Part shown: positions 1 to 64,000 of the stretch, piece after piece
Layout of the letters: each line of letters opens with the position of its first letter
Position numbering within the stretch: the stretch's first letter is position 1
IMG/VR virus record: IMGVR_UViG_3300049448_000779
DNA from: an uncultured virus (IMG/VR IMGVR_UViG_3300049448_000779)
Taxonomy: Duplodnaviria; Heunggongvirae; Uroviricota; Caudoviricetes
Reading direction: 5' to 3' (one strand)
Length of the DNA: 64,000 nt
Program-made: the position numbers and the translations under genes
The notes under the pieces: generated by a model
The model's database searches: none
Told to the model about the DNA's origin: nothing
The model's input: only the letters and a program-made list of their open reading frames with translations

Positions 1-606
1 ATGCCCAAACAGGCGCGCCCCCTATTGGAGATCGAGGTTGTACGGCTCACCCGCGGCGCATCGGCGCGCGATAGGGCGTTGGTCTGGTGCTGCCTGGGCG
101 CGGGCGTACGGGCTGCTGAAGCCGCGAATCTGCGCTGCGGGGACGTGGGCGAGGACGGGGCGGTCCTGGTGCGCGATGGCAAGGGCGGCGAGCCGCGGAT
201 CGTCTATCTCTCAGGCCAAGCCATGGAGGCGGTCTCACAGCACCGTGTGACGCTCGAATACCGCGAGGATGACGACCCGTTGTTCCCGTCGAGGAAGCGG
301 GGCAAGGGGCGTCCCAAGCCCATGAACCCGACCTCCGCGGTCGACCTGATCAAGGCCCTGATGGTGCGCAACGGGATCTCGAACGCCTCATCGCACTCCC
401 TGCGGCGTACGCACGCTCAAGCTCTCGAGGAGCGGGGCGTAAGCCCGCGCATCATTCAACGGCAGCTCGGGCACAAGCGTCTCGAGACAACCACAGAATA
501 CCTCGCCGCGTACCCTCCTGGACACCGCGAGGCTGTGCGCAAGCTGGAGTTCGACGACAGCCGCAACGTTGACCCCAACGGCGGTGGCGATAAGCCCCGG
601 GCGTAG
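1..606 (+). CDS. Tyrosine recombinase/integrase, essentially catalytic domain only
   Basis: R (GVRAAEA), K (DGKGG), HxxR (SHSLRR), LGH and Y (TTTEY) motifs in the expected order; 201 aa. Confidence 0.9.
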   Translation: MPKQARPLLEIEVVRLTRGASARDRALVWCCLGAGVRAAEAANLRCGDVGEDGAVLVRDGKGGEPRIVYLSGQAMEAVSQHRVTLEYREDDDPLFPSRKRGKGRPKPMNPTSAVDLIKALMVRNGISNASSHSLRRTHAQALEERGVSPRIIQRQLGHKRLETTTEYLAAYPPGHREAVRKLEFDDSRNVDPNGGGDKPRA

Positions 607-972
607 ACTTGTGATTGACCCTACAGCTCCTGGACCGGGCGCCAGGTAGCAAGCACGTCGTCGGCGTTGAGCCGATCCTCGGCGTAGTGTCGCTCAAAAG
701 CTTCGCGCACTAGACGCGGCGACGACGCGATCACGATTGAGAGCGCAGCCCCTACATCCTCGGGCTTAGCGCACTTAAGTCCGCTGAGCACTGCATGCAG
801 AAACTGCGCACCCACTCGCATTGTGGCAGGTGTGTCAACTGTCGGTATAGGTGGGGTGAACATGCCCCCACTATCGATCGCATTTTTGCTGGCGCCAAGC
901 CTTGACTTACTCAACACCCCCGTAAGGGCTTGACCTTTGACGTAGCTTGTGATGAACGGCGCTCAGCGCCAG

Positions 973-1149
973 TCAACAAGGGTCGTCGATAGGCTCATCA
1001 ACATCGGCCTGCGTGTAGCCAGTCAAGATCACAGGTCGGTACCTGGAGAGCTTCTCATCCCGACACTTCTGACATACCCTACACAGGTAGATGTGTTGGG
1101 CATCGTACTCGGGCCATGACTCACCAGGTGGGCACTCGTGTTCGGGCAT
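973..1149 (-). CDS. Small Cys-containing hypothetical protein (58 aa, not in ORF track)
   Basis: Manual translation MPEHECPPGESWPEYDAQHIYLCRVCQKCRDEKLSRYRP...DDPC*. Confidence 0.55.
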   Translation of the reverse strand: MPEHECPPGESWPEYDAQHIYLCRVCQKCRDEKLSRYRPVILTGYTQADVDEPIDDPC

Positions 1150-1426
1150 TGCCCAACTCTAGCAGATGCGAGCGAGCCATTGACAATCCTTGCAGCGACA
1201 CTTTTCTCTTGACTTTGGAATTAGAAGATACCCACTGCGCAGTTTCCTTCACGCCCCCCGCACAATACTAATGATGTGTCAACACTTGACTTACGGATTT
1301 TCCCTAACCGACGCCTCGTGAGCTTTTTCCAGAACTCGCCCGCACGCGGGCTTGACTTTGGGGTATCGGGACCTGGGGGTTGAGATCGGGGATCGGACCA
1401 TGGCGCCTGCGGCGCAGGTCTGTCCC

Positions 1427-1577
1427 GTGCCCCGAGCGTAGTGCCCCGAGCGGTGCCCCGAGCGTAGTGCCCCGAGCGTAGTGCCCCGAGCGTAGTGCCC
1501 CGAGCGTAGTGCTCCGAGCGGTGCCTTGCTCCGAGCGTAGTGCGCTCGTAGTGCTCCGAGCGTAGTGCCCGAGCGCG
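1427..1577. repeat. Tandem ~14-bp repeat (GTGCCCCGAGCGTA), ~11 copies, degenerating rightwards
   Basis: Directly visible; lies in an apparently non-coding interval. Confidence 0.95.
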
Positions 1578-2812
1578 CACGTCAATGGACCTTGGCGCAA
1601 CACTCAGGTATCCCTACACACGTATGCAACAGCTGCCGCTCACTCCCGATCAGGTGCAACAGCTCCTATGCATCTTTGAAACGCCCTTGCCTACCGACAC
1701 AGGCGCCGGTGTGTACACCATGACCTTTTCAGGCCGCTGTGGCACGGTCCTCCTGCACGTAGACGTAAACACCCGCACCGCTCACCTGTGCCGCCTGACC
1801 TGGGGTGAGCGTCTGCGCCTATGGTGGGCAAGCTTCGCAGAACGTCACCTGGTCAAGTGATGGCCGGCCCGTAGGGAGCGTCGTGCCCAGCGTAGGTGCC
1901 CCGTGCCGGCCATTTTGTGCCCACCCTAAACCCGCTATCGTCGCGCGCTCACCACAAGGGGGACACATGACGAATCAACCGAAGGCGAAGTGGATTTTAC
2001 GCGTACATGACGTCAGCGCTCTCGATGTATGGCTCGCTAGGGTCGGGAGCTTTATTCTCACGATCGAACCCAGGATTGGGCGAGCGTGCATTTTCGACAT
2101 ACCCGTCAGCGATATCACTTGCCGCAAGCTGTCGGTGCTCTTTGAGCGGACCAAGCCGTTCTTTGATCGCTACTACTGCCTTCCGTGCGACCAGGTAACC
2201 CTGATGCTAGCGGCAGAGTTTGAACTAGCTCGACGGCTGTGCCTCACTGCCATCACCATGGACGCCACGCCCCTCACCACGCCTCGCAGTCCCTACCAGC
2301 GTCCCGCGTTTGAATCGTTTCAGCTGAAGGACGGCGAAATCTTCGAGTGCTCCAGCTGCAGCACCGTTCACGTGCTACAGCTCGACACCGTACGTGTAGC
2401 GTGCCGCTGTGGCGCGCTGCTGGTGGTGCGCGATGGCAGACTCGTGCCCTTGCCCATCCTCGCGCGAGATTGAACCACTGGAACAGCACTCATGACCAAG
2501 GCAACGAAAGCGCTGGGTACGGATAGGCGCTGGGATATCGATGTAACGGTCAAGGCAACTTGCGCTAACTGCGGAACGCAAGTTTCAGTTCTTACATTTG
2601 AACACTGTCAGTTGGTGGCGCCGTACCCACCTGTTGTGCCGTGGTCCATGTTGGAAGGACCCAGGCAGTGTCCAAATTGTGACCCGTCCTAGCCATGCTT
2701 GGCTCAGTTATGGACGCGGACGACCCCGCACTCGATCGGACTGTGCCCGGCTTGCAAGCAGGCCTTCTGGACGTCCAAGCTCTTGAGCTGATACTCGCCG
2801 CAGGTCTGCACC

Positions 2813-3265
2813 ATGTATACCAGTAGGGCCGTGACCATCAACGTCAAGACGCTACCAAACGCCAACACGTTCGTGTTCATGGCTCGAGCTACACCAGGGC
2901 GGTGCCCAGCCAGCGCGCCGCACGCAGTGCCCACTATGACGAAACGATACCCAAGCGCAGCATCCCTCGCCGAGATCCCGCCGATTGATCCAGATACCGC
3001 ACGCATTTTTCACGGCAGAGGCGTGGAAGCGCGGGCCAATGTGCAGGCGTTCCTAGCCGCAGTGCGCGGCTCGGGCAGTAAGAGCCGATCGCTACGGCTT
3101 CCAGACGAGGCATGGGCCAGGCTCGAATCGCGCGCCCTTCAGCGCAAGATGCCGCTGTCCAAGCTGTTGCGCTGGATCGTGGCGGAGTACCTCTACACCA
3201 GCTCAGCCGCCGAGCGTCGCGCAGCGGCGCCCAAGCGAGCCGCCAAGCGAGCCGCCAAGCGCTGA
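2813..3265 (+). CDS. Ribbon-helix-helix (CopG-like) DNA-binding protein with basic KRAA tail; true start probably ~2937
   Basis: SRSLRLPDEAWARLESRALQRKMPLSKLLRWIV fits the RHH beta-alpha-alpha pattern. Confidence 0.55.
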   Translation: MYTSRAVTINVKTLPNANTFVFMARATPGRCPASAPHAVPTMTKRYPSAASLAEIPPIDPDTARIFHGRGVEARANVQAFLAAVRGSGSKSRSLRLPDEAWARLESRALQRKMPLSKLLRWIVAEYLYTSSAAERRAAAPKRAAKRAAKR

Positions 3266-3307
3266 CTTCCCATGGGGCGGAAGTCGCCGCTTGCACGTAG
3301 TACTCGT

Positions 3308-3472
3308 GCCGAGATCTCCAGGCGTCCCGATGCCTTTTGCGAGGGGGATCGATGGCATAGTTCGCTCCGCCGAAATCTCAAGGCGTCTCGGTGCCCTTTG
3401 TGAGTAAGGGGAGCTGTACTCGACAGCATCCACGTCGCCGAGATCTCAGGGCGTCTCGATGCCTTTTGCCAT
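3308..3472. repeat. Three imperfect 36-bp direct repeats separated by 25- and 32-bp unique sequence
   Basis: Copies at 3308-3343, 3369-3404 and 3437-3472 (consensus GCCGAGATCTCAAGGCGTCTCGATGCCTTTTGCGAG). Confidence 0.85.
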
Positions 3473-4613
3473 CAATGCAGCACTCACAGCGCGATTGCGC
3501 TGCCCGTTCGAGCGGTGTTCCTCACGAGCCGCTCGATAAAACAGGCCCTCATTCCAGAGTAGTTCACGCTCCTCGTCCTTACCGAGGGAGGCCGCCGGTA
3601 TGCCCGTCGCCGATCCGTGCATCGGACATGGGTAGGCTGCCAGTACCAGCATGCGCTGCGCGAGTTCCTCGCGGAAGCGATCGTCGTAGCCCCAGTCGAT
3701 TAGACACCCACAGCTGTGTTCAAGGGGCAGCCAATACAGTACCTCTGGGGGCGTCATGGTTGGGCAGCTTACCGGGCTTCCAGCTCGTTGGCACGCCTAC
3801 TCCTCGGGAGCGTCACTCCCATAGAGCCTTGACCCAGGAATAATTCGCCTCCTTGACGCGGCCTAACTCCGGCAAGGTTATGAATGCGCCCACGTACATG
3901 CCCAGCGATCGGTTGCGCTGATCCTCAGGCTTGACTTTTGCTGGGCTCAGAAACTACGAGGAAACCACATGCCCAAGCTCGAGCCCATTTGGCAGGAGAT
4001 CTTCAGCGCGGAGTTTCTGGGCAAGGTCCGAGATCTTCTGGCCGCCGCCCGTGATGTTGTCTACTACTCGCGCAACGGCGAGCCAGGGCGAGGCATCGAG
4101 CGGCTAGGCACAGCCATTGAAGCGCTCGACGCAGGGCTGTCTGGCATGGTTCGGCGCGAGTGAGGGGCCGCAAGTAATCCAGAATGCCGCAGGTCGCGCC
4201 TTTCCCACTCGACGAACTTGAAGCCGCTCATATCCAGACTCCCATGAGCTGCGGTTCGTCATGCACGCTGCGGTCCAGGAACTTCGTGCGCGGATAGGTC
4301 TTATTGACCCAGGCCTGAGCCCCCTCCAGGGTTGGGAAAAATACGCACCCCTGGGCGGGCGTTACCTTTGGGCCAAGCTGGCTGTAGAAGGCGCGCAGCA
4401 CGTAGAAGAGTGGCCAGTCCTTCGGGCGCTCGTACAGCGCGATAACCATCACCTCGTCCCATGCGGGCTTGCGCCATGGGGGAAAGAGGTCAATCGTGGC
4501 GCTAGACCTAGCTCGAGTGCTCGTGCCCTTGGTGCCGTTGGTTCGGTTACCCACTGTCACCATCCCTCATCGACCAGTAACGCTTGACACCCTAGGGGCG
4601 CAAGGTTCCACTC

Positions 4614-5024
4614 GTGAGCGTGGCAACCATTGAGCACATTGGAGACCTTCGATTGCTAGTCAACGGCAAGAGCCATGGCTCCCCGGTGGTCAGCGTGACG
4701 CTGGCAGCGAACGGCTTGCCGATCGCGACCGCCTCGATCGACCACTTTGGTTCGCACTGGTGGGTCACGCGCGTCCTCGTCCAACTCCCCTGGCGCCGCC
4801 AGGGTCTAGGCTCCACGGTGCTCCTGCGAGCCTTGCAAGAGACAGCCAAGGACATCGGTGACGGGGCTGCGGCGCACGGGGCTGCGGCGCAAGAAGTCTG
4901 GGTTGTCCCCGGGGGCTACGACATGGACGAAGCTCAGCAGCGCGCGTTCTACCTCAAGCATGGCTTCGAGCCGCAGTTCCGCGATGGTGGCGAGGTGCTT
5001 GTCTGGAGCCCGTCCAAGCGTTGA
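4614..5024 (+). CDS. GNAT-family acetyltransferase
   Basis: Motif A V..PWRRQGLGSTVL and C-terminal AFYLKHGF. Confidence 0.75.
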   Translation: MSVATIEHIGDLRLLVNGKSHGSPVVSVTLAANGLPIATASIDHFGSHWWVTRVLVQLPWRRQGLGSTVLLRALQETAKDIGDGAAAHGAAAQEVWVVPGGYDMDEAQQRAFYLKHGFEPQFRDGGEVLVWSPSKR

Positions 5025-5255
5025 AGGCCTCATTGGCTCAGCTCGTTCGCTGCAGCGATAATGTAGCCAATCGAGGCCAAGGCCGTCATGAGCCAGCAAA
5101 CCCTTCGGCAACTACGGGCGTATCGCTCGGCGCGTACGTGCCTTTCGTGCTCGAGTCTGGCCCTGTGTATTACGCCGTTTCGCCAGGCCTCGATCTCTTG
5201 ATCTGTCTTCATCTCTTACGCGCCCCGGTTGCCCCGGCTTGGTGTAGATCGCTCC

Positions 5256-5393
5256 ATGGATAATCACGACTACTCTTGGCTGGGCGATCTCTTGGGAGAC
5301 TTAGTTGACATCATCGAGGGTCCTAGAGGCCTCCTAGTCATCGTACTCGGGATCCTTGTCGTGATTGGGGTCGCGTATGCCTTCTGGGGATAA
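5256..5393 (+). CDS. Small membrane protein (45 aa, not in ORF track), paralog of 7358-7489
   Basis: MDNHDYSWLGDLLGDLVDIIEGPRGLLVIVLGILVVIGVAYAFWG; preceded by GGTGTAG-N8. Confidence 0.75.
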   Translation: MDNHDYSWLGDLLGDLVDIIEGPRGLLVIVLGILVVIGVAYAFWG

Positions 5394-5943
5394 GCTGGCT
5401 GATATTTGGACCGGGGCCAGACGAGCTATTGCGCGGGTATGTGGGCTACCCTATCCCCCGGCCCGCATCCAGCACCCGTCAGTCCCGACAGGTTGGCCCG
5501 TCCTTGACACCCTGATAGGCATCGGTGGCTACCCAGAGCATCGCCTCACCCATATCCATGGCTCGGTCCAGCAGACCTTTGAGCTGACCCGCGATTGGGG
5601 GACCGTCGTGAGAATCGCCACGCTCAACGAACTCATGCATCTTCATCCCAAAGCCAAAGGCCAACGCCTCGTTGTTGACTGCACTGCCCTGCAGGAAACC
5701 GAGACTCAGGCACGCTACTCGCTAGTGGTGCACCGCTTTCAGGGCACGATGCCCTCAACGGTTCTCTGGCTGACCGCTGGCCCCGTGGAAGCTCTACCCA
5801 AGGCTCTCAAGTTTTGCGCCTACCTGAGACTCGAGTGCTGGGACAACCAAGTTCGAGTTGTCAAGAACATGACGTCCCCCAACCAAGGCTGCTCGGTCTC
5901 GCTCCCCTGGCTTGGTGGTAACGACGGTTCCAAGGGAGTCTAG
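5365..5943 (+). CDS. Degenerate RecA-like protein lacking Walker A
   Basis: PTGWPVLDTLIGIGGYP, KALKFCAYLRLE and VRVVKN match RecA motifs; GPESSGKT is replaced by HGSVQQT. Confidence 0.65.
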   Translation: MGSRMPSGDKLADIWTGARRAIARVCGLPYPPARIQHPSVPTGWPVLDTLIGIGGYPEHRLTHIHGSVQQTFELTRDWGTVVRIATLNELMHLHPKAKGQRLVVDCTALQETETQARYSLVVHRFQGTMPSTVLWLTAGPVEALPKALKFCAYLRLECWDNQVRVVKNMTSPNQGCSVSLPWLGGNDGSKGV

Positions 5944-7357
5944 GTGGTGATGATAGCGCTTCTGCTATGCCTGCTGTTCGGTCACAAGCGCGTTGACGTG
6001 ACGGGCAGCTGTATCAGGTGCCACACCGTGCCTGGTGATGAGTTCGCGCCGTGAACCAAACGGATAGGAGTGCTGAGTCACCCGGTCGGGGTGACTCACG
6101 GCTTGCCTAGTCAACGATGGCTAGCTCTCGGGACCCTCGGTTTCGTGGTGTTCGTCCTCACCCCAAAAAGGCTTCGTGATCACGATGAAAGCCAACACGA
6201 GATAGAATTTGATCTTCTGTACCATTGCGCACCCCCATGGATTGTGACCCCTCAGCGCGGCGGATGCGAGCAGCGTAGAGCTTGGAAGGTCCCACGCACT
6301 TGATCCTTGAGGTGTTCGAGCAGCGGCTCTAAGTTGGCTCTCTCACGCCCTGCCAGGGATAGGCTCTGAGCCGCCTTGAATCCGGCTTCGAATCCCAGTT
6401 CGAACATCTCTACCACGCACCGCTCTACTGCGTCATCCGAGCTGTCCATCAGTCCCATCTATCACGGAACTAGCCGCGCTCAACAGTGGGGGATTTGACT
6501 ATGGTGGCGCGCCCGCAGGTCATGTCCAGACCCGGTGTGGGTAGCTTAGCGTTAGAGTCCATGACTTAGGGGGTCTAGAGCAGCGCGCTAGAGTCTCTGT
6601 TCACGCCATGCGGCTCAGTTGTCTCGTCACCCGGCCAAGCGCCTCCTCCGATAACGAAGTGGGGCGGGCCGTTCAGAACGGGAGCTGGTGCATCCGAGCA
6701 CAGATCTTGGTAAGCGCGCACGACGGGGGCTAGGATCACCTTGATTGCTGCCAAGCGCTCTCGCTCTTGGAGTAGCTCGCGCCGTAACGTGAAGCGCTCA
6801 AGATCGTGTGCAGTGAGGCAGCTCTGCAGTTCCTCCTCCAACTCCACAACCTTGGTCTCCATGGTCTCTAGCCGGCTGCGAGTCTCATCATGCCCTGCCC
6901 GCTCCATAGCCAGCTTGCTTCTGATGGTGTCGCACGATCCAAGCGCCTCAATGGCCGCAGAGAGTGCCCTAGGAAGGGGTTGTCTGCTATCCTTCGTCTC
7001 GCGCTGCTTCTCTCGAAGCACTTGGATGTGAGCACTTGTTTCTGCATGCATTCGAACCTCCGGGGCGCTATTCAAGCACGTGCTCTTGAGTCTTGCTACT
7101 GCCGGTGCCATCCTTACTGCCCGGCGCCGTTCATTCTCTATGACTACAAAGCCAGCCAAAGATGAGGTCGTCTACACATGGGCCTCTGACCTGCTCGTAC
7201 ACTTGGATCGGTATCGGCTCACCGTGGCCGCGAGGCTGACGGTGACTTGCCGCCTAAGTCAGGATGCCAAGGCAGCGCTCGAAGAGGGTGTGCAGCGCAC
7301 CATCTTGAGTGCTATCGACACCAACCATAGTGATTAGCCCGGGTGTAGTTCGTCTCC

Positions 7358-7489
7358 ATGAGCGACGATGATCACTCCTGGCTAGAAGACCTCTTAGAAG
7401 ACCTATTCGACTTCATCGAAAACCCGCGAAGCCTTTGGGTCGCGGTCCTCATTGCGGTGTTGATGATCGCGTATGCGATCTGGAGGTAG
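7358..7489 (+). CDS. Small membrane protein (43 aa, not in ORF track)
   Basis: MSDDDHSWLEDLLEDLFDFIENPRSLWVAVLIAVLMIAYAIWR; preceded by GGTGTAG-N9. Confidence 0.75.
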   Translation: MSDDDHSWLEDLLEDLFDFIENPRSLWVAVLIAVLMIAYAIWR

Positions 7490-7756
7490 TGTATGGGTCA
7501 CACGTGTCATTGGCCTGGGTGCACCACGGAGGTCCCCCCGCGCCTGTGGGGGTGTCGACAACATTGGTTCAAGTTGCCCAAGCTCTTTCGCGACGAGATT
7601 TGGCGCGAGTACCGGCCGGGCCAGGAGGTCACGAAGACCCCGAGCGAGCGTTACCTACTGGTGGCCCGCCTAGTTCAGGGGTGGATTGAAGGCAAGGTCA
7701 AGATCCGTCCAGACGGGGAGGGGTTCGACGTCTTGGAGAACCTGCGACTGTGATCG

Positions 7757-8161
7757 TCAAAGAGTGATGAACATGCGGGGCGAGACACCGAAGACCCGGC
7801 CGAAATTGCGTGCGTGCTCAATCGTAATCTGGCGTTCACCAGAGAGGATATTGGAGAGGTGGGACGGGGAGATCCCCATCTGTTCAGCAATGAGCCGCTT
7901 GGGCAATCGCCGCTCCTCAACGAGGTGCTGAAGCACTTCAAGGGGTGTCGAGGTGGGGATCGAAAGGAGCTTGTCCTCGTACTGCTGGATCAGATTCGCG
8001 AGAAGATCGATCAGCTCTTCGTACGCAGGCGCTGGATTCTTGAAGTGCTCCGCCATTAGGCGTTCGACGGCCGCAAGGGCACGCTCGTGCTGCACCGCAT
8101 CGCGAATCACGCGCGGCTGCACTGCCTGCAAAAGGCTCCCGTAGTCAGGATCTGCGCTCAT
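7757..8161 (-). CDS. higA: HigA-like antitoxin / XRE HTH protein
   Basis: PRVIRD...HERAL...LLANLIQQYED N-domain, plus HTH ending SNILSGERQITIEHARNFGRVFGVSP, typical of HigA. Confidence 0.8.
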   Translation of the reverse strand: MSADPDYGSLLQAVQPRVIRDAVQHERALAAVERLMAEHFKNPAPAYEELIDLLANLIQQYEDKLLSIPTSTPLEVLQHLVEERRLPKRLIAEQMGISPSHLSNILSGERQITIEHARNFGRVFGVSPRMFITL

Positions 8162-8426
8162 CCGACGGCGACCTTTCCAGGGGTCTGCGCGGCTGCGGCC
8201 ATCAGCTCCTCGACATCTGACAACTGAACGACGTCGCCGATATCGATCACGTACTTGATGGTCACCCCGATGCCGCGATCCGGCATGGCGACCATCGTGG
8301 TGTGCACGTGAGTCCGCGTTTTCAGCGTGTGGAACGCGTCGTCGCCCAGCACCTTTAGGAACGCCTTGGTGAATGCTTCGAAGCCAGCGCGGTAGGCGCG
8401 CGTTTCGTTATCGTCCACATCGGTCG

Positions 8427-9092
8427 TCATGCTTGTTGCCTTTCGTTGCAATCCCACACACCGATGAAGTTGTCTTCGGGGTTGAATGCGCGCGAGACCA
8501 ACCAGGGAAACGTGTATTCCTGGTGGGGCAGATTGAGAATGGGCTTTCCCCGGTGCACCCCCTTGTTGCCCACGAAGATGTAGCGACTCGTGCGCAGGAT
8601 CTCTTCCTCCTTGACGCCGTAGACGCTGCCCTTCCGGTGGTGCTGACGTGGGTTGTACCTGTGCGTCACCCAGGCGGCGATCACGACGCTCGGGTTATGG
8701 TGCTTGATCGCCTCTTCGGCCGACATCGTCTGCACGTCTGGGCCGTACTGGACCAAGCCTTGCTGGATTGTCTGGTAATAGGTCTGGACCTCGGGCCACG
8801 TTTGAATCTTGTTGTCGGTCCCGGGTATCGAGAGCGCTTCTGCGAGCACCCCATTGCCGGATCCGATCTCGATCGCGGTCTCCCCTACGATCTTCTGCTT
8901 TAGCCACTCTTGCAGCTCCAGGGTGGGCACCACGTAGATGCCGTGGCGGACACAGAAGACCATGATCTCGAGCTGGCTGAACCGCTGCCAGAAGCTACTT
9001 GAATGGACCACGAGCCGCCCGCGCTCGAAGGCTCCCATCGTGGCTGGGTCTTGCACGATCTCGTCCTTTGAGATGAATCGGAAGTCGGTCAT
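8427..9092 (-). CDS. Putative SAM-dependent methyltransferase-like phage protein
   Basis: Motif I AIEIGSGNGVLA. Confidence 0.55.
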   Translation of the reverse strand: MTDFRFISKDEIVQDPATMGAFERGRLVVHSSSFWQRFSQLEIMVFCVRHGIYVVPTLELQEWLKQKIVGETAIEIGSGNGVLAEALSIPGTDNKIQTWPEVQTYYQTIQQGLVQYGPDVQTMSAEEAIKHHNPSVVIAAWVTHRYNPRQHHRKGSVYGVKEEEILRTSRYIFVGNKGVHRGKPILNLPHQEYTFPWLVSRAFNPEDNFIGVWDCNERQQA

Positions 9093-9967
9093 CGTATGTT
9101 CCGTGTGGGCGTGCCGTTGGTGGGCCTACTCTTACACTCGCACTTGTACTCTGGCTCCTGCAAGCGCGGCATGTTCTTGAAGGGGCGCCAGAACTCTTCC
9201 TCTTGTCGCATCGCGCGTTCCTTGGCTACTTGGAGGCCCACCTCGAACCCAAGCGAGAACATCTCCATCGCTAATTGCTCGTTCAGCTCTTGATCGTCCA
9301 TCACGTACCTCAGTGGTTATTGATGGTCAGCGGTTCTCGCTGAGCATGCTCGTACATAGCCAGCTGCAAGCGAAGCTCTGCGTTCTCCTTGGCTAGCGCT
9401 GCGCACCACTCGTGCAATTCCTGTTGCAGCGCCTGGACCTCACGCTGTTCCTCACGGGACCTGTGCCAAAGCCACAGGCTGATGGCCGAGGACACAGCGG
9501 CCACCACGAGACTGAGCAGACATCCATAGAGATGTTCAGCGCTGGGCTGAGGCTGCTGAGTTACCTGGGTCATGGCCGCGAGTAGGTTGCCCATGTTGTC
9601 CCCTTCAGTTGGATTCGCGCACGATCGCTGCCAGCACCTCGGGTATTTGCTGCTCGATCCCATCCGCGATATTGCGTAGTGCCTCAGCGACTGCCCGGTG
9701 CCCTATTTCCACCATCGCGATTGCCGGCACTTGGTCACCGGGCAAGCCGGATACGCTAGGCACTTCGATCTTGCACGAGACTCCGGACCCCTTAGGACCC
9801 CCGAAGAGCACGAGGCACCCACTGCTCGCACGCGTCTCTCGCATCACCCGAATAAGCTGCGCGTCGTATTTACCAGGGCCAATAGACATGCCGTTCATGT
9901 ACCCCACATTCGCAGGCGTTGTGAAGTGAGCCCGTGTTGGCTAGTGGGTCCTCTTATGTGAGCCACG

Positions 9968-10504
9968 CTACTCTAGCTCATGCATCTCCCTGGCTTGCTC
10001 AAGCTCCGTACGACACTCGTCTAGCGCGGCCGCCAGCGCTGGGAACTCTTGCAGCATCGCTCTAGATAGGCGCTCGAGCTTCTTACAGTGCTCGCGCACG
10101 CACGCTTGCAATACGCCAGCGTGGTGACTGATCTCTCGGCCCTTCCTGAGCAGCAGCGCAAAATCGGGATCTTCGTCTGCGGCTGTGTTGGGCACATATT
10201 TGAGCTGCAGCCGGTACCCGAGGGCCGCGCCTATCTCGGTGAGCGCTTGCACCGACACGTCCCGCAGGCCGTTGAGGAGGTCCTCAAAGACCACAGGATC
10301 GAGCCCCAGAAACTCGGCGATCCGCCGACCAGAGATTTGCCGCGCTTGTAAGATACCTCTCAAGATCCTCGCGACCTGCCCTGTCGTTGAGCCTCTCGCC
10401 CACGCCAGGTCACCGGCGCACTCGAGCTTCAGCATCGTAAAGGCTTCGGCCTCACACCCCACAGGGTCTTTCTGAAGCCATGCAATCACATTCTTCGTCG
10501 ACAT
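9968..10504 (-). CDS. XRE-family HTH protein
   Basis: ISGRRIAEFLGLDP...LLNGLRDVSVQALTEIGAALGY. Confidence 0.6.
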   Translation of the reverse strand: MSTKNVIAWLQKDPVGCEAEAFTMLKLECAGDLAWARGSTTGQVARILRGILQARQISGRRIAEFLGLDPVVFEDLLNGLRDVSVQALTEIGAALGYRLQLKYVPNTAADEDPDFALLLRKGREISHHAGVLQACVREHCKKLERLSRAMLQEFPALAAALDECRTELEQAREMHELE

Positions 10505-11731
10505 CTGCGCCCCCTTAACCCCGCCCCATCTGTCCGGGCTCTCGCACAGCTACATCCAAGATATCGGCGAACTGCCGCAGCGACTTTTCGAGCTGCCTGA
10601 AGACCTCCGCTTGCGGAACGCCATCCATGTGCGCCAGCGCGGTCTCAACTTTACCGGCATTGTTCACGACGGCCACGAATGTGACCTGCCCTCCTCGCTC
10701 CCTGAGCACTTGCTGAATGCGTTCGGCCAAACCTACTTGCGGCATCTTGCCCTCCTTGGCGCGGGAATCCGTCCCCCGCGATCCCTCTCTCAAGGGTTGT
10801 CTCAGATCTCGGATCAAGAGAGAAGAGAGAAGAGATGTGAGTGTGTAGCGTCGCGGGGGACGGTTTTGATCGCTCATTCAATTCCCATCAGCCCCCGGTA
10901 TCGTTGGGCTAGCTCTGGAGGCAAGGCTAGGATTCGCTTCCGGGCTTGCTGGATGCGTCGTGCGAGCTGTTTGGGCTCTTGAGTGTCCGGCTCTTGTACG
11001 ATCTTGTCGAGCGCTTCCATGGCTCGCTTGACCTTCTTCTCCTGTCGGCGATCTCTGTAGGGCCGCTTACGCTTTGCTTCACTCCGCACGCGAAGCTCTC
11101 GTTGGTAGCCCTCCCATTCGGGCGAGCCGTGCAGGTAGCGGGTTGACAGGAGATACCCGATTGAGCAGCCGCTCCACAGGATCACCATTCGCCCGTGGAT
11201 CAGGGATGGCGGGCGTGGCGCGCAGAAGTCCCGCGCCCAAGCGAGCCATCCCTCTACTGCGGCCTTCTTGTGCTCGAGCGCCGCGGGCGAACCCAGGATC
11301 TTGATCAGCTTCAGGACCCTTGGGAAGCCGCGGGCGCGATCGACCCGGACAACCAGGTCGGCGAACCTGTCCTTGCGCTCCTCGTATTGCGCGAGCGTTT
11401 CGTACGGTTGTTGGTAGTCTTCGGGCTGCCGTTGCCACCACGGGGGCCTTGGGCCGCCCGGCCACATGAGTCCATGGGCGCCTCCTACAATCAGCTCTGG
11501 AGGCTCTAGTTGGGCTTCGAGTTCAGCCCAAAACTCTTCATGCTCTTCTTCGGTTGCGGGCGGTAGGCGCTCATGCAAGTCCGCCCTCGGGCTGCTCAAC
11601 TCCGCTTCGATCTCGTCCTTCCAAGTGCCCATTCCCCGGGTGTACACCCGAAAATACCCCGGTTCCAGCGATCCGGACTTGCCTATTGGGCAGCGTTATT
11701 CCTACCCGACTGGCCCGGTGTAATTGCACCC

Positions 11732-12580
11732 ATGACTCACTCCCACGACAAGACTCTGCTTGTCTCGCTAGGCTTCTCCGACAAGGACAAGAAGAACCCA
11801 CGGCACGATCTTGCCTGTCAGTACTTGGCTCAAGCCCCTGTCTTCACCAAGCTCATGGCGCCCAACCTCGCCCCAGGCTGCGGGGTAGCGCTCGCCCCTC
11901 TCCATCACGAGTTCCACATCACCAAAGGCGAAAAGCAGTACAAGACTACAATCGGATTCGCTGACCTCTTTGTCAAGAATTGCATGCTCATCCGGCGTCT
12001 GGTCGCGCCCGAGCGCGTCCCATGCCCACCCATGCTCCGGGCCAATGAAGCAATCAAAGGCAGGAGCGAGGGTCAAGCGGACCTCAAGAAGCGCAAGGCC
12101 GCCCAGTGGGAAGCCTGGGAAGTCGCTCATGCTGCTGCGCCAGATAGCCCATTCTTCGTGTTCGCACGAATCGCCGTCTTGGTCGAAGTCAAGATAAAGC
12201 CGGTGTCGGCCGGTGATATCTTGAGGCAGATGCGACTCTACTCTGAGTACCTACCCGACTTAGGGCGCGTTTTTGCGCTCGACGACAACCCCAAGTTGGT
12301 TGCCGGCACCCCCCGGTACCGGTACTGTTATCGGCCGAGCAGCGCGACCTACGGCGACGATGGATGCCGGTGCGCGGCTCGCCATGCGGAAAAATACTTT
12401 GGAAGCGCGGCCGATTGGATGCGCTTCCAGAAGCTCGTTGTCACAGACTTCCCCCTTACGGCCGACGAGGTCGGCACACTGCGGTCCGCGGGGGTCTCTC
12501 ATACTCGGCTAGGGTCAGGATTCGAGGCCTACGTGGCGTCCGCTGCCGCCACTCAAGAGCATGATTCACCACAGATCTAG
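11732..12580 (+). CDS. PD-(D/E)XK restriction-endonuclease-fold protein
   Basis: IGFADLFV...VLVEVK...RQMRLY motif order; start set by the GGTGTAA-N8-ATG motif. Confidence 0.65.
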   Translation: MTHSHDKTLLVSLGFSDKDKKNPRHDLACQYLAQAPVFTKLMAPNLAPGCGVALAPLHHEFHITKGEKQYKTTIGFADLFVKNCMLIRRLVAPERVPCPPMLRANEAIKGRSEGQADLKKRKAAQWEAWEVAHAAAPDSPFFVFARIAVLVEVKIKPVSAGDILRQMRLYSEYLPDLGRVFALDDNPKLVAGTPRYRYCYRPSSATYGDDGCRCAARHAEKYFGSAADWMRFQKLVVTDFPLTADEVGTLRSAGVSHTRLGSGFEAYVASAAATQEHDSPQI

Positions 12581-13806
12581 CGACCGATGCCGTGCTTGGC
12601 CCTCTTACTTCAAGGCAGTGTTGGCAGCGCTCGCGCATGCACTTGAAGTCTAGCCCCGCTGCCACATAATATACCTTCATGAGACTCTTAGCTAAAGAAG
12701 CCAAGCATCCCGCAAGCCTTGGCTGGAAGCGCGTCAGTAGCGGCAAGTACCAACGAGGGACTCTAGTACTCGAGCATCGCGGTCCGGCTTGGTTTCTGCG
12801 CAATGGCGATGATCTGAAGGAGCACGCGTTCAAGACCCTACGGCTTGCACTGATCTTCGTCGAATTCTGTGAACCTGTCAGCGCGGGTACGTTCGCGCCG
12901 TCTCGTCAAGAGACCCGAGGGCCGTTCATGCTCGGTTGCGGAGAATGCGAGTGCTGCCAGGCTGGCCAGGACTGCCCCCGCATTGGTGAGCCTATCAGTA
13001 ATCTGGAAGACGACGGCTTAGACAACCGATTCTGAAGCCGCCCCTAGACGTTGTGGTCGGGGACACACTCAATAGCATCCCATGTTGTTAGATCTTCGAC
13101 CACTCGGGGTAGAGTCCGTGGTAGGCTTCGCGCATGGCACGCCTATTTTTGGTCATGTGTGACTCGGGCGAATTCGACAATGCTCAAGAGCACGTCGTGT
13201 GCGCCTACCTTGATCGCGAGCTAGCCGAGCTGCACGTTGAGCACTGCACCGCGGTAAGCGCCCGCTTCGCCCCGCCGCCCGAGCCTGGTGGGGTCGGTGG
13301 TGATTACGCAGCCTTCGTCGCTCGGCTCAGGAGGCACTGGGAGTTGCAGGAGGCCCCATATCTAGAGGCCATGCGTGATCTGGACCCCGAGGCATGCGTC
13401 GTAAGTTTGAAGCAGGGCGAGTACCGCGTTGAAGAGACACGGCTGTTCAACCAAGTTCCTACCCCTCCCCAGGAGCCCCATGCCTGACCTCACTCATGTT
13501 CATGCCGTTACCACCAACCAGAAAAATTCGCCGGCACCGTTTCGTTTCGAGCTGACCAAGCAGACGCTCAGCCTGCTGCTCGGATGGGATGCGAACGGCC
13601 GAGGCGTCGAAGAGATCGACACCCTTCTGCGCGAAGGGGTTGGCGTCAACGCCTTCACCAAGCAGGTGCCCCACGAGACGGGCACTGACGGGGTCGCCTA
13701 CCAGTTCCTCCCGTTCACCGGAAAGCTGGACGAAAACACGCAGCCCAAGGTTGAGCTTTTGGTCAACGTCTGCCGCAAGGATTGACTGCGCCGCTTGTGA
13801 TTCTCC

Positions 13807-14967
13807 TCACAGCGCGTCCATGAATACCTGCAACGGTGCTGGCAATGACAATCCCAGCACGGTCGCGAGGAAGCATTCTGCCCAGTTCTCCGTCCACTTG
13901 GTTTCGCCGTACAGGGAAGCTGCGAGCGGGTGGTATTTACCCTCGTTCAAGACGACCGTGAGATCGCCCCCGTACTGAGGGCTGCTGAGCGCGCGTTCGA
14001 GCGCCTCCGCGACGCTGTTGTCCCCGTCGTCTCGGAACCTCTTCACCAGAGGCACAACTTTGTTCCGCCATTCGTCGCGTGGAAACGCCGTGAACCACAG
14101 CTGCGCTCGCTCACTGAGGAAAGTCTCCGAGTCTGGGTAGTGCTCTTTCTGGTGCTCTCGCAGCAGCGCCATGTACTCGGTGGCCAAGCGTTGGCGCTCG
14201 GCGAGCGGGAACTGCGAGCGTTGCACGTCCCCGACCGTTGACAGCTCGATGAATTTCTCGCGCTGATCGCCGTTGCTGAACCGCGTGTGATGGCGGTGCC
14301 CGAACTCGTGAATGAGCGTTTTGATGCTGTCGCGATCCGGCGTCGCGTACAGGCTCAGGCTGATTGCGTCCGTCACCGGGGCGTAGACTCCCGCGACCTG
14401 CCCGCCTGACTCGTGCGGGGAATCCCCTCGAAGGCCGCGGCGAACGTAGACTTTGCCGTAGAGCACCTTCGGGAACTTAGGGCGGATCTTGGACGCGGCC
14501 GCATCGAGTGCGGCGATCGCTTCGTCGAGCCCGCCCTCGGCCCCCTTCGTCAGAATGATCGTGAACGGCCCGTGCTTGAACTCATCGTCTTGGCCTCGCG
14601 CCAAGTCTTCGAGCCACGGTAGCTCCTCCTTGATGCGATCAATCGACTTCCACATCACTTCGGTGTCGTCGCGATCGTGCCGCAGCGCGTACCGAAGGTT
14701 GCCTAGCAGCGTGACGATCGTTTCGAACCGACCTTGGTCCTTGTCGTCCAGCGCGTGTACCCACTCGGTGAGCACGTGGAGGCGATCGCTGCTCTTCGTG
14801 ACGTGGATCTTCAGCTGCTTGATGAGGAACGCGTCGAGCGCTGCGAGCGCGTCGTCATACGACTTCTGCCGGACCAGGGCTTCGATCCGTTGGATGTCCG
14901 GCGCCAGTACCCCCCTGGCCAGCAGATAGCGGGCGGCGACACGGAGCGCGAGGTGGTTCATCAACAA
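13807..14967 (-). CDS. Zincin-like metallopeptidase-domain phage protein with N-terminal RVAARYL motif
   Basis: TLIHEFGHR plus distal YGETKWTENWAECF. Confidence 0.7.
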   Translation of the reverse strand: MLMNHLALRVAARYLLARGVLAPDIQRIEALVRQKSYDDALAALDAFLIKQLKIHVTKSSDRLHVLTEWVHALDDKDQGRFETIVTLLGNLRYALRHDRDDTEVMWKSIDRIKEELPWLEDLARGQDDEFKHGPFTIILTKGAEGGLDEAIAALDAAASKIRPKFPKVLYGKVYVRRGLRGDSPHESGGQVAGVYAPVTDAISLSLYATPDRDSIKTLIHEFGHRHHTRFSNGDQREKFIELSTVGDVQRSQFPLAERQRLATEYMALLREHQKEHYPDSETFLSERAQLWFTAFPRDEWRNKVVPLVKRFRDDGDNSVAEALERALSSPQYGGDLTVVLNEGKYHPLAASLYGETKWTENWAECFLATVLGLSLPAPLQVFMDAL

Positions 14968-15359
14968 GCCGAAGACACAAGAAGGCTAGCGGTCGCAGGC
15001 AAGCCTAAACGTCTGGGAGGCCTGGGATGCCGTCCTGTCGGGCGATCTTGTTGTAGTCGTCAAGACACTTGTCGAGCATCTTGGCCAGCTCCCGCGCCGT
15101 GGTCGAATGCAGGTAGTGCGTGTGCCCGTGAATCCAGATCTTCACGCACTCAGATTCGTCCGACCCTGTAAGTTCGACCCGAACGTGGCCGATCGGCCAG
15201 TCCTGCGGCTGCTTCGGCTCGTGTGTAACCAATGTCGTATCTTTCGTCATAGTCGCGCAAGATACGCCGGTCACCCCACATTCGCAATGACGTATGTGGC
15301 TGGGCAAAGCCGCTGACGGTCAGCAAGGGTGTAGCCATACACACTGACCGTCAGCCCCC

Positions 15360-16271
15360 TTAGTTACCGACCATGTCCAACATGGGAGACTGCTTTGCAC
15401 CGTTGCTGTGGATCTTGCTGATCCCGTTGCTCGGCGCGCCGTTGCCGGCCTGCTTCGGCTCACCGTGCGGAGCGTCTGCGCCGAACCGGATCTTGTAGTA
15501 GTCGATCGCGCGGTAGATCTTGCTATGACCACATTTGTACTTCTTCGCAAGCTTGGCCACGTTAGTGGTGCCCGCGATGTAGGCTCCGAGTTCGGAGTCG
15601 GATGGGCCGGGCTTAAGGGTCTTGCGTCCCTCGACAGCGCTCACCAGCTTGTGCGTGGGGCTTGCTTTCGCGTCGCCGAGCGCTGCCATCGCCTGGCCTT
15701 TGGTCTTGTCGATGCGCAGCTTGCCCTGCTCATGATCCCACGCTGCCTTGCCTTTGACGATGTACCCGATCCCCTTCTGCCAGCGTTTGTTAGAATCAGG
15801 CTTGCCTATGATGTCTTGGACTCGACTGCGCAGCACTGACGGGGTGACCTTCAGCTTGCCGCAGAGTTCATGTGGAGATACGTCTCCGCGGATGTTGCTG
15901 ATCACTTGTGCTATGGGCACATCTCGCCAGCGGGAGTTGCGCCTACCCTGGAATGGGTCGACTACAACGGCCAACTTGGCTGTCTGGTGTTTGTCCTTAC
16001 TCTTGGAAGAGCGATGCGCCTCTATGCTCCGCTCGACCAACACCTCGTCTAGGTCTATTGAGTCTGTATCGCCAGGGAGGTTGATTCCCAGGGCTACCAG
16101 CTTGTCTCTAGCCAGCTTTGCAGCCAGCTGTTTACGTTGAAAGTCCAGCGCCGCCGTCACAACAGGACCGCAGCGCTTACACAACAGCTGTTCGATTTGA
16201 GCGTCCATGCGGCGTACCATACCTGTAGCGATGCGCGGCAAACAAGACCAGAAATAGCAAGTTAACTCCAT
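15360..16271 (-). CDS. Basic putative DNA-binding protein (HTH-like segments)
   Basis: Lys-rich, with two HTH-like stretches (SPHELCGKLKVTPSVLR; NVAKLAKKYKCGHSKIYR). Confidence 0.4.
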   Translation of the reverse strand: MELTCYFWSCLPRIATGMVRRMDAQIEQLLCKRCGPVVTAALDFQRKQLAAKLARDKLVALGINLPGDTDSIDLDEVLVERSIEAHRSSKSKDKHQTAKLAVVVDPFQGRRNSRWRDVPIAQVISNIRGDVSPHELCGKLKVTPSVLRSRVQDIIGKPDSNKRWQKGIGYIVKGKAAWDHEQGKLRIDKTKGQAMAALGDAKASPTHKLVSAVEGRKTLKPGPSDSELGAYIAGTTNVAKLAKKYKCGHSKIYRAIDYYKIRFGADAPHGEPKQAGNGAPSNGISKIHSNGAKQSPMLDMVGN

Positions 16272-16828
16272 CGGCTGACATAGCTAGCCAGTAGACCCCA
16301 TAGTTAGCTAGACACACTGTAAGCTCTCTTCCAAACATAGGCTAAAGCTGACAGGTAGTGTGACGACCTTAGCCCAGCTCGCCCCGGCGGTCGCGATCGT
16401 AATAGCCGCTCATGGCTTACTCCCTGGGCGAACCGCCGTAAGGATCTCCGCCCATCGCTCGTACTCCCCTTGGGTGACCTTCGCTTTTGCCAGTGTTGGC
16501 CGCTGTTTCTGGTGGATGACCTTGACCGTTCCCCGCGCAACCAGAGATATCGTGGTTTCAAAGATCAGCGGTTCTCGTTTCTCGGTGTCGCTCAGATACG
16601 GGTCGAAGCCCGTCCAGATGGTCATCACGCGGTAGCCGTTGACGTTTTTTTCAGCGACGAACCGATACCGCAAATCATTGAACAGCTTGACCCAGCGATA
16701 CGCATCGATCGGGTGACCTTGCCTATCGAAATAGTGGCCCACGCCCAGGCATGACACGGCCGTATGGCAATTGTCAAAATGAACGACCCTGTTGACGAGT
16801 GACCCACCGTTCGGTGTAGACCCGCCCC

Positions 16829-17602
16829 ATGTGCTGCACTGCCGATCTTTCTACCCTCTCGGATACCATCATCTACGCCGGCCACCAGACACGCGAGGGT
16901 CAGCGTGTCCAAGTCCTCGCCTATCAAAACAAGGCCAAGTCGACTGGCCCCAACGCGATGATCCTACCTATACCTACAGACGTTCCAATGGGGCCTGACA
17001 ACCTTGTCGACACCCGCGAAGGAGGCGCCTTCCTTGGGATTCTGGCGGACGCACTCGCCCCTCAATACCGCAGGCTATCCGACGATAGTCTCGTCGGCGC
17101 GGCGTCGATGAATTTTGGGGCACAGGTCGTCGAGGTCGGCTCTTACACGATCGTGCTAGCGGAGCGCCTCTCACAGGTTCGCGAGGCGCTCGAGCGCGTA
17201 CCGGAGAACAAGCGGCCGGAGTTCTCGAGCGAGTTCCTCGTCGGCTACGGGAAGCTGTATCCTGATCACCGCTTCGTGATCTGCTGCTGGGAAGGCGAGC
17301 TGAAGGCTGAACCAGTGATGCTTTGGTTTGTGCCGCGCGATGAGCGGCTGTTCATCCCGACGATGGACGCACATGACGGCGGCGCTCCAAAGCCCGGCTG
17401 GGTCTCCACTGACCACGCGATCATCGTGGGGATGGGGGCAGAGCACCACGGCATAGCCATCAAGAACATCCGATTGGACACGACGGACACCATCATGGCT
17501 TTGCTCGCCCCGCAGGTACGGCGGCATGATGTTGCTTGGCACAGCCCGAACGGCGACACCTGGTTCGAGGACGGCGTGCTACATCGCGTCACGCTTCAGT
17601 AA
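16829..17602 (+). CDS. Conserved hypothetical protein (YQN...PNAMILPIP type)
   Basis: 257-aa ORF with strong GC3 bias, preceded by GGTGTAG-N9. Confidence 0.7.
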   Translation: MCCTADLSTLSDTIIYAGHQTREGQRVQVLAYQNKAKSTGPNAMILPIPTDVPMGPDNLVDTREGGAFLGILADALAPQYRRLSDDSLVGAASMNFGAQVVEVGSYTIVLAERLSQVREALERVPENKRPEFSSEFLVGYGKLYPDHRFVICCWEGELKAEPVMLWFVPRDERLFIPTMDAHDGGAPKPGWVSTDHAIIVGMGAEHHGIAIKNIRLDTTDTIMALLAPQVRRHDVAWHSPNGDTWFEDGVLHRVTLQ

Positions 17603-19068
17603 GGCGCTTTGGCCGCGAAGCTCCAGGATCTGGGGTTGTGCTTCTTCAGGCGAGCCGCTGCGACGTTCATCACGTGCCCCCACAGGTTGCCCGCAGAGTC
17701 CATTGGTTGGACTGCGTAGCGAGCACGATCATCGCCCGGGAGCGGTGCAACTTCTTTGAGCACCTTCACCGGGTACGGGGAGCCGTCTCCGATGATGTCG
17801 ATGTCGTAGAGCTGTCCGATTTGCTTTGCCATACGCCCAATACGTCCGGGCGACCCTAGAGTTCACGCCCAAGCATCGAAACCTCGAAAGCGGGTCGCTC
17901 GAGCCTACCAACGAAAGTGCTCCGTGGCGGGGTCCCCGTCGAGCCGGTATCGGCCCGTGATTGGATGACGGTGCCAGCCGACCAGCGGGTCGCCCTCGCC
18001 TGTCCACACCTCGGCGGCCTCGATTGCGCGAGCGCGGGACTCGTAACAATACGCGTTCAGAATGCAGCCCAACGGGCCGGGCTCGCCGTGAGACAACCGC
18101 GCTTTGCCGAACGTCATGGGATAAACGCAGATCTGACTGCCGTCTGGCAGCATGCGGTGGTAAAGCGCGCCCTCTGCGTTAGTTGGTTCTGTGGGTTGCG
18201 GACGCATGCATCACTTCCTCCACTGCCTCTTCGTCACGCAGTAGCTCGTAGTATTGGGTCGCGCGTGGCAATGCAGTTTCGACCAGTCGATGGGCTGCGT
18301 CAGTTGGAGCCGGCGTGCACAGCACGACCACATTCAGCGAAAGTGCGAGGGCCGGCGCAATCGCATCTCGCGGACACCCCGACCGTTCCAGCTCGCTGCA
18401 GGTCTTGAGCAAGATCCTCGCAGCCCTGTCGGCATCATCGCCGCACGCCAGACACCTGCAATACACAACACGTTCGCCAGGTTGGTGCCTCATTTAAGCC
18501 CCCTTTGGTTTGCTGGGTCGTACCTTGGCCGCTTGTTAACGCAATCCCAGCCTCAGCGTCAATATCTAGCGTCAGGAGACTAGTTGAACGGCTAGTTGCA
18601 CGCTTTGACAATCGTCATAAAGCCGTGGCATGCCCTTGGGGATGAAGACAGCGCCAGATCAAGGGTGCCGACCGTGAGCCGGCGCAATCGAGGGCCGCGC
18701 AACCATGCGTACGGTCCGAAGCAAGCTCCACAAAGTGGAGGGTTCGTAACCGAGGTGGAGCTGACGGCAAACCTAATGCTCATGGAACCGCCACTACCGA
18801 CCGATCCGCCACTCACCGAAACGCAACGAACCCAATGGGGGCGCGCTGTAGATGCGGTGTCCCTTGCGGTAATGAGCCAGCCCAGCGCGACAGATGCGCT
18901 TGCCGTGCTGGCCAGAGCGATCAGAGGCGTTGCGGCTCAGGCGGATATGTCGCTCGGGGACGCGCTCGCGTTCGTCAAGACCTACACGGAAGAGGATGCC
19001 CTTGCGTTTCATAAGGCATGGGCCGAAGTTGCCGGCGCCCTACCCGAGCCCCCGACAAAGGCCTGAGC

Positions 19069-19140
19069 GTGGATCACTATTTCGATCGAGACGGCAAGCC
19101 GATAACGCTACAGCGTTCGGGCGTTCCAATCGACCCCTAG
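19069..19140 (+). pseudogene. Truncated remnant of the HYFDR-family gene (paralogs at 16410-16757 and 30657-31043)
   Basis: Translates VDHYFDRDGKPITLQRSGVPIDP*, matching only the paralog N-terminus. Confidence 0.55.
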
Positions 19141-19606
19141 CGCCACCAGCTTGCGGCGCATGCGTGACCACCGATGGCGGGCAGCACGCCTCTCACGGTT
19201 CTGCCTTATGCGGTCGCGGCGAGTACGGCGAGCGGTCTCCATACGCCCTATACGCGGCAGAACCGTACAAACTTCACGCTAAAAATGACCCAGCAGCCTA
19301 GTGCAACTCCCAAACCAAGCGCCAAGTACGGCGCAAGTCCGAGGGCTTTTACGTGAAGCTGAGCCGGTGTAGAACGAGCCCATGCCAATGGACATCGAGA
19401 CGGCCCTACTCATTGTCGACGACGAACTCCCTGACGGGGCATATTTCGCGATGCTCGGCGAATTGACCGGTTTGCCACATGACGCAGTGGTGGAGGCCTT
19501 GGTGGAGCATGCCGATCGAATAGAGGAACTTGCGTCTCCTCCGCCGCGAGGGAAGAAGGGCAAGCGATGACCCCTTTGCTCAATCCATGGGCTGTGCCTG
19601 GAACGA

Positions 19607-20475
19607 TCCCTAGTGGTCACTGGCACTTTGAATTAGGGCAAGGTTCGGACCTTGCCTATCCGGTTACCTGCCAATTGTAACCATCCGGGAACGCTAGGGA
19701 TTGAGCATTCTCTTATCGACGGCGCTCTTTGAAGGCGCGGCACTGAGGTCCGGCCTCATTCCAAGTGGAGCCCGACCATGCGTAGAATCGCGACCACCAA
19801 TGAGCTTCAATACGAGCTGAGGCAGCTACTCGACTACGCACGAAGCCATCAACCGTCGCGCCTGCAACTGGCAAATGAACTCAAGGAGCTTGGCCTGAGA
19901 GTGGCTGCCCATATCGGCATGGAACACGCGACTCCAGATGCACTGGAGAAATATCTCAAGGAGCATCCGAAGGCTGACCGATCAAAGCACAAGGTCAAAG
20001 GCGAAAAGGGCGATGAGGCTTCCAAGTCCTACGAAGAGAAACGCGAAGACTTTCTTGAGAAATACCCAAAAGACTACGGAGATCGGTTGAGGAAGCTCGA
20101 TGACGAGGGGCGTCGTCAAAATGAAGAGCCCGGCAACGCACGCAGGAAAGATCAGGCAGAACGGTTGGACAAAGTGCTCACGAAGGACTCGCACAGCACG
20201 AGCAACTGGTTCGAAGACTCGACGCACGAAGCGCTCGACAAGCTGAAGAAGAGCACAAATCCTAGTCACGACGCGCTGTCCGCTCTCATGGCACTAGGCA
20301 AGGAGCGAGAGCGCCTAAAGGACCGCCTTGAACCCTCACGCAACAAACGTCTCCGTCACCTCAAGGAACTTGAGCAGGTAGTAAAGTCGATCCTCAATGA
20401 GAGAGATTGACGACAACTCCTAGTGGTTACCCAGGCTTGCAATTGGCAGGGAACCGGATAAGCAGGGTTCGGACT
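19607..20475. repeat. Imperfect ~58-bp inverted repeats flanking the gene at 19778-20410
   Basis: Reverse complement of 19642-19700 aligns with 20417-20475 (core TTRCAATTGGCAGGKAACCGGATARGC). Confidence 0.75.
19778..20410 (+). CDS. Highly charged phage protein, possibly virion-associated
   Basis: 210 aa; N-terminal IATTNELQYELRQLL...LRVAA and ALEKYLKEHPKAD segments. Confidence 0.6.
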   Translation: MRRIATTNELQYELRQLLDYARSHQPSRLQLANELKELGLRVAAHIGMEHATPDALEKYLKEHPKADRSKHKVKGEKGDEASKSYEEKREDFLEKYPKDYGDRLRKLDDEGRRQNEEPGNARRKDQAERLDKVLTKDSHSTSNWFEDSTHEALDKLKKSTNPSHDALSALMALGKERERLKDRLEPSRNKRLRHLKELEQVVKSILNERD

Positions 20476-20478
20476 ATC

Positions 20479-20494
20479 CGTTTCACGTGGAACA
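20479..20494. promoter_or_regulatory. parS: parS-like centromere palindrome
   Basis: CGTTTCACGTGGAACA (rc TGTTCCACGTGAAACG) matches the bacterial chromosomal parS consensus TGTTNCACGTGAAACA; intergenic. Confidence 0.7.
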
Positions 20495-20666
20495 TTTCAG
20501 GGGTATTGCAACGTCAGTAGACGTCGACTGGTGCCTCTTAGGTCCCTACCTTACCCCTAGAGTTGATGGGCCATGACCGACTCAACAGTGGTCTTCGATC
20601 ACTCAAAACCACCATATCATGGTCTCTCGGTCAACGCCCTAGATTGGATGGCCGGCGAGCAATCCA

Positions 20667-20700
20667 TTGAAGATTGGCTAGCCTCAATTGTCTTGAGTAC
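20667..20700 (+). promoter_or_regulatory. Putative leaderless promoter, class II (TTGAAGWT-N14-YGTM-N8-ATG); other copies at 21262, 22063, 30276, 39878, 40136
   Basis: Identical spacing in all copies; five end exactly on an ATG. Confidence 0.75.
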
Positions 20701-22865
20701 ATGAAGCAACGCGACGTCAAAATCGGTCAAGTCTACCTCACCAGAGTCACCCCACACGTGGTTTGGCAAGAGGTCATAGTGGTTGACCAGGTCCAAGACT
20801 CCTCGAGCGGCCGCACCAAGTTCCGCGTCCGCCGCAACCTCCCGGGCTCGTCGGTGCTCCCCAAGTACCGCACGGCTTCTGCGCTGCACGAGCGGACCGT
20901 CCGCCCGCCGCAGACCGCCGCGAGCGACCAAGAGGCGATCAAGCCTGTCGACTGATATGCTTCGACTGGCTACCAGGGGATGGGGAACGATGCCCAAGCT
21001 CAACGACCAGTACTCCTTTTGCGAACCTGTCTGGGTCGCCACTGCCGCCCCGTGGTGCGTGAGGCGTCTCACGGACAAGGGCCGCAAGGTGAGCGGCGGC
21101 GTGGACACTCCGAGCCTTTGCGGGCGGGTTGATCCTGCAAAGGGCGGCGGTTGGGACCTGTCTGCTGCGTGCCAGGTCTCGCTTGAACACTCGCACATGT
21201 GCGCTCGATGCCGGACCAAGTTGGAGGCCCTGTTGAAGCGGCCAGATCCGGCGTCTCCAGCTTGAAGTTCCGACACGTCCGATTGTATCTAGGGCTGAGT
21301 CCGAACAACGAACGGGAGTGAGTGAGTGATGACCAAGTTGACCACGAATGGCGCGACGCTGCGCGACGTGACTGGGTGGGACGAGATCGATTACGTAGCT
21401 GACGAGGACGAGGTGGTTGTTCACTTTGGCCATGCTGGTTCACCTTACGCGTTGTGGACCGATCCGAAGGGGGCCGCGCAAAATCTTGGTCAGCTGACAA
21501 TGGATCAGCTTGTGTGCCTTGGCGATCGCGAGGGAGACCAACCCGAGACACGCCGCAGCTTCGCCGAAGCGTTCACCTGGGCACGCACCTGCGACGCTGG
21601 CGAATACCTCGCGCGATATTCCGATGACAACCTGGACGATGTCAGCGACTCGGGCAGCCGTTGCGGGTTCGATGACCTAGAGCTGGACGACCTCAAGCGT
21701 GAGCTGGGCAAGCGCGGCATGACTCTGGAGGCCGACGACGAAGGCTTGGTAGCGCGCGAGTTGGCGTCATGACCGGGCCGCAAGCACGCGTGGTGCTCGG
21801 CCGCGACGGTATGGGTGACGACGCCGACGAGTCTGACTTTGACGCTTACTGCGCGCATATCAGCGCCCACATAGACGAGCGCTGCGGCTTCGCGGTCGAA
21901 GTCGAGATCGCTGAGAAGCGCGATGTGCAATCGAATCGTGTGTTCGCCGACGACGCGCAAAGGGTACGTGATGCGTTGACCACACTGTGGGATGAGTTCT
22001 GCGCGGACGAAGCGCTTTGGCCGTCAAGAGTCCACCCATCGGGGGGCCTCGGGGACTGACCCTTGAAGTTCCGGCTTCCCCGATTGTAATTAAGGCATGG
22101 CACAGGCACACAAACAGGCCCAGTTGACCCCGAACCGTGAACGCGTGTTGCGCGAAGCGGTCTTGAAGGGGTGGAGCCAGACGCCGGGCGGTTACAAGCT
22201 GGCTTTTCGCGACGCTCGCCACTGGTGGTCCGCGGTCGAATGGTTGACGGCGGCCGGGTTCGTGGTGCGCCCCACCGGCACCCACGGATGCCGTCCTACA
22301 GAGCAGGGGCGCGCCTTGGTCGCTTCGTTGGACAAGTGCGTAGAAGCCGCTACCAAGTCGTGAAATGAAGGTCGAGATCTCGATGGACGCGGCGAAGCTC
22401 TTGCGCGAGCTGCTGCCGAAGAACCCCGTGCGCGCAAGGAAGCTCACGCTGGATCAGAGGCAAACGCTCGAAGCGTTCCTCTTCCAGCTCGGATGGTCGG
22501 AAGAAATCGAGAGGAAGCGTCTGGCTGCCGAGAAGGCTGCTGGTGAGGAGTGTGAGTAGTACAGATGACGACGATGTACCGAATTTCGATGGTGTTTACG
22601 CGCGAGACTGATCACCTGAGCCGAGTCCAGTACGAGTGCGCAGAGGCCGCCGGGGCGGCGATCGCGGATGCGCTGGGCTGGCCGGGGTTCTGCTTCGGTG
22701 CGTGGCATGCTGACCCGCTTGATTGCGCAAGCGCATGCTGCGTGTTCAAGTCCGAAGGACAGCGGGAAGAGTACGAAGATGCTCGCGCGGCCGGGAAGTT
22801 AGGGCCGGCGCCGCGGATCGTAACCGCGGGCTAGGTCCCAGTCCCATGTAGGGCGCTAGGCGAGC

Positions 22866-22891
22866 GGACCCCTTGGCGTCCCAAGGGGTCC
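22866..22891. terminator. Perfect 11-bp hairpin between convergent genes (possible bidirectional terminator)
   Basis: GGACCCCTTGG-CGTC-CCAAGGGGTCC; no clear U-tract. Confidence 0.5.
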
Positions 22892-22908
22892 AGCACACTT
22901 ACATATGT

Positions 22909-23157
22909 TTAGACGTGGTGGGGGCTAACGAGTTGCGTCAACAACCCTTGCGATCCAGGGAACGCCATCTGTAGACATGCAGCTGGGAAGTCGCCGGACA
23001 TGACGCGACCATCCACAACCCACACGCACTGGATCAACCCTTTCAGATCTGTTGAGCCGTCGGGCGCGACGCCAATGCCGCGGACCGTCATCTCAGGTGA
23101 CCCGGATTTCAAGTATACCGTCAAGCCGATTACAAACGTGTCAGGTGTTATAGTCAT
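22909..23157 (-). CDS. YodC/DUF2158-like small protein
   Basis: FVIGLTVYLKSGSPEMTV...IQCVW...FP pattern. Confidence 0.7.
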   Translation of the reverse strand: MTITPDTFVIGLTVYLKSGSPEMTVRGIGVAPDGSTDLKGLIQCVWVVDGRVMSGDFPAACLQMAFPGSQGLLTQLVSPHHV

Positions 23158-24768
23158 AGGACCCTCCTATGCTACTCAGAGGTATAAGAAGGGTCTTACG
23201 GTTATTGCATGCGTTGGCTATAGCACCACCTGATTTGGTTACCTCAGCCAGAGCTTGTCGTGGTGTAGAGGGCGAAGATGTCCGGCTTTCGTCTTTTATT
23301 GCGCCGCTGGTTACGCCTCCCCTCCCCTGTTGACTTGGGTTGGTCGGATACTGATGCACTTGGCATGCGTCAGTTTACTCCCTACCAAGAGGGTAAAACT
23401 TGGGAGGACTGGACCGACTACGTACGAGCCCACCATCCCGTTCGGTATTTCCTCGCCGAAATCTTGCCGTTATGGGTGCAACGTCGGTTCATTTGGCCGG
23501 TGGAGCGTTTTTGCTCGTTGGTACTGGATCACGTGCTCAGCAGCCGGCGTTATCACCTGCTAGACCTGCGCGGCGTCGACTCCCTGTCCCACTATCGCCA
23601 CGGGTATCTCGACCCGTCCGAGGTCTTCAGGCTCGCCGGTTGGGCCTCGCTGATGCGCTGGTACCGTGAGAGTGGCCGCGACAAGGATCAGCGACACTGG
23701 GGCCTCGAACTGGACTCGCAGCAGCTGAAGCAGTACTGCGAGGCGCTCGAGTTGGTGAACTATTGGTCGGTCATCCGCGTGGAGCGTGAGACTCGATGCG
23801 ACCAGCTCTATGCTGCGGTGGCGGCGATCCCAACTACGCCGGAGAACCAGCAGCGTTACGAAGCCGCTAGGGACATCTGGCTCCAGCACTTTCGGGAGAG
23901 CGAAGACCTCGAGGAGGCGATGTGGCTGCGGCTTGCAGCGCTGCGATCTTTCCTCTGGGTCTGATGGCTTGACAGTTAGTCGGCTTCCCGCCTACGAGAG
24001 AGTCCCATGGTGGAACGAAGCGTAGCGGAAGAGCATCAGATGGCGTGCTGGTCCGCGCTCTGCACGGTTAGAAGCCTTGGGCGCGCCACGGTTGAGGATG
24101 TGATGAGGCAACAAGGCCTCGTCGAGATCAGGGCCAAGCGAGCGCTGGAGGACTTGGTGCGCGACGGCAAGGTCAGAAAGGAGGGGGGCAACTATCTCCC
24201 GGAGGACTTTTCGGATCACACGCCGACAACTCCGCTCCGCTTGCTGCTCAACACTTTCGACGCTCCGCTAGCTTATTGCAGCTGCAAGGAGGCGCTGTTG
24301 GCGCGATGCTCGGCGGTGCTGGAACTCTCGGGCGTCGTCACCGACTCGGGTTTCTATGAGCGTCATCTTCGGGTTGAGGGGGCAGGCAACACCCACGATC
24401 AAGCCGTAGATCGGTACGATCAAGCGTGGGCTGAGCAGGTGATCCGCGACGCGATCAGTCAGCTGCTGGAGGACTAGTCGGACCTGATCCGCCCTTCTTC
24501 ACCCACTTCGTGCCCCACAACTGTTCAGTTTCAAGCCTGCTTTTGCGCAGCGCCTCAGTCTCTGAGGTCAATGCAGAGCCGGCAACCTCGTATTGGTCGT
24601 TGTTGAACGAACTCTCGACCAGCCACATGTCCGGATCGTCGTGTTCAACGATCGCGCGCATCACGCGCACGTGGCTGTTGTTCTCCTTGCGCTCGGGGTG
24701 GTCCACCGCCACGCAGGCTACGTAGTACTCGCCGACCACAATCTGGGTCTTAGCTTTGGGCATTGGTT

Positions 24769-25104
24769 TCACTGTTCAGGGAACGTCGCTTCAAGAGATT
24801 CGTGCTGCTCGCCATCCAACTCATAGTCAGCGGAGATCCGCTTCTGGAAGACCGCGAACCGCAGCTTGAGATTGTTGCCAGGGCCAAGCTGATGGTTGAG
24901 CCAGCCCACACACGGGATCTCTTTGTCGACGCGGCTCTCATGGCAGGCCATCACGTGCAGCGCGCCACCTAGCTCCAGGTTGCCGGGCTCAGCGATCGTG
25001 CTGGTGAGCCTGCGATGCTTGTCCGCGCAATACCCGTTTGGGATCTCGTGAGGATCGGTCGAGACCTTCCACGGACATTTTGCGCATTGTCGACGTCTGG
25101 CCAC
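24769..25104 (-). CDS. DUF6283-like Cys-rich protein
   Basis: CAKCPW...MACHES...CVGWL motifs. Confidence 0.6.
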   Translation of the reverse strand: MARRRQCAKCPWKVSTDPHEIPNGYCADKHRRLTSTIAEPGNLELGGALHVMACHESRVDKEIPCVGWLNHQLGPGNNLKLRFAVFQKRISADYELDGEQHESLEATFPEQ

Positions 25105-25217
25105 ACCTACATGTTAGCCGATCTGTCGGCGATCAGCCAGTAGGTTAGGAGGCATACAAACGGAGGGTCTGCTTCTCACATACGGCACACTACTAGAGTG
25201 AGCTTCGCTGAGATGGC

Positions 25218-25619
25218 TTGACCGACACCTTGACGTGTGCTGCCATTGCTAACGTGAAGAAAAATCCAACCCAACGTGTGAACAAATCTGAGTGGATCCG
25301 CTCTCAACCAGCGAGCGTTCCCGCTCGGGATGTAGTCGACCTAGCCAAGAAAGGAGGGATCACTCTCTCACTCGCTCAAGTCTACACTGCGCGCTCAGCC
25401 GCTAAGAAGCAGAAGCAGGGCGACGTCAGCGTGAAGAAGCCGGGCCGCCCAACGGGCCGCCTCGCAGCCAGCACCGCAGCCAGCCCTGCAGCCAGCAGCA
25501 AGAGCAACGGAAATGGGCACGATGACATCAGAAAGGAATTCGTGCGGATAGCGATGCGTATCGGCACGGACCAAGCGCGGGATCTTCTCGATCGTATCGT
25601 TGACCAGCAACAGATCTGA
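25218..25619 (+). CDS. Small basic putative DNA-binding protein of a type recalled from Polyangiales
   Basis: NKSEWIRSQPASVPARDVVDLAKKGGITLSLAQVYTARS. Confidence 0.45.
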   Translation: MTDTLTCAAIANVKKNPTQRVNKSEWIRSQPASVPARDVVDLAKKGGITLSLAQVYTARSAAKKQKQGDVSVKKPGRPTGRLAASTAASPAASSKSNGNGHDDIRKEFVRIAMRIGTDQARDLLDRIVDQQQI

Positions 25620-26232
25620 CGATGCAGGGTGCCGGCGCTAGTCGCGGCCTAGTTTACACCGATGGTGTAGCTCGGCAGCATGCCAGACACCCTCATCGAA
25701 CTCACCTGCAACGCAGAGTGGGTCTCTCATGTCGCGCACTCGCGCCGCGAGGCTGAAGCTTACGCACTCGAGGCAAATCGATGGTGGGCTGGGGATCGGC
25801 AGATGCCCTGCCCCTTCGACGAGTACATCCCAGCGGCTGCTTTTGCGGTCGAGTTTGACGCTACCCAGAGCATGCATGGACGCTGGGCAGTGTACGCAGC
25901 CTGTGCTTGGGCGCTGAGCGAGCACAAGACGGTCCAAGGAGCCCTAGCCATGGCGGATCAGCTCTATGACGCTGAGGGGGTGTCTGAGCCGGAGTTAGAA
26001 ATCCTCGTCTTCGGCCAGGCGTACGAACCGACCGATGACACGAACGCTCGTCCGCTTGCGTTCGTGGAGCTGGAGCTAGTCATTTACAAGGGTACCCCAG
26101 AAGGGCTGACTTCTTATCTGATCGGTGGGGTCAAAGGGGCACTCACGACTGAAGAAGAATTCGTACCGGCCTCAGAACTTCAGCCCCTGGAGTAGCGAGA
26201 CTTCAACTTGGGTATCGGTGTAATAACACTGC

Positions 26233-26712
26233 ATGGCCTCTAGCCCTCTGATCAGCCCTCGTCACGAAGCACTGCTCAGCTCTATACTCAACACTCCGCC
26301 GCGCACGCACTCGCTAGATCGAGTGATCGCGCTTCATGAGTGCGGACATGCGATCGTTGGGTTGATCAGCAAGTTGCCCGTCACTGAGGTCGTCTTGGCG
26401 GAGCGGACCGGAGCTACCCGAGTCGAAGGGGACCGCAAGCACATCCCTCCGGGGCTGCTCTCTCTCTTGTACGCCGGCTACTGCGCCGAGATCGAGTTTG
26501 GGATCCAACCTAGGGAGGCCATTGTCGGCGCGCTGGTCGACATGCAGCAAGCCTATTTGTTTTTCCCGGGTCACAACCCATCTATCGAACTAGCCAAGAC
26601 AGGCTCACTCGTGACCTACCATAGACAGGCGATCCACCGGGCCTCAATAGAGTTAATGGCAAAGCGGAAGCTCTACCGAGACGATCTATTGAGATTGATG
26701 GATGCAGCCTAG
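26233..26712 (+). CDS. Stand-alone peptidase M41/FtsH-protease-like domain protein
   Basis: IALHECGHAIVG...LYAGYCAE...GALVDMQQA. Confidence 0.65.
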   Translation: MASSPLISPRHEALLSSILNTPPRTHSLDRVIALHECGHAIVGLISKLPVTEVVLAERTGATRVEGDRKHIPPGLLSLLYAGYCAEIEFGIQPREAIVGALVDMQQAYLFFPGHNPSIELAKTGSLVTYHRQAIHRASIELMAKRKLYRDDLLRLMDAA

Positions 26713-27418
26713 CCTACAGTGGTCACCATCGCGGCGTCGAGTGCCGGCCCAGATTCGTAGATAATCCCGACCGAGCCCATCCAGTGCTCTACCGGGGCGC
26801 CAGTCTTGGGGTGTTGAAATGATCCTGTGGCGAGAGCCTTCTCTAGAGTCGCATAGTCAACCGTGTACTCTTCGCCATCCGAAAAGACCCAGCGACTGCG
26901 AAGGATGTGGAGCGGCTCATGGGATAGCAGAATGAACGCCGTGTAGACCTCCTGCAACGGCAGCTGCAGGTCCTCCGGAGCGAACGCCGTACCCGGCCCT
27001 GCCCACAGCCTTGCGAGTCGGTCGATCACTGCCCGCATCGGCAAGTCGGGCCGCATCTTGAACGCGCGGTCTTTGAGGTCTTCTAGAGTCATATGGAAGG
27101 TCCGGCCAGGCGCACCGGTTTGTGCTCGTCGGTGATGACTATATTGTAGATCTCGAGCATCTTCCGCTTGAAGACTTCCCAGTCCTCATTGGTGGTCGTC
27201 CCCATCCGCGCACTACCCTTAGTGCAGTATCCCCCAGCGCAGCTGCCAGCGAGGTGGATATCAATGCCGAGCACGCCGAAGCGCGCGATCAAACCATTCG
27301 GGCCGTTCACCCAGAGCGTGCGGGCGTCTTTGACGAACTCCAGATCGCTGGTTCCCATTGCTCCAACGGTACACGAGACCACGTGTCAATGCGAGCTGGC
27401 GGCAAGCGCCTGGTACCT

Positions 27419-28075
27419 CTAGCGCCCTTGTGGGCTAAGCTGACACAACAAACAATAGTAACTTGAGTCCACCTGTAGCCAGTCATGATCGCACCCAAGT
27501 TGTAGAACGGTGGCACTCAAATGGTAGAGCTTCACAATGTTCGGATGTATCGGGTGCGGGTGAATCTCGGGCTTCGCGTTTGGCACGATCCCGCGTCCAA
27601 TGGCTAACCAGTTTCTGCGTGTTCGGAGTTCTCGAACCGCCATTTGCTCGACCCATTCAACGTACCTCGCGAGCCTCAGCTCGTGGGCCTTCTGCACGGC
27701 GAGCTTGCGCGTCGCCCGCGCCCGAGCTGAGAGTCGCGATTTGCGCGCCTTCTGGGGCTTTGTAGGCGGTGCGCTCAGGGACTTCTCAAGCTTGGGCATA
27801 TCCGCTGAACCCAAGCTCATCAGCCGCCCGCGAAACTCATCCGGGTGCAGGAACGTGATGAATGTCCGATCCCTGGGCTGCCACACCACCACTACCGTGC
27901 GACCTGCGATCTCTACTGCGTGTAGCTCGCGGGCGTTGTCTTGGTAGCCAAGGAGCGCTGACTTCCCGGTGTCGAGCTTGACCGCCAACTGCTGAATCAA
28001 ATCTTCGTCCAAGATAAGGTTGAACCGTTCGTACAACCGCTGCTCAGCGTGTTCTGACGGATGGGCTTCCACCAT
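27419..28075 (-). CDS. Hypothetical protein with HAEQR-LYER N-domain (possible RelE/BECR-like fold)
   Basis: SEHAEQRLYERF...VVVVW...FITFL pattern. Confidence 0.35.
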   Translation of the reverse strand: MVEAHPSEHAEQRLYERFNLILDEDLIQQLAVKLDTGKSALLGYQDNARELHAVEIAGRTVVVVWQPRDRTFITFLHPDEFRGRLMSLGSADMPKLEKSLSAPPTKPQKARKSRLSARARATRKLAVQKAHELRLARYVEWVEQMAVRELRTRRNWLAIGRGIVPNAKPEIHPHPIHPNIVKLYHLSATVLQLGCDHDWLQVDSSYYCLLCQLSPQGR

Positions 28076-28117
28076 CCCTGTTACACCACGGACACATCAT
28101 CGGTGTAGCCGTGAAAC

Positions 28118-28690
28118 CTAAGCTGCTCGGCGGCGGAGGCGGAGTGTCCTTGCCAGCAAGCTCTTTTTGCGGTGCTGGCTGCATTGCGCGTAGGGCTCGT
28201 TCGTATGCGAGTTAACCTCGCAGGATTTGCCACATGTGACGCAGCGCCCTTCCGCTCGCCAGCGAGCTTTGCACTCGGCGACCCGTTTTCGGACGTTTTC
28301 TGGTCGTTCGTTCCGAGACGAGCGGCGACGTCTACGTATGATCGAGCGCCGCTTGGCAATTGGCAGAGCCGCCCATTGGGCACGCCCATTCGCCAGGCAG
28401 TTGTCGCAGAGGATATTGCCGTCCTTCGGCGCGTGGCCACACTTCGGACAAAGCCCGTCGAGGCGCCTGTTCTCCTGCAGCTCCGCCATGCGGCCAGAAA
28501 AATAATCGAGGCACTCCTGGCATGACTTGCGCTGCGGCACCCGCTCGCGGCCGCATTTGCAGAGCTTCTGCCGCCGCCGACGCGCGACCCTAGCCCGCAG
28601 CTTCGCGTTGATCTCGGTCCGGCATGGGTCGCACCGCTTGAAGCCCTTCGGCGCCCGGCGCTTGTTGCAGGCGGTACACTTTGGTCTCAT
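28118..28690 (-). CDS. Multi-CxxC zinc-finger basic protein
   Basis: Repeated CxxC pairs separated by Arg-rich helices. Confidence 0.65.
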   Translation of the reverse strand: MRPKCTACNKRRAPKGFKRCDPCRTEINAKLRARVARRRRQKLCKCGRERVPQRKSCQECLDYFSGRMAELQENRRLDGLCPKCGHAPKDGNILCDNCLANGRAQWAALPIAKRRSIIRRRRRSSRNERPENVRKRVAECKARWRAEGRCVTCGKSCEVNSHTNEPYAQCSQHRKKSLLARTLRLRRRAA

Positions 28691-31541
28691 GGCCGCGGTT
28701 TCTACCACAACGGCCAAATCCTTTTGAATGGCCCCGCGGCGCTGGCCTGCAATGGCTACCCGAGCGCGTTGAGCCGCTTGAGGCAAGCAGGGCACGTTGC
28801 CGGCTGCTCTGCGCGAGCGTCGCTCCACTGAATGGCGGGCCGCTTGCCGCACAGAGCTTTTTCCATGTGGCCTCCGAGTTGGCCGGCGCAGTTCGGTGTG
28901 GCGAGGACGTGCCACTTGATGCGGCGGCGGCCGTTGCCCGTTCGGCAGTCGCCGGCCATGTAGCGGACTTCGTGCTGCACCGGGCGCGGCAAACTCGCTT
29001 CTGCGTGCAGATTGGCGAATAGTTGATCGGCCTGCCTGACGTGGTACTTGCGCGACGCGCTCGCGTCCACGGCGCGCACCTTGTAGACCGTCTTGGCTTG
29101 ATCGGCGGACGTCCAGTTGACGACGGTGTTGGGCTCGCGAATAGCGATAACTACGACGCCAACCACTACGCCATGGATCTGAGTGAAGAGGCGCTGACCG
29201 ATTTGAATGACCACACTCTAGCTACACGCCAGGAGCGCAAAACTTCACGTAGGGGGAGTTGGCTGTACATAATTGGAGGCGAGAAGCACGGGCGCAGGTG
29301 GGTAAAAATCCCATCTGCTTTGGGTGTGACACCTGGAGCACGTGTAGTAGATCAGCCCGTCATCCCAGTACTCAGAAGCACTTGACACCAAGTCGGTTTT
29401 GCAACCAGGGCAGAATGCCTGACTATGCGACTGCTGCTCGTTATGGTGCCGCCAGAGAGCTGCCAAGAAGCGCCTGAGTTCTAGCCACACGCGTCCGAGG
29501 ACGAAACCGCCAAAGCCAGCGAGCGCGTACCACGATAGGAATTGCCAGACTGTGATCTTCATGGGCTGTTACCCCTGTCGCCGAGGAGCTTGTGTCGCAA
29601 GTAACTGACCACTTCAACATCCGTGAACGAGCTAGCAGCTAGGGCGGCGCCTTGATCCAACTCGTCGCGACGAGCATTAATCGCGCGAGCGATCTCCGGC
29701 CACTCGTCCGCGCTGAGTCCAGCATCGAACTCGAGATGGAAATCGTTGCACCCCTCGTCGCTGAAGTACTCTTCGAGGCAGCCTAGCGCCCATTTGAGTA
29801 GCTTGGCTTCAGCGGGGGTTAGAGGCTTGGCTTCGGGGGTGATCATGAGGGGGAGCTATACCACGGATGGCCGACTTTGCTCGGGCACGTTTCTTGGGTT
29901 TTACTCTCTCAAGTCCGAAACACTGCGCGGTGTTCTTGGCGATTTCGAGGTTGTTTAGGAGCTGAGCTTGGCATTGCCCTCTCTCATGACAAGGCGGCAC
30001 GCCCATGAGTTCATCCAACCCGTCGATATATTCCGTGACGGATCGAACGAGCTGCTCCAAGTGAATACGCACTAGAGAGTCTCTTCGTGGTCGCTCTTGA
30101 GACATGCTGGTGACCGTAACAAAATACCACACGTGGCAAAAGAGATCTTAGTTGGCTAGCAATCCACGTCATCACTAAACTTTACACCCTGAACAGAAAT
30201 AACCCTAGTCCAAGCCTTGTGCCGCAGTCAGTTAGTTGGCTACATTGGCTACCCATGTGGGTCTAGAAAGTCGGCTTGAAGTTTAGCCTAGTCAGGATGT
30301 ATCTAAGGCATGGATAAAGTCTCAGTCGAAGCCGCGATGCAGCAGTGTTGCGACGCGATCAACGTTGCGGATATTCCTGGTCGGCGTGGTAAAGCGCGCT
30401 ACCTGAGCGGCGGGATCTCGGCCGAATATGAGCAGGGCCGCTCAAACGTGAGTGTGAGCGTCGACCTCCTCTTCGAGCACGCCGACGGGCGGCGGAAGCT
30501 CAAGGGTATCGTCAAAGTCAGCTGCAACGCGACTCAGCTCAGTGTCGAGGCAGCTCGAGACTTCGTCGCGCTCTACCAGCGGGTGCAGAGCCTCGCTCAA
30601 ACGGTGCAGGGCTACCTCGACTCAATTGAGATAAGCGCCGCGTGACAAGGGTTCCCCTACTCTTTGCGGTGCCCAGCACTGTAGCTCAGCGCCTTGGCCA
30701 CAAACGCCACGTGCACACCCAACGCTTCCGCCTCGGTCGCTGATTGCAGCTGTTCCACAGCGGTCAGCGTGCCCTTGACGAAAATCGTAGATTCAAAAAT
30801 CAGGGGGGCTCGCGTGTTGTCCATCCGATACGGATCCATGCCTGTCCAGATGGTTGCAACGCGATAGCCTCCGACCACTTGATCGAGCAGGAAGCGATAG
30901 GCCCTGTCCTCGAACAGTTCACCCCAGCGCCTGATCGAGATCGGCTGGCCCTGTCGGTCGAAATAGTGATCCATGCGACGGGATACGGGTAGCAGCTTCG
31001 GCCTCCGGTGTACATGCCGGGATGCCCCCCGCTGCTCCGCCAAATCACCACACGGTGCATGCTAAGAGTTGAAGGCTTTGATCGCGACCCTGGCGAGGTT
31101 GAGGAAGAACTCTTTGGCCTCTGCCTGAATTTCGTCCCACGGCTCGTTCCAGACCCCCTGCATGGCTGCTGCCCCTAGCGTGGCGTTGTACAGGGCTTCC
31201 GCGACTGTGAGTTCGCGCGGATCGCAGCTATTTGGGCATACCAGCGACGTGAACACCGGGCTCAGTGGGCTTTGACAGATCGGGCAGAGCATGTCTGCCG
31301 GCACTACACCAACGATGTTCAGGCCTTACCCCTCTTGGTTGGGGTCGAGATCCCATCTTCGGTGATTTCGATCGTCATGTCCCCGGTCGTCATTCCCTGT
31401 AGACGGGAGAACTCGCCTGGCTCGACTGCGATCACGATCTCCCCCTCTTGGGTTATCCCAAGAACTGCGGAGGTGGCTCCCCCGCTTTGAAACAGCTCGA
31501 CCAACTCGTGCCCCTTCTCGACACTTGAGACGGAGATCACG

Positions 31542-32783
31542 ATGGTCCCTTTGGGCAGTTTCATTTCATCCATGCCGGTCTCTACACTTGCAACGCCGGT
31601 GGGAGATCCACTTGTAACCCAGGTCTGTGTGAGCCGTGCGACTCGAGTTCTGGTTAGATACCTTACAGCTGAGGCCCGCGTATCCCCAAAGGCAGCCCTT
31701 GATATCTTCCGGCGCTACGCCCCGAAGATCGAGGCAAACCGTGACGGGGATCCGACTATGGCCGCACAACTCTACCTTGAGATGGCCGGTCAGATTCACC
31801 CGCTATCCGAGGCTCTTGAAGGGGTCGTGATCCAGCGCAAGGACGAGCAGCGCAAGCTCGACCATCTACGCGTACTGCTGCGGCGCCTTGGGCGCGCCAC
31901 GGAGCCCAGCACTCTCAAATCCTGGGATAGTGAAGACGAGCTGGCTTCCTGGATCAAGATCCGTCTCGAGGGACTGGAAGAGATCTTGAGAAGCTTGGTT
32001 CGCATCGGGGTGCGTTTGAGCGAGTACACGGAAAGCATCCAGCGAACGTACAGCTATGGCCCGTACACCGTGGTGAACCATCATGGGTTCCGTGCGGAAG
32101 AGGTCGAGCAGGCCCTCAAGAACCTGGACGACGCGACAACCCTCGTGCAGGCATCTGGGTTCAGGTCGGCCATCTATGGAGAGATCACTCTCGAGTCTCC
32201 GAAGGGGGTCAGCTATGCTGGTAAGTACGAGGCAACCCCGGACACCATTCAGCTCAACGTCGCGGCTCGGAATCGCTTCGACGCAGTCTATACTCTCGTG
32301 CACGAGATCGGGCATAGAGTCTGGTTCAAGCTGTTGACCGACGCACAACGCGACGCATACGAGGATCAATACTTCGGCACGGCGAACCGAGCGATCTCTG
32401 TGCCGGAACGCGAGACCATGTGGCATGCATTCCAGCGCGCCGAGTTCAACCCCCGCCGCGTCAAGGCCCTGCTTCCGACGGAGCTGCGCGACGTGTGGGG
32501 CGCGTATTGGAAGGAGCGCAGCAAGGTCACGCGCTGGCCCAAGCCGGCGGAACTAGCCAATCCAGGCCCCAACGTAATGACTCTTGAAACCGTGCACCGG
32601 AATTTCGTGATGCCCAAGACGCGCTACGTGGTGTTGGATGAGTCCGTGCGGTCAGTCACCGACTACGGTAAGACCAACGTCAGGGAGGACTTCGCGGAGG
32701 TGTTCGCGCACTACTGCTCTGGCAAGCCTCTGACCGATGATGCTGAGCTGCGATTCAGCGCGGCGACGGGCCGGCACGTGTAG
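31542..32783 (+). CDS. Zincin-like metallopeptidase-domain protein, paralog of 13807-14967; true start likely GTG ~31629
   Basis: TLVHEIGHR plus YGKTNVREDFAEVF; N-terminal RVLVRYL. Confidence 0.7.
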   Translation: MVPLGSFISSMPVSTLATPVGDPLVTQVCVSRATRVLVRYLTAEARVSPKAALDIFRRYAPKIEANRDGDPTMAAQLYLEMAGQIHPLSEALEGVVIQRKDEQRKLDHLRVLLRRLGRATEPSTLKSWDSEDELASWIKIRLEGLEEILRSLVRIGVRLSEYTESIQRTYSYGPYTVVNHHGFRAEEVEQALKNLDDATTLVQASGFRSAIYGEITLESPKGVSYAGKYEATPDTIQLNVAARNRFDAVYTLVHEIGHRVWFKLLTDAQRDAYEDQYFGTANRAISVPERETMWHAFQRAEFNPRRVKALLPTELRDVWGAYWKERSKVTRWPKPAELANPGPNVMTLETVHRNFVMPKTRYVVLDESVRSVTDYGKTNVREDFAEVFAHYCSGKPLTDDAELRFSAATGRHV

Positions 32784-32812
32784 ACCTGCGGACCTCGGTC
32801 GACCGCGACGGT

Positions 32813-33055
32813 CTACTCGCGCGCCTTGAGTTTGTCGGAGTTCTTCTCAATGAACTGGCGAATCTGGTCAGCTATGTCTAGCAACTTCAGCCACTGCTCC
32901 TTGTACAGCGTCACGGGGAAGCGGCCCAACCCGTAGACTGAGAGACCGCCCTTCGTGCCGATCTTCAGGCTGACGGAGCGATTGCCGCCGTTGCTTTTCT
33001 TGAGCTGGTTGTTTTCTGCACGCAAGCGCTCGAGTTCTGCTTGGAGGTCGTCCAT
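32813..33055 (-). CDS. Conserved bacterial small protein (coiled coil plus KGGLSVYGLGRFPVTLYKEQW domain)
   Basis: Family motif recognised from memory. Confidence 0.7.
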   Translation of the reverse strand: MDDLQAELERLRAENNQLKKSNGGNRSVSLKIGTKGGLSVYGLGRFPVTLYKEQWLKLLDIADQIRQFIEKNSDKLKARE

Positions 33056-34922
33056 AGGAAGAGTACGGTAGCCTTTATCTTATGTGGGGGCTATGGCTAT
33101 GACATCTAAGACTCAAGGACTGGAGCAGTACGTCGTTACCCGTCCGGTCGTCACAGACGATCTTGATGCTGAAGAGCAGACTGTCGTGATCGCCTGCTGT
33201 ACTAGCCTTGAGGCGGCCGACGCAGCGCGCCGATTGCTGCTAGATGAGCTGGCCAGCGAGGATTCTCTCGCGCCTTAGAAACGTTTTCGATGCCCTAAGG
33301 CAGAACTCGCCCGACTCATCATCCCACCAGGAAGCAAGGAGCAGCTTCGCGGTGGCATCCATGAAGATGACGGGCCGTTCCCTAGAGCCTGTAGGGAAAT
33401 CCCTGGACATGTAGGCATGTAGATCCGTGAAGCCAGCAGCGTTACAACGCATGACGAAGGCGTTGATTCGCTCATTTCGGCTCTTGAGGTACTCAAGCGA
33501 GTATGTCACGTTTTTCATGCTCTCTGATTCACGCACGCGGCGCATCGTACGTGAACGCAACCATACTGCCAATGCTGCTTGAGTACGGCACTAAGCTCAA
33601 CGCGTTTTTATGTGGTTCATCCGACAACACTACCACTATGAACAAACACACCTCAGCTAGCTGATGCGGAGGAAGCATCGGCAGAAAGGATCACGGTATG
33701 GCCCTGTTCGCTCTTTACCGCATCCTACCCACCGAAGGCAGAATACACGTGTTATTCTCTGATGTTCGGCCCGATGGACGTTCCGCGCAACACTACTGCA
33801 CTCTGGAGTCTAGCCGACTCTGGCTAGTCAGAGAGGTAGCAGATGAACTGCGGCGGATGGGGTTCCCGCTGGAGTTCGACCGTCGAACCGACAATGACGC
33901 TGAAACAAGGCTCTTTTGCGTACATCGGATTCCCAACGGTGAGGTGCGAAGTACAGCAGACGCTGTCCGGACAGTGTGTTCACGCCATGGGCTCTCGATA
34001 CGGGTCACGACGTACGCGGGCGGAGAGCTACTACCAGCCCCTGAGCCTGCGGCCATTCATGCGCCTGCAAACGAGTCCCGCAGCAAAACAGTCTGATCGT
34101 TCCTACCGAGGGCAAGCCAAGCCAATCATTGGCTAGCCAATCCTCGGTCAGGAGGACTATAGATTCGCTGAGCGGATCTTGTCGTGGGCTGTGGCCTCGT
34201 GTTACAGCAGGCTCAAGCCATGCTCACCGAACCCGAGCGACTCCACGAGCAGCACCGGAAGATTTGCCCCGTATGCTCGACTCTAGGGGTAAGGCGCACT
34301 TGGCTCGAGTTCATGGTCCGCGAATTTACGCCAGCCGGCGAGATCATCGAGGTGCTGATCAAGCAGACGAACGAACCTCTGGAAGATAGGGACATCAGAT
34401 GGGTCCTCGGGCACATTACCTCGCTGATCACTCTTCCACCCCAACCCGCTCAACCTGGCATTGAACCTGAAGTTAAGCGGCCGAAGTTCAGCTGGGTTGG
34501 GGCAGCCCTGCTTCTCGTGATCGTCGTCTTACTGGTCGCCCTGTTCGATGACCTGCCGTTGTGACGCGAGGAAGAGGTCGGCCTCTTCTGGCGAGCACTG
34601 GCGCTCGCGGGCGACTTCTTGCACCAGCATGTACTCATCCATGTAGAGCGCTTGCACTCCGCCGAGACAGCGTTGCAGGTCGACGAAAGCTAGACTGATC
34701 TCTTCGTAGCCTAGGACCGAAGCGCGAGCGTAGGCTTGGTCGTTTAGCAGCTCCTCAAGTGTAATGAGTTGCTTCCGCAGCTCCCCGGCTGCTTCCAGCA
34801 CACCTTCTACCTCCAGCTTCATCTCGTTCGTGATTGAGTTTGCGGCGTCCACGTAATCTTGGGTGTTCACTTTTTTTGGCTACACCGGGATCGATGTTTC
34901 GACTTCCGGTGTAGATGGACCC

Positions 34923-35987
34923 ATGCCCATTACATTCCCAGTCAGTGATGTAAGCCTCGGAGAGCCCAACAAGTGGGCACAGCTGGAACTCAAGGAAGTC
35001 ATCAACAGGTCTGTTAAGGTCCAGCCCGAAGCGTGCGGGGCCAATACTGGGTCCTCGTTCCTCGCGTTCCCTGAAGATCGTTGGAACGGCACGCAGAAGA
35101 TGAACGGGTTCCTGAATGCGATCCACGTCGCCTTCGACCTCCACTACCCCCTCGTGTTGAGCCCTGACGATGTCTGGCTCGCGATCGCACAGGGGTTTGC
35201 GGCTCACGTGAACCAGCACGCCGAAGAACTGCGCAAGCAGTTCGTCGAGCATGATGGCAAGGCCAAGATCGTGATCGAGCGGAACGGCTTCCGGAAGGGC
35301 AGCCCGGACAACGATTGGATGGGCGGCTTCCATGAGTTCTCCGACAAGATCGCAGAGCACATCGGCAAGAAGCGCGACTTGCTCGTGGGTGGCTTCAGCA
35401 CGACCGGTCCGCAGGAGCGCGCCGCCTCGGAAATCGTGCTGATGGACGCGATGAAGTCGTACTTCGACTACGGCTGCAGGACGTGCTGCGGGATCCCAAA
35501 CGTCACGCTGCTCGGCACCGTGGATGACTGGACGCAGATCCGAGATCGCGCGCAGGTCCTCGCCGAGTTCAAATGCGAGGCGTGGGTGAAGTCCCTCACC
35601 GCTGTCTTGGACCGCTTCGTGGCTGCTGCGAAGGGTTCCGCGGACCCGAAATTCTGGCAGAGCCTCTACCATGAGGGCGGGGGTTCTGGGGGTCCCTACG
35701 TGACAGGGTTTGTCAACGTTTTCTTCCCCTACGTAGGGCACGGCAAGTACACGCGCAGCAACCGGGCCACGTTCGAGTGGAGCAAGGGGATCGGGCATAT
35801 GTGCGGTGGGCCGACCCCAGGGGACTTCCCGATGGGACTGTCGTCGGTCCCGTTCGAGTGGGAGTTGTTCGACCAGACCTTCCCGATGCAGTTCCTGGGC
35901 GGCTTCGTGGGAGCAACACAAGACCCGGATACCCTAGCGGTCAGACCTTCGATCGGCTGGGCGGTGGCAGACGCGCAAGCAGTGTAG
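34923..35987 (+). CDS. DUF4419-family protein
   Basis: AFDLHYPLVLSPDDVWLAIAQG, FSTT and LMDAMKSYFDY...CGIPNVTLLGTVDDW; start from GGTGTAG-N8-ATG. Confidence 0.85.
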   Translation: MPITFPVSDVSLGEPNKWAQLELKEVINRSVKVQPEACGANTGSSFLAFPEDRWNGTQKMNGFLNAIHVAFDLHYPLVLSPDDVWLAIAQGFAAHVNQHAEELRKQFVEHDGKAKIVIERNGFRKGSPDNDWMGGFHEFSDKIAEHIGKKRDLLVGGFSTTGPQERAASEIVLMDAMKSYFDYGCRTCCGIPNVTLLGTVDDWTQIRDRAQVLAEFKCEAWVKSLTAVLDRFVAAAKGSADPKFWQSLYHEGGGSGGPYVTGFVNVFFPYVGHGKYTRSNRATFEWSKGIGHMCGGPTPGDFPMGLSSVPFEWELFDQTFPMQFLGGFVGATQDPDTLAVRPSIGWAVADAQAV

Positions 35988-36226
35988 AGAAGAGTGTGTC
36001 AAACAAGCGTTGTATAGAGGTCAAACACTACAACCTCCAGCCTGGCTGGGGTTGTTGCGTGTGTAAAACCTACAACGGTGAGCAGAGGCTAGTCTGCAAG
36101 GTCTGCCGGCACTATCGCTGCGATCGCGAATCAACCAAAGACCCAATTGATGCAGCCTCTCTCAAGACCCATGAGACCAGCACAGTCCATTAGTCTCTAG
36201 TCAGTCATATCAGATCATATCAAGAT

Positions 36227-36736
36227 TTGGTCGAAAGTGTTGCAGGCCAGATCTTGAGCATGTTAGAAAGGTTCACTATGCGCTATTTGCTACTCCCTCT
36301 GTTTCTACTCCCGAGTCTATTCTCGGGTTGTGCCCACACGACGGCTGGCCAATGCACTCCCGGCCCCGGTTGCGAGATCCCAGATTACGAGTTTGGTACC
36401 TTCGATTCTGAACCTCGCGGCGGGCTAGCCTTTGGCTACAGTTGTTACGAGACGCTGCCTCAAGATGACACTGCGGTCTGCCACAGCTCCTATGGGTTGA
36501 CTCCAGAGGAGATCGAGATCGGTAAGCGGAACTGCGGCGGGGTTGTCCTCAACCATAGGTGCCCGACGAACCCTCTGCTTTACTGTTCCGGGCTGCACTC
36601 ACGTGGTGATCCGGCACGGCCGATGGTCACCTACCTGTACTTCGGCAATCCATTCAACTCTCAAGTCCTGTCAAAGTCCGATTTACTGGGCGGGGACACC
36701 GAGTTTAACCCAGGGTTTGTAGGTCGGCTGCGTTAA
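36227..36736 (+). CDS. Putative Cys-rich lipoprotein
   Basis: MRYLLLPLFLLPSLFSGC lipobox-like signal. Confidence 0.55.
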   Translation: MVESVAGQILSMLERFTMRYLLLPLFLLPSLFSGCAHTTAGQCTPGPGCEIPDYEFGTFDSEPRGGLAFGYSCYETLPQDDTAVCHSSYGLTPEEIEIGKRNCGGVVLNHRCPTNPLLYCSGLHSRGDPARPMVTYLYFGNPFNSQVLSKSDLLGGDTEFNPGFVGRLR

Positions 36737-36743
36737 GACTGCC

Positions 36744-38042
36744 ATGAGCCTAGGAACCCTTTTGATTCTCCCTGGCCTCCCCGCTGTCCGTACGAAGCGC
36801 GGGGGGCTGATCATCACTAGGAAGTTCGTAGATGGTATGCGCAGCTACGCCGAGCGTTGGCCGGGTCGTGTCGCTACCTTGCTGAATGAGACCACTCAAG
36901 TCAGCAATAACCTGGACAACATCGAGGTCATGCCTGGCGAGCCTTTGCCGTTCGAGATCGACACGGTCAAGTTCGGCTCCACGGGAATGTACCGCCGGAT
37001 CGACCAGCTCGGCGATGTCTCGTGCGTGCTCGGCGGGCCTCACCACCAGCTGCACGGGCTTCCGCGCGAACTTCGCGCCCGCGGGATCATCTCCGTGCTG
37101 TGTTTCGAGTACTCGTTGAAGACGCGGCTTGACGTTATGCGCTCAGAGACGCGCAATCCGATTCGCTTGTTGCGTCGCGCTGCGTGGGAGGCGCGCGAAG
37201 AAATCCTGACGTTGTGGGACGTCACGGCGGCCCACGGGGTCCAATGCAATGGGACCCCGACATTCAATCGCTACCGGCGTCTCAGCGCTTCGGCCCATCT
37301 CTACTTCGACGCTCGGACTCCATCGAACGGCTTCGCCACCGAGAAGCATCAGCAGTTGCGTGCTGAACGTCTGCTGGGCAACGCGCAGCTGCACATTGCG
37401 TTCTCCGGGCGGCTTCTCAAAATGAAGGGCGCCCACCACCTGGTACAGATCGCACAAAGCCTTTTGCGGCGCCGTGTCAGGTTTCGAATGACGATCTGTG
37501 GTGGGGGTCCGCTTGCGAAGCCGATCGCACTCAGCATCAAGCGTGCTGGCCTCTCTTCTTACGTGAAGTTGGCCGGCACGCTCGACTTCGAGCGCGAGCT
37601 GCTTCCGATGATGCGCGAGGAAGTCGACTTGTTCATGGCCCCTCACGTGCAGGGCGACCCGAGCTGCACGTACCTCGAGACGCTCGCGTGTGGCGTGCCG
37701 ATCGTTGGCTATGCGAACGAGGCGTGGTCCGGGTTGCTCGATCGCGCAACCGTTGGCTGGGAGTCGCCACTCGGCAAGCCAGAGAAGCTAGCCAACTTGA
37801 TCGCTGGCCTCGATCGAAACGAAATCGTGGAACGCTCCGCGGAGGCTCTGAGATTTGCCAGTGAGCACAGCTTTGAGAGCACGTTCTCGCGCCGTGTCGA
37901 TCATCTAGTGGATCTCGTTCGTGAGCACAGAGCTTTCAGGGAGGTGGGTTATGAGGACCCTGGTTCTGTACGGGGGAACGGGAAAGAATTACCCCGGGGA
38001 GAGACTGGCTCAGGATCTCGGGATACCGTTATTCGACGGTGA
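36744..38042 (+). CDS. GT-B (GT4-like) glycosyltransferase
   Basis: FSGRLLKMKG and DLFMAPH...YLETLACGVPIVG motifs. Confidence 0.85.
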   Translation: MSLGTLLILPGLPAVRTKRGGLIITRKFVDGMRSYAERWPGRVATLLNETTQVSNNLDNIEVMPGEPLPFEIDTVKFGSTGMYRRIDQLGDVSCVLGGPHHQLHGLPRELRARGIISVLCFEYSLKTRLDVMRSETRNPIRLLRRAAWEAREEILTLWDVTAAHGVQCNGTPTFNRYRRLSASAHLYFDARTPSNGFATEKHQQLRAERLLGNAQLHIAFSGRLLKMKGAHHLVQIAQSLLRRRVRFRMTICGGGPLAKPIALSIKRAGLSSYVKLAGTLDFERELLPMMREEVDLFMAPHVQGDPSCTYLETLACGVPIVGYANEAWSGLLDRATVGWESPLGKPEKLANLIAGLDRNEIVERSAEALRFASEHSFESTFSRRVDHLVDLVREHRAFREVGYEDPGSVRGNGKELPRGETGSGSRDTVIRR

Positions 38043-40169
38043 CGAGGTCATTTTTCCCGATACGAGAGAGCGCTCAACCCGCTGTCCTTCGAACCCTAGC
38101 GATCGGTGTAGATAAGAGAATGTCCATCATCGTCATGCCACAAACCATTGTTACGTTGAGCGCGTTCCTCAAGACGAATGACCTCACTCTCCTTGTTAGG
38201 GAGACCGGTTCTTCTAAGTGGGAGGCCAGTTTCGAGCCTGACGTATTCGAAGACGCAGGTGAGAAAAATGACGATGACGCGGAGATCTTCACCGATGTCA
38301 GGATTGAGGGCGAGTCGACTCAAGAAGCCATCAAACTGATGTGCGAGTTCTTGAGTGGGAACGACGACCTGTGTATTGATGATGGGATGGGTTGCCAGGT
38401 CGCCCTTGATCTCTACTACACGAGAGTAGAGTGCGATCAAGAAGGGGTCGAGAACGCCGTCGAGAAGAAGCCAAATCCCAGCAGCTTCATGAAGCACACG
38501 ATGCGCCACCACGGCAGCGAGTGACAGGACCTACGGTGTAAGGGATGGCCCTATTTGACCTCGTCAAGAATCCAGAGCTGGCCGAACAACCCCGCGAGGA
38601 GGCTCCACACGTCGGCGCAGAGGACTCGCTGGCATCGGATCCAAACTCGACCTTCTCGGTCGAGGTCCAACGCCTGAGGCGGCGCGCTCTCGAGGTGGAT
38701 GCCCATGATCTAGCCCGCGTTACGATTCGCCGCAGTCCGTTGGATGACCTTGCTTACGAATTTCTTCGAAAGTGCTTGGAGGCCGGAGCTGCCGCTTCAG
38801 AAACTACCCAGCCCGACCATCCGAACCTTCACGATCATCGGTACCAACTCATCCTTCGGGTGTGTACTGTCCAGTTGATCGCCGGAGACTGGGAGACCGT
38901 CGTGAGCGGCCGAGAGTCAGCGCTAGCGGCTGCCGCTGAGCTGCTAGCGCGTGGCTACGCGAGTCCGGCGCATCGGTTTGACCGGAACGGTCCAGAGTGG
39001 AAGTTGAGCATCAGGTTTGGTTTCTGACTCGCCAGGTCCTATCCTCACCAGTTCCCGTCGTTAACTGACATCTCTTGGCCCACCAGTTCTTGGGGTTGTG
39101 GTTCAGGTGACATCTTCCCCCCCGTTACGAACTCGTACAGGTCTCGGTTGATGTCCAGGCTACTCACGACTTCTTCAGGCGTCGCACCGCGAGCCAGGAG
39201 GTCTCGGATCGGCGTTTCGAGGGCCTCGGCGTCGCTGACCCTGATCCCGCTTTCGCTGAACGCTGGGAACTGTTCGAGCAAAGACCAGATGTGCTGGGCA
39301 GGGATTTTCAGGCTATCCGCAATGTGGAACGCCTGGTGCGAGACGCACCGGAACAACTCGCCCTCTGTATATGAAAGTAGGCAGACTTTGCCGGCGTAGT
39401 GGGTCTCACCATCCTGCGTTACGGTCGCGGTGACGTAGGCAGTCAGAGTACTGTTGTTGATTCGGACATCAATGGCAAAGCCAAGTGATGCCTCGTGGTG
39501 GCTGTACACAATGGGGCACTCTTCTTCGTTAATAGTGATGATGTAGTCTGTCAATCGGAGCTTTACGAGCTTCACCGTGGCTACTACACCGAGTCGAGGC
39601 ACAAGGCTCGGATTGACAAGGGTTGACCTTCCTAGCAATGAAGGGCCGATTGTCCGATCAAGCAAAGTGTCGCGAACAGAAGCATCTGTCTGGAAATAAA
39701 CCTGGCCGCCGTCCCGGGGTTGCCTTGAGCAGGAGAGAAGAGCGCAATCAAGCCGGACCCTACTCCAACGGTAGCTGCTAGGAGCCCGCAGAGGACGAGT
39801 GTAATTTCTAGTCGGACCACGACTTCCTTAGTACACCGAAAACGATCCCAGGCGATGCGCCCGACTCGCGTGGGCCTTTGAAGTTTAGCCCACCCCAAGC
39901 GTATTGAGAGCATGCTCACCAAGTTTAGATCGGCGGTTAAAGCGCGTGATTTCCAGCTCATCGCACAGTACGTGCGCGAGTACCGGAATGTAGTGAAGCT
40001 CACGGAGCGCGAGATCTACCGGATCGCTTTGTCGGCCGAGCCTGACCTCTCTCAGGATACATGGCAGGACATCGTCACGACTGCAATGGAACGGCACCCC
40101 GCCGTGGTGACCGCCACCGCGCCACGCTGAATGGTTTGAAGTTCCGTTCATGCCAATCGTATTGGACCC

Positions 40170-40337
40170 ATGATCAAAAACCTCAACAAGGCCATCAAAG
40201 CGCAGCGCGGCGCTGGCATCGACATCTGGGAATCGCGCTACGTGATCGGTGGTCGCGAGATGCGCCGCGACGCGAAGCGCGCCAACAAACGCGCCCGCCG
40301 CCGCCTCGACAAGGCGATCATTCGCGAAGCTTTCTGA
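40170..40337 (+). CDS. Small basic protein (55 aa, not in ORF track)
   Basis: MIKNLNKAIKAQRGAGIDIWESRY...IIREAF*; directly follows a class II promoter motif. Confidence 0.65.
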   Translation: MIKNLNKAIKAQRGAGIDIWESRYVIGGREMRRDAKRANKRARRRLDKAIIREAF

Positions 40338-40646
40338 ACGAGTACGGGGGATGTGCCCGACCATGGCGCGTCGGGCGCTCCATGGTAAAAATGCGGGGGG
40401 CGGGAAAAGCCCCGACTTGAAGGAGTGGTGGATGACTGAAATTAGCCAGGTGACCAGCGAGCGCGTGACAGAGTGCCGCGCCTGCAACGGCTACTGCCGA
40501 CTCTCGGACAAGCCAGCTGACAAATGTCGGTACTGCAACGGCAAAGGCTATTCGCGCGACACTGTAGCGCGCCCGCTGACCGACAAGGAAGAAGCGTACA
40601 TTCTCGAGCTGCTCGCAGATGGCACGCTCGAGAAGGGTTGGGACGA

Positions 40647-41033
40647 GTGAACAAGACCTTCACCTACTACACGGACGACGGTGACGAGGCGGAGGTGGAG
40701 CTGCCTGTCAGGATGGAGGTTTGTCCAGACTGCGAGGGCCATGGCAGCGTCATGAACGAAGTCATGCGGCAACACGCATACACGCGCGAGGAGTTCGAAG
40801 AAACGTTCTGGGATGACGAAGATCGCGAAGCGTACCTGACCCGCGGCGGTAAGTACGACGTCCAGTGCCCGACATGCGACGGGCGCAACGTAGTCCCGGT
40901 TGTGGACGAGCCGCGCCTCGCGGCGCCGCAGAGGGTCATCTACGAGCAGATCCAGAAGCAAGGGGACGCCGCCGCGAGGGATCGCGCCGACGACGCGAGA
41001 ACCCGTCGGATGGAATCAGGGGACTACGAATGA
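40647..41033 (+). CDS. CxxCxGxG zinc-finger phage protein
   Basis: CPDCEGHG and CPTCDGRN. Confidence 0.65.
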   Translation: MNKTFTYYTDDGDEAEVELPVRMEVCPDCEGHGSVMNEVMRQHAYTREEFEETFWDDEDREAYLTRGGKYDVQCPTCDGRNVVPVVDEPRLAAPQRVIYEQIQKQGDAAARDRADDARTRRMESGDYE

Positions 41034-41163
41034 TGTAATGGGGCAGCGCCGTTTCCCGCCCCGAAAAGGCTATTGCTTTGTCCGCTCGATCTCGGTTAGG
41101 CACGCCGCGCAGCCCTGCAGCAGTAGGGTTTGAGCTGCGCCCGGCAACTAGGAACCCGCGCCA

Positions 41164-43353
41164 ATGCTAGTCCAGAAGATCTACCTCCGGCCCTGCAACC
41201 AAGCCTCTATGGATCTCGCTCTCGGTGAGCTGATTCTGTATGGCGAATCACGGAACGCGTTGACGCGCATCCACAATAAATGGATGCGAATAGGTAACGC
41301 GCCGCTTGTCCCCGAGTACCAGACGATCGCTCAGGACTACCGAAATCACCCTCCCAAGACCGGCCGCCGCCCTACGCTACGATGCTTGGTGCAGTGCACG
41401 GGGCGACGGATCAAGGTGCACGACGATGATCCCAGCCGTGAAGAGAAGCTGCAAAAGGCAGCGGGGAAGGCGTGCAGAATGCAGCTTACCCAATCAGGGG
41501 GCGTAGAAACCAAGCTGGACAAGCTCCGGGAGAGCTGGGGGCTCGTAGAAGTCCTGGAGCATGATCGCCAGCGCTACCGAGTTCGGTGCTCGCAGCCCAA
41601 GTCGGCGCGGTCCCTGATTCCATCGCTCGAAAAGTGGATCAAAGCCAGTGCTCCGCTCGATGCCAAGCTGGACAAGTTCCGTAAGCGCTGGGGGCTCGTA
41701 GAAGTCCTGGAGCAGGATCATCAGAGCTACCGAGTTCGGTGCTCGCAGCCCAGATCGGAGCGAGCCCGGACTAAATCGCTCAAAAAGTGGGTCAAAGTCG
41801 GCGAGTCGCTCGACGCCAAGCTGGACAAGCTCCGTGAACACTGGGGGCTCGTAGAAGTCCTGGAGCAGGATCAGCAGCTCTACCGAGTTCGGTGCTCGCA
41901 GCCCAAGTCGGCGCGACCTCAATCGCTTGAAAAGTGGATCAAAGCCAGCGAGTCGCTCGACGCCAAGCTGGACAAGCTGCGCGAGAAGTGGGTCACGATC
42001 GAGATCCAGGACCGAGATCAAGGGCGTAGTGACCACGCGGAACTGCGTGCCGCCGATATGCGTGCCGTCTACGGTCGCCACGTCGAGGCCGGCGGCTATT
42101 ACGGGACCTTCCATCTTGCAAACGAGGCTGTGGCCTCCGCCGCCAAGGCCACCGAGGCTCGTGACTCTTTTGGGCGCTTGATCGTGCGTGAGCTGCGGGA
42201 GTCCGAGACCTCCGACGACGGGCGCGCAGCGATCGACCTCTCGCGCTTCCGCTGGGACGAGCAAGACCCGTGGATGGTCGAAATCCATGGCACCCGCTGG
42301 AGCTGCCATCGAGATCAGCTGATGGGCCGCCCACGCACTCCGGCCCAGGAGGCGGTGGGCCGCGAACGAGACAAGCTTGACCCGCGTCGGCCGCCCACGG
42401 ACGCCCGGGTCGTACGCGCGCACCTTCAGCGCGATCGGATGAGCCCTCCGAGCCGGCTCAACATCCGATGGAATTGGTACCTCGTCCTTACCCTTGATTG
42501 TGATTCCCCGGAGCGCGAGGTCTCCGAGGAACGCACAGAAGCTGGCCTCGACCTCTGCTGGCGTCAAACCGATGATGGCCTCTCGTACCGCGTAGCGTAC
42601 CTCGCAGACTCACGCGGGCGGGAACGCGAGATCACCGTGCCACGCACAGCGGTATCAGCGCTGCTGCACTACGAGCACATCAAATCCCTGGCTGATCTGG
42701 AGGCAGACCGTCTGCGCAAGATCCTGAAGCTCAGTGACCGCACCGGTCACCGTACGCTCGTGCAGCGTGCTCTAGAGCGTGATGGCCAACCCAGCCCCGA
42801 TTACCGGGATCGCGACTCCAGCACGTGGAATGCCTCCGAGATCGCGCATCATATGATCCACCTCGACGAGTACGCGCACCACGGCCGCAGCAATGCTCTC
42901 GCCCAGAGAGACGGGCACTACCTCCACGAGATACACACAATCCTGCGCGAGCAGAAGGTGATCTACTGCGAGGACATGGAGGGCGACAAAGCGCTGGTCA
43001 CCAAAGAAGGGGGCGGCAAGGCTCGCGATCAGCGGCAACAAACGGCGCCGTTCACCTTCCTGCGCTTGCTACAGCGCGAGGCGCCCAAGTTCGGCGCTGT
43101 AATCGAGCTGCGTGAGCCCGCTTACACATCGCGCATTTGCGACGTTTGCGGGCATGACATGGGCGCCTCGAGCCAGCTATGGCGGCGGTGTCAGAAGTGC
43201 GGGACACGGCACGATGTGGATGCGCTGGCGGCTCGCAATATCCGGTGTGGTGTGAGCGGCCCGGTGACACCTGAACTCCAGGGTGTGGGTCCTCACAATG
43301 ACAATGTTCACGAGGACAGGAAGCCGCTCCGAAAGCGACGAACGAAGCATTAG
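41164..43353 (+). CDS. tnpB: TnpB/Cas12-superfamily RuvC protein (Cas12m/V-U1-like motif I) with internal tandem repeats
   Basis: RuvC-I AGLDLCWR, RuvC-II IYCEDM, PAYTSRICDVC...CQKC zinc finger, RuvC-III HDVDALAARNI. Confidence 0.8.
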   Translation: MLVQKIYLRPCNQASMDLALGELILYGESRNALTRIHNKWMRIGNAPLVPEYQTIAQDYRNHPPKTGRRPTLRCLVQCTGRRIKVHDDDPSREEKLQKAAGKACRMQLTQSGGVETKLDKLRESWGLVEVLEHDRQRYRVRCSQPKSARSLIPSLEKWIKASAPLDAKLDKFRKRWGLVEVLEQDHQSYRVRCSQPRSERARTKSLKKWVKVGESLDAKLDKLREHWGLVEVLEQDQQLYRVRCSQPKSARPQSLEKWIKASESLDAKLDKLREKWVTIEIQDRDQGRSDHAELRAADMRAVYGRHVEAGGYYGTFHLANEAVASAAKATEARDSFGRLIVRELRESETSDDGRAAIDLSRFRWDEQDPWMVEIHGTRWSCHRDQLMGRPRTPAQEAVGRERDKLDPRRPPTDARVVRAHLQRDRMSPPSRLNIRWNWYLVLTLDCDSPEREVSEERTEAGLDLCWRQTDDGLSYRVAYLADSRGREREITVPRTAVSALLHYEHIKSLADLEADRLRKILKLSDRTGHRTLVQRALERDGQPSPDYRDRDSSTWNASEIAHHMIHLDEYAHHGRSNALAQRDGHYLHEIHTILREQKVIYCEDMEGDKALVTKEGGGKARDQRQQTAPFTFLRLLQREAPKFGAVIELREPAYTSRICDVCGHDMGASSQLWRRCQKCGTRHDVDALAARNIRCGVSGPVTPELQGVGPHNDNVHEDRKPLRKRRTKH
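41511..41990 (+). repeat. In-frame tandem repeat (153, 153, 147 bp plus a partial fourth unit)
   Basis: Unit starts CAAGCTGGACAAG at 41511, 41664, 41817 and 41964; encodes KLDKLR..WGLVEVLEQD....RVRCSQP. Confidence 0.95.
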
Positions 43354-44044
43354 CAGGCCTTCAGTGTAGATGTGCCCGAGGGCACATCTATGCTGGCCAA
43401 GCCAGATTTCTATCGTGTCATAAGACGTAGCTGCGTGTCACTTTACCCCCTGTACGGAGGTCATAAGGACCAGCGCTGCAACTACATTCGGGTTCCGCCC
43501 GGCAGCGTTGGCTTGGCCACTTACGAGGTGACCGAGGGACAAGACGGGAGCGTCTACTACTGGGTCAAGTTTAAGATGGAGGGGCGGTTCATCCACGTGA
43601 GATGCGCCCCGACCATGATCCGCCTCGACCCGATCGGTGCAGACAGCGCGAGTTAGTCAGTCCAGGTCCTGCGGAGACATGACCAACAAGGGCAGCGTCT
43701 GCCTGGTGTCCAGAATCTCGATGCGAGACAAGCCAGAGTTCGAGTTCGTGAGCAGCCGCGCGACGCAAATCGATGCGGTTTCGCTCGAGCCTGTCACGTA
43801 GGTATTGACGGGAAACTTGGAGTCGTTTGGCACGTACACATTGATTTGGTAACGCTTCATTCGTCTCCCCACTCCACGTATTGCGCGTACAGCTCGTGCC
43901 AGTCGGCCACCAGCTCGTTTTCGATCAGCTCACCTTTCTTGTCGAGCGCGACCAAAGTAGCCCGGATTGTGGCGACCTCTAGTGAGAGCGTGGAAGCGAG
44001 CTGCGCCTCGACAGCCTCGAGCCTCTCGCTGAGACGTTGCTCTG

Positions 44045-44251
44045 TCATTCGCCACCCTTGTTGCCGCCTGAGCCCGAATACCCATCAGCATACCAGCCGG
44101 AGCCCTTCAGGATGAAGTTGCCGCTGACGATCACCCGCTTGGCCGTTTCTTTTCCGCAGAGGGCACACGTAGTGGCGGGATCATCTGTGATCCGCTGGTC
44201 CAACTCGAACGCCTTCTCGCACGCGGTGCACTCGTATCCGTAGGTCGGCAT
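44045..44251 (-). CDS. FmdB-family zinc-ribbon protein
   Basis: MPTYGYECTAC...CALCG...FILKGSGWYADGY. Confidence 0.9.
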   Translation of the reverse strand: MPTYGYECTACEKAFELDQRITDDPATTCALCGKETAKRVIVSGNFILKGSGWYADGYSGSGGNKGGE

Positions 44252-45484
44252 GGTTTTGTTTACACCACGGTGTAGTCGCCGGGAATGCAGGAGCACCCTG
44301 CCATCTTGGTTCCCTACTCGATCGAAATTGACACGCTCATGGTGCCGCTCATTCGCGAATGCTGGCGCCGCGAGTGGCACACTCGATATTGCTGTCAAGG
44401 CAACCCCTTCTCGGAGTGGGCCTATATCGCGTTTCGCGGTCCGCACGCGTCCGCGTTCCAACAAGCCGTGTCGCTGGTGTACTCGAGATGGACTCATCTA
44501 CTTGAGGCGAACGGCGAGGTCATTAGGTTCCCGCAGTCGGGGATCAGGAAAGCCACCCGAGCCCTCAAGAAGCTTTGAATTTGGAGGGTGTCGTGTTCGA
44601 ACTGTTCGCGCTGCTTATACTAGGGATGCTTGGCTTTGTGGCTTCAGTGTTTGTGTTCGGAGCCATTCTGGCCTTCCCAACAATGTGGCTGTGGAACTGG
44701 CTTGTACCAGAACTCTTCCATCTGTCGACGATTTCGTTCTGGCAAGCGTGGGGTCTCTTGCTCTTGAGCGGCATATTGATCAAGTCTGGATCGTCGTCGT
44801 CGTCTTCTTCCTCCTCCTCCTCGAAGTCGTGAGTGCCGTTCAGTTCCTTGCCCTTCCGCATAACCGACTTGTAAGCCTTGCTCAAGGGTGACTTGGCTCG
44901 GCTGGAGTCCTCGTCGCACCATGGGAGGTCTTAGGTCATGACCGACGAAGAGCGCGCGGAGCTGATGGGATTTCGGCGGCAAGCGCTGCTTGAGTACATG
45001 CGTGACATCTCCGACAGATGTTGGGCCGCTGGCTGGCAGGACGGGCTAGAAGCTGACCTATACCTCATTGCTTTCGAGGGCGCGTGCCCTGAGTACGGGA
45101 TGGGCGAGGTCACGGTCTTTGAACAAGAGAGGCTACGGTATTGCGCGACGATGGCAGACTGCTGGTTCAGCTGGTGCAACGATACCAAAGAGCCGATGCC
45201 TATCTCACTGGAGGAGGCCAAAACTCGCTATCAACACATCCGTCCCGCGGGGGTCGAAGCTGGTCGGACGGTCGAAGAGGTCGTATCCCTCTATGAGGAC
45301 TCTGGGCCTCAGGACTGGGTGCTGACCGCTAACCCGGAGCCTGAAGCGAATGAGCCTAGCAGCATTTCGTGGCTTCTCGATTGGGTGTATCGGGCTCACG
45401 AGAATTACGCATATCAGCAGGACCAGCTTGTTCATCTAGTGCGCCGGCACGATCTGCGGTTCGACCTTAGCTACGGCCGCTGCG

Positions 45485-46174
45485 ATGTTCGGATCGTGGA
45501 GCCAAGCTGGCTTCCCAAGGAATTCCCTCGCGCGGACGGGTGCACGCCGGAGAATCCGTGCGGCAAGGTTCGACGCTGTGTGTCGTGCGTTGAGTTGGGG
45601 GGTACCGTTGCCGATAGATCTGACGGGACTCGATGAGGCGCTGGCCTCCAAAGGCTACGACCTGCAATCGTTGTGCTTGGCACACCCATTCGCGGTGTTC
45701 GGGTCGCGCGGTGCAGGCTGTCATCGGGCCAATTCGGATTGGGATGTGGTCGCCCTCACAGCGCCGCAGCTCGCGCTTCGCGGCGGTGGCCTCGACTATC
45801 TGCAGGAGGACCCGCCAAACGATCCGCGTTGGTACTCGCGAGATCTCGCTTTTCACCTGACTGGCTACGCCGTGTGGCTCAGCGGCGGACCTAACTGGGA
45901 CCCAGCCCTCCTGGATTGGGATCGCGCCGTCGCCCGTAAGACCAAGAAGATCCGTGAGACCGCATCTATTATTGGCCGGGGATTGCTGTCGCCCGGGAGG
46001 GAAGCCAAATGGGTAACTCATGTGCGCGAGGAGCTGGGGCGCATGATCCAGCTGAGAGACCGCATACCGATCAGTCCAACGGCCTTACTCCCTTCAGTCA
46101 CTGTGGAGGACTTCCGGCAGCTTCAGGTCGACGCTGACTTTCTGAGGCTCATCGCAACGCCACATAGCTCCTGA
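45485..46174 (+). CDS. Pol-beta-superfamily nucleotidyltransferase-domain protein (start uncertain)
   Basis: VFGSRGAG...SDWDVV. Confidence 0.7.
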   Translation: MFGSWSQAGFPRNSLARTGARRRIRAARFDAVCRALSWGVPLPIDLTGLDEALASKGYDLQSLCLAHPFAVFGSRGAGCHRANSDWDVVALTAPQLALRGGGLDYLQEDPPNDPRWYSRDLAFHLTGYAVWLSGGPNWDPALLDWDRAVARKTKKIRETASIIGRGLLSPGREAKWVTHVREELGRMIQLRDRIPISPTALLPSVTVEDFRQLQVDADFLRLIATPHSS

Positions 46175-46310
46175 TGCTGTGGCCAGGTCTTGGCAGATCT
46201 CCCAATCCCCGCCTCGTGCCATGCACTGCTCCATGAACTTGAGATCAGGGCACTTCGGTTCTTCGCAGGCGTAGAGAAGAATTGTCATCCATAAAAGCCT
46301 CACGGACGCA

Positions 46311-46327
46311 TCTACACCCGGTGTAGA
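46311..46327. promoter_or_regulatory. Palindromic back-to-back pair of class I GGTGTAG motifs serving divergent genes
   Basis: TCTACACC-C-GGTGTAGA; GTG starts 8 nt away on both sides (46303 minus, 46335 plus). Confidence 0.75.
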
Positions 46328-46846
46328 TATCGCGGTGGACTTCAAGGATGTGGCAGAACGTCGGGCTTGGCTGCTGGCGCGCGTTGAAGAGGTAGAGCGG
46401 CGCCGCAACGCCAGCTCTAAGCTTCGACAGATCCTGCAGAACAGCAATCGCGCGAAGGTTCGAGCCTACGTGCAGTCGAGTCCCGGCGCGACCGTGCAGC
46501 AGATTGCATCTGCACTCGATCTGACGCCGGCACAGGTATGGGGTACCGACCTGCAGCATGATCCTGGTTTCTACCAGACCGGCGGGGTGCCGCCGCGCCG
46601 TGGTCACCCGGTGCGCTGGTGGCCTATCTCTCATCCGGGACCGGGTGTCGAAGTCCAGCCTGAGAGCCCCTAGGGTTTATCCTGGTGTAGCTGGACCTTC
46701 ATGCGAAACTTTGAAGCATTCGATGTGCTGGTGTTTTTGTTCCTCATGCTGTGGGTTGCCACGTGCTCGTTCAATCGATGCCAAGTGCGCGATTGCATGA
46801 TCAAGTGCCAGCGCCAGATCTCCGAGTGCGAGAAGGTCTGCAATCC

Positions 46847-47575
46847 TTAGAGCCCCATGAAACCGTGGACGAGGACGCCCCGGCCATTCTTGCCGTCGTT
46901 CTCGGTCCAGTACATCAACCCGACCAGGGCGCCGTCGTCATCAAAGATCGGGCCTCCGCTATCCCCGTGGCAGACGCACCCAGCCAAGAACAACACGCGA
47001 TTGAGTTGGTGGAGAGCGATCGCCGGTCGCTGTAGAGGCAGGGTCTCCGGCCCTTGAATGCACCCGTACCCTTCTAGAGTCAACGCCATTGAGGCTTTAG
47101 TGGCAATCTCGGCTGGCTTGATCTCTAGTGGCTCGGCCACCTGGAGCAGCGCGATGTCTTGCTGAGGGTCTGGACTACGGAGCGTGACCTCAAAGCTCCG
47201 TCCATCGATTGTCGACACCGAGTCCCCAACTAGAGTTCCACCATTCTGCTCGATGCAGTGCTTGGCCGTCAGCACCGATCGAGGCCCGACGACAACCCCA
47301 GAACAGCCCAAGCTGTGTTCTTCGGTCTCTACCGGCGTTGTGATCGTAAACCGGTGCGTGATCCGCACAACCTGTGGATTGACGCTGTACAGGAAGGGTC
47401 GACAGTATTGGGACTCGTCGAAAACGAAGTCGTTCAGGTTTTCCTCGGCTACCCCTGGCAACCTCTCTACTGGCGTCCGGAACTGGAGCGTGCCAGGCCT
47501 CTTCAGCGGGGCAGGCACAAGGCCAAAAGCGGCGCAGGCGAGACCTGTAGCAAGCAGCCTGACGACACTGGGCAC
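46847..47575 (-). CDS. Secreted trypsin-like (S1) serine protease
   Basis: VLTAKHC, DIALL and GDSGGP triad motifs; signal-like N-terminus. Confidence 0.9.
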   Translation of the reverse strand: MPSVVRLLATGLACAAFGLVPAPLKRPGTLQFRTPVERLPGVAEENLNDFVFDESQYCRPFLYSVNPQVVRITHRFTITTPVETEEHSLGCSGVVVGPRSVLTAKHCIEQNGGTLVGDSVSTIDGRSFEVTLRSPDPQQDIALLQVAEPLEIKPAEIATKASMALTLEGYGCIQGPETLPLQRPAIALHQLNRVLFLAGCVCHGDSGGPIFDDDGALVGLMYWTENDGKNGRGVLVHGFMGL

Positions 47576-48185
47576 TCATTAGCGAATACACCAACAGTTT
47601 AGTCATAGCCGCCGCTGAACCAGGCGCTCACTAACGATGCTTGCTCATCGCATTTCACCCAGCCAGACCACTGATCTAACTTAAGGCAGTCGAAGGCTGC
47701 TTGCACCTTCTCCTTGCGCTCTGACCAGCCGGTCCGGCTGAGATTCTTTTTAGTGCTGCAGATGAATGGATCCGGGTCTTCCCACAGCCCGAGCCTCTGG
47801 CCGGCCACGAACGTGACACGAGCGGTGTCAATCTCCAGTTGATCGGCGGCCTCCGGAGAAATCAGTTCGAACCGTTCCGCGATCATGTTGACGAGGGGTA
47901 CCCTGTACGATCGTCTGAGTTTTGAGAATTCCCGTGGGCTATGGCCTAGCGTCACGAGATGAGCTGCTTCGTGAAGACAGTACTCGATTAGGTTCAATGG
48001 ACGATACGAGTATGCCCCTATCATGCCGAGGCCTTCTAACTTCTTGAGCGAGACTCCGAATTGTCGAGACCGGCGCTTTGCGATCCTGAACTCGTGCTGT
48101 AGGGCCTGCTTGACCATGCCTGGTGTATACTTGAGTCCCCAGCGCGCTTCAATCGGGGTAATCCTTCTTTCGTCTTGAGTAGAGT

Positions 48186-48752
48186 ATGGAGACCTACCGG
48201 GACGTGCACGGCTTCTTTCGCGAGCGGCTATTGCAGGCCCTAGCTGACCTCGACATGCACGCAACTGAGCCTACCGAGTACTACCTCGTGAATCTGCTGT
48301 CCTCCTTTGCAACCGCGGACCGCATTCAAGAGCTACACACTCCGTTTGCCGACTCGCTGACTCAGGCGTACTCAACGCGGGGCATTGAGCGCGCCGCCCG
48401 CCTGCGTGGGATCGGAGATTCGGCGTTGTTCCTATCCGGATTCTTGGCCGACTCGATGGACCGTCGCGGCGTTACCCATACATACTGTCTCGCGATCGGC
48501 CAGCGCGCTTATGGCGAGGCTGGGCAACAGTTCTTTGACGCAGGTCCCGGCTCGGACGTGCTGCTCGACCTGGCGCGGCGCTTCACCGCGTTTGTGCGAG
48601 TCCTTGATGAAGTCCGCGAGCAGACGACCCACCGCACCGATGGTGAGCTGCTAGGGCTATATGAGCGCTGGATGATGAGCGGCAGCACGGAACTACTTCG
48701 TCGTCTCAGCCGTCATGGAGTCATCGCGCTGCGCAGTGACATTGACGCCTGA
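48186..48752 (+). CDS. Conserved bacterial hypothetical protein, host-like
   Basis: TEYYLVNLL...LRGIGDSALFLSGF...IGQRAY...LYERW family pattern, recalled from Myxococcota. Confidence 0.65.
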   Translation: METYRDVHGFFRERLLQALADLDMHATEPTEYYLVNLLSSFATADRIQELHTPFADSLTQAYSTRGIERAARLRGIGDSALFLSGFLADSMDRRGVTHTYCLAIGQRAYGEAGQQFFDAGPGSDVLLDLARRFTAFVRVLDEVREQTTHRTDGELLGLYERWMMSGSTELLRRLSRHGVIALRSDIDA

Positions 48753-50059
48753 TTTCACTTGCAGGCGCGCTCAAACTCGAGCGGGGCCAAGAATGCGCGG
48801 TGTTGCGCCGGCTTGAACTTGTGATCAGGGAAGATAGCAACCAGATGATTTGCGACCGGAATATCGCGTAACAGCCCGCTCTGGGTGCACCCCCAGCTGA
48901 ACAGCGCCTTCGACAGGACTAACCGAGGCACTCCCGAGTTGTTGCCTACCTGAGTTCCTCTCGAGTTGTTGTTTCGCACTTTGCGCCATAGTTCAGCGCA
49001 GTTCTTGCTCGGAAACACATAGTGCGGGAAACCTGGGGCAAGGTCTCGCCACACTATCCACCCGCGATTAAGGCATTCGTAGGCAGGTTTCGTCTCGCAG
49101 AACTCGCATACACTCGAAAAAAAAAGCGGCACGAGCGCATTTCCGCAGGTGGCGCACTTGGTCGTTTGGTCCCGGTGCATAGGTTCCTTCCGCGCTGTAG
49201 ATAGGCTAGGAAAAATGGGGAGGAGAGACGCCGCATTTGCAGTCTTCCCGGCGCTGGGGGGGAAGCGCCAAACGTTGACCGACGGCGGCGTCTCTCCTCG
49301 AAGTTGGGACCGACTCACCCAACTCGATGACCCAAGACCTTAGTAACTGAAAACTAGAGCGCTAGCAACGAAGCTCTTCGGAAAATCAGTCATAGTGCTG
49401 AATTTTATTCAGAGTCATAAGATCGGGTCTGAGACCATCCTCTATAGTAGGGATTACCCAGCACACCCACCACTCTTGACACCTACTTGGGCCTTGTCCA
49501 ATTGACCGGTTACCCTTCCCTAAACACTAACTCTTCATCGTCAGCCATTGGAGCTACCCACTCGTCGTCAGGCTTCAAAGCCTGATTCGGCATCTCCTGC
49601 GTGACGTCATTCGGGTCCATATGCTCATCTCGGCACGGGCGACACAGCCCCTCCGAAACGATAGGCTTGAAGCATTCTTTACACTGCGGCATCTCACCTC
49701 CTACACCCGTCGTGGACGGCTCGGCCTTGGATAAGGCCGAAGCATTCGATGGCACCAGGGGCAACTGGGCCGCATGGTTCGCGTGCTGGCCATCATGTCC
49801 AGCGGGATCCACGTCAGGAAGTCGGTTTCATTGAGCTGCGCACAATCGCTAGCCTTTCTGCGGACCTTCTCGCACGCCCTTGTGCACGTGTACGGCCACA
49901 AGCCAAACTCGCCCTCCAGATAGTGCCGCATGCACATCCAGCGTTGCTCAACCTTCTTCTTGGGTGGCCTCTTACCCTTCGGGGACCACTGGAGACGATA
50001 GACCGTGCCTTTCTTAACGCCTGGGTCTCCGCAGCGGCACTTCTCGGTCGTCTTCACAG

Positions 50060-50386
50060 TCATCCTTCCTTCAGGTGCTGCCAAATCGTGCGCTGCTCCT
50101 GACGCGTTATCACGATGCTTCCCGCAGCGACCTCGACTTGAGTGCCTACGTCGATATCGTGCGCCTCCGGTAGCTCGATCCTGATCATCTTGCCGCCACC
50201 CGTCATCATTTCCGTGAGCCCGATGGCGGTCACTTTCCCCCAGCGGCACCTTGACCATGGGAACATGATCGAAGTCATGTTCACGCAGCTCCCATCATTA
50301 GGCTCGAGTTCGATCGCACAGCGCTTGTACTCCCATGCCTTCGGTTCCTCGCCGTTCTCTAGTAATAGAGCCAGGTAAAATCCCAT
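50060..50386 (-). CDS. Small phage tail-protein-like beta protein (diverged)
   Basis: YLAL...Y.R....N...I.FP....WG.VT..GL....TGG pattern seen in small phage tail proteins. Confidence 0.5.
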   Translation of the reverse strand: MGFYLALLLENGEEPKAWEYKRCAIELEPNDGSCVNMTSIMFPWSRCRWGKVTAIGLTEMMTGGGKMIRIELPEAHDIDVGTQVEVAAGSIVITRQEQRTIWQHLKEG

Positions 50387-52649
50387 GACGACTCTACTTA
50401 CACCGTCGCTACGAAACACTGATTAGAACTAGCGTTGTAGTCCTAGGCGTGGAAGTTAGAGTCGGCGCAACTGGGAGTGTGCGCCGCCGTCGATTGCACT
50501 TGAGGGAAGCGTGGACCTTACTTTGGCTGGCCGAACGAGTTGGACTGATCTGGACGTTATGTTTAAGACCACCTACAGGAAGTGGCCATCAGCGGTCATT
50601 GAGAGCGCGAATGGGCTATCCGCTCAACGCTTGCTGCTCGCATGCCATGAGCGGCCAACCTTCGCAGCGCATGTCGCGGGGCTGCAAGAGTTCGTCCTAT
50701 ATGACAGCGACGCCGCTTTCCGGGTTTGGGAGACGTTTGACCCGACTCGAGAGTTCGAGTCGTCAATAATTCTGGTAGACTTCCGCGCGAACGGGACGAC
50801 ACTCACGGTCGACTACGATGGCTCGAGTTCCTACCGGGTCGCGAACGCGATGCTTGCGGCGGTTGGACGGCATCGCGACAATCAAGAAAACAGCGTGAAT
50901 TTCTGGCGACGCCGAGTGTAAATAGGGGGAGAACTATGGGCCGCGCACGGGATATCTTACTGGAGGTAGGACGCTGCATCCAATGGGATCTGATGCGGAT
51001 GTTGGACCTACATGTGAAACCTACTGGGACTCACGTCACCCAGGTTGAAAGCGGCCCGACGGTCCGGTTGCGGAGCACCCGCACCCCTTACCTTCAGGTG
51101 GTTGAATCAGCGGCTGCCGACGAACAGCCCAGCTCGGCAGGAGACAGGATTGGACGCGCAAATAATCAAGAGTAATGAAGTACTTGCAGGTTCTGAGGAG
51201 CTGCGGGAAAGACCGGCGCAGCGCAAGCTGGCTAGGGCACACTACCTGGTCCTCTCGCAGATGGCTGCCAACCCGCAGAACCCTCTACGCAAGCTCCAGG
51301 GTGGGTTCTGGGTCGTCGATCCGGATGTCGACGAATATCAAGCGGGAGAGTGGTATGCGAGCACCAACGCGGTCTCGGTGCTGATCAAACTGGGCTACGT
51401 GCAGCCCATTGCTCAATCTAGTGCCCTCGAGTTGACTCCGGCAGGAATCGAAGCGCTCAAAACCGGGCTCCACACCCCCTAAAGTAGGGCATCGGATTCC
51501 AGCTACCTGATCCGGCCTGCTTGCGGAGTCCAAGGGTATCGGAGCACACTGCCAGGACTCTTGCTGGGCTTCGGCCGGCAGATCGGAAGTAGTCGTACCC
51601 AAGCTATGTGAGCACGACTACTTAGCGTGCCAGAAGGTGCAGTGATGGCCAACGACAATCTGTTGTGGCTCGCGGTGTTGGTTGCCGCCCCCGGACTCCT
51701 AACCCTAACCCCCGAGGTAGTGTGCGAAGCCCTGCGCGCACTGACGCGGCGTGTCCGCCGTCGCTCGCTGGCTCGACTCTATACCAACTTGAGGTGAGAC
51801 CTCGGCTTGGGGGCCAGGTGGGGGCACATTTCACGTGTGATCGTGACCGCTTCGTCGGCATCGAGCCGTTGCCGCAGCCATTCGTAGGTGGCAATCGCGT
51901 TGCGAATCACTTCTCCGGCGGATAGCTGGGTGAACGACTTGAGCGAATCTAGTACGTAGGTCGAGTCGCGGTCGAAGAGCAAATGAATCATCGAGCCGCC
52001 CTGGTGCGTGTCGGGTGCTTTCGAGATGAGCCACGCTTCTATCGTGAGGTCGGCCATGTACATGGCGTGCTCCCGGGCAAGCCCGATCACCAGTTTCCGA
52101 TTGGCCGCCGGGATCGTGTTGGGGGTATACCCGTGCTCGCTCAACCACAGGAGTAGGGATTGAGTGTAAGCACAGTCCCAGAGGTCGTCTTTACTGCTCA
52201 TGTTGGCGGGCTACACCACTAGGGCACTGATAACAACTTGCCGGTGTAGAGGAACCATATGGTATGCCCCTCCTGCAAGCGTTCGATGCTGGATTTGTTC
52301 ACATCTGCCGTGTGCGAGCACTGTGAAAGCGGACCGACGGGTCCCATTTATCGAGGGCACATCTTGTGGCCCGGCGAAGGGAATGATCCACCTCGATACG
52401 TGTGCGTGTTTCAGCATGAGCTAGCTGCCGCGGCCTGGTTGGGGATGCACGGTTCTGCGCTCCATGGGTACCGAGTTCGGGCTGTTGGGTCTTTGGAGCC
52501 CTACCTCTGGACGCTCTTCAAGCATCCTACGCTCGGATCAATCTACTACGCCCACGGCGGGCACGAAGTCTTCCTTGATCACCGATACGAATCCAAGCCC
52601 CTCCGGGTCTTCTTGCTGCCGTGATGGAGCGCTGGTGTAGCTGAGAGCG

Positions 52650-53579
52650 ATGGCGTGCTTAGCTAGCTCGACCGGGGAAAATCGTTTCAGTCCAGCTGAC
52701 GTCTCAAGCGCGGACTTCGGTCAAGCGCTCGAGCAAGACGGCTACGTGATCATCGAGGACGTGCTGAGCGCTGACGAGCTGCTCGAGCTGAACGCACAGA
52801 TCTCCGGCCAGCTCGCGAGCACCATGCCTGACTACGGCAATGCCTTCATGGGAGAGAAAACCAAGCGATTCGGCCGTCTGCTCTATCGCATCCCAGCAAG
52901 TCGCGAGATCGTCCGGCACCCATTCGTGCTGAGCGTGCTGAACTCAACCCTTCGGCTGTTCAGCCCGACATACCAGGTACACTTCACCTCCGTGATGCAT
53001 GTGATGGAAGGCGAAAAGGCCCAGGTCCTGCATCGAGACATCTCGCCCTTCCCCAACCAAGGTCCGACTGTGGTCATCGCGACCATGTGGGCAGCCAGCG
53101 CCTTCACGCGCGACAACGGCGCGACCGTGCTTGTCCCGGGCAGCCATTTGTGGCCCGACGCTCGTTTCCCCACTAAAGAAGAGCTGCGCGTCGCAGAGAT
53201 GCGCGCTGGCTCGCTGCTGATCTACCGAGGCAACCTCATCCACGGCGCTGGCGCCTGTAAACGCGGGTCTCGCACCGGCGTGGCTCTCCAGTACTGCGTC
53301 GGGTGGATGCGTCAAGAAGAGAATCAGTACCTTGCGGTTCCGCTGGAAGTAGCCCGCACACTGCCCGAGGATCTTCAACGGATCATGGGTTACGACCTGG
53401 CAGCACGTCACTGGGGTTATGTTGACCAGCTGCACCCCCTGAACTTCCTACACGAGACTGATCGCTATGGCGGGCTGGACCCAGACGGGTACCAATTCCC
53501 AGGGCAAGTGGTGGCGCTGCGGGCCGTTCCCGATGGGATCCACATTGATCATCGTTACCCAATCACACTCGACGATTAA
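52650..53579 (+). CDS. PhyH-family 2OG-Fe(II) dioxygenase
   Basis: LEQDGYVIIEDVL, QVLHRD, FTRDNGATVLVPGSH, HGAG and GWMRQEENQYL. Confidence 0.9.
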   Translation: MACLASSTGENRFSPADVSSADFGQALEQDGYVIIEDVLSADELLELNAQISGQLASTMPDYGNAFMGEKTKRFGRLLYRIPASREIVRHPFVLSVLNSTLRLFSPTYQVHFTSVMHVMEGEKAQVLHRDISPFPNQGPTVVIATMWAASAFTRDNGATVLVPGSHLWPDARFPTKEELRVAEMRAGSLLIYRGNLIHGAGACKRGSRTGVALQYCVGWMRQEENQYLAVPLEVARTLPEDLQRIMGYDLAARHWGYVDQLHPLNFLHETDRYGGLDPDGYQFPGQVVALRAVPDGIHIDHRYPITLDD

Positions 53580-55411
53580 CGGTGTAGTTAAGAGGCATGC
53601 GTTGGACCGAAAGCCAAACTTGGCGAACCGAGGGCTTCGTGATCAAAAAGGTCAAGGAGACTCAGTTCGAGGTGGAGGTGCATTTGCGACGCAGTGAGTG
53701 GCTTTGGCTGGGCAACTTTCTAACGCTCAAGGAAGCCAAGCGCGCATGCCGCCGTGAGGCCAAGCACATGGAAGCGATCCGCGCCGGGGACCCCATTCAC
53801 AAACTAGGCCGCATGGTGAACAGCATTGCGCTGGCACGCGTACTGGCGTTGGCCTCGGCATCGGCGTCGAGAAAGGCTCTAGTGGGACATGAGTGACATC
53901 GAGATCCAGGAGTGCACAGTGCCAACCAAGTTGACCGATGGGCAAGCAGACGCTCTGCTTGCCAAGCTTAGTGCCCACTACGGCGAGCCGGTCAAGCCCA
54001 TCAGCCAGTACTGTCGAGCCTTCCGCGTCTGGCAGAAGGCGATCGAGGATGCGTGTCTACAGGAGACAAACGAGGGCACTAAGCTGTCGTTCCAAACCAT
54101 GCTGCGTGACATCCAAGAGACCGCCCTACACGTTGCTAAGAGCAACCTGCTTTGGCGCTTGCTTTACCTGGGGGAGGCACTTCGCATCGATCCCTGCCCG
54201 ATCCACAAGGGCCACTGGTCTGGCTGCGTCTGGGATGAGGACGCGTGCCCGCACTGCATGAGTGGGTCGAACGTAACAGGTTGGGTCAAGTGAGTAGGCC
54301 TAGCCAAGTGTGGGAGAAACTCTACTTGAGTTACCGGGAGCCCGGCTCGTTCGTCAACTGCCTAGCGCCCACATGGCTTGCCGGGTTGTGCGCAACGTCG
54401 GCCATGTGGGCACTCTGCGTCCCCATCCCCACAGTGATGGTCTGGATCTTAGGCATGGTCTCGATTAGCTCCGGCACCCTGTGTGTCCAAGCGTTCATTG
54501 GATGCGTCGGACCTGAACCTGAGTGGGTAGCGGTAACAAACATAGGAACTAGAGATGACGGTTAATCGACGACGCAAAGATGGGACCCTACTGATCTTCG
54601 CCGCTGGCACGCTGACCATGCTGGTACTCTTTGGCACCGCCTATGCGGTCGTGCGCATCCTCGCAGACGCCATATTCCGCGTTCCGTTCTGGGGTTGAAT
54701 AAGGCCGCGAGCGGGCGACTCTTGAGTAACGCCAACCAAGAGTCGGTGTAGTAGGCGGGAGGAAGCATTGAGCTTGACTCCCACCTATCTTTGTCTTGGA
54801 CCCAAATTGAGTGCCTTCAGCCGTGACTCATGAAACTGATCGTGGTACGCAGAGGGATCTCGAGGGCGACCACAGTCGTCTGTCTACTTCTAGGCGCTGA
54901 TATCTAGTCAGCACCACTCGGACCCAGCCCCATTCGTAGTGATGGTGGGTGACGCGCTCTACTTGCACGGTCCGGGCATCGTAAAGAATCGCCGCGTCGT
55001 ACGCGGCAACTACCAAGAGCTGGTCACGCTCTTGGCATGCTGGAGGCATATGAGCCACGCTGCATCAGTCCCGGCTGACCCGTCGCAACCGAGGAAGCAC
55101 CAAGTTTGGTCGCACGATGATCTGACCCTCGCGCGCATGCTGACAGGCTCTGTTGTCTGGACACGCGACCTTTATTGGCAACTGGCGGCTCTCGTCGAAC
55201 GCAACAGAGGGCCAGGATCGCCTCTCGGATACGATGGCTACATCGCGATGCGTGAGCTGCTGAGCTGCGTTCGTTTGATGCTCGACGCGCAAGAGGCAGC
55301 CGCCAAGACGTTGGCGTAGCGGACTCTGAGCCGACTACATCATTGAACCTTTAGGACCAAACTCTAACTCCTGTGTAATCTAGACGATCGTCAGCTGAGA
55401 AAGGACACAAG

Positions 55412-56053
55412 ATGCTCTGGAGAATCGATGCAAGCGGACCATTTGCGCTCTGGACGCCGCCATGTTTTCGTGCGGAACGCTACAGTCAACTCGTTGGCTC
55501 CCATGATGCTATGGCGGGCCTTCTGCGCGGGGTGTTAGGTCACCGCGGAATGAACTGGACAATCCATGCAGTCCACATCCTCAGTGAGCCAAGATACTTG
55601 GGTCTCACCCAAAACGAACTGAAGTTTGACGGCGTCGGACCATTCAGTCGACATGAACGACAACATACGCAACGGCGCAATACCTATCTGCTCGATGTCC
55701 GGTACATCATCGAGGCAAGCATCATCCTCTCGAGCCGCGCCGATCCAAGCGATACCATCGAGAAGTTCAATTCGATGTTTGGCGAGCGCCTGCAGAAAGG
55801 GAAGCAGCGACGACAGACCTACTTTGGGATTCGCGAGTGCATGGCATTAGTTGACCCGTGGGGCGGGCCAGTGCCACCCGCTATCAACGTAACGCAAGAG
55901 CTGGGCATCTGCTACTACGGCACGGATTTCGACGATCCGGAGACCCCGCAGTACTTTGCGCCTCTCTCCGTTATGAGCGGGGTCGTCCACTATCCGAGCT
56001 GGGATCATGTTCGCAGCCTTGGGATTGCCCGCCGTACGCGAAGGAGCGCGTAG
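55412..56053 (+). CDS. cas5: Type I-C Cas5 (Cas5c/Cas5d), divergent
   Basis: GPFALWTPP..RAERYS, NE, QR...LLDVRYIIEA and YFGIREC motifs. Confidence 0.9.
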   Translation: MLWRIDASGPFALWTPPCFRAERYSQLVGSHDAMAGLLRGVLGHRGMNWTIHAVHILSEPRYLGLTQNELKFDGVGPFSRHERQHTQRRNTYLLDVRYIIEASIILSSRADPSDTIEKFNSMFGERLQKGKQRRQTYFGIRECMALVDPWGGPVPPAINVTQELGICYYGTDFDDPETPQYFAPLSVMSGVVHYPSWDHVRSLGIARRTRRSA

Positions 56054-56055
56054 CC

Positions 56056-57774
56056 ATGGACCTACTTGCTTCGCTCACGCGCTATGGCGAACGAGTCGGA
56101 TTGAAGCCGCTCCTCCGTGACAAGAAGTTCGTCGAGGTCTGGTGTCTTGACCTTGACACAGGGGCGTTAGCACACGTCAAAAGTACGACGCTGAAACTAC
56201 CCCAACCTGTGGCGCGCGGCTCTAATGCCGCCACTACCCCGAACCGCACCTTCGACTACGCGAAGTACGTCACGAATCGAGAGTCAGCGTTCTGGGGTCT
56301 TCTGCTGGCCATACTGAATGAGTCCAGAACGCTGACCGCCAAAGTCAACGCTCTTCTGGCCAACACGAACTGGCACGTGAAACTCGTCACCGACGAAATC
56401 ATCTTCACTGACGGGATTGGCCATGCTCATACCCTGAGTGCGACAGCAGACGTGGTCCTAATGTGTAAGGGCCAAGCGTTAGCCGAGCACCAAGTTGTAC
56501 AAAAATGGTTATCCGTACAGACCGATGATGGCATCGGGACGGCTGCGTGCCTCATTACCGGCGAGCAGCGTCCCATCTCGCGCCTGCATCACGGGATCCG
56601 AGCCGGCACGGACAAACTCGTCTCTCACAATGAGTCATCATCTTGCTATTTTGGCCTGAAGCCGAGCCAAAACTTTCAGGTCTCGGTGAGAGCAGCGGAG
56701 CTGTACGCTTCCGGTCTTTCCTACTTGATGGACACTCGCCGCGAACCGGCGAATTCGATGATGATCGTTAAGGACGTGTCCTTGGTGGTCTGGCCAGATC
56801 GCGAAGGGATCACTCATCCCATCATTTCCGCCGCGATCACAGTGCTGCGCACGTTCCCGGCCGGCGCTTCTAAACCCAAAGAGCAACAGGCGGCCTTGGC
56901 CAAACTAGAAATTGCCTGGCGCGAAATCGATGCTACTGCTGACACTGACAGCACAGACCTGTGCATGGCGATTCTTGGGTTTCGGATGAATCGCTACATA
57001 CCAATTGCGTATGGGCACACGACTGCCGCACAGTTGAAAACAGCTCTGCAGTTGTTTCGCGCGGAGTTTGAAGGGTCCACGTTCCGCCAAGTTGCTGGCG
57101 TCTGGATCAGCGAAGCCGGCAAGGTCCTAGATGATGTGCTCTATACGGTTCTTTGGGCCGTTCTGACTGGCAAGCCCTACCCACTCAAAGTGACACACCT
57201 TAATCGGCACAATGTCCGCGACTACACAAAATTCCGTTGGTTCAATGCCTACAATCACCGAAAAGGTGCACCCCTGATGTCGTCATACAAGAAAATCTCT
57301 AAGGAGTTCGAGCAGGCACCGACACGTGACCAGTATTACAACCCTGAGTTGTTGGCGCAGCTGAACAAGTTCTATTTGTTCGGGCAACTGGTCGACGTCT
57401 ACTGTCGGCTCAAACAGCTCGCGCAACATAAGAACTCGGTCAAGCCGGCAGTTCAACTGAAGATCGCCCTGGGCTCCCCGCAGCGTATCTACTCGCGGAT
57501 GCTCGAAGACGGAGTGTTTCAGGTCGAGAAAATCCGCCAGAAGGGTCGCAATCCCGAATGGGAACGCGAATTCAACCGCATCGTGGCAGATTACTACAGA
57601 GGTGGCATTGGCACCCTTCCAGCCAGGCTGTCAACCGAGGAGCGCGAACTCGTTACCCTCGGCTATTGGAGCCAGAAGCTGTACGCCCAGCATCTCTTGA
57701 CTCACTGGAGCATACTCCGCCTCAGAAAAGAAGACCGCAGCAGTGATGGGGCTGCCCCCGCTCCAGCTGAATGA
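56056..57774 (+). CDS. cas8c: Type I-C large subunit Cas8c (Csd1), divergent; probable internal Cas11c start at 57277
   Basis: CLITGEQRPISRLH...LVSHN...NFQVSVRAAELY..GLSYL; C-terminal YLFGQL...LGYW; lies between cas5 and cas7. Confidence 0.85.
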   Translation: MDLLASLTRYGERVGLKPLLRDKKFVEVWCLDLDTGALAHVKSTTLKLPQPVARGSNAATTPNRTFDYAKYVTNRESAFWGLLLAILNESRTLTAKVNALLANTNWHVKLVTDEIIFTDGIGHAHTLSATADVVLMCKGQALAEHQVVQKWLSVQTDDGIGTAACLITGEQRPISRLHHGIRAGTDKLVSHNESSSCYFGLKPSQNFQVSVRAAELYASGLSYLMDTRREPANSMMIVKDVSLVVWPDREGITHPIISAAITVLRTFPAGASKPKEQQAALAKLEIAWREIDATADTDSTDLCMAILGFRMNRYIPIAYGHTTAAQLKTALQLFRAEFEGSTFRQVAGVWISEAGKVLDDVLYTVLWAVLTGKPYPLKVTHLNRHNVRDYTKFRWFNAYNHRKGAPLMSSYKKISKEFEQAPTRDQYYNPELLAQLNKFYLFGQLVDVYCRLKQLAQHKNSVKPAVQLKIALGSPQRIYSRMLEDGVFQVEKIRQKGRNPEWEREFNRIVADYYRGGIGTLPARLSTEERELVTLGYWSQKLYAQHLLTHWSILRLRKEDRSSDGAAPAPAE

Positions 57775-57805
57775 TCACGAGACCCATACAGAAACAAAAG
57801 GCACT

Positions 57806-58000
57806 ATGACAAACAAAACAGACTCTGACGACGACGTTAGGTGGTTCGGTCTTGTGTCCACGAAGTCAGTGGACACCTCGATCTCCGGACCTGTGCAACT
57901 GGGCGTTGACCATGAAACCTTGCCAAGCCGTATCCGTATTACGCCTATCAAGAGCATTCAGGTTCTCGGGCGCATAGTCCGGCTTGAGCCTAACGAGTAA
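57806..58000 (+). CDS. 64-aa protein homologous to the Cas7c core motif (mini-Cas7)
   Basis: DVRWFGLVSTKSVDTSISGPVQLG vs cas7 DVRWFGAVLTKPVNWPITGPIQMG; AAAAGG upstream of the ATG. Confidence 0.65.
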   Translation: MTNKTDSDDDVRWFGLVSTKSVDTSISGPVQLGVDHETLPSRIRITPIKSIQVLGRIVRLEPNE

Positions 58001-58041
58001 ACGCGAGACCAACCCACTCTACCCTAAGGACTGAAAGCACC

Positions 58042-59004
58042 ATGACAACAGCAACAGTTACGACTCTGCCAGTTAAATCCGAGATCTATGACAGGCGTAC
58101 GGACATGGTCCTAATCACCAGCGCGATCTGGAGCGTGCTTCAAGGCAACCCTGACGAAGATAACGCGCGCCGCCAAGACCCAGACACTTTGCAGGGTATT
58201 ATGACCCCCCAGTGCCTCAAGTACAAATTGCGCCAGTGGTTGGAGCAGCATGGCTACGCACTGTTCATTAAGCCTGGCGGTGCGGCTTTGGAGCAGTTGA
58301 TCTATAATGTGCTCACGGATGTTGGAATCGATCCCAGTAAAATCTCTGCCGAGGCCGACGACGAAGACGCAGATGAAGACAACGAGACTGAAGGCAAGCC
58401 CAAAAACAAGGGCAAGAAGAGCAAGAACCGCGTACTGCGACAAGATGAGATCCGCGACACTGTGCGTCGTCTTTGCGCTGATTACGCGGATGTTCGTTGG
58501 TTCGGCGCTGTCCTGACGAAGCCAGTGAATTGGCCCATCACCGGCCCCATCCAGATGGGATTTTCGATGAGCGTTGATCCGGTGTACAGCCAAGAGCTGG
58601 GCATCACTCGCTCCGCCGTGACCAGAATCGACGACCTGAAATTGAAGAATCGAGACATGGGTCGTATGTCCATGATCCCTTTCGAGGTTTGTACTACGCC
58701 GATCTCGATTGATCCGTTTCGGGCTCGCGCCACTGGGTTCACGTATGCCGACCACGAAATGCTTATCAGTGGACTCCGGGAAATGTACGACATGACCCGG
58801 TCTACGCTCCGCTCGGGTGTGTGCGCCGAGAAGCTGGTAATCTTCCATCACGATAGTCCCTACGGCAACGCTCGGGCGCTCAAGCTGTTCCGCCGCGTCC
58901 AGATTAAGTCGAGTGTGCCCAACTCGCGTTCCTTCAAAGACTGGACGGTTGACGTCGATACCACTGGGCTCAATGGCGTATCCGTCGAGGTTCTCGATCT
59001 CTAG
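58042..59004 (+). CDS. cas7: Type I-C backbone Cas7c (Csd2)
   Basis: QGNPDEDNARRQDPDT...CLKYKLR, DVRWFGAV, GPIQ, ITR, MGR, TGFT and HDSPYGNA. Confidence 0.92.
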   Translation: MTTATVTTLPVKSEIYDRRTDMVLITSAIWSVLQGNPDEDNARRQDPDTLQGIMTPQCLKYKLRQWLEQHGYALFIKPGGAALEQLIYNVLTDVGIDPSKISAEADDEDADEDNETEGKPKNKGKKSKNRVLRQDEIRDTVRRLCADYADVRWFGAVLTKPVNWPITGPIQMGFSMSVDPVYSQELGITRSAVTRIDDLKLKNRDMGRMSMIPFEVCTTPISIDPFRARATGFTYADHEMLISGLREMYDMTRSTLRSGVCAEKLVIFHHDSPYGNARALKLFRRVQIKSSVPNSRSFKDWTVDVDTTGLNGVSVEVLDL

Positions 59005-59013
59005 TTAGCGGAG

Positions 59014-59051
59014 GAGCGGGGCTGCGGGCTCAAGTGCTCTCAGCCCCGCTC
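59014..59051 (+). promoter_or_regulatory. 11-bp hairpin between cas7 and the helicase gene
   Basis: GAGCGGGGCTG...CAGCCCCGCTC perfect inverted repeat ending 10 nt before the helicase ATG. Confidence 0.65.
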
Positions 59052-59061
59052 ATCACTCTAT

Positions 59062-61470
59062 ATGCAATTGCGCCACTACCAGACCGATGACTTCCTGAAA
59101 CTCGTAGAGGCTCTATCGGTTCTCAAGAGCTTGGGTGTGGATTACGCTACAGGGGGTGGCAAAACCGTTTTGAGCCTGGCGGCCGCGGCCTGGGTGATAC
59201 AGAAAGGCGTATTTGATCGTGCGCTGGTTTTGACGCTTGGTACCGCAATCGTGAACCAGTTCCTTGCGTTGTCCAACGAGTGGATCCACCCCACGAACGA
59301 TGAGTTCGAGCCATTCTCTCTTGGCGAGATCAGGTCGGCATTGAATGGGTTGGAGTTGGAGCGTTGGCTCACGCCCTTGCTCACTGATGACCCGCGTCCG
59401 CGCATACTCGTCACTACGCACCAGATGTTCACAACGAATCTTTCCTCGGTCGAAAAGTCTCTACTACGTGACCGTCGGACGTTGATCGTTGTCGATGAGC
59501 CACAGTATGCCCCTTGGATCGAGGGTAAGGCGGCAGCATGCGAACCCGGCCAGGAGGATGAGGGTCGCCAGCAGCACATTCTCGGTCGGGCGATCACTCG
59601 TTTGCAACTTGCCGGCTCAGTGGTGGCTAAGTTTACCGGAACTCCGAGTCGAACTGATGGGCTACCGGTTTTCTCCAAAGACGACTACACAGAGGTGACA
59701 CGCTCTCTTCACCAGCTGATGCTCTACGGGATGTGCCCTCAGTATCTGCACAGCAGAATCGTGCACGTCGATAGCAGTTCAGTTGATGACGGCGACACCT
59801 GCTTGGCTCCGCTGGACCCTAACAAGGGTAGCGAGGCTGTTCGTTCTATGAGGAATGACTACGATTGGATTCCCGCTTGCACTAGAGTCAAACCCGGGTC
59901 CCGTGAAGACAATCAGGAAGTGGTTGCCAAGATTCTCGCGCGTGATCCGAGCGCCATCAACGCCTCCGGCGACAATGCTACAGAATATTTTGATGCGCTG
60001 GGTCGAGAGTCTGCATGTCTCAAAAACAGAACTGCGGTCTACAGCGACTACCAGACCAATTTAGTCGGGATGACGCGGCCGGTCACAGGGGTGGACTCGC
60101 CCTCGCGAGCCCTGGGAATCTTCTATGGAATCCCAAAATCCATGAACGTGTTCAGGCAGTTCATGGGGCGAATTCTCCGGCGCAAGGTGGGGGACGACGG
60201 AAAGCCACTCTATATTGGCTACCCTGAAGCGTGGCTGAACCGGGTCCAGCTGGTGTTCGTGATTGGCGGCTTACCCAGTGAAGCCCATCGTAGGGAAGAG
60301 CATCTCGGCATTCTCTTCAGAGCGCTAGCGCTGGCTGAGTCTCTCAATCAAGCGGGGATGCTTGGCCGCATGTTCGCGCGCTACTATGACGGTCTGACTC
60401 GGACTCCTGGCCGCGGTCTTCCACCAGGTAAGGAGAAGGAGATCCTCGACGTCGTCACAGGAGAGGCTCCAACACTCTTGCTAGAAGCGGAGCTGGACAT
60501 TTTAGGCACGGCATCAGAGCTGGATGACGTTGGGTATCAGACTCTAAAGCTTGATGGAAAATTCAGGTATATGGAAGGCTGGCTCCGAGCGCACACTCGA
60601 TTGATGGCCGAGGCAGAAGGCGTTCCGCAGTCTGGCATCCAGGCGATCATCGACGCGGCGGTACTGAAACACCTGCCTAGCATCAAAGCCCTGTTGACTG
60701 CACGTACGATGGCTCAGCCGCAGCATGAGACGCGGGTACAGGCAGTCTTAGAGCAAATCCCAGACCAGTCGCTGCAAGACCAGGTACAGGCACTGTTCGA
60801 GGAGTTCAAGGCTGACGTTTGTGCGTTAGACAACAGCGCCTATGTCCTGGACGCTCGGCTGATTGAATACCATCGGACCAAGGCCGCGCTGATCTTTAAG
60901 CGGGTGCAGCCTCTTGATTCGACCGACGCGATTCTGGAGCGCGTTCAGGCGCACCGCGATCGCCACGACGGGCAATACCCCGAACTAGATCAGCGCGATC
61001 CGATTGACTCTCGCATCACCTTCAAGACGCATGACCAGCATCTAAGGACCGGCCATTACGCCGAGTTCACGGGCGAGCTTGGTGAGTTGCTCTACATGAG
61101 ATGTGAGCGCACCTCTTGGTGGGACGATGCCCGGGAGGTTGAAGCCCTCTATCACAAGCTGTTGCGCAATGGGTCGCCGGAGGTGGCGGCTGTTATCAAG
61201 AGCGAAGGCAAAGACAAGCTGGGAAGAATGCGGGCCGCCTTTGGTGACCGCGTGGTGGTGCGGTACTATCCTCGCGCCCTGCTTGTTGCAACCGCGAGAG
61301 ATAGCACTGGCGACTTCATCTGCTCTGAGGACTTCCTCCGACAGCTGACACTTCCAGAAGCCCAGAGGTTAGGGGGCGCTCAACGGCTCGTCACCGTGCT
61401 CAAGGCGCATCAGTTGACGTTCGATACGAGAGGGATGACGGCGGTCCGCGAAAGGTTGGGCTTCCTGTGA
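59062..61470 (+). CDS. SF2 helicase (Res/RadD-like, no HD domain) occupying the cas3 position
   Basis: Q-motif LRHYQ at residues 3-7, Walker A ATGGGKT, DEPQ, TGTPSRTDG, motif VI QFMGRILR. Confidence 0.85.
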   Translation: MQLRHYQTDDFLKLVEALSVLKSLGVDYATGGGKTVLSLAAAAWVIQKGVFDRALVLTLGTAIVNQFLALSNEWIHPTNDEFEPFSLGEIRSALNGLELERWLTPLLTDDPRPRILVTTHQMFTTNLSSVEKSLLRDRRTLIVVDEPQYAPWIEGKAAACEPGQEDEGRQQHILGRAITRLQLAGSVVAKFTGTPSRTDGLPVFSKDDYTEVTRSLHQLMLYGMCPQYLHSRIVHVDSSSVDDGDTCLAPLDPNKGSEAVRSMRNDYDWIPACTRVKPGSREDNQEVVAKILARDPSAINASGDNATEYFDALGRESACLKNRTAVYSDYQTNLVGMTRPVTGVDSPSRALGIFYGIPKSMNVFRQFMGRILRRKVGDDGKPLYIGYPEAWLNRVQLVFVIGGLPSEAHRREEHLGILFRALALAESLNQAGMLGRMFARYYDGLTRTPGRGLPPGKEKEILDVVTGEAPTLLLEAELDILGTASELDDVGYQTLKLDGKFRYMEGWLRAHTRLMAEAEGVPQSGIQAIIDAAVLKHLPSIKALLTARTMAQPQHETRVQAVLEQIPDQSLQDQVQALFEEFKADVCALDNSAYVLDARLIEYHRTKAALIFKRVQPLDSTDAILERVQAHRDRHDGQYPELDQRDPIDSRITFKTHDQHLRTGHYAEFTGELGELLYMRCERTSWWDDAREVEALYHKLLRNGSPEVAAVIKSEGKDKLGRMRAAFGDRVVVRYYPRALLVATARDSTGDFICSEDFLRQLTLPEAQRLGGAQRLVTVLKAHQLTFDTRGMTAVRERLGFL

Positions 61471-62192
61471 GTACCTACGATAAGGATGCTTGGCGAAAGT
61501 TCAACGTTCACTTTCTCTCGAGTTGCCGGGGACTCTGGTCCGATGGAAAACTCAAGTTCAGCTACTACGAACTGGTCGGACTGTCAGGGTCCAAGATGTA
61601 TGATCTGCTCAAGGAGATGCTGTATACACCGAAACAGTTCATCGGGGTGGATCAAAGCCCTGAGGTGGTGCTGTACCATCGTATGAATCGGGCTCCCTGG
61701 ACAACGTGTCTGGTCAAGGACGGCTACCTTAAGGCGGAGCAGGTGGCGTCTCTTTCGGCGAGTCAGCGCGAGCCATTCGGGATTGCTCCGTATCCGATCG
61801 CGATCTACGGCTTCGACGACCACGCGAGTATTGGCCTGCAATCTTGGTGGGACACGGAAGCAAGCCAGCTTCGGCAGATCGTCGCCAAGACACTAGAACA
61901 GACTGGCGTGTGTTGCTTGATCTTGAACAACACTCTCGACCGAAACCCGGACCGGCACAAGGCGGTAGCGGAACACACGCGCCGACTCTGCTTAGCGTTC
62001 GAAGGTTGGGGCCTAAAAGAAGAGGCCCTACTCGGACCTAACCGCAGATTCTTGAACTGCATCGTCGAGAGACCGTCAGGGCATTTCGGTGGCTACGAAG
62101 TATACAAGAGCCTCGACCGCGCCCTGCGCATGGCGACGATTAGACTTGAGTTCACTAAGACCCGCGGCGTGCGGGTATGGAAAGGCGAGTGA
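61467..62192 (+). CDS. Putative class I SAM-methyltransferase-fold protein, coupled to the helicase
   Basis: GTGA overlap with the helicase stop; YYELVGLSG, FIGVDQSPEVV, VKDG, IAIYGFDD, CLILN and a terminal beta-hairpin, in Rossmann MTase order. Confidence 0.5.
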   Translation: MSTYDKDAWRKFNVHFLSSCRGLWSDGKLKFSYYELVGLSGSKMYDLLKEMLYTPKQFIGVDQSPEVVLYHRMNRAPWTTCLVKDGYLKAEQVASLSASQREPFGIAPYPIAIYGFDDHASIGLQSWWDTEASQLRQIVAKTLEQTGVCCLILNNTLDRNPDRHKAVAEHTRRLCLAFEGWGLKEEALLGPNRRFLNCIVERPSGHFGGYEVYKSLDRALRMATIRLEFTKTRGVRVWKGE

Positions 62193-62197
62193 GAGAT

Positions 62198-62416
62198 ATG
62201 GAACGATTGGACTCTGAGAAAGTGTATCAGTATATCGGCAAGTCGGTTCGCACCACCCAGGACATCGCGAAGCACTTCAAGGTGCGCGCTGGCCAGGCTG
62301 CGGCTGCTGTTGCGATTCTCCGCATCAAGGGGACGGTGGTGCCGGCAATTCCCAAGAAGGATTTTGAGGGGGTCAGCCGATGGTGCCGGACTTCGAGCGC
62401 TTCCGCGGCTCGCTAA
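62198..62416 (+). CDS. Small winged-HTH-like protein (72 aa)
   Basis: EKVYQYI...TTQDIAKHFKVRAGQAAAAVAILRIKGTV helix-HTH-wing pattern. Confidence 0.6.
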   Translation: MERLDSEKVYQYIGKSVRTTQDIAKHFKVRAGQAAAAVAILRIKGTVVPAIPKKDFEGVSRWCRTSSASAAR

Positions 62417-62581
62417 CCCCAGGGAGCGCTCGCGTTCGGGTGGTTCTTTGACAATTCCATATGTTATCTGCTCAGCCTCGCGTGCTCTCCCAAGTGAGGT
62501 GGGGGCATCAAGCACGCCTGGTGGCAGGCGCTCGCAGAAGACGCTGCGAGTTGCTTGGTTTGAGTGCCCGTAGCGACGAGG
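62417..62581 (+). promoter_or_regulatory. CRISPR leader with a boxA-like element (62443-62454) and multibranch structure
   Basis: GTTCTTTGACAA; nested inverted repeats across 62476-62581. Confidence 0.65.
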
Positions 62582-64000
62582 GTAGCAAGGGGCTTTGGAG
62601 CCCCGAGTGATTGAAATATATAGCCGCGGATTGTCCGGATCCGGACGTCGAGGTAGCAAGGGGCTTTGGAGCCCCGAGTGATTGAAATGTGACCAGCTCA
62701 GCCTGCCTGGTTAGTTCCTCTAAGTAGCAAGGGGCTTTGGAGCCCCGAGTGATTGAAATGAGGGCGACCGACTGCATGAAGACGAGCGTCTTGAAGTAGC
62801 AAGGGGCTTTGGAGCCCCGAGTGATTGAAATGTCCTGGAGCGACCCACTGATCGGCTCGTATTCGCGCTTGTAGCAAGGGGCTTTGGAGCCCCGAGTGAT
62901 TGAAATAGGGCGGCGGTGGAACGGGCCAGTTCGAGGAAGTGGGTAGCAAGGGGCTTTGGAGCCGCGAGTGATTGAAATGCCGCGACCCCGGAAGGCTGCG
63001 TCCCGCAGGTCGACGTGTAGCAAGGGGCTTTGGAGCCCCGAGTGATTGAAATCTACCAGAGCCTGCGCGAGCGGCTCGAGCAGATCATCGTAGCAAGGGG
63101 CTTTGGAGCCCCGAGTGATTGAAATTCCAGCTCCCCCTTCACTTCATCGAGCCCAGCGACCGCGTCGTAGCAAGGGGCTTTAAGAGCCCCGATTGGTTGA
63201 AATTTGACGTAGTGCGTCTCGGCGATCTCAACCGAGTGCCCGGTAGCAGGGGACTGTGAGGCCCCGATTGGTTGAAATATCGATGGCCAGATTCTTGACC
63301 GCTTCCTCCGACCGCGTAGCAGGGGGCTGTGAGGCCCCGATTGGTTGAAATAACTCAAACGGATCACGCCGGACCCGAACACCCCAAGTAGCAGGGGGCT
63401 GTGAGGCCCCGATTGGTTGAAATGCGAGCACCCGGGAGCCAGCCTTCTTCGCACCCAGGTAGCAGGGGGCTGTGAGGCCCCGATTGGTTGAAATGCCGCA
63501 GGCGTCCTTCTGAACGCCGTCGACAACGGGAGTAGCAGGGGGCTGTGAGGCCCCCGATTGGTTGAAATCTCCGCGTGCGCGGCGTAACGAGCAACAAGCG
63601 GTGCGGGTAGCAGGGGGCTGTGAGGCCCCCGATTGGTTGAAATGGGAGGCCGTCTGCGAACCACTTTTGAGCGCCCCGCAGTAGCAGGGGGCTGTGAGGC
63701 CCGATTGGTTGAAATAACCTCTTCGGCGAGCTGGCCCTCGATCTCGACCTAGTAGCAGGGGGCTGTGAGGCCCCCGATTGGTTGAAATTTGAATGGTCAC
63801 GGTCGCATAGAGCGACTCAAACACGGGTAGCAGGGGGCTGTGAGGCCCCGATTGGTTGAAATAAGCGGACATCGAGCGAGTTGGTCTCGCAGTCGAGGTA
63901 GCAGGGGGCTGTGAGGCCCCGATTGGTTGAAATCCCGTGAAGGGGAGGACACGTTGTCCAGATTGGTTCGTAGCAGGGGGCTGTGAGGCCCCGATTGGTT
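62582..64000 (+). CRISPR. CRISPR array: 20 repeats (last truncated by window end), 19 spacers of 35-41 nt, two repeat types
   Basis: Repeats 1-8 GTAGCAAGGGGCTTTGGAGCCCCGAGTGATTGAAAT; repeat 9 hybrid; repeats 10-20 GTAGCAGGGGGCTGTGAGGCCCCGATTGGTTGAAAT; the TTGAAAT 3' end gives + orientation. Confidence 0.99.

Follow-up and report, generated by a model that had tools for sequence, protein, structure and literature searches.

In the current view, Cas12 effectors arose from TnpB and grew through added REC insertions; one of the small members, Cas12f (type V-F, Cas14), depends on a tracrRNA and is active as a dimer. Type V-M (formerly V-U1) effectors, or Cas12m, are characterised by an adjacent array with 36-37-nt repeats of stem and pseudoknot layout, by a single short crRNA with neither tracrRNA nor adaptation module, and by PAM-dependent binding of DNA without cleavage of the double strand. 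In Cas12m, for which structures are available from MmCas12m2 (8hhl, 8hhm and 8hio), GoCas12m (8pm4), 23vw and 23vu, the domains follow the order WED, REC, RuvC and TNB, and a helical, Arg-rich 'Roof' in the REC lobe has been regarded in published work as an early step in the growth of Cas12 from TnpB. According to PMC11013384, this Roof makes contact both with the non-target strand and with base pairs 15-18 of the heteroduplex. A D-E-D catalytic triad is found in some members of the published family; in one study such proteins did not cut double-stranded DNA, while other studies indicate that D-E-D clades of Cas12m may cut. A recent example is the 610-aa MvCas12m of myxophage MV-1, which according to its report (bioRxiv 10.64898/2026.09.14.751636) has a D-E-D triad and an adjacent array without cas1, cas2 or cas4, on a mobile element of soil bacteria.

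The window, by which we mean the whole 64-kb stretch of DNA analysed out of a soil metagenome contig of roughly 453 kb, encodes a 729-aa protein with the same order of WED, REC, RuvC and TNB (Table 1). Its ATG start is supported by the N-terminus MLVxKYYxRP that homologs have in common. In the predicted structure, residues 1-72 form a strand (2-10) and two helices (13-43 and 50-61), closed by a conserved TGR(K/R)PT motif just ahead of a large insertion in the REC lobe; behind WED and REC comes a RuvC-like fold split by the C-terminal TNB zinc finger, and structure matches to the whole model cover residues 1-698. The context of RuvC motif I, GxDLxWR..(D)GLRVAY, is common to Cas12m and the window protein, as is the D-E-D triad. 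The three acidic residues and the zinc finger announced in the earlier note are all in place; D463, E603 and D686 as well as the four cysteines are invariant in 12/12 aligned family members. The D463 position is conserved in at least 90% of 68 sequences, and in the 22-member core clade to which the protein belongs the triad is found in 20 proteins and the four cysteines in all 22. Right after the stop codon there is a strong hairpin (-30 kcal/mol, z -5.8, with 0/200 shuffles equally stable) followed by a terminator-like site at 43393-43405, so that the two hairpins listed in Table 1 are probably a terminator; the strong hairpin matched neither Rfam nor the Cas12m repeat model, and a promoter scan gave 0 sites against 0.8 expected.

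Table 1. Positions of the gene and of the features discussed in the text, numbered from the first letter of the window.
Feature	Position	Strand	Evidence
Cas12m-like (type V-M-like) effector homolog gene, 729 aa	41164..43353	+	ORF, profile, Foldseek, PADLOC
WED strand at the N-terminus with the first helices of REC (aa 1-72)	41164..41379	+	family alignment
REC-lobe insertion (aa 73-287), four predicted alpha/beta units	41380..42024	+	alignment, module model, profile mapping
Tandem unit U1 (aa 116-166)	41509..41661	+	unit HMM 113 bits, TRF
Tandem unit U2 (aa 167-217)	41662..41814	+	unit HMM 112 bits; 82% nt identity to U1
Tandem unit U3 (aa 218-266), shorter by two codons	41815..41961	+	unit HMM 108 bits; 87-88% nt identity to U1 and U2
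Terminal partial unit (aa 267-287)	41962..42024	+	unit HMM positions 1-21; aligned to relatives
RuvC motif I aspartate D463 in GLDLCWRQ	42550..42552	+	invariant in 12/12 aligned family members
RuvC motif II glutamate E603	42970..42972	+	invariant in 12/12
TNB zinc finger C659, C662, C676, C679	43138..43200	+	PF07282 at aa 631-693, E 5e-12
RuvC motif III aspartate D686 in HDVDALAARN	43219..43221	+	invariant in 12/12; codon checked on sequence
Strong hairpin right after the stop, then small hairpin with T-rich tail	43354..43405	+	folding, terminator scan

An affinity with Cas12m (V-U1), first read from the motif I context, is supported by three kinds of search. Against the PDB, the best match of the family profile is Cas12m 23vw (E 3.1e-21, over positions 49-483 of the 504 in the profile), with UnCas12m4a second at 1.4e-15 and TnpB and Cas12f at 1e-5 to 3e-8. 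Among the Foldseek matches listed, the top four are Cas12m structures (1.5e-14 to 2.6e-12), with TnpB at 1.8e-9. The PADLOC Cas12u1 model recognises the window protein at E 3.8e-22 (76.8 bits; typical members reach E 1e-137) and matched all 68 proteins scanned, namely the window protein, 8 core members and the 59 nearest non-core representatives. The PADLOC Cas12f model PDLC01692 reaches about the same level (E 1.4e-23 over aa 256-693); the clade's basic forms are similar in their small size to Cas12f, whose solved structures nevertheless rank below Cas12m, and the CRISPR repeats of relatives, described below, fit the Cas12m layout. In a neighbour-joining tree of 155 sequences picked by similarity to the family profile, the 22-member core clade is monophyletic in 100/100 bootstraps, lies nested 21 nodes inside the Cas12u1-like set and groups with three annotated TnpB outgroups in 0/100. 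A duplicate of the window protein (P0001) and nine proteins shorter than 400 aa were left out of this tree, whose PADLOC labels cover 59 of the 130 non-core, non-outgroup tips and which holds no curated subtype references; its ladder-like nesting may in part be a long-branch effect. Altogether, the window protein is best regarded, on these comparisons, as a member of a rare, divergent and well-separated clade nested inside Cas12m-like sequences, at only 18-20% identity to the solved Cas12m proteins.

The minimal core is also common to TnpB (ISDra2 TnpB, 8h1j and 8exa), to which the smallest relatives are similar in size, and the C-terminal RuvC/TNB part matches NCBIfam guided_TnpB (E 8.6e-10) and phrog_506 'transposase'. 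Moreover, the fold alone cannot part TnpB from Cas12m, because their VIA Z-scores are tied (20.2 for TnpB, with a range of 19-20 over 323-338 residues, and 18.7-19.4 for Cas12m). It is nonetheless extremely improbable that the gene is an ordinary TnpB borne by an IS200/IS605 or IS607 transposon and guided by an omegaRNA: its scores stay well under the curated TnpB cut-offs (38.4 bits against 100 for NF040570, 26.8 against 425 for NF038281), neither tnpA nor an IS end was seen in the neighbourhood of the gene, a scan of 39000-46000 gave no flanking repeats, no omegaRNA-type family among those described in Rfam appeared at its gathering score or at E <= 1, and both the CRISPR arrays of the relatives and the bootstraps speak against it. 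As stated in the earlier note, neither a transposase nor an array adjoins the gene, and no IS-like end does either; the sole recombinase seen in the window is a truncated integrase at a distance of about 40 kb. The proposed phage origin, on the other hand, found no support, as only 3 of the 50 ORFs of the window match PHROGs, none of them structural, and no relative was found in IMG/VR or phage records. In this line, MvCas12m, phage-borne by description, can be likened to the window protein by description only, and the array reported for it sets it apart from the arrayless window locus.

What distinguishes the protein is the insertion itself. Tandem Repeats Finder detects a period of 153 nt in 3.2 copies (84% matches, score 671) at 41510-41985, and a unit HMM resolves three full units and a partial fourth, all in frame, which bears out the tandem module of about 51 aa that had been noticed from the sequence. 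Each unit holds two Trp and 9-14 Lys plus Arg, with a net charge of +1 to +7, in the register VRCSxP-linker-helix-VEV, which is predicted to be alpha/beta. The terminal partial unit is, as judged from its alignment, the ancestral helix and strand common to one-unit relatives. The claim that such a module is new to TnpB and Cas12 agrees with the literature searched, subscription journals lying outside its coverage, in which no tandem repeats in the REC lobes of either were described. Among the best 8000 word-sharing candidates from 5.8 billion proteins, a search with the repeat region returned at near lengths only the window protein and one variant (P0002), and the same search among shorter proteins, again over the best 8000 such candidates, gave no match in this region. 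The module was modelled with moderate confidence, at a pLDDT of 42-67 in the full protein and of 74 alone (pTM 0.43). Foldseek with the module alone reached at best E 0.3; VIA, run on 48,161 chains, stayed below Z 5 throughout, the best (4.8) being generic alpha/beta sandwiches; and the best score in the ESM Atlas for aa 113-287 (0.82) is at chance level. Such an absence of matches to a modelled fold does not make the fold new. An internal duplication in the REC lobe was also observed by split local alignment in P0135, a 658-aa Cas12u1-like protein of the representative library, where 77 aa are duplicated (residues 31-106 and 163-238); its two copies lie 132 aa apart, are helical and Arg-rich and give no match to the unit HMM, and the window unit is unrelated to them in sequence.

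Tandem repeats in a short-read metagenome raise the question of assembly, all the more as the Logan contigs break up inside the repeat region and a 614-aa form is also known. That the repeats are an artefact, which the earlier note had named as its own refutation, is however ruled out, or at most retains a close to negligible probability, because every junction is bridged by contigs of independent metagenomes. Contigs from runs other than the possible source, with zero differences, cross the U1/U2 junction in 3/4 runs, the U2/U3 junction in 2/4 and the junction between U3 and the terminal unit in 3/4, and the units differ by 12-18% in nucleotides, which makes their unique assembly possible. 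A further contig encodes a four-unit protein (P0160) with one substitution relative to the window protein, whereas P0002/P0161 is shorter than the window protein by exactly 100 aa (two units) and carries three substitutions, with the deletion breakpoint within a segment common to U1 and U3. Variants of the window protein thus carry 1-3 substitutions, and all of their indels keep the reading frame. Run X5 has no contig over about 41515-41885 and none joining across, which says nothing on a deletion there.

Copy number varies across the clade as well. Among the 22 core members the insert measures 3 aa in eight, 53-59 aa in eight, 117 aa in two and 217 aa in the window protein, three being not measurable, and the proteins fall into sizes of about 445 aa (no unit), 495-590 (one), 614-638 (two) and 729 (four). 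The baseline of about 580 aa assumed in the earlier note gives way to this stepped series from about 445 aa, with 0, 1, 2 or 4 copies across homologs. The unit can be taken from these alignments as a family-specific, predicted alpha/beta insertion of about 51-53 aa, conserved as a single copy in eight relatives, one of them linked to an array. Unequal recombination would have raised its number from a single copy to a tandem of four, which in the sister variant would have been cut back to two.

In each of the two relatives with DNA context, a CRISPR array of 36-nt repeats (10 and 15 repeats) lies on the same strand and starts 20 and 120 nt after the stop codon. These repeats share the layout of Cas12m repeats (CAAxGCC, a 5-bp stem, GGGC and a terminal AC or AG), with 73% mean column identity to five published ones, and score 19-40 bits on a Cas12m repeat covariance model; in the alignment the stem is 100% paired, with compensatory changes in 3/5 pairs, and the pseudoknot helix is 90.5% paired. 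The two loci (L001 and L002) share only the effector, no neighbour is common to either of them and the window (36001-48000), and no cas1, cas2 or cas4 was found on their short contigs of 6.5 and 9.7 kb. In this clade, effector and Cas12m-type array would together make up a module of two parts that is complete in itself and has no adaptation genes. For the relatives' 23 spacers as for the 18 of the window array, matches to the window, L001 and L002 were only 10-16 nt long. Searches for related loci gave these two in metagenome contigs and none in IMG/VR (77 pattern matches) or in species genomes, where none of 104 pattern matches was confirmed; in phage and plasmid records, tblastn met nothing but TnpB genes, matched at the C-terminus over no more than 21% of the query.

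Unlike the loci of these relatives, the window locus has no adjacent array. The whole 64 kb is free of repeats of the Cas12m type (best covariance-model match, E 0.3), and TRF and repeat scans detected no array other than one running from 62582 to beyond 64000. A repeat-model match at 41936-41961, inside the coding repeats (E 0.3, with 13 central positions missing), was judged to be a chance match. The window copy is an orphan, an intact effector with no cognate array within the visible 64 kb, and since arrays accompany the relatives and none is found here, the protein is counted as a member of the Cas12m clade, but the locus falls short of a full V-M system. The rest of the contig of roughly 453 kb could hold a cognate array.

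The array from 62582, about 19 kb downstream, had been proposed to serve the effector in trans. It is the only one in the window, and its 19 repeats of 36 nt begin with GTAGCAA, the first seven bases of the published MsCas12m repeat. Yet it directly follows genes for Cas8c, Cas7 and a Cas3-like helicase, that is, a type I-C cas operon, the Cas7 having no relative in the species genomes searched. Its repeats fold into a simple hairpin and have as their last bases ATTGAAAT, which we take to be the usual type I handle; they do not have the second stem, the pseudoknot partner or the terminal GAC/GAG conserved in 10/10 aligned Cas12m-type repeats, and 0/19 match the Cas12m repeat model even at E <= 10, against the 19-40 bits of the relatives' repeats. 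Borrowing of crRNAs from this array is thus very improbable.

What has become of an effector in this situation admits several answers. It might be a decaying orphan that lost its array and its function, in which gain and loss of repeats would be neutral slippage before pseudogenisation. Besides the lack of a cognate array in the 64 kb, a dN/dS of about 1 for U2 against U1 and U3, compatible with weak constraint, and a unit number that differs between near-identical variants point in that direction, and in PMC11013384 (Table S1) the Cas12m lists include members without a CRISPR-array flag. Decay is decidedly unlikely, however, for a gene whose 729-codon frame and catalytic and zinc residues are all intact, whose variants stay so close and in frame, whose unit strand cores WGLVEVLE and YRVRCSQP are nearly unchanged between copies, and whose unit persists singly in relatives, including the array-linked one. 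A second proposal, also improbable and somewhat more so, is that of a domesticated regulator without array, which would act as a repressor or roadblock with one natural guide from elsewhere or with none, much as TnpB-like nuclease-dead repressors do. Orphan status, the binding rather than cutting ascribed to Cas12m proteins in the literature and the enlarged, basic REC lobe would suit it. No Rfam match at E <= 1 was found in 40400-44600 and no solo repeat in the window, and no conserved neighbour is common to the window and the relatives. In TnpB-like nuclease-dead repressors the RuvC triad is not intact, whereas it is in the window protein. Domestication, as proposed in the earlier note, was not borne out.

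We favour, at a probability of roughly 0.65, that the window protein is an orphan effector of a Cas12m-like clade in which a unit of the REC lobe has been amplified in tandem at the position of the Roof, with RNA-guided DNA binding inferred. In this regard, the profile alignment of the family places the insertion on the Roof/REC2 region of Cas12m, and, like the Roof, it immediately precedes the conserved GG(Y/S)YxT helix on the N-terminal side. A Roof-like function would follow from position only, given that the insertion is predicted as alpha/beta and not helical, and that 8/22 clade members have none: the basic form of about 445 aa, much smaller than Cas12m, bridges the site of the helical Roof with a 3-aa linker, and the clade insertion, tandem-amplified in the window protein, has no recognisable fold match. 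The position of the module at a DNA-contacting part of the REC lobe makes it plausible that the repeats extend contacts with the duplex, as first suggested. According to this proposal, the window protein, like Cas12m, would first take up a short crRNA and next bind a DNA target flanked by a PAM, and the enlarged basic roof would add contacts with the displaced strand and the PAM-distal heteroduplex, which in turn would give stronger or longer binding. RNA guidance of this copy is an assumption, as no guide RNA was found in the 64 of about 453 kb examined. A more ambitious version, possible though unlikely, is that we see REC growth in progress: a TnpB-sized, array-linked Cas12m core of about 445 aa would have gained a new alpha/beta DNA-contact unit, by now variable in copy number, with four- and two-unit forms segregating in one population, and the orphan would be kept active by crRNAs of an array elsewhere on the element of about 453 kb.

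Should the orphan be inactive, little more would be left than a curious case of unstable repeats in a gene that is dying. If the more ambitious version is true, the number of units would set the extent to which the effector covers the displaced strand and the heteroduplex, and with it binding strength, the read-out of guide length or mismatch tolerance. The clade is a natural graded series of one module (0, 1, 2 and 4 copies), to which two alleles of a nearly clonal population belong, and because of this series the effect of REC enlargement on DNA binding could be measured directly on natural proteins. Array-linked members of about 445-460 aa with their 36-nt repeat are candidate compact RNA-guided DNA binders, and the multiplication of a module in the DNA-recognition lobe would be one way in which such proteins grow.

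The coding sequence was read from the ATG that yields 729 aa rather than from the database's 714-aa call, because homologs have the N-terminus MLVxKYYxRP in common. Alignment with 11 homologs shows no variation at D463, E603 and D684/D686 or at the zinc-finger cysteines C659/C662/C676/C679. Of the 22 members of the protein's core clade, 20 have the RuvC triad D-E-D and the remaining two N-E-D and N-P-D, and all 22 keep the four cysteines. The in-frame tandem units of about 51 aa, rich in Trp and Arg, were recovered both by Tandem Repeats Finder and by an HMM built from the three full units, with two Trp and 9-14 Lys+Arg per unit, net charges of +4, +7 and +1, and 12-18% nucleotide divergence among units. 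With open reading frame, units, triad and cysteines confirmed, the first description of the gene was therefore correct.

Coordinates of the features in the window and in two relatives' contigs
Feature	Sequence	Position	Strand	Remarks
Tyrosine integrase, 3' part	window	1-606		cut by window start; Phage_integrase, E 6e-26
14-nt tandem repeat	window	1427-1575		10.9 copies, matches 81%, consensus GTGCCCCGAGCGTA
Cas12m-like ORF	window	41164-43353	+	ATG start, 729 aa
Tandem Repeats Finder call	window	41510-41985		period 153 nt, 3.2 copies, matches 84%, score 671
Unit U1	window	41509-41661		aa 116-166
Unit U2	window	41662-41814		aa 167-217
Unit U3	window	41815-41961		aa 218-266
Terminal partial unit	window	41962-42024		aa 267-287, unit HMM positions 1-21
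Stretch GGATCAAAGCCAGCGAG...CTCGAC	window	41936-41961; 41789-41814		short, hairpin-bearing
Post-stop hairpin	window	43354-43405		-30 kcal/mol, z -5.8; from one base past stop codon
94-aa ORF	window	43372-43656		start overlapped by post-stop hairpin
ORF	window	44938-45636		precedes and overlaps 229-aa ORF
229-aa ORF	window	45485-46174
Type I-C-like cas operon	window	55858-62192		gene order unusual
Array, first block	window	62582-63125		eight repeats of one variant
Array, second block	window	63167-64000		at least 11 repeats of second variant, unbroken; runs past window end
L001 gene	L001	5193-6854		array: 15 repeats from 6974
L002 gene	L002	1150-2538		array: 10 repeats from 2559

The only Pfam match of the protein is a Cas12f1-like TNB domain, and the NCBIfam TnpB model gives 38.4 bits against a cut-off of 100. 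As a single query against PDB sequences it finds UnCas12m4a best (4.3e-6), and a family profile of 12 sequences matches first, over nearly its full length, the 'CRISPR-associated DNA-binding protein Cas12m' 23vw (3.1e-21), then 23vu (1.4e-15), with a Fanzor-type TnpB-like protein at 2.8e-8 and ISDra2 TnpB and Cas12f at about 1e-5. Among the PADLOC models, Cas12u1 matched at 3.8e-22 and one for Cas12f at 1.4e-23. For the AlphaFold2 model (mean pLDDT 73.7, pTM 0.58), the top four among the Foldseek matches listed are Cas12m2 and GoCas12m (1.5e-14 to 2.6e-12), TnpB reaching 1.8e-9. Judged on this model, the fold by itself does not separate Cas12m from TnpB, as the VIA Z values are tied (18.7-19.4 over 405-414 residues at 18-20% identity vs 20.2 over 338 residues at 14%), the Cas12m alignment being longer.

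When 1.84 billion representatives were searched exhaustively with HMMER, 4100 proteins passed E <= 1e-3, of which 1052 reached <= 1e-10; only 12 are close relatives (1.7e-229 to 1.7e-51), ahead of a drop to 1.8e-31. A scan covered the window protein, eight proteins of the core clade and, from outside it, the 59 nearest representatives; all 68 matched the Cas12u1 model (best 1.2e-137) and 65 the broad TnpB model of NCBIfam. A neighbour-joining tree was built from 155 sequences (530 columns after trimming), with three TnpBs annotated as IS200/IS605 serving as the root. The core clade was recovered in 100 of 100 bootstraps, nested 21 nodes within the Cas12u1-like set, and the window protein joined its homologs P0002 and P0003 in 98. 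We read the core clade as a probable divergent subclade of Cas12m-like proteins, bearing in mind that the method is neighbour joining, that the sampling is biased and that long-branch effects may play a part. The Cas12m/V-U1 affinity proposed in the earlier note is thus upheld by PDB profile, PADLOC, Foldseek and tree; an ordinary TnpB of the IS605/IS607 kind is extremely doubtful, the clade grouping with the TnpB outgroup in none of the bootstraps.

The clade is CRISPR-associated. Both relatives with DNA context, on metagenome contigs L001 and L002, have an array directly downstream on the strand of the gene (repeat 36 nt, period about 73 nt); the effector is the only gene common to the two loci, and neither contig carries cas1/2/4. 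Five repeats from these contigs, aligned with the five Cas12m crRNA repeats published in Table S5 of the PMC11013384 supplement, show a mean column identity of 73% and nine invariant columns. In their stem (columns 15-19 with 31-35) all cells are paired, with compensatory changes in three of five pairs, and the pseudoknot helix is 90.5% paired; the covariation score was reached by none of 500 shuffles, and slid controls pair at 23-47%. Clade members of 445-480 aa in which a 3-aa linker replaces the REC insertion (L002, 1150-3251, and P0007, P0008, P0010-P0013 and P0019) would be unusually compact Cas12m-like, array-linked effectors; in L002 the 10-repeat Cas12m-type array lies 20 nt downstream.

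The window copy is an orphan, without a cognate array within the 64 kb. A covariance model of the Cas12m-type repeat, on which the relatives' repeats score 19-40 bits, partly by construction, gave over the whole window with filters off a best of 13.3 bits (E 0.3), gapped and inside the coding repeats of the gene, and repeat scans detected no array in the window besides that from 62582 to beyond 64000, which agrees with the adjacent array having been described as missing. For such a copy two further readings were considered: a decaying orphan, which is unlikely, and a regulator working independently of any array, which is quite improbable. The stretch GGATCAAAGCCAGCGAG...CTCGAC of the coding repeats bears a weak likeness (E 0.3 and 6.6) to Cas12m-type repeats in their 5' part and stem, and the coding period is about twice the relatives' array period (73-76 nt); this was judged chance.

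It had also been proposed that the effector might use the distant array in trans. Its 19 complete repeats, of two variants, are simple hairpins with the 3' ending ATTGAAAT, the Cas12m repeat model picks up none of them at E <= 10, and only the first seven bases (GTAGCAA) are in common with the MsCas12m repeat; since the array moreover adjoins type I-C cas genes, use of its crRNAs by the effector is very improbable. In the operon, genes for Cas8c/Csd1 (638 aa) and Cas7 (320 aa) are accompanied by one for a helicase of 802 aa, which matches ResIII only and in which no HD domain was recognised, and by an ORF of 241 aa without match; cas1/2/4 and a recognisable cas5 are absent from the window. An intermediate between the two variants opens the second block, and the composite array looks like two fused arrays or a repeat replacement.

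That the tandem units are an assembly artefact, the possibility against which the earlier note had guarded, is barely credible. Fourteen studies of soil and rhizosphere metagenomes contribute the 17 listed runs in which the stretch is present; seven of these runs contain at least half of its sampled words. In contigs of four runs other than the possible source (X2-X5), for which no joints were reported, every junction is bridged with 0 differences: U1/U2 by 41580-41717 (X2, X3) and 40812-41829 (X4), U2/U3 by 41691-41830 (X2, X3), and U3/terminal unit by 41886-41977 (X2, X3) and 41886-43249 (X5). The divergence among units also speaks against an artefact, as does P0160, the four-unit protein encoded on another contig with S553N as its one substitution. 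Two variants, P0002 (614 aa) and a twin of it assembled in Logan, P0161 (629 aa), correspond to the window protein minus exactly 100 aa, with a breakpoint anywhere in aa 153-162, the PSLEKWIKAS segment common to U1 and U3, and have N61K, S91N and again S553N. Since between-unit dS is 0.13-0.27 and the variants are almost identical elsewhere, the amplification predates their split, and the two-unit allele arose afterwards by recombinational deletion. It is less likely that the repeats collapsed during assembly, the short form being seen in two assemblies, possibly of one sample. With few sites to compare, dN/dS comes to 0.38 between U1 and U3 and to about 1.0 in comparisons involving U2.

The units fill a REC insert bounded by the conserved motifs GR[KRP]P and RxxxxELxA. 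In the clade members where it could be measured, all but three, the insert is 3 aa long in eight (L002 among them), 53-59 aa in eight others (L001 among them), 117 aa in both P0002 and P0003, and 217 aa in the window protein. In the one-unit relatives the matches to the unit HMM are permuted, with positions 25-39 ahead of 1-21. By the register in which these relatives align (VRCSxP-linker-helix-VEV), four units can be counted in the window protein, whose tandem duplication was out of register with the ancestral one. In a model of the module by itself, each unit adopts a strand-(short helix)-strand-helix-strand arrangement (pLDDT 74.1, pTM 0.43), for which Foldseek and VIA gave no convincing fold relative and the ESM Atlas only chance-level scores. 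Among 160 proteins, a significant internal repeat was found only in the window lineage and in P0135, a 658-aa Cas12u1-like protein whose Arg-rich REC segment of 77 aa is duplicated (residues 31-106 and 163-238), independently of the window's unit and unrelated to it in sequence. The REC insertion seems duplication-prone, the four-unit array being the extreme case seen.

No transposase was found near the gene, as first reported, nor IS-like repeats in its flanks, nor Rfam families there at E <= 1. The very stable post-stop hairpin is followed by a small one with a T-rich tail, and both are most simply a predicted terminator. The 229-aa ORF resembles an MntA-type nucleotidyltransferase antitoxin weakly and below cut-off (E 0.003). 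Among the 50 larger ORFs, 39 lack a Pfam match at E <= 1e-3 and three match PHROGs (integrase, protease, helicase), none structural, so the designation as a phage is not supported; no tRNAs were detected in the window. The cut integrase and the family-less ORFs suggest a large mobile element or island.

Profile alignment places the insertion on the Cas12m roof region, at a position equivalent to the GoCas12m Roof and immediately N-terminal to the conserved GG(Y/S)YxT helix (GLYWGTY in Cas12m-like sequences). According to PMC11013384, that Roof, which is rich in Arg and spans residues 50-124, touches the non-target strand as well as heteroduplex base pairs 15-18 and lengthens the read-out to 18 bp, vs 12 bp in TnpB; MmCas12m2 has a REC2 in the form of a coiled-coil and also an Arg-rich pocket that takes the non-target strand (PMC10442227). 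By analogy we predict, with a probability of about 0.65, that the effector, if supplied with a crRNA, would bind PAM-flanked DNA, the enlarged basic insertion adding Roof-like contacts. As reported in PMC11013384, D-E-D Cas12m proteins did not cut dsDNA; PMC10442227 and the preprint on MvCas12m of myxophage MV-1 (bioRxiv 10.64898/2026.09.14.751636) take the view that such forms may cut. Cas12m itself, orphan Cas12m genes (Table S1, PMC11013384 supplement) and a D-E-D Cas12m borne by a mobile element (the same preprint) were already known. Searches of the full-text literature gave no description of tandem REC-unit amplification, in line with the initial remark that such a module was undescribed in TnpB/Cas12; what is new is a compact and divergent clade, the alpha/beta unit in its REC lobe, and the tandem, copy-number-polymorphic amplification of that unit.

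Follow-up and report, generated by a model that had tools for sequence, protein, structure and literature searches.

The window, by which we mean the whole 64,000-nt stretch of DNA analysed here, carries a CRISPR locus composed of cas5c, cas8c, cas7c, a gene for an 802-aa SF2 helicase, a 241-aa ORF (ORF241), a 79-aa ORF (ORF79), a leader and an array (Table 1). All genes from cas5c to ORF79 point the same way, and the co-oriented order of Cascade genes, helicase, ORF241, small protein, leader and array described in the initial annotation was confirmed with Pfam, NCBIfam, PADLOC and a repeat search. Four soil/rhizosphere runs carry the genes without any difference, and the contig recorded for the window's form of ORF241 (P0008) measures up to 453,480 bp. 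The source of the locus is a very large soil phage.

Table 1. Features of the locus and their positions in the window.
Feature	Position	Strand	Length (aa)	Observation
cas5c	55412..56053	+	213	Pfam Cas_Cas5d E 9.7e-11; PADLOC Cas5c E 8.6e-29
cas8c, large subunit	56056..57774	+	572 (from ATG 56056)	Pfam Cas_Csd1 E 4.6e-26; PADLOC Cas8c E 5.4e-23
ORF85, 'mini-Cas7'	57743..58000	+		31-aa stretch like Cas7c; PADLOC Cas7b E 8.2e-5 (weak)
cas7c, backbone subunit	58042..59004	+	320	Pfam Cas7 E 4.1e-50
HD-less SF2 helicase/translocase, ResIII/HsdR type	59062..61470	+	802	Pfam ResIII E 2e-11
ORF241, predicted class I SAM-methyltransferase-fold protein	61467..62192	+	241	overlaps helicase stop by 4 nt
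ORF79, small conserved protein	62177..62416	+	79	homologues at same place in L001, L002, L005
Leader	62417..62581	+		holds conserved box GTTCTTTGACAATT at 62443-62456
CRISPR array	62582..64000	+		20 repeats, last cut by window end (repeat families, Tandem Repeats Finder)

The type I-C effector set of Cas5c, Cas8c and Cas7c is present, with Pfam and PADLOC matches at E-values of 1e-10 to 1e-50. All three proteins score under the curated NCBIfam cut-offs (65.4 bits against 85 for Cas5c, 68.5 against 218.65 for Cas8c, and 154 bits against 182.25 for Cas7c with the Csd2 model), and we therefore regard them as belonging to a divergent I-C-like lineage. Cas5c is presumed to serve both as the pre-crRNA endonuclease and as a subunit of Cascade. 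The cas8c frame is open from 55858 to its end at 57774, and translation likely starts at the ATG at 56056, which lies behind a GAAGGAG ribosome-binding site and would give the 572-aa protein. The proposal that a 'mini-Cas7' (ORF85) is a component of the system did not hold up: it holds a stretch of 31 aa with 52% identity to residues 150–180 of the window's own Cas7c, and it was found only in the window, with no counterpart in the related loci L001 and L005, where the gap between cas8c and cas7c is 112 and 51 nt, respectively. ORF85 is unchanged in the soil runs and is, judging from its sequence, probably a remnant Cas7 fragment and not a conserved component.

The window, L001 (a complete phage genome of 411,618 bp) and L005 (a complete genome of 437,331 bp) share one order of cas5c, cas8c, cas7c, helicase, ORF241 homologue, small protein and array; the latter two genomes both have terminal repeats and abutting cas5c and cas8c. 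A partial contig of 4.5 kb, L002, has the same order from cas7 onward, a cas7 fragment being its sole Cascade gene. In line with the earlier proposal that helicase and ORF241 belong with the cas genes, these two and the small protein stand together with Cascade in all four readable loci (with only the cas7 fragment in L002), while protein identities among the related loci go down to 23–50%. The window had also been described as free of an HD nuclease and of cas1, cas2 and cas4, and this was upheld by Pfam, which found no Cas1, Cas2, Cas3, Cas4 or HD protein among the scanned upstream ORFs of at least 150 aa (42 of 57, plus 4 more; overlapping and antisense ORFs were dropped). Cas3_HD and Cas1 are absent from both complete genomes (G001 and G002), and cas3_core and Cas4 are absent from G001; the controls were matched. 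A 729-aa Cas12/TnpB-like protein, which gave no sequence match to solved Cas12j, is encoded in the window 12 kb upstream of the locus.

The Pfam ResIII match of the helicase is restricted to residues 1–146. What we take to be the Q motif, TGxGKT, DExQ/H, TGTP and QxxGRxxR are invariant across five homologues, and at the sequence level the ATPase motifs are intact; the homologues are 77, 48, 38 and 23% identical to the window protein. Using hhalign, the helicase aligned to E. coli HsdR (EcoKI) with a probability of 95.2 over 138 columns and to E. coli Cas3 with a probability of 91.6 over only 67 columns, around motif I. When its profile was compared with the PDB, Cas3 chains appeared at E ~0.01, no better than XPB or HsdR, and in the Atlas the closest clusters consist of viral ResIII/DEAD helicases. 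The DrmD model reached only E 0.096. We rejected Cas3 as an identity for this protein, given the short Cas3 alignment and the lack of a match to any NCBIfam or PADLOC Cas3 model at E <= 0.01.

The start of ORF241 overlaps the stop of the helicase gene by 1–4 nt in all four loci (window, L001, L002 and L005), an arrangement indicating that ORF241 is translationally coupled to the helicase. It was originally described as methyltransferase-like, and the structure model bears this out in that a class I SAM-methyltransferase fold, Rossmann-like and seven-stranded, is predicted. In such proteins the SAM-binding motifs I–IV consist of a Gly-rich loop after strand 1 and acidic residues after strands 2, 3 and 4. 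With positions mapped onto the modelled strands, ORF241 shows this pattern as generally defined: among 56 relatives, E/D35 is conserved in 54, G38 in 51, G41 in 46, D/E62 in 53, D/E85 in 50 and D117 in all 56. Close homologues are 80–50% identical, and the family HMM recognises the homologue in L005 at E 5.8e-70. By sequence, ORF241 fits no curated methyltransferase family: none of the 56 members matched any Pfam family at E <= 0.1, and there was no PDB profile match. The wider family comprises 124 clusters, the association with cas genes being shown for four loci only.

ORF79 homologues in L001, L002 and L005 are 65, 67 and 38% identical to the window protein. The initial annotation had called it a wHTH protein; that it is a small conserved protein stands, but the fold gains little, since the best family match is FaeA-like at a weak E of 0.026 in one of four homologues and no PDB profile matched. 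By sequence it is possibly a wHTH regulator. The leader box GTTCTTTGACAATT is unique within the window and invariant among the leaders of the window, L001 and L002, and both L005 arrays are preceded by a related box. A consensus scan called no sigma-70 promoter in the leader.

The repeats of the array are 36–37 nt long, with a start-to-start spacing of 71–77 nt, and fall into variant A (8 repeats), variant B (11 repeats) and 1 hybrid. They fold into a hairpin (-12 to -17 kcal/mol) and leave about 9–13 nt single-stranded behind it, a tail with ATTGAAAT at its end; for the window and L001 this end reads (A/G)TTGAAA(T/C), for L005 GTTCCAAC. Canonical type I-C repeats carry a 3' handle of the ATTGAAAC type, and the stable hairpin with such a handle is also what we find here. 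The repeats matched no Rfam family, and no spacer matched a protospacer.

We suggest that the locus represents a derivative of type I-C that belongs to huge phages, carries no adaptation module and blocks its targets by means of a motor, with no nuclease of its own, a reading to which we give about an even chance of being right. Its activity, partners and targets we infer as follows. Cas5c would process the transcript of the array by cutting it at the hairpins of the repeats. Going by family membership, Cas5c, Cas8c and Cas7c would then build a Cascade around the crRNA, and this complex would form R-loops with DNA that matches. The place of Cas3 would be taken by the HD-less ResIII/HsdR-like SF2 ATPase, presumably made together with the class I SAM-methyltransferase-fold protein from the overlapping genes. 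This motor would most likely be loaded at the R-loop and then translocate or unwind, and could in this way block transcription or replication of the target, be it a competing mobile element or genes of the host, much as CasDinG acts in type IV-A. In this scheme the protein with the methyltransferase fold would serve as an obligate partner that probably binds SAM, and may either modify nucleic acid near the target or couple the motor to Cascade, while control of the array through the conserved leader box is the probable role of the small protein.

Alternatively, targets could be destroyed, by a nuclease that is either cryptic or borrowed (host Cas3 or another host nuclease drawn to the R-loop of the phage Cascade) and to which the helicase feeds DNA. 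ResIII-type motors of restriction systems, which this helicase resembles, are usually accompanied by a nuclease, and one could hide in residues ~440–802, a C-terminal part of ~360 residues that has no fold assignment and no Pfam match at E <= 10. Furthermore, with their I-C-like hairpin and ATTGAAAT/C tail the repeats could suit a type I-C system of the host. On the other hand, only 12 residues of this C-terminal region are invariant across the five homologues, no recognisable nuclease motif was seen in their alignment, and the L005 helicase lacks much of the tail although the whole locus is kept. A borrowed host Cas3 would bring its own helicase, and the conservation of a dedicated phage helicase would then be hard to explain. 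We consider target destruction somewhat unlikely, and nuclease-free interference remains our best inference.

A further option is that RNA-guided methylation is the main output, with Cascade and motor delivering the methyltransferase-fold protein so that target DNA or RNA is marked using SAM. Type I/III restriction-modification and DISARM are built around a helicase paired with a methyltransferase, and the predicted fold, the conserved SAM-motif positions and the tight coupling of ORF241 to the helicase in all four loci would fit such an activity. However, ORF241 has neither DPPY nor PCQ, which constitute motif IV of DNA methyltransferases, its profile has no likeness to HsdM, and the structures nearest to its model are protein, small-molecule and RNA methyltransferases; likeness of fold is, moreover, no proof of function. 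We therefore find methylation as the main output distinctly improbable.

Counter-defence, in which the phage Cascade would soak up or compete for host I-C crRNAs or Cas3, or use spacers made by the host, and thereby disarm the host system instead of targeting DNA, agrees with the I-C-like repeats and the lack of adaptation genes, and phage Cas homologues have been proposed as anti-CRISPR mimics by Altae-Tran et al. (2023; PMC10910872). We nevertheless hold it to be very doubtful, as the phage arrays are large (from 20 up to about 65 repeats) and have leaders of their own, which argues for guides belonging to the phage, and a decoy needs no helicase and partner with conserved ATPase motifs. That the locus is a decaying, non-functional type I-C remnant which lost cas3 and cas1/2/4, as the Cas7 fragment within the operon and the heterogeneous repeats might suggest, is extremely unlikely, since all six genes have open frames, motifs are conserved at 23–50% identity across complete phage genomes and the operon is identical in four runs.

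The proposed motor-based blocking by a type I-C derivative can be placed beside several known systems. With canonical type I-C the locus shares the order of the Cascade genes, the repeat hairpin with an ATTGAAA(C/T) tail and Cas5 as the presumed processing enzyme; it differs in lacking, among the ORFs scanned, Cas3 (both HD and helicase), Cas4, Cas1 and Cas2, in Cas proteins under the NCBIfam cut-offs and in its repeat length of 36–37 nt. As in type I/III restriction-modification and DISARM, a ResIII-type motor adjoins a methyltransferase-fold gene, but a recognisable nuclease domain and a specificity subunit are lacking and ORF241 is unlike HsdM; by analogy, target recognition would here presumably be supplied by Cascade instead. 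Type IV-A with CasDinG achieves nuclease-independent silencing (PMC11519345), and shares with the window locus a class 1 effector without a recognised nuclease, a dedicated helicase, carriage on a mobile element, the lack of an adaptation module and a proposed function in conflict among mobile elements. The Cascade of the window is, however, of I-C type and not Csf, its helicase is ResIII/HsdR-like and not DinG, and it has an additional methyltransferase-fold partner. We rejected membership in type IV-A on the basis of the I-C-type effector genes and of the csf4 model, which gave E 0.11 in one of two helicases scanned at E <= 1.

In the literature that we found, in part as excerpts, a possible counterpart of ORF241 appears only as a label in Table S3 of Altae-Tran et al. 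(2023; PMC10910872), where a '(methyltransferase + cascade)' module on a metagenome contig has a gene of ~820 nt; compared by label and coordinates only, this is close to the gene size of the ORF241 family. The closest precedent is the huge-phage type I-C variant of Al-Shayeb et al. (2020, Nature 578:425; PMC7162821), in which an unidentified helicase replaces Cas3, and the precedent suggested in the initial annotation proved real. In the part of that paper accessible to us, the variant lacks Cas1 and Cas2, has a Cas5d-like Cas5 and no Cas6, and occurs in two phages with genomes >400 kb; a second, type V system is mentioned, as is CasPhi (Cas12j) on huge phage. The methyltransferase-fold protein, the small protein and the leader box go unmentioned in this part of the text, though the drawing of the locus may show them unnamed. 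The window locus and its relatives share the defining features, being phage-borne, without Cas1 and (among the window ORFs scanned) Cas2, with a non-Cas3 helicase and with a Cas5d-like Cas5 in the absence of Cas6; the genomes of the relatives likewise exceed 400 kb, and the Cas12/TnpB-like gene of the window fits the mention of type V. The layout of a Cas3-less, helicase-bearing I-C variant is, as far as these passages go, already published, and the earlier claim that the coupled MTase-like gene, the wHTH and the mini-Cas7 belong to no familiar subtype was overstated as to novelty; what stands is a coherent and conserved I-C-derived system with a non-Cas3 helicase.

In all four loci read, the window included, Cascade has three conserved partners, namely the helicase, an ORF241-family member and the small protein, as judged from their co-occurrence and from a helicase stop and ORF241 start that overlap or abut in each of the four. 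The related loci are L001, in a complete phage genome of 411,618 bp with terminal repeats (G001), which reads cas5c-cas8c-cas7c-helicase (771 aa)-ORF256-66-aa protein-array; L005, in a complete genome of 437,331 bp (G002), which reads array-cas5c-cas8c-cas7c-helicase (690 aa)-ORF238-85-aa protein-array; and L002, a 4.5-kb contig on which a cas7 fragment is followed by helicase-ORF256-69-aa protein. The association of helicase and ORF241 with cas genes, noted in the window by the initial annotation, is found in every one of the four loci, Cascade being represented in L002 by the cas7 fragment. Identity to the window proteins falls to 23% in the helicase, to 50% within the closest set of ORF241 homologues and to 38% in the small protein; the L005 homologue of ORF241 is recognised by the family HMM (E 5.8e-70). 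We conclude that the locus is a real, conserved system.

The helicase and ORF241 are also uncommon. Among 5.8 billion clusters searched there were three relatives of the helicase and six of ORF241; the helicase count stayed at three when the word-indexed protein search was given a profile, and by profile the ORF241 family numbers 124 clusters among 1.84 billion representatives. A contig of up to 453 kb is recorded as carrying the form of ORF241 encoded in the window. GenBank phages gave no match to the locus by DNA or by protein, nor did viral contigs when scanned with the helicase as a single protein or with two ORF241-family members from large contigs. Among viral contigs, a degenerate motif pattern matched the two phage contigs already known and no others; in genome contigs it had 11 matches, none of which encodes an ORF241-family member by HMM; because the pattern is narrow, this is weak evidence that the family may be missing from prokaryote genomes.

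Features of the locus and its surroundings in the window, with sites in related loci
Record	Feature	Position	Strand	Remark
Window	Tyrosine integrase fragment	1-606		At window start
Window	14-nt tandem repeat GTGCCCCGAGCGTA	1427-1575		10.9 copies
Window	DUF4419	34863-35987
Window	Group 1 glycosyltransferase	36744-38042
Window	Cas12/TnpB-like protein, 729 aa	41164-43353	+	12 kb upstream of the locus
Window	In-frame 153-nt tandem repeat in the same gene	41510-41985		3.2 copies
Window	Trypsin-like protease	46847-47575	-
Window	PhyH-family dioxygenase	52650-53579
Window	cas5c	55412-56053	+	Pfam and PADLOC
Window	cas8c	ORF open from 55858; ATG at 56056	+	Pfam and PADLOC; start read from sequence, behind GAAGGAG and directly past the cas5c stop
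Window	Mini-Cas7, 85-codon ORF	57743-58000	+
Window	cas7c	58042-59004	+	Pfam and PADLOC
Window	Helicase, 802 aa	59062-61470	+	ResIII match in N-terminal part
Window	ORF241	61467-62192	+	Start overlaps helicase stop by 4 nt
Window	Small protein, 79 aa	62177-62416	+
Window	Leader, 165 nt	Between 79-aa ORF and array	+
Window	Leader box GTTCTTTGACAATT, 14 nt	62443-62456		About 110-140 nt upstream of first repeat
Window	CRISPR array	62582 to window end	+
Window	Hybrid repeat	About 63167-63203
L001	Gene upstream of cas5c	3065-4024		Encodes a Myb-like DNA-binding domain (E 1.6e-6); not related to the gene upstream of the locus in the window
G001	CRISPR array, about 4.7 kb	189,028-193,706 (L001 11178-12953)
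L005	Related box GTTCCTTGATAGTT	1414-1427 and 10933-10946		About 110-125 nt upstream of both arrays

The gene order proposed for the window, a co-oriented operon on the plus strand that ends in a leader and array, largely holds. The assignments of cas5c, cas8c and cas7c are solid, and since all three proteins score under the NCBIfam equivalog cut-offs they represent a divergent I-C-like lineage. The mini-Cas7 between cas8c and cas7c, taken at first for a component of the system, is not borne out as one: a stretch of 31 aa shares 52% identity with the Cas7c of the window itself, and L001 and L005 have no counterpart. We read it as a probable fragment left behind by rearrangement, which is carried unchanged in soil runs. 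The other ORFs of the window are mostly orphans in family scans, as is usual in huge phages. The Cas12/TnpB-like protein matches the Pfam TNB domain (E 5e-12) and, far under the cut-offs, NCBIfam guided_TnpB (E 8.6e-10); it has no adjacent array and no sequence match to solved Cas12j, and is possibly the CasPhi-like second system that these phages are reported to have.

None of 46 upstream ORFs scanned in the window is Cas1, Cas2, Cas3, Cas4 or an HD protein (42 of the 57 ORFs of at least 150 aa, with overlapping and antisense frames excluded, plus four more), so that the reported absence of an HD nuclease and of cas1/2/4 holds across this set. The Cas3 HD domain and Cas1 are likewise absent from both complete related genomes in searches that matched the control genomes every time, and G001 gave no match to cas3_core and no Cas4, again with positive controls in both searches.

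The helicase in the place of Cas3 had been called a non-Cas3 enzyme, and we agree, as it matches no Cas3 model in NCBIfam or PADLOC and is of the ResIII family. The ResIII match (E 2e-11) is confined to the first ~146 residues. By profile comparison the protein aligns over 138 columns with E. coli HsdR (probability 95.2), whereas only 67 columns align with E. coli Cas3 (91.6); PDB profile matches to XPB, Cas3 and HsdR all lie at E ~0.01, and in the ESM Atlas, by language model and structure, it neighbours R subunits of type I restriction systems and viral helicases of the ResIII/DEAD kind. What we take to be the Q motif, TGxGKT, DExQ/H, TGTP and QxxGRxxR are invariant across five homologues, from which the protein is likely to be an active SF2 ATPase.

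We suggest that the R-loop formed by Cascade would load this HD-less, restriction-type motor, that the loaded motor would interfere without cutting the target, that the motor would have the MTase-fold protein as an obligate partner that binds SAM, and that the small protein would regulate the array. This is plausible, and we regard it as about an even bet. The principal alternative is that the system uses a cryptic or borrowed nuclease. Residues ~440-802 of the helicase have no Pfam match at E <= 10 and are partly absent in L005, and because they lack a family or fold match they are the weakest point of the nuclease-free claim. On balance we consider a nuclease of this kind unlikely, if the most serious of the rivals to a non-cutting motor.

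ORF241 has no sequence family match in Pfam or in the PDB profile search. On the predicted model, E35-x-x-G38-x-x-G41 follows strand 1, D62 ends strand 2, D85 follows strand 3 and D117 ends strand 4, positions that we take to be SAM-binding motif sites. At these sites 46 to 56 of the 56 relatives have an acidic residue or glycine, and D117 and N154 are invariant; such conservation fits a SAM-binding enzyme. The methyltransferase-like label given to the protein holds at the level of a predicted fold. The alternative that guided methylation is the main output meets with neither a DPPY nor a PCQ motif in ORF241, the motifs of DNA methyltransferases, and with no likeness of its profile to HsdM; the nearest structures are enzymes for proteins, small molecules and RNA. 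We consider it improbable. A similarly low probability goes to an RNA-guided, SAM-dependent writer formed by Cascade, the motor and ORF241, in which the R-loop-loaded motor would carry ORF241 along the target and ORF241 would modify DNA, RNA or bound protein there; on this reading huge phages would direct a programmable system of epigenetic or chemical marks at rivals or hosts and would acquire their spacers in trans.

For the small protein, which under the preferred non-cutting reading would regulate the array, the annotation as a winged helix-turn-helix gene is only hinted at: the protein is conserved across the window, L001, L002 and L005, but the family search gave no more than a weak FaeA-like match (E 0.026 in one of four homologues) and the PDB profile search no match. 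The leader box is invariant in three loci, occurs once in the window and includes a TTGACA-like hexamer; a consensus scan called no sigma-70 promoter. The box may be a promoter element or a candidate binding site for the small protein.

The window array has at least 20 repeats (20 seen) of 36-37 nt at a spacing of 71-77 nt, of which eight are of one variant and 11 of a second, with the switch made mid-array through a single hybrid repeat. Both variants fold into a hairpin, past which a single-stranded tail ends in ATTGAAAT. The arrays of G002 have 28 and 26 repeats, and that of G001, a genome without Cas1, mixes several repeat variants with differences on both sides of the hairpin stem; in L001 and L005 the repeats are heterogeneous and hairpins are retained through two-sided changes. 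The genes show no differences among four soil/rhizosphere runs, in which the contigs break, skip units or show other spacers at the array; this could reflect spacer turnover or, equally, a second array with the same repeat elsewhere in the genome. Searches for the window repeat in viral contigs and among Rfam CRISPR-repeat families drew a blank, and the matches of the spacers in GenBank phages, the window, the related loci, G001 and G002 were of 12-16 nt, no better than chance. That the locus serves as a counter-defence decoy is in our view very unlikely, and decay is scarcely credible.

According to its text, Al-Shayeb et al. (2020; PMC7162821) describe a huge-phage I-C variant with a helicase in the place of Cas3, and the window fits this description. 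That text and the 2025 classification hold no mention that we could find of an MTase-fold partner, of which a description may exist in the figures. In Table S3 of Altae-Tran et al. (2023; PMC10910872), a module is labelled 'methyltransferase + cascade' and may, from its label, correspond to the ORF241 family. Literature searches on Biggiephage and Cas3-less systems yielded no characterisation of a helicase/MTase-fold Cascade. The window locus is thus a further case of a published yet uncharacterised Cas3-less I-C variant.

Arrays this large and variable, in genomes that lack Cas1-Cas2, have a bearing on spacer acquisition by phages. Several huge phages retain Cascade with a different motor and an MTase-fold partner; to our knowledge, characterised type I systems all destroy DNA via Cas3 or an inserted nuclease. 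Were the locus to hide a nuclease, it would tie CRISPR targeting to restriction-type motors. If the locus silences or marks its targets, it would be a compact programmable module and a second nuclease-independent class 1 route beside type IV-A.

Follow-up and report, generated by a model that had tools for sequence, protein, structure and literature searches.

The window, by which we mean the whole 64,000-nucleotide stretch that was analysed, carries a co-directional plus-strand block of cas5c, cas8c, a cas7 remnant, cas7c, a helicase gene, a 241-aa gene, a 79-aa gene and a CRISPR array. The cas5c gene (55412..56053, 213 aa) matches Pfam Cas_Cas5d at 42.5 bits and PADLOC Cas5c at 99 bits, and its N-terminal region is diverged in alignment with five canonical Cas5c proteins. 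It is followed by cas8c (56056..57774; 572 aa from the ATG at 56056, a start picked by its match to the homolog in related locus L001; Pfam Cas_Csd1, 92.6 bits), in which a purine-rich site and an in-frame ATG mark a probable internal Cas11c frame of 165 aa (57277..57774); in locus L006 the Cas11c-equivalent part is a separate 159-aa ORF. An 85-aa ORF (57743..58000) then contains a partial duplication of cas7, a remnant of 31 aa with 52% identity to Cas7 residues 150-180 (E 7e-9; Pfam Cas7 E 0.015), ahead of cas7c itself (58042..59004, 320 aa; Pfam Cas_Cas7, 171 bits). Cas5c, Cas8c and Cas7c score above the Pfam cut-offs and below the NCBIfam equivalog cut-offs, so that a type I-C gene set is present.

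Downstream of cas7c lies the helicase ORF (59062-61470, 802 aa), whose stop is overlapped by 4 nt by the gene for a 241-aa partner with a GTG start (61467..62192). The 79-aa gene that follows (62177..62416) looks winged-helix-like by eye and has no family match and no Pfam or PHROG name; its homologs stand behind the partner gene in L001, L002 and L042, and none was found in L006. The array (62582..64000) exceeds the window end, with 19 whole repeats and 18 spacers of 35-41 nt; the repeats, 35-37 nt long and hairpin-forming, are of two main types ending ATTGAAAT. No spacer matched anything in the phage collection, and matches to the fetched loci were all partial, none longer than 23 nt.

Searching the window by tblastn with Cas3, Cas4, Cas1 and Cas2 from canonical loci gave no convincing match: the Cas3 motor weakly matched only the first domain of the helicase (best E 0.003), and the Cas3 HD region had no match at E<0.4. 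In two relatives that are complete phage genomes of 411,618 and 512,571 bp, Cas1 found no match and Cas3-HD none above the cut-off; one weak HD match in the 411-kb genome was rejected as a Cas3 nuclease, its motif being that of what we take to be an HD-GYP-type protein. Two relative genomes have TnpB-like matches in frames of 327-550 aa; the window encodes a RuvC protein of 729 aa whose match is to Cas12m and not to CasPhi. The element is likely a huge phage, since its partner protein is also recorded on a 453,480-bp contig and the relatives sit on contigs of 335-512 kb, including the two complete genomes. Between 58000 and 62500, contigs of four out of four public DNA runs (one of which may be the source sample) agree without differing letters, indels or joints, and one public DNA run covers 30 of 30 bins. 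The public runs containing the locus sequence come from soil and rhizosphere, and no RNA run is among those listed.

Residues 1-445 of the helicase (59062..60396) form a superfamily 2 motor core with motifs Q, I, II, III, V and VI. The Q-motif, LRHYQ, occupies residues 3-7 and therefore leaves no room for an N-terminal HD domain, as the original prediction had it; no HD model matches, and all the motifs named there are present, among them Walker A (ATGGGKT, 29-35), DEPQ (145-148), TGTPSRTDG (192-200) and QFMGRILR (366-373). That prediction singled out DEPQ as an unusual motif II, which we reject as a diagnostic feature: it is a private variant of this helicase, position 148 being H in 32 of 41 aligned family members, while the nearest members and one canonical I-C Cas3 read DEAQ. 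The residues K34, D145, E146, R197, Q366, R370 and R373 are invariant in all 41, and this conservation of the ATPase residues argues for an active motor.

The helicase matches Pfam ResIII at 44.5 bits (cut-off 22.5), as do all the aligned members, none of which matches a nuclease family or an HD model, and no Cas3 model in NCBIfam or PADLOC matches it at E<=1. A profile search of solved structures placed HsdR first (72.6 bits), then type ISP, XPB and RadD (55-57) and Cas3 at 39.8; a single-sequence search of the same structures gave no useful match. Motors of the Snf2 family, RadD and Hef head the structural matches of the model (Z 15-16, rmsd ~4 A, 310-370 residues aligned), and the Foldseek and VIA matches are mostly generic superfamily 2 motors. 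That fold search covered residues 1-595 and barely touched those past ~600, and Cas3 is absent among the matches listed, which is no exclusion of Cas3. The motor is thus ResIII-, HsdR- and RadD-like, as foreseen, but it is not a restriction subunit; it belongs to a separate family with HsdR and RadD as distant relatives.

A word-indexed search returned only three relatives besides the helicase itself. In a profile search 284 proteins had E<=0.001, and for 25 of them E was 1e-30 or less; a motif-based DNA scan gave 61 viral and 112 genome loci, with flanks for 80 of the latter. Searching annotated phage and plasmid collections by tblastn with the helicase and a relative gave no match, and scans of viral contigs with four sub-family alignments gave nothing for two and a distant relative only for a third. 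The alignment consists of the query and 40 relatives of ~730-810 aa, picked by length and rank, with genomic context known for four of the 41; a family-specific spacing, G-x-D-x-P-x8-G-x-P-x7-Q-x-x-G-R-x-x-R, occurs in 32 of them. The nearest relatives are ResIII-like helicases from huge phages and Planctomycetota.

Leaving aside nine duplicates or near-duplicates and every locus shorter than 2 kb, 33 loci reach 100 bits or more with the motor profile; Cas7 lies nearby in seven of them, the window among these, and in none of the other 26. The order cas7c-helicase recurs in six of the seven (the window, L001, L002, L004, L006 and L042) at helicase identities down to ~20%; the linkage to Cascade is stable in other huge phages. 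In the seventh, L094, the helicase lies upstream of cas5c, the usual cas3 place, on a contig that stops after cas7. The linked unit is larger than the helicase originally proposed: in all five cas7c-helicase loci with downstream sequence the partner gene overlaps the helicase stop or lies directly behind it, making a two-gene module of helicase and 241-aa partner, followed by the small wHTH-like gene.

The same module occurs apart from CRISPR. In 14 of the 26 loci without Cas7 at least 4 kb on each side holds no Cas7 match, and of the 19 CRISPR-free loci with at least 750 nt downstream, 11 have the partner, which in seven comes immediately after the helicase. Planctomycetota genomes and phages carry this CRISPR-free pair (L095, L104, L135, L151, L015, L008 and L055), with helicases of the same clade, bearing the same repeat and the same downstream partner, mostly 900-1260 aa long and matching no Pfam or NCBIfam family model beyond ResIII. 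Since the pair exists without Cascade, it has a CRISPR-independent function.

Three motor-core trees, which sampled six, five and three Cas3 proteins and left out DinG, place the whole family, Cascade-linked and CRISPR-free alike, in one starred clade apart from Cas3 (99; 99; 100/98). A constraint joining the Cascade-linked helicases to Cas3 without the CRISPR-free members was rejected (p-AU 0.00012). The superfamily 2 phylogeny that had been suggested as a check gave this separation, but not throughout: grouping the query subclade with two I-C Cas3 proteins, 23.8 log-likelihood units worse, was not rejected (p-AU 0.064), nor was making the family and Cas3 sister groups (p-AU 0.45), and the tree by itself does not decide against kinship with Cas3. 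Scores against the family profile run from 182-285 bits for the CRISPR-free relatives through HsdR (83) and RadD (60) to six Cas3 proteins (38-54) and E. coli DinG, the lowest at 30.5. It is because of these scores, and of the repeat and partner gene held in common with the CRISPR-free relatives, that we take the helicase, as predicted, not to be a Cas3.

Cas7 of the window and of five other helicase-linked loci forms one starred clade against seven canonical Cas7c (99/99), whereas Cas7 of L094 falls among the canonical ones and the L094 helicase among the CRISPR-free members from Planctomycetota; this placement apart from the six downstream-type loci suggests a second, separate association of helicase and Cascade. 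With the outgroups chosen, the tree places CRISPR-free members next to the Cascade-linked protein of L006, and a constraint that unites the single-repeat members as one clade has p-AU 0.04-0.06. Either, then, the module became linked to Cascade repeatedly, or in some copies the link was lost. Recruitment in the direction that the original prediction proposed, from restriction-type motor to Cascade, is plausible, though CRISPR-free members nest among Cascade-linked ones.

The motor core ends at ~430-445, so that the C-terminal part comprises ~360 aa (446-802) rather than the ~400 first estimated. Its expected helical character is borne out by an AlphaFold model built on the 41-row alignment (mean pLDDT 84), in which it is almost all helical. 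CRISPR-free relatives carry up to nine tandem copies of a 74-aa repeat here, and the array is down to one copy in Cascade-linked members. In the window helicase that copy is residues 617-680 (60910..61101), which align with the repeat by profile-profile comparison (HHalign, 95.9%, E 5e-9). Against the repeat profile the query scores 6.3 bits, the best of 410 shuffles 3.1, and eight of the 41 members exceed 8 bits at the same position. The segment that had been likened to helicase-associated repeats is therefore real, but the Pfam HA label (PF03457) was rejected at the sequence level, neither the query segment nor the repeat arrays of four relatives matching at E<=10; the repeats of one relative match HNH_repeat PF18780. 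From their setting only, residues 617-680 may be supposed to bind DNA. The remaining residues, 681-802 (61102..61470), form a helical tail without family match.

Helices 479-514 (60496..60603) are the predicted contact with the 241-aa partner. With residues 1-700 modelled, the complex scored 0.66 and the best of three controls 0.00; the runs share at least 76% of contacts, and the partner has pLDDT of at least 83. Of 157 solved complexes 116 reach the score mark, as do 2 of 215 mismatched pairs; with own alignments these frequencies apply only approximately. The model supports binding of the helicase to its partner through these helices.

What such an assembly would do is best considered from the Cascade outward. 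Maturation of crRNAs and formation of the R-loop by Cas5c, Cas7c, Cas8c and Cas11c are established type I-C biology, and the window's proteins would likewise process transcripts of the adjacent array and open an R-loop on a matching target. The helicase, probably with the partner docked on helices 479-514 as modelled, would be recruited to target-bound Cascade, as the operon linkage hints, and would move with ATP on the flanking DNA, probably double-stranded as for the HsdR, Res and Snf2 motors, the single repeat serving as an extra DNA contact of the moving enzyme. Silencing or blocking would leave the target uncut, as in type IV-A with CasDinG; the likely targets are competing phages or other mobile elements. 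The partner would bind a cofactor and serve the motor as regulator or adaptor. We give about an even chance to this reading, by which RNA-guided binding together with a motor silences targets without cutting, the whole being a type I-C effector that a huge phage carries and that does without Cas3. We favour it because the cas7c-helicase order is kept in six distinct loci with the partner behind the helicase and a Cas7 clade of its own, and because the ATPase residues are invariant, no nuclease residues are conserved, and neither Cas1 nor a Cas3-HD above the cut-off appears in the two phage genomes.

The partner itself raises the first alternative. Of 8000 candidates scored, 219 belong to its family at E<=0.01, and none of the 120 listed has a Pfam domain. 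E35, G38, G41, D62 and D117 are conserved in 13 of 13; E-L-x-G-x-x-G is followed by F-[IV]-G-x-D and after that by a strand that ends on D, a pattern like that of class I SAM-dependent methyltransferases. These conserved motif-like residues suggest a catalytic partner, which pure silencing would not need. Cascade might instead mark a site to which the motor carries the partner, which would transfer a methyl group from SAM to DNA (or protein), much as the motors of type III or ISP restriction-modification are coupled to a methyltransferase. The predicted docking fits such guided modification; those ESM Atlas neighbours that have a family are methyltransferases (0.83-0.86, lead level only), and one CRISPR-free copy adjoins a C5 DNA methyltransferase (Pfam, 136.8 bits) and, by eye, a Vsr-like gene. 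Yet no partner homolog scanned matched a methyltransferase in Pfam, NCBIfam, PADLOC, PHROG or PDB, the partner has no DPPY/NPPY or PC catalytic motif, HHalign against five single methyltransferases gave no signal above nine controls (a weak test), and L094 pairs helicase and Cascade with no partner in 5.2 kb downstream. We consider guided modification unlikely, though it is the chief rival, and give the same modest credence to a bolder version. In it Cascade loads a motor carrying an active methyltransferase of an undescribed family, and this pair, in itself a system not described before that stands alone in Planctomycetota and phages, has joined Cascade two times or more. Were the partner indeed an active methyltransferase, the system would be a natural RNA-guided epigenetic writer.

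It is rather doubtful that the helicase and partner are merely neighbours of Cascade, a self-standing defence or DNA-handling module, with Cascade repressing alone or borrowing a host Cas3. The 14 loci with no Cas7 in at least 4 kb on each side imply that the module works without Cascade, and defence genes do cluster; against this stand its constant place between cas7c and the array in distant phages, the second association in L094 with the helicase at the usual cas3 place, and the dedicated Cas7 clade together with a repeat array cut to one copy, which point to joint evolution.

Still dimmer is the prospect that the target is destroyed, whether by a nuclease hidden in the partner or the helicase tail or by one acting in trans. 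Other Cas3-less variants, I-E2, I-F4 and IV-A2, have gained nucleases according to the parts of PMC12669027 covered, and the fold search stopped at residue 595, short of the tail. Residues 446-802, however, contain no conserved acidic or histidine cluster and no nuclease-type constellation in the 41 members; only three polar columns pass the chosen threshold (638, 644 and 735), two of them missing in the query, and the HD dipeptides at 635 and 657 vary among members. Neither the sequence searches nor the conserved residues point to a nuclease domain of the PD-(D/E)xK or a similar kind on the motor, in keeping with the original failure to see an HNH or PD-(D/E)XK motif, and the helical model of the C-terminal part and the want of a Cas3-HD above cut-off in the two complete phage genomes weigh the same way. 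That the helicase is a highly diverged Cas3 helicase (Cas3') without its HD domain is most improbable: the I-C Cas3 and sister-group constraints survive, but the family with its CRISPR-free members stands apart in three trees, the Cascade-linked grouping with Cas3 is rejected, Cas3 scores below the CRISPR-free relatives, HsdR and RadD, and repeat and partner gene are common to those relatives and not to Cas3.

Action without cutting, the reading we prefer, is known in Class 1 mainly from type IV-A and transposon-linked systems; the helicase family would add a compact, testable type I-C case that huge phages have conserved and that comprises an array with five or six genes. Al-Shayeb and co-workers are said to have named a helicase-linked phage system 'type I-X' in Cell in 2022. 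The full-text literature searched, most subscription papers lying outside it, holds no description of the partner gene and no functional test of the system, and the covered text of PMC12669027, PMC11656645 and PMC10910872 mentions no such I-C helicase variant. The layout itself was reported earlier: Al-Shayeb et al. 2020 (PMC7162821), in the passages covered, describe two related huge phages in whose type I-C variant a helicase stands in for Cas3, and a table there lists a third genome with cas5-cas8c-cas7. As in the window, the variant has Cas5c, Cas8c and Cas7, no Cas1 or Cas2, and an 'unidentified helicase' for Cas3; it lies in huge phage genomes (465,583 bp), and consecutive gene numbers give the order cas5-cas8c-cas7. 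The Extended Data Fig. 9 legend adds that its Cas5c catalytic residues differ, and those phages carry CasPhi, of which none was identified in the window. These passages contain no partner gene, repeat or CRISPR-free relatives.

Type IV-A, a precedent for nuclease-independent interference in the covered part of PMC11519345, resembles the window in joining an RNA-guided complex to a non-Cas3 superfamily 2 helicase, CasDinG, on mobile elements without adaptation genes. It is defined by a Csf-type complex with a DinG helicase, whereas the window's Cascade genes are I-C-derived, its motor is ResIII-like (DinG scoring lowest, 30.5 bits), and a partner and a wHTH-like gene lie downstream. With canonical type I-C (cas3-cas5c-cas8c-cas7c-cas4-cas1-cas2) the window shares the Cascade genes, the repeat ending ATTGAAAN and a probable internal Cas11, but it is without cas3, cas4, cas1 and cas2, its helicase is downstream of cas7c, and its Cas7 belongs to a separate clade. 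Type I HsdR, type III Res, type ISP enzymes (LlaGI/LlaBIII) and RadD, the best solved-structure profile matches, have the same motif style, while the window has no PD-(D/E)xK match and no HsdM, HsdS or Mod genes, and its helicase has its own motif spacing and C-terminal repeat. The CRISPR-free helicase-partner module differs from the window in having no Cascade or array and longer helicases with up to nine repeats.

The system is real and conserved, and most probably a member of the kind reported in 2020, to which the present analysis adds what the repeat is, the surface through which helicase and partner are predicted to dock, and the module of these two that occurs without CRISPR. With a partner gene named, a contact surface predicted and relatives without CRISPR in hand, a one-line remark of 2020 becomes a set of concrete tests.

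Two loci show relatives of the helicase in other settings. At one, a helicase from the Planctomycetota branch of the family is encoded with Cascade genes, lying upstream of cas5c-cas8c-cas7c (locus L094, 4738-12685, start approximate); the Cas7 at this locus is of the canonical type and the partner gene is absent, and the arrangement possibly represents a second association of the helicase with Cascade. The other holds a CRISPR-free helicase-partner pair (L095, 6948-12318) in the surroundings of a defence island, where its neighbours are a Vsr-like gene and one for a C5 DNA methyltransferase.

Within the Cas operon of the window, a remnant of a partial cas7 duplication lies between cas8c and cas7c (57743-58000; 52% identity over 31 amino acids). 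The gap between cas7c and the helicase start contains an inverted repeat with 11-bp arms and a 16-nt loop (59014-59051) and no T run behind it; judged from its sequence, this element may tune expression of the downstream genes. In the array (62582-64000), the repeat type changes after 8 copies, with one hybrid repeat at 63167 marking the transition. Repeat variants are also mixed within the arrays of the 411-kb phage (L001) and the 512,571-bp phage (L042), and the variants keep the hairpin. The L042 operon is flanked by arrays on both sides, in opposite orientations.

Repeats also occur elsewhere in the window. A dispersed 39-nt family, beginning TTGAAGTT (21261, 22062, 30275, 39877, 40135 and 50894), is possibly a phage promoter or operator, and 12-14 nt tandem repeats (1423-1570) stand immediately behind a tyrosine integrase gene. 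Proteins with a metallopeptidase-type HEFGH/HEIGH motif are encoded at 13807-14967 and 31542-32783, and in the 411-kb phage at L001 18132-19508; they look related to one another.

A 729-amino-acid RuvC/zinc-ribbon protein (41164-43353), with no CRISPR array found adjoining its gene and with 153-nt tandem repeats within its N-terminal part, has Cas12m as its best match among solved structures (E 4e-6).

Follow-up and report, generated by a model that had tools for sequence, protein, structure and literature searches.

Canonical type I-C CRISPR systems follow the order Cas3-Cas5c-Cas8c-Cas7-Cas4-Cas1-Cas2. When CRISPR systems devoid of a nuclease reside on mobile elements, they recruit other activities, namely helicases in type IV-A or transposases in CRISPR-associated transposons. 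We know of no nuclease-free CRISPR system that has recruited a methyltransferase, and literature searches revealed none. Huge phages carry a variant of type I-C in which a helicase occupies the place of Cas3 (Al-Shayeb et al. 2020, PMC7162821), and the parallel between this variant and type IV-A has already been drawn (bioRxiv 10.1101/2023.06.23.546257). PMC7162821 describes the helicase and Cas5 of the variant and no fifth gene, the word ‘methyltransferase’ occurring 0 times in its main text, and no annotation of the I-C locus was found in the eight supplementary files covered.

The system analysed here, from a huge soil phage and located in a window of 64,000 nucleotides (the whole stretch of viral DNA under study), is this huge-phage variant of type I-C. 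It combines I-C Cascade genes and a non-Cas3 helicase, without adjacent cas1 or cas2, and belongs to a huge phage genome. With the variant as presented in the main text of PMC7162821, it has in common a Cas5d-like Cas5, Cas8c, Cas7, a helicase for Cas3, no adjacent Cas1/Cas2, phage contigs exceeding 400 kb and a Cas12-like gene elsewhere on the same genome piece. What is added here is a fifth operon gene, called gene X, together with its protein family and its fold, and a small ORF that probably encodes a winged helix-turn-helix (wHTH) protein. No account of gene X turned up in literature searches. The features of the locus are collected in Table 1.

Table 1. Features of the CRISPR locus in the window (positions counted from the first nucleotide of the window).
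Feature	Length	Position	Strand	Basis or remark
cas5c	213 aa	55412..56053	+	Pfam Cas_Cas5d E 9.7e-11; NCBIfam type I-C Cas5c E 7.6e-18, below curated cut-off
cas8c/csd1		56056..57774	+	Pfam Cas_Csd1 E 4.6e-26; NCBIfam Cas8c E 4.2e-19, below cut-off
cas7/csd2	320 aa	58042..59004	+	Pfam Cas_Cas7 E 4.1e-50; NCBIfam type I-C Cas7 E 5.3e-45, below cut-off
SF2 helicase, Cas3-core-like, without HD nuclease domain	802 aa	59062..61470	+	Pfam ResIII E 2e-11, residues 1-146
GTGA overlap, X start and helicase stop		61467..61470	+	Sequence
Gene X, predicted class I methyltransferase-fold protein	241 aa	61467..62192	+	GTG start; founder of an unnamed family
Small conserved ORF, probable winged helix-turn-helix	72 aa	62198..62416	+	Homologues directly after X
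Presumed leader, small ORF to first repeat		62417..62581	+	Inference from sequence
CRISPR array, 20 repeats		62582..64000	+	Repeat search; runs past the window end

Cas5c, Cas8c and Cas7 all exceed the Pfam gathering scores and, with the adjacent array, they give the locus the composition of type I-C. The longest ORF of cas8c formally begins at a GTG at position 55858, within cas5c; the start was read from the sequence as the ATG at 56056, which is preceded by GAAGGAG. Among the ORFs of at least 95 aa located between 44 and 64 kb of the window, none corresponds to cas1, cas2 or cas4. The three Cascade genes lie upstream of the helicase–X pair and the CRISPR array downstream, in line with the initial annotation, which had described X as coupled to a Cascade-linked helicase. 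The array is built from two variants of a 36-nt repeat that differ in the stem and both end in TTGAAAT; its comparison with GenBank phages gave no spacer match.

The genomic context was compared in six independent lineages, namely the window, L001, L003, L004, L005 (whose X is identical in L006) and L007, among which the pairwise identity of X ranges from 25 to 63%. The operon order cas5c-cas8c-cas7-helicase-X, with X in fifth position, is found in all six. In five of them X lies directly 3′ of the helicase gene and overlaps it, by 4 nt (ATGA) in L003, L004 and L005 and by 1 nt (TAATG) in L001, while L007 displays a gap of ∼200 nt and no overlap. CRISPR arrays flank the operon wherever the contig is long enough, and homologues are located on contigs of 453, 411 and 437 kb, two of which come from a viral collection. 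Use of the helicase alignment as a query for related loci returned the L001 contig again and no other.

The helicase resembles the core of Cas3. In the PDB, its profile finds its best matches in two chains of Cas3 (E 1.6e-4 and 1.8e-4), with helicase residues 27-192 aligning to Cas3 residues ∼269-426, that is, past the HD domain. The HD nuclease domain is absent because the protein begins at the RecA1 core. Across six aligned orthologues the ATPase motifs are intact, with GGGKT, DE(A/P)Q and QFxGRxLR conserved, and neither an HD motif nor any other conserved nuclease motif is found. Given a helicase without a nuclease motif, X is the only other conserved candidate enzyme.

Gene X is a real gene. 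The helicase ORF ends with ...TTC CTG TGA, in which the GTG start codon of X (61467-61469) and the TGA stop codon (61468-61470) are interlocked, so that both ORFs share the four bases GTGA that had been noticed at the outset. A GAAAGG sequence stands ∼12 nt 5′ of the start. The 43 N-terminal residues are conserved, with K6 invariant and W9, R10 and N13 conserved, which indicates that the long GTG start is right and that the public call P0001 (198 aa, from M44) is too short. A chance ORF was considered and is ruled out by the homologues, six of which are close. The segment 61300-62450 is also identical in contigs from four other soil or rhizosphere runs, an identity that carries no information on selection.

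The family of X comprises 124 cluster representatives at E<=0.001 and is unnamed. Sequence-based searches did not place it in a known group: at E<=0.1, Pfam assigned none of 66 members to a methyltransferase family and yielded only five unrelated single matches, X had no match in NCBIfam, PADLOC or PHROGs, and profile searches against PDB sequences retrieved no methyltransferase. Neither tblastn of X against GenBank phages nor single queries with the proteins P0130 and P0007 against the viral collection produced a match, and when the family profile was used in a word-based search for homologues, it gained only two proteins and no names. Two low-sensitivity DNA pattern sets applied to 185,579 species genomes detected no family member; the DNA pattern for the family fits 23 of 130 family sequences.

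The AlphaFold2 model of X is confident (pLDDT 83.2, pTM 0.85) and displays an alternating beta/alpha pattern throughout. The peptides quoted in the initial annotation, YELVGLSG (34-41), FIGVD (58-62) and IYGFDD (113-118), are all present in the translation and fall where they had been predicted: strand 1 (32-36) is followed by the Gly loop, strand 2 (58-62) ends at D62 and strand 4 (111-116) is followed by D117-D118. The anticipated terminal beta-hairpin is likewise present in the model: the sheet has seven strands, with C-terminal strands at 210-214, 221-230 and 234-237, the last two forming an antiparallel hairpin. Foldseek retrieved 18 matches from the PDB at E<=0.001, methyltransferases in nearly every case, and the structural matches in BFVD are methyltransferases as well; the ESM Atlas leads also name class I methyltransferases, every score being below 0.9. 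Structure prediction and Foldseek thus agree on the class I Rossmann methyltransferase fold that had been proposed, and the model supports this assignment for X. RNA is the substrate of many of the top structural neighbours (METTL16, RlmJ, RlmM, fibrillarin, HEN1, Bud23 and TrmB), which are tied with small-molecule and protein methyltransferases. In the model, the 241 residues are taken up by the core fold only, without a target-recognition domain. A nuclease or a Cas6-like protein was also envisaged for X and is supported by neither fold nor motifs.

Conservation was counted over 66 aligned family members. The motif I-like loop and the acidic positions at the end of strand 2 and in strand 4, to which attention had been drawn from a single sequence, are among the best conserved columns. 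Residue 35 is acidic in 64/66 sequences (E 54, D 10), G38 is a glycine in 61/66, and G41 is a glycine in 51/66 and missing in 15/66. At the end of strand 2, position 62 holds aspartate in 49 sequences, glutamate in 14 and asparagine in 3, and after strand 3 D85 is kept in 58/66. Two residues, D117 after strand 4 and N154 in strand 5, are found in all 66 sequences; K6, M222 and R226 are also invariant, and conservation reaches 90% or more for W9, W128, G208, Y213 and T224. Class I methyltransferases accommodate both SAM and their substrate along the C-terminal edge of the parallel sheet, where the ribose hydroxyls of SAM are bound by the acidic residue ending strand 2. In the AlphaFold2 model the conserved residues of X map to this edge.

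Motif I of X is atypical, E-x-x-G-x-(S/T)-G instead of the usual E/D-x-G-x-G-x-G, with a loop one residue shorter. After strand 4 the family consensus reads D-(T/D)-(T/x)-N, and the X translation contains no (D/N)PP(Y/F) or PC catalytic motif at this place. That DPPY/NPPY and PC motifs are lacking had been pointed out initially, and indeed not a single PP or PC dipeptide occurs in the protein. Having neither a (D/N/S)PP(Y/F/W) or PC motif nor a target-recognition domain, X falls outside the amino- (N6A/N4C) and C5-DNA methyltransferases. The median pI of the family is 9.1, a basic character that is weakly suggestive of nucleic-acid binding. An invariant aspartate at the catalytic position, together with the other invariant polar residues, argues against a decayed, inactive protein.

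Homologues of the small ORF occur directly 3′ of X in L001, L003 and L005, and its AAAxxAILRIK block is invariant. In P0101, a member of the X family, X continues at the C-terminus into a fused MarR-like wHTH (Pfam MarR_2 E 6e-5, under the cut-off), which aligns only weakly with the small ORF (hhalign E 0.0015, probability 17%). The small ORF is probably a winged helix-turn-helix.

Taken together, sequence and model suggest that X most likely is an enzyme subunit which uses SAM and acts, together with the helicase, as an effector free of nuclease. More precisely, X may be a basic methyltransferase-fold enzyme of ∼240 aa and a putative SAM binder that, with the HD-less Cas3-like helicase, constitutes the effector of the huge-phage type I-C variant, a proposal to which we give a little less than even confidence. 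X would be made together with the HD-less helicase and would hold SAM in the canonical crevice. Cas5c-Cas8c-Cas7 with the crRNA would locate the DNA target and open an R-loop, upon which the helicase would be recruited in the manner of Cas3 and travel along the DNA with ATP. On or beside the helicase, X would methylate nucleic acid at or around the target. Interference would then consist of marking or silencing and not of cutting. Pushed further, the locus could encode a natural CRISPR-guided methylation machine in which Cascade picks the site, the helicase reels in the DNA and X writes methyl marks along the track, allowing the huge phage to silence genes of its host or of rival phages uncut, or to flag them for methyl-dependent nucleases of the host; this stronger version we consider doubtful.

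Several other roles can account for parts of the data. X could bind SAM or another adenosine ligand without transferring a methyl group, its task being to license or tether the helicase as an adaptor or allosteric subunit. The analogy is with type I/III restriction enzymes, which need a SAM-binding methylase subunit for helicase action. The helicase bears the ResIII domain of restriction enzymes, its gene is tightly coupled to that of X, and X has the fold and the conserved residues of the ligand crevice, yet no recognised catalytic motif after strand 4. However, the invariant D117 lies exactly at the catalytic position, and N154, K6 and R226 are also invariant among sequences that are only ∼25% identical, whereas pure sensors usually allow more drift on the substrate side. 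We regard such a non-catalytic role as unlikely. A methyltransferase serving its own system, by modifying either a Cas subunit or the crRNA (e.g. 2′-O or base methylation stabilizing guides in the host), would fit a small protein without a DNA target-recognition domain that has many RNA-acting enzymes among its top structural neighbours. Small-molecule and protein methyltransferases nevertheless tie with these neighbours, and modification of guides or Cas subunits would leave unexplained why X is coupled to the helicase and not to the guide-processing cas5c; to our knowledge, no other CRISPR system needs guide methylation. We regard this role as quite unlikely.

The proximity of the small ORF raises the question of regulation. 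HTH-methyltransferase domain fusions occur in bacterial regulators, and X with the small winged-helix protein might form a regulatory pair, either a SAM-responsive regulator or a C-protein-like controller, that sets the expression of the operon or the array from outside the effector. A small wHTH-like ORF 3′ of X in the window as well as in three other lineages and the fusion in P0101 speak for such a pair. Yet P0101 is a single, N-terminally short database protein whose link with the small ORF is weak, and the start of X overlaps the helicase stop in 5/6 lineages, which suggests co-production with the helicase, so that a purely regulatory function appears very improbable. Finally, phages often carry orphan methyltransferases, and X might be an ordinary one, devoted for example to self-protection against host restriction, with the CRISPR operon merely adjacent. 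This can hardly be believed, as position and overlap are kept where X is only 25-36% identical, X matches no known DNA methyltransferase family, and the two low-sensitivity pattern sets detected no family member in the species genomes.

The effector role proposed for X and the helicase would have several consequences. If X methylates nucleic acid under the guidance of Cascade and the helicase, it would represent, for prokaryotes and their viruses, the first epigenetic writer of natural origin to be guided by RNA. Guided methylation would also account for interference by the huge-phage I-C variant in the absence of Cas3, and programmable methylation could be modelled on this compact natural system. 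Even as a mere SAM-binding regulatory subunit, X would link interference by CRISPR systems to the way restriction-modification enzymes are built. In either case, two new CRISPR-associated gene families are defined, X and the small, probably winged-helix, ORF.

With canonical type I-C, the locus shares the Cascade gene order, the repeat hairpin type, the 3′ ...TTGAAAT end and a helicase core distantly like that of Cas3; it differs by the missing HD nuclease domain, by the lack of cas1/cas2/cas4 within the range of ORFs inspected and by two additional genes, X and the small ORF. Like type IV-A with DinG, it is a class 1 system of a mobile element without nuclease or adaptation genes and, as proposed here, with a helicase for non-nucleolytic interference, but its Cas proteins and its helicase family are different, and we know of no methyltransferase-fold partner in type IV-A.

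The seven-stranded sheet of X, with its terminal hairpin and N-terminal capping helix, the acidic residue ending strand 2 and the Gly loop after strand 1 are those of class I SAM methyltransferases such as METTL16, RlmJ, METTL13 and small-molecule C-/N-/O-methyltransferases. In contrast with these enzymes, X has no detectable sequence similarity to them and its motif I is shortened to GxxG; where the (D/N)PP(Y/F) methyltransferases have that motif after strand 4, X has D-(T/D)-x.

Type I/III restriction-modification systems (HsdM/HsdR and Mod/Res) associate an SF2 translocase of the ResIII type with a methyltransferase subunit that binds SAM, the two being encoded by neighbouring, often overlapping genes. 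The present locus also has a ResIII-type SF2 helicase beside the gene of a methyltransferase-fold subunit. X, however, matches neither the HsdM nor the Mod family and has no target-recognition domain, the helicase is without a nuclease domain, and specificity would come from Cascade and the crRNA, in contrast to the restriction-modification enzymes. The likeness is one of working parts, an analogy and not membership.

Searches of Pfam, NCBIfam, PADLOC and PHROGs give no hit for the 241-residue protein encoded by gene X, and a profile of X retrieves nothing meaningful among PDB sequences. Its AlphaFold2 model, built from a six-sequence alignment (mean pLDDT 83.2, pTM 0.85), alternates strands and helices and closes with a hairpin, as class I methyltransferases do. 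A Foldseek search of the PDB yielded 18 structures at E≤0.001; SAM-dependent methyltransferases make up nearly all of them, TM-scores are modest (0.3-0.45), and predicted viral structures give the same picture. On the evidence of this model, the class I methyltransferase fold proposed in the initial annotation can be considered established.

An exhaustive profile search over 1.84 billion cluster representatives recovered 124 proteins at E≤0.001, of which 79 also pass E≤1e-10 and 11 pass E≤1e-30. They measure 200-280 aa nearly throughout and align over their full length, and the family is basic (median pI 9.1). The alignment covers 66 of 130 family sequences: besides the window protein it takes in five close homologues and 60 representatives matched once over their full length, short and two-piece matches being excluded. 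No Pfam methyltransferase family is recognised in any of these 66. K6, D117, N154, M222 and R226 are invariant, and conservation reaches 90% or more at W9, G38, W128, G208, Y213 and T224. An acidic residue stands at E35 in 64 of the 66 and at D62 (D or E) in 63; Asp is found at D85 in 58 and Gly at G41 in 51. On the model, strand 1 terminates in E35 and leads into the G38-G41 loop, strand 2 terminates in D62, D85 and D117 come after strands 3 and 4, and strand 5 has N154 and D158 at its end, which places all of these residues at the C-terminal edge of the parallel sheet. In class I methyltransferases, this edge holds SAM at strands 1-3 and supports catalysis after strand 4. The motif I-like Gly loop, the acidic end of strand 2 and the acidic strand 4 first noticed in X are well conserved. 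The loop reads G-x-(S/T)-G, one residue short of the textbook GxGxG, and X has neither a (D/N)PP(Y/F) nor a PC motif, as had been remarked.

A single tightly packed plus-strand operon, seen from the ORF listing and family searches, lies in the last 9 kb of the window. The proposed Cascade linkage of the helicase next to X is borne out by three cas genes upstream and a CRISPR array downstream.

Operon, array and other assignable features of the window
Feature	Position	Strand	Remark
cas5c	55412-56053	+
cas8c	56056-57774	+
cas7	58042-59004	+
helicase	59062-61470	+	802 aa
X	61467-62192	+
small ORF	62198-62416	+	72 aa
CRISPR array	from 62582, past window end (64000)		repeat search; 20 repeats of 36 nt, two variants
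TNB-domain protein	41164-43353	+	729 aa
PhyH-type dioxygenase	52650-53579
trypsin-like protease	46847-47575
group 1 glycosyltransferase	36744-38042

A close-alignment search found X on one viral contig (L001, 411,618 bp). A degenerate DNA pattern from residues 208-226, which fits just 23 of the 130 family sequences, recovered L001 again, a second viral contig (L003, 437,331 bp) and four metagenome contigs (L004-L007), all matches being true family members (hmmsearch E 7e-53 to 1e-80). Pattern and close-alignment scans of 185,579 prokaryote species (one genome each), both of low sensitivity, found no member. X identity across the six lineages is 25-63%, the L005 and L006 proteins being identical, and over 61300-62450 the window is matched base for base by contigs from four other soil or rhizosphere runs of different studies. 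The operon is flanked by CRISPR arrays on one side or both (59 repeats in L001, 51 in L003). Several repeat variants are mixed in the arrays of the window (62582-64000, switching at about 63166-63243), L001 (11178-15716), L003 (1555-3490 and 11078 onward) and L005 (35-1570); their hairpin stems differ by compensatory changes, while the 3′ ...TTGAAA(C/T) tail is constant. Arrays are long (51-59 repeats) despite no cas1/cas2 close by. Pfam recognises a Myb-like DNA-binding domain (E 1.6e-6) in the ORF immediately upstream of cas5 in L001 (3065-4024, +).

X starts with GTG at 61467 and the helicase stops with TGA at 61468-61470, so GTGA is common to both genes; the 4-bp overlap reported initially is confirmed, and the peptides quoted with it all occur in the translation. 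P0001, a public call of X (198 aa), places the start at Met44, as does the ESM Atlas record, removing the conserved N-terminal helix with K6 (61467-61595). Since the first 43 residues are kept in homologues, the long form is, judging from the alignments, the real one. At the helicase/X junction, the window, L003, L004 and L005 have GTGA or ATGA and L001 has TAATG; in L007, about 200 nt separate the genes. This gap (reverse strand), the sole exception to overlap, holds a 90-aa ORF in another frame.

Homologues of the small ORF (66-85 aa) directly follow X in L001 (10778-10978), L003 (10080-10337) and L005 (8406-8663), and an AAAxxAILRIK block is invariant in all four, the window ORF included. 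Pfam gives the small ORF no match above cut-off. A single database protein, P0101, joins an X that is short at its N-terminus to a MarR-like winged helix (E 6e-5, below cut-off), and this domain aligns only weakly with the small ORF. The latter is probably a winged helix and seems to be the operon's sixth conserved gene.

In six helicase orthologues the SF2 ATPase motifs GGGKT, DE(A/P)Q and QFxGRxLR are intact, and the orthologue alignment contains no nuclease-like cluster of conserved acidic or histidine residues. The best profile matches are two Cas3 chains (E 1.6e-4 and 1.8e-4), aligned from after the Cas3 HD domain, followed by XPB and a type I restriction R subunit; a single helicase sequence as query gave no match.

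The remaining window ORFs mostly lack a family match and no tRNA occurs in the window, which fits a huge phage genome. At its C-terminus the 729-aa protein contains a TNB domain like that of Cas12f1 (Pfam E 5e-12), and it weakly matches a Cas12m and designed RNA-guided nucleases in the PDB. The 38-46 kb region around its gene is free of repeat arrays. Such phages reportedly carry a second, type V-like effector, and this protein may represent it.

The system itself is a known rarity, the type I-C variant with a helicase replacing Cas3 that was described from huge phages in 2020. The main text of the huge-phage article (Al-Shayeb et al., PMC7162821) discusses Cas5 and the helicase and does not contain the word 'methyltransferase'; eight of its ten supplementary files hold no I-C locus annotation. 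The portion consulted of the 2025 CRISPR classification (PMC12669027) mentions neither this I-C variant nor any methyltransferase. Full-text literature on the I-C variant, Cas8c, Cascade and phage CRISPR, with most subscription journals outside coverage, yielded no description of X. As far as could be found, X and the small ORF each define a new CRISPR-associated family.

The mechanism with most support, put forward tentatively, is that X would be an enzyme that uses SAM, is made together with the helicase and works with it at targets bound by Cascade. The conservation pattern of X suggests a divergent, functional enzyme rather than a decayed one. Structural scores plateau over families acting on RNA, proteins, lipids and small molecules, and indicate no substrate. 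In a rival account, X binds SAM as a subunit of the helicase and has no catalytic role. Another has X methylate crRNA or Cas proteins. X and the putative winged-helix protein might also form a regulatory pair. A last rival makes X a bystander phage methylase; against it stands the order Cas5d-like, Csd1, Cas7, ResIII helicase, X, which recurs in all loci with enough flank. Type I and III restriction enzymes, in which a ResIII translocase is associated with a methylase subunit, offer an analogy for how the system may work; no membership is claimed, and specificity would here come from Cascade.
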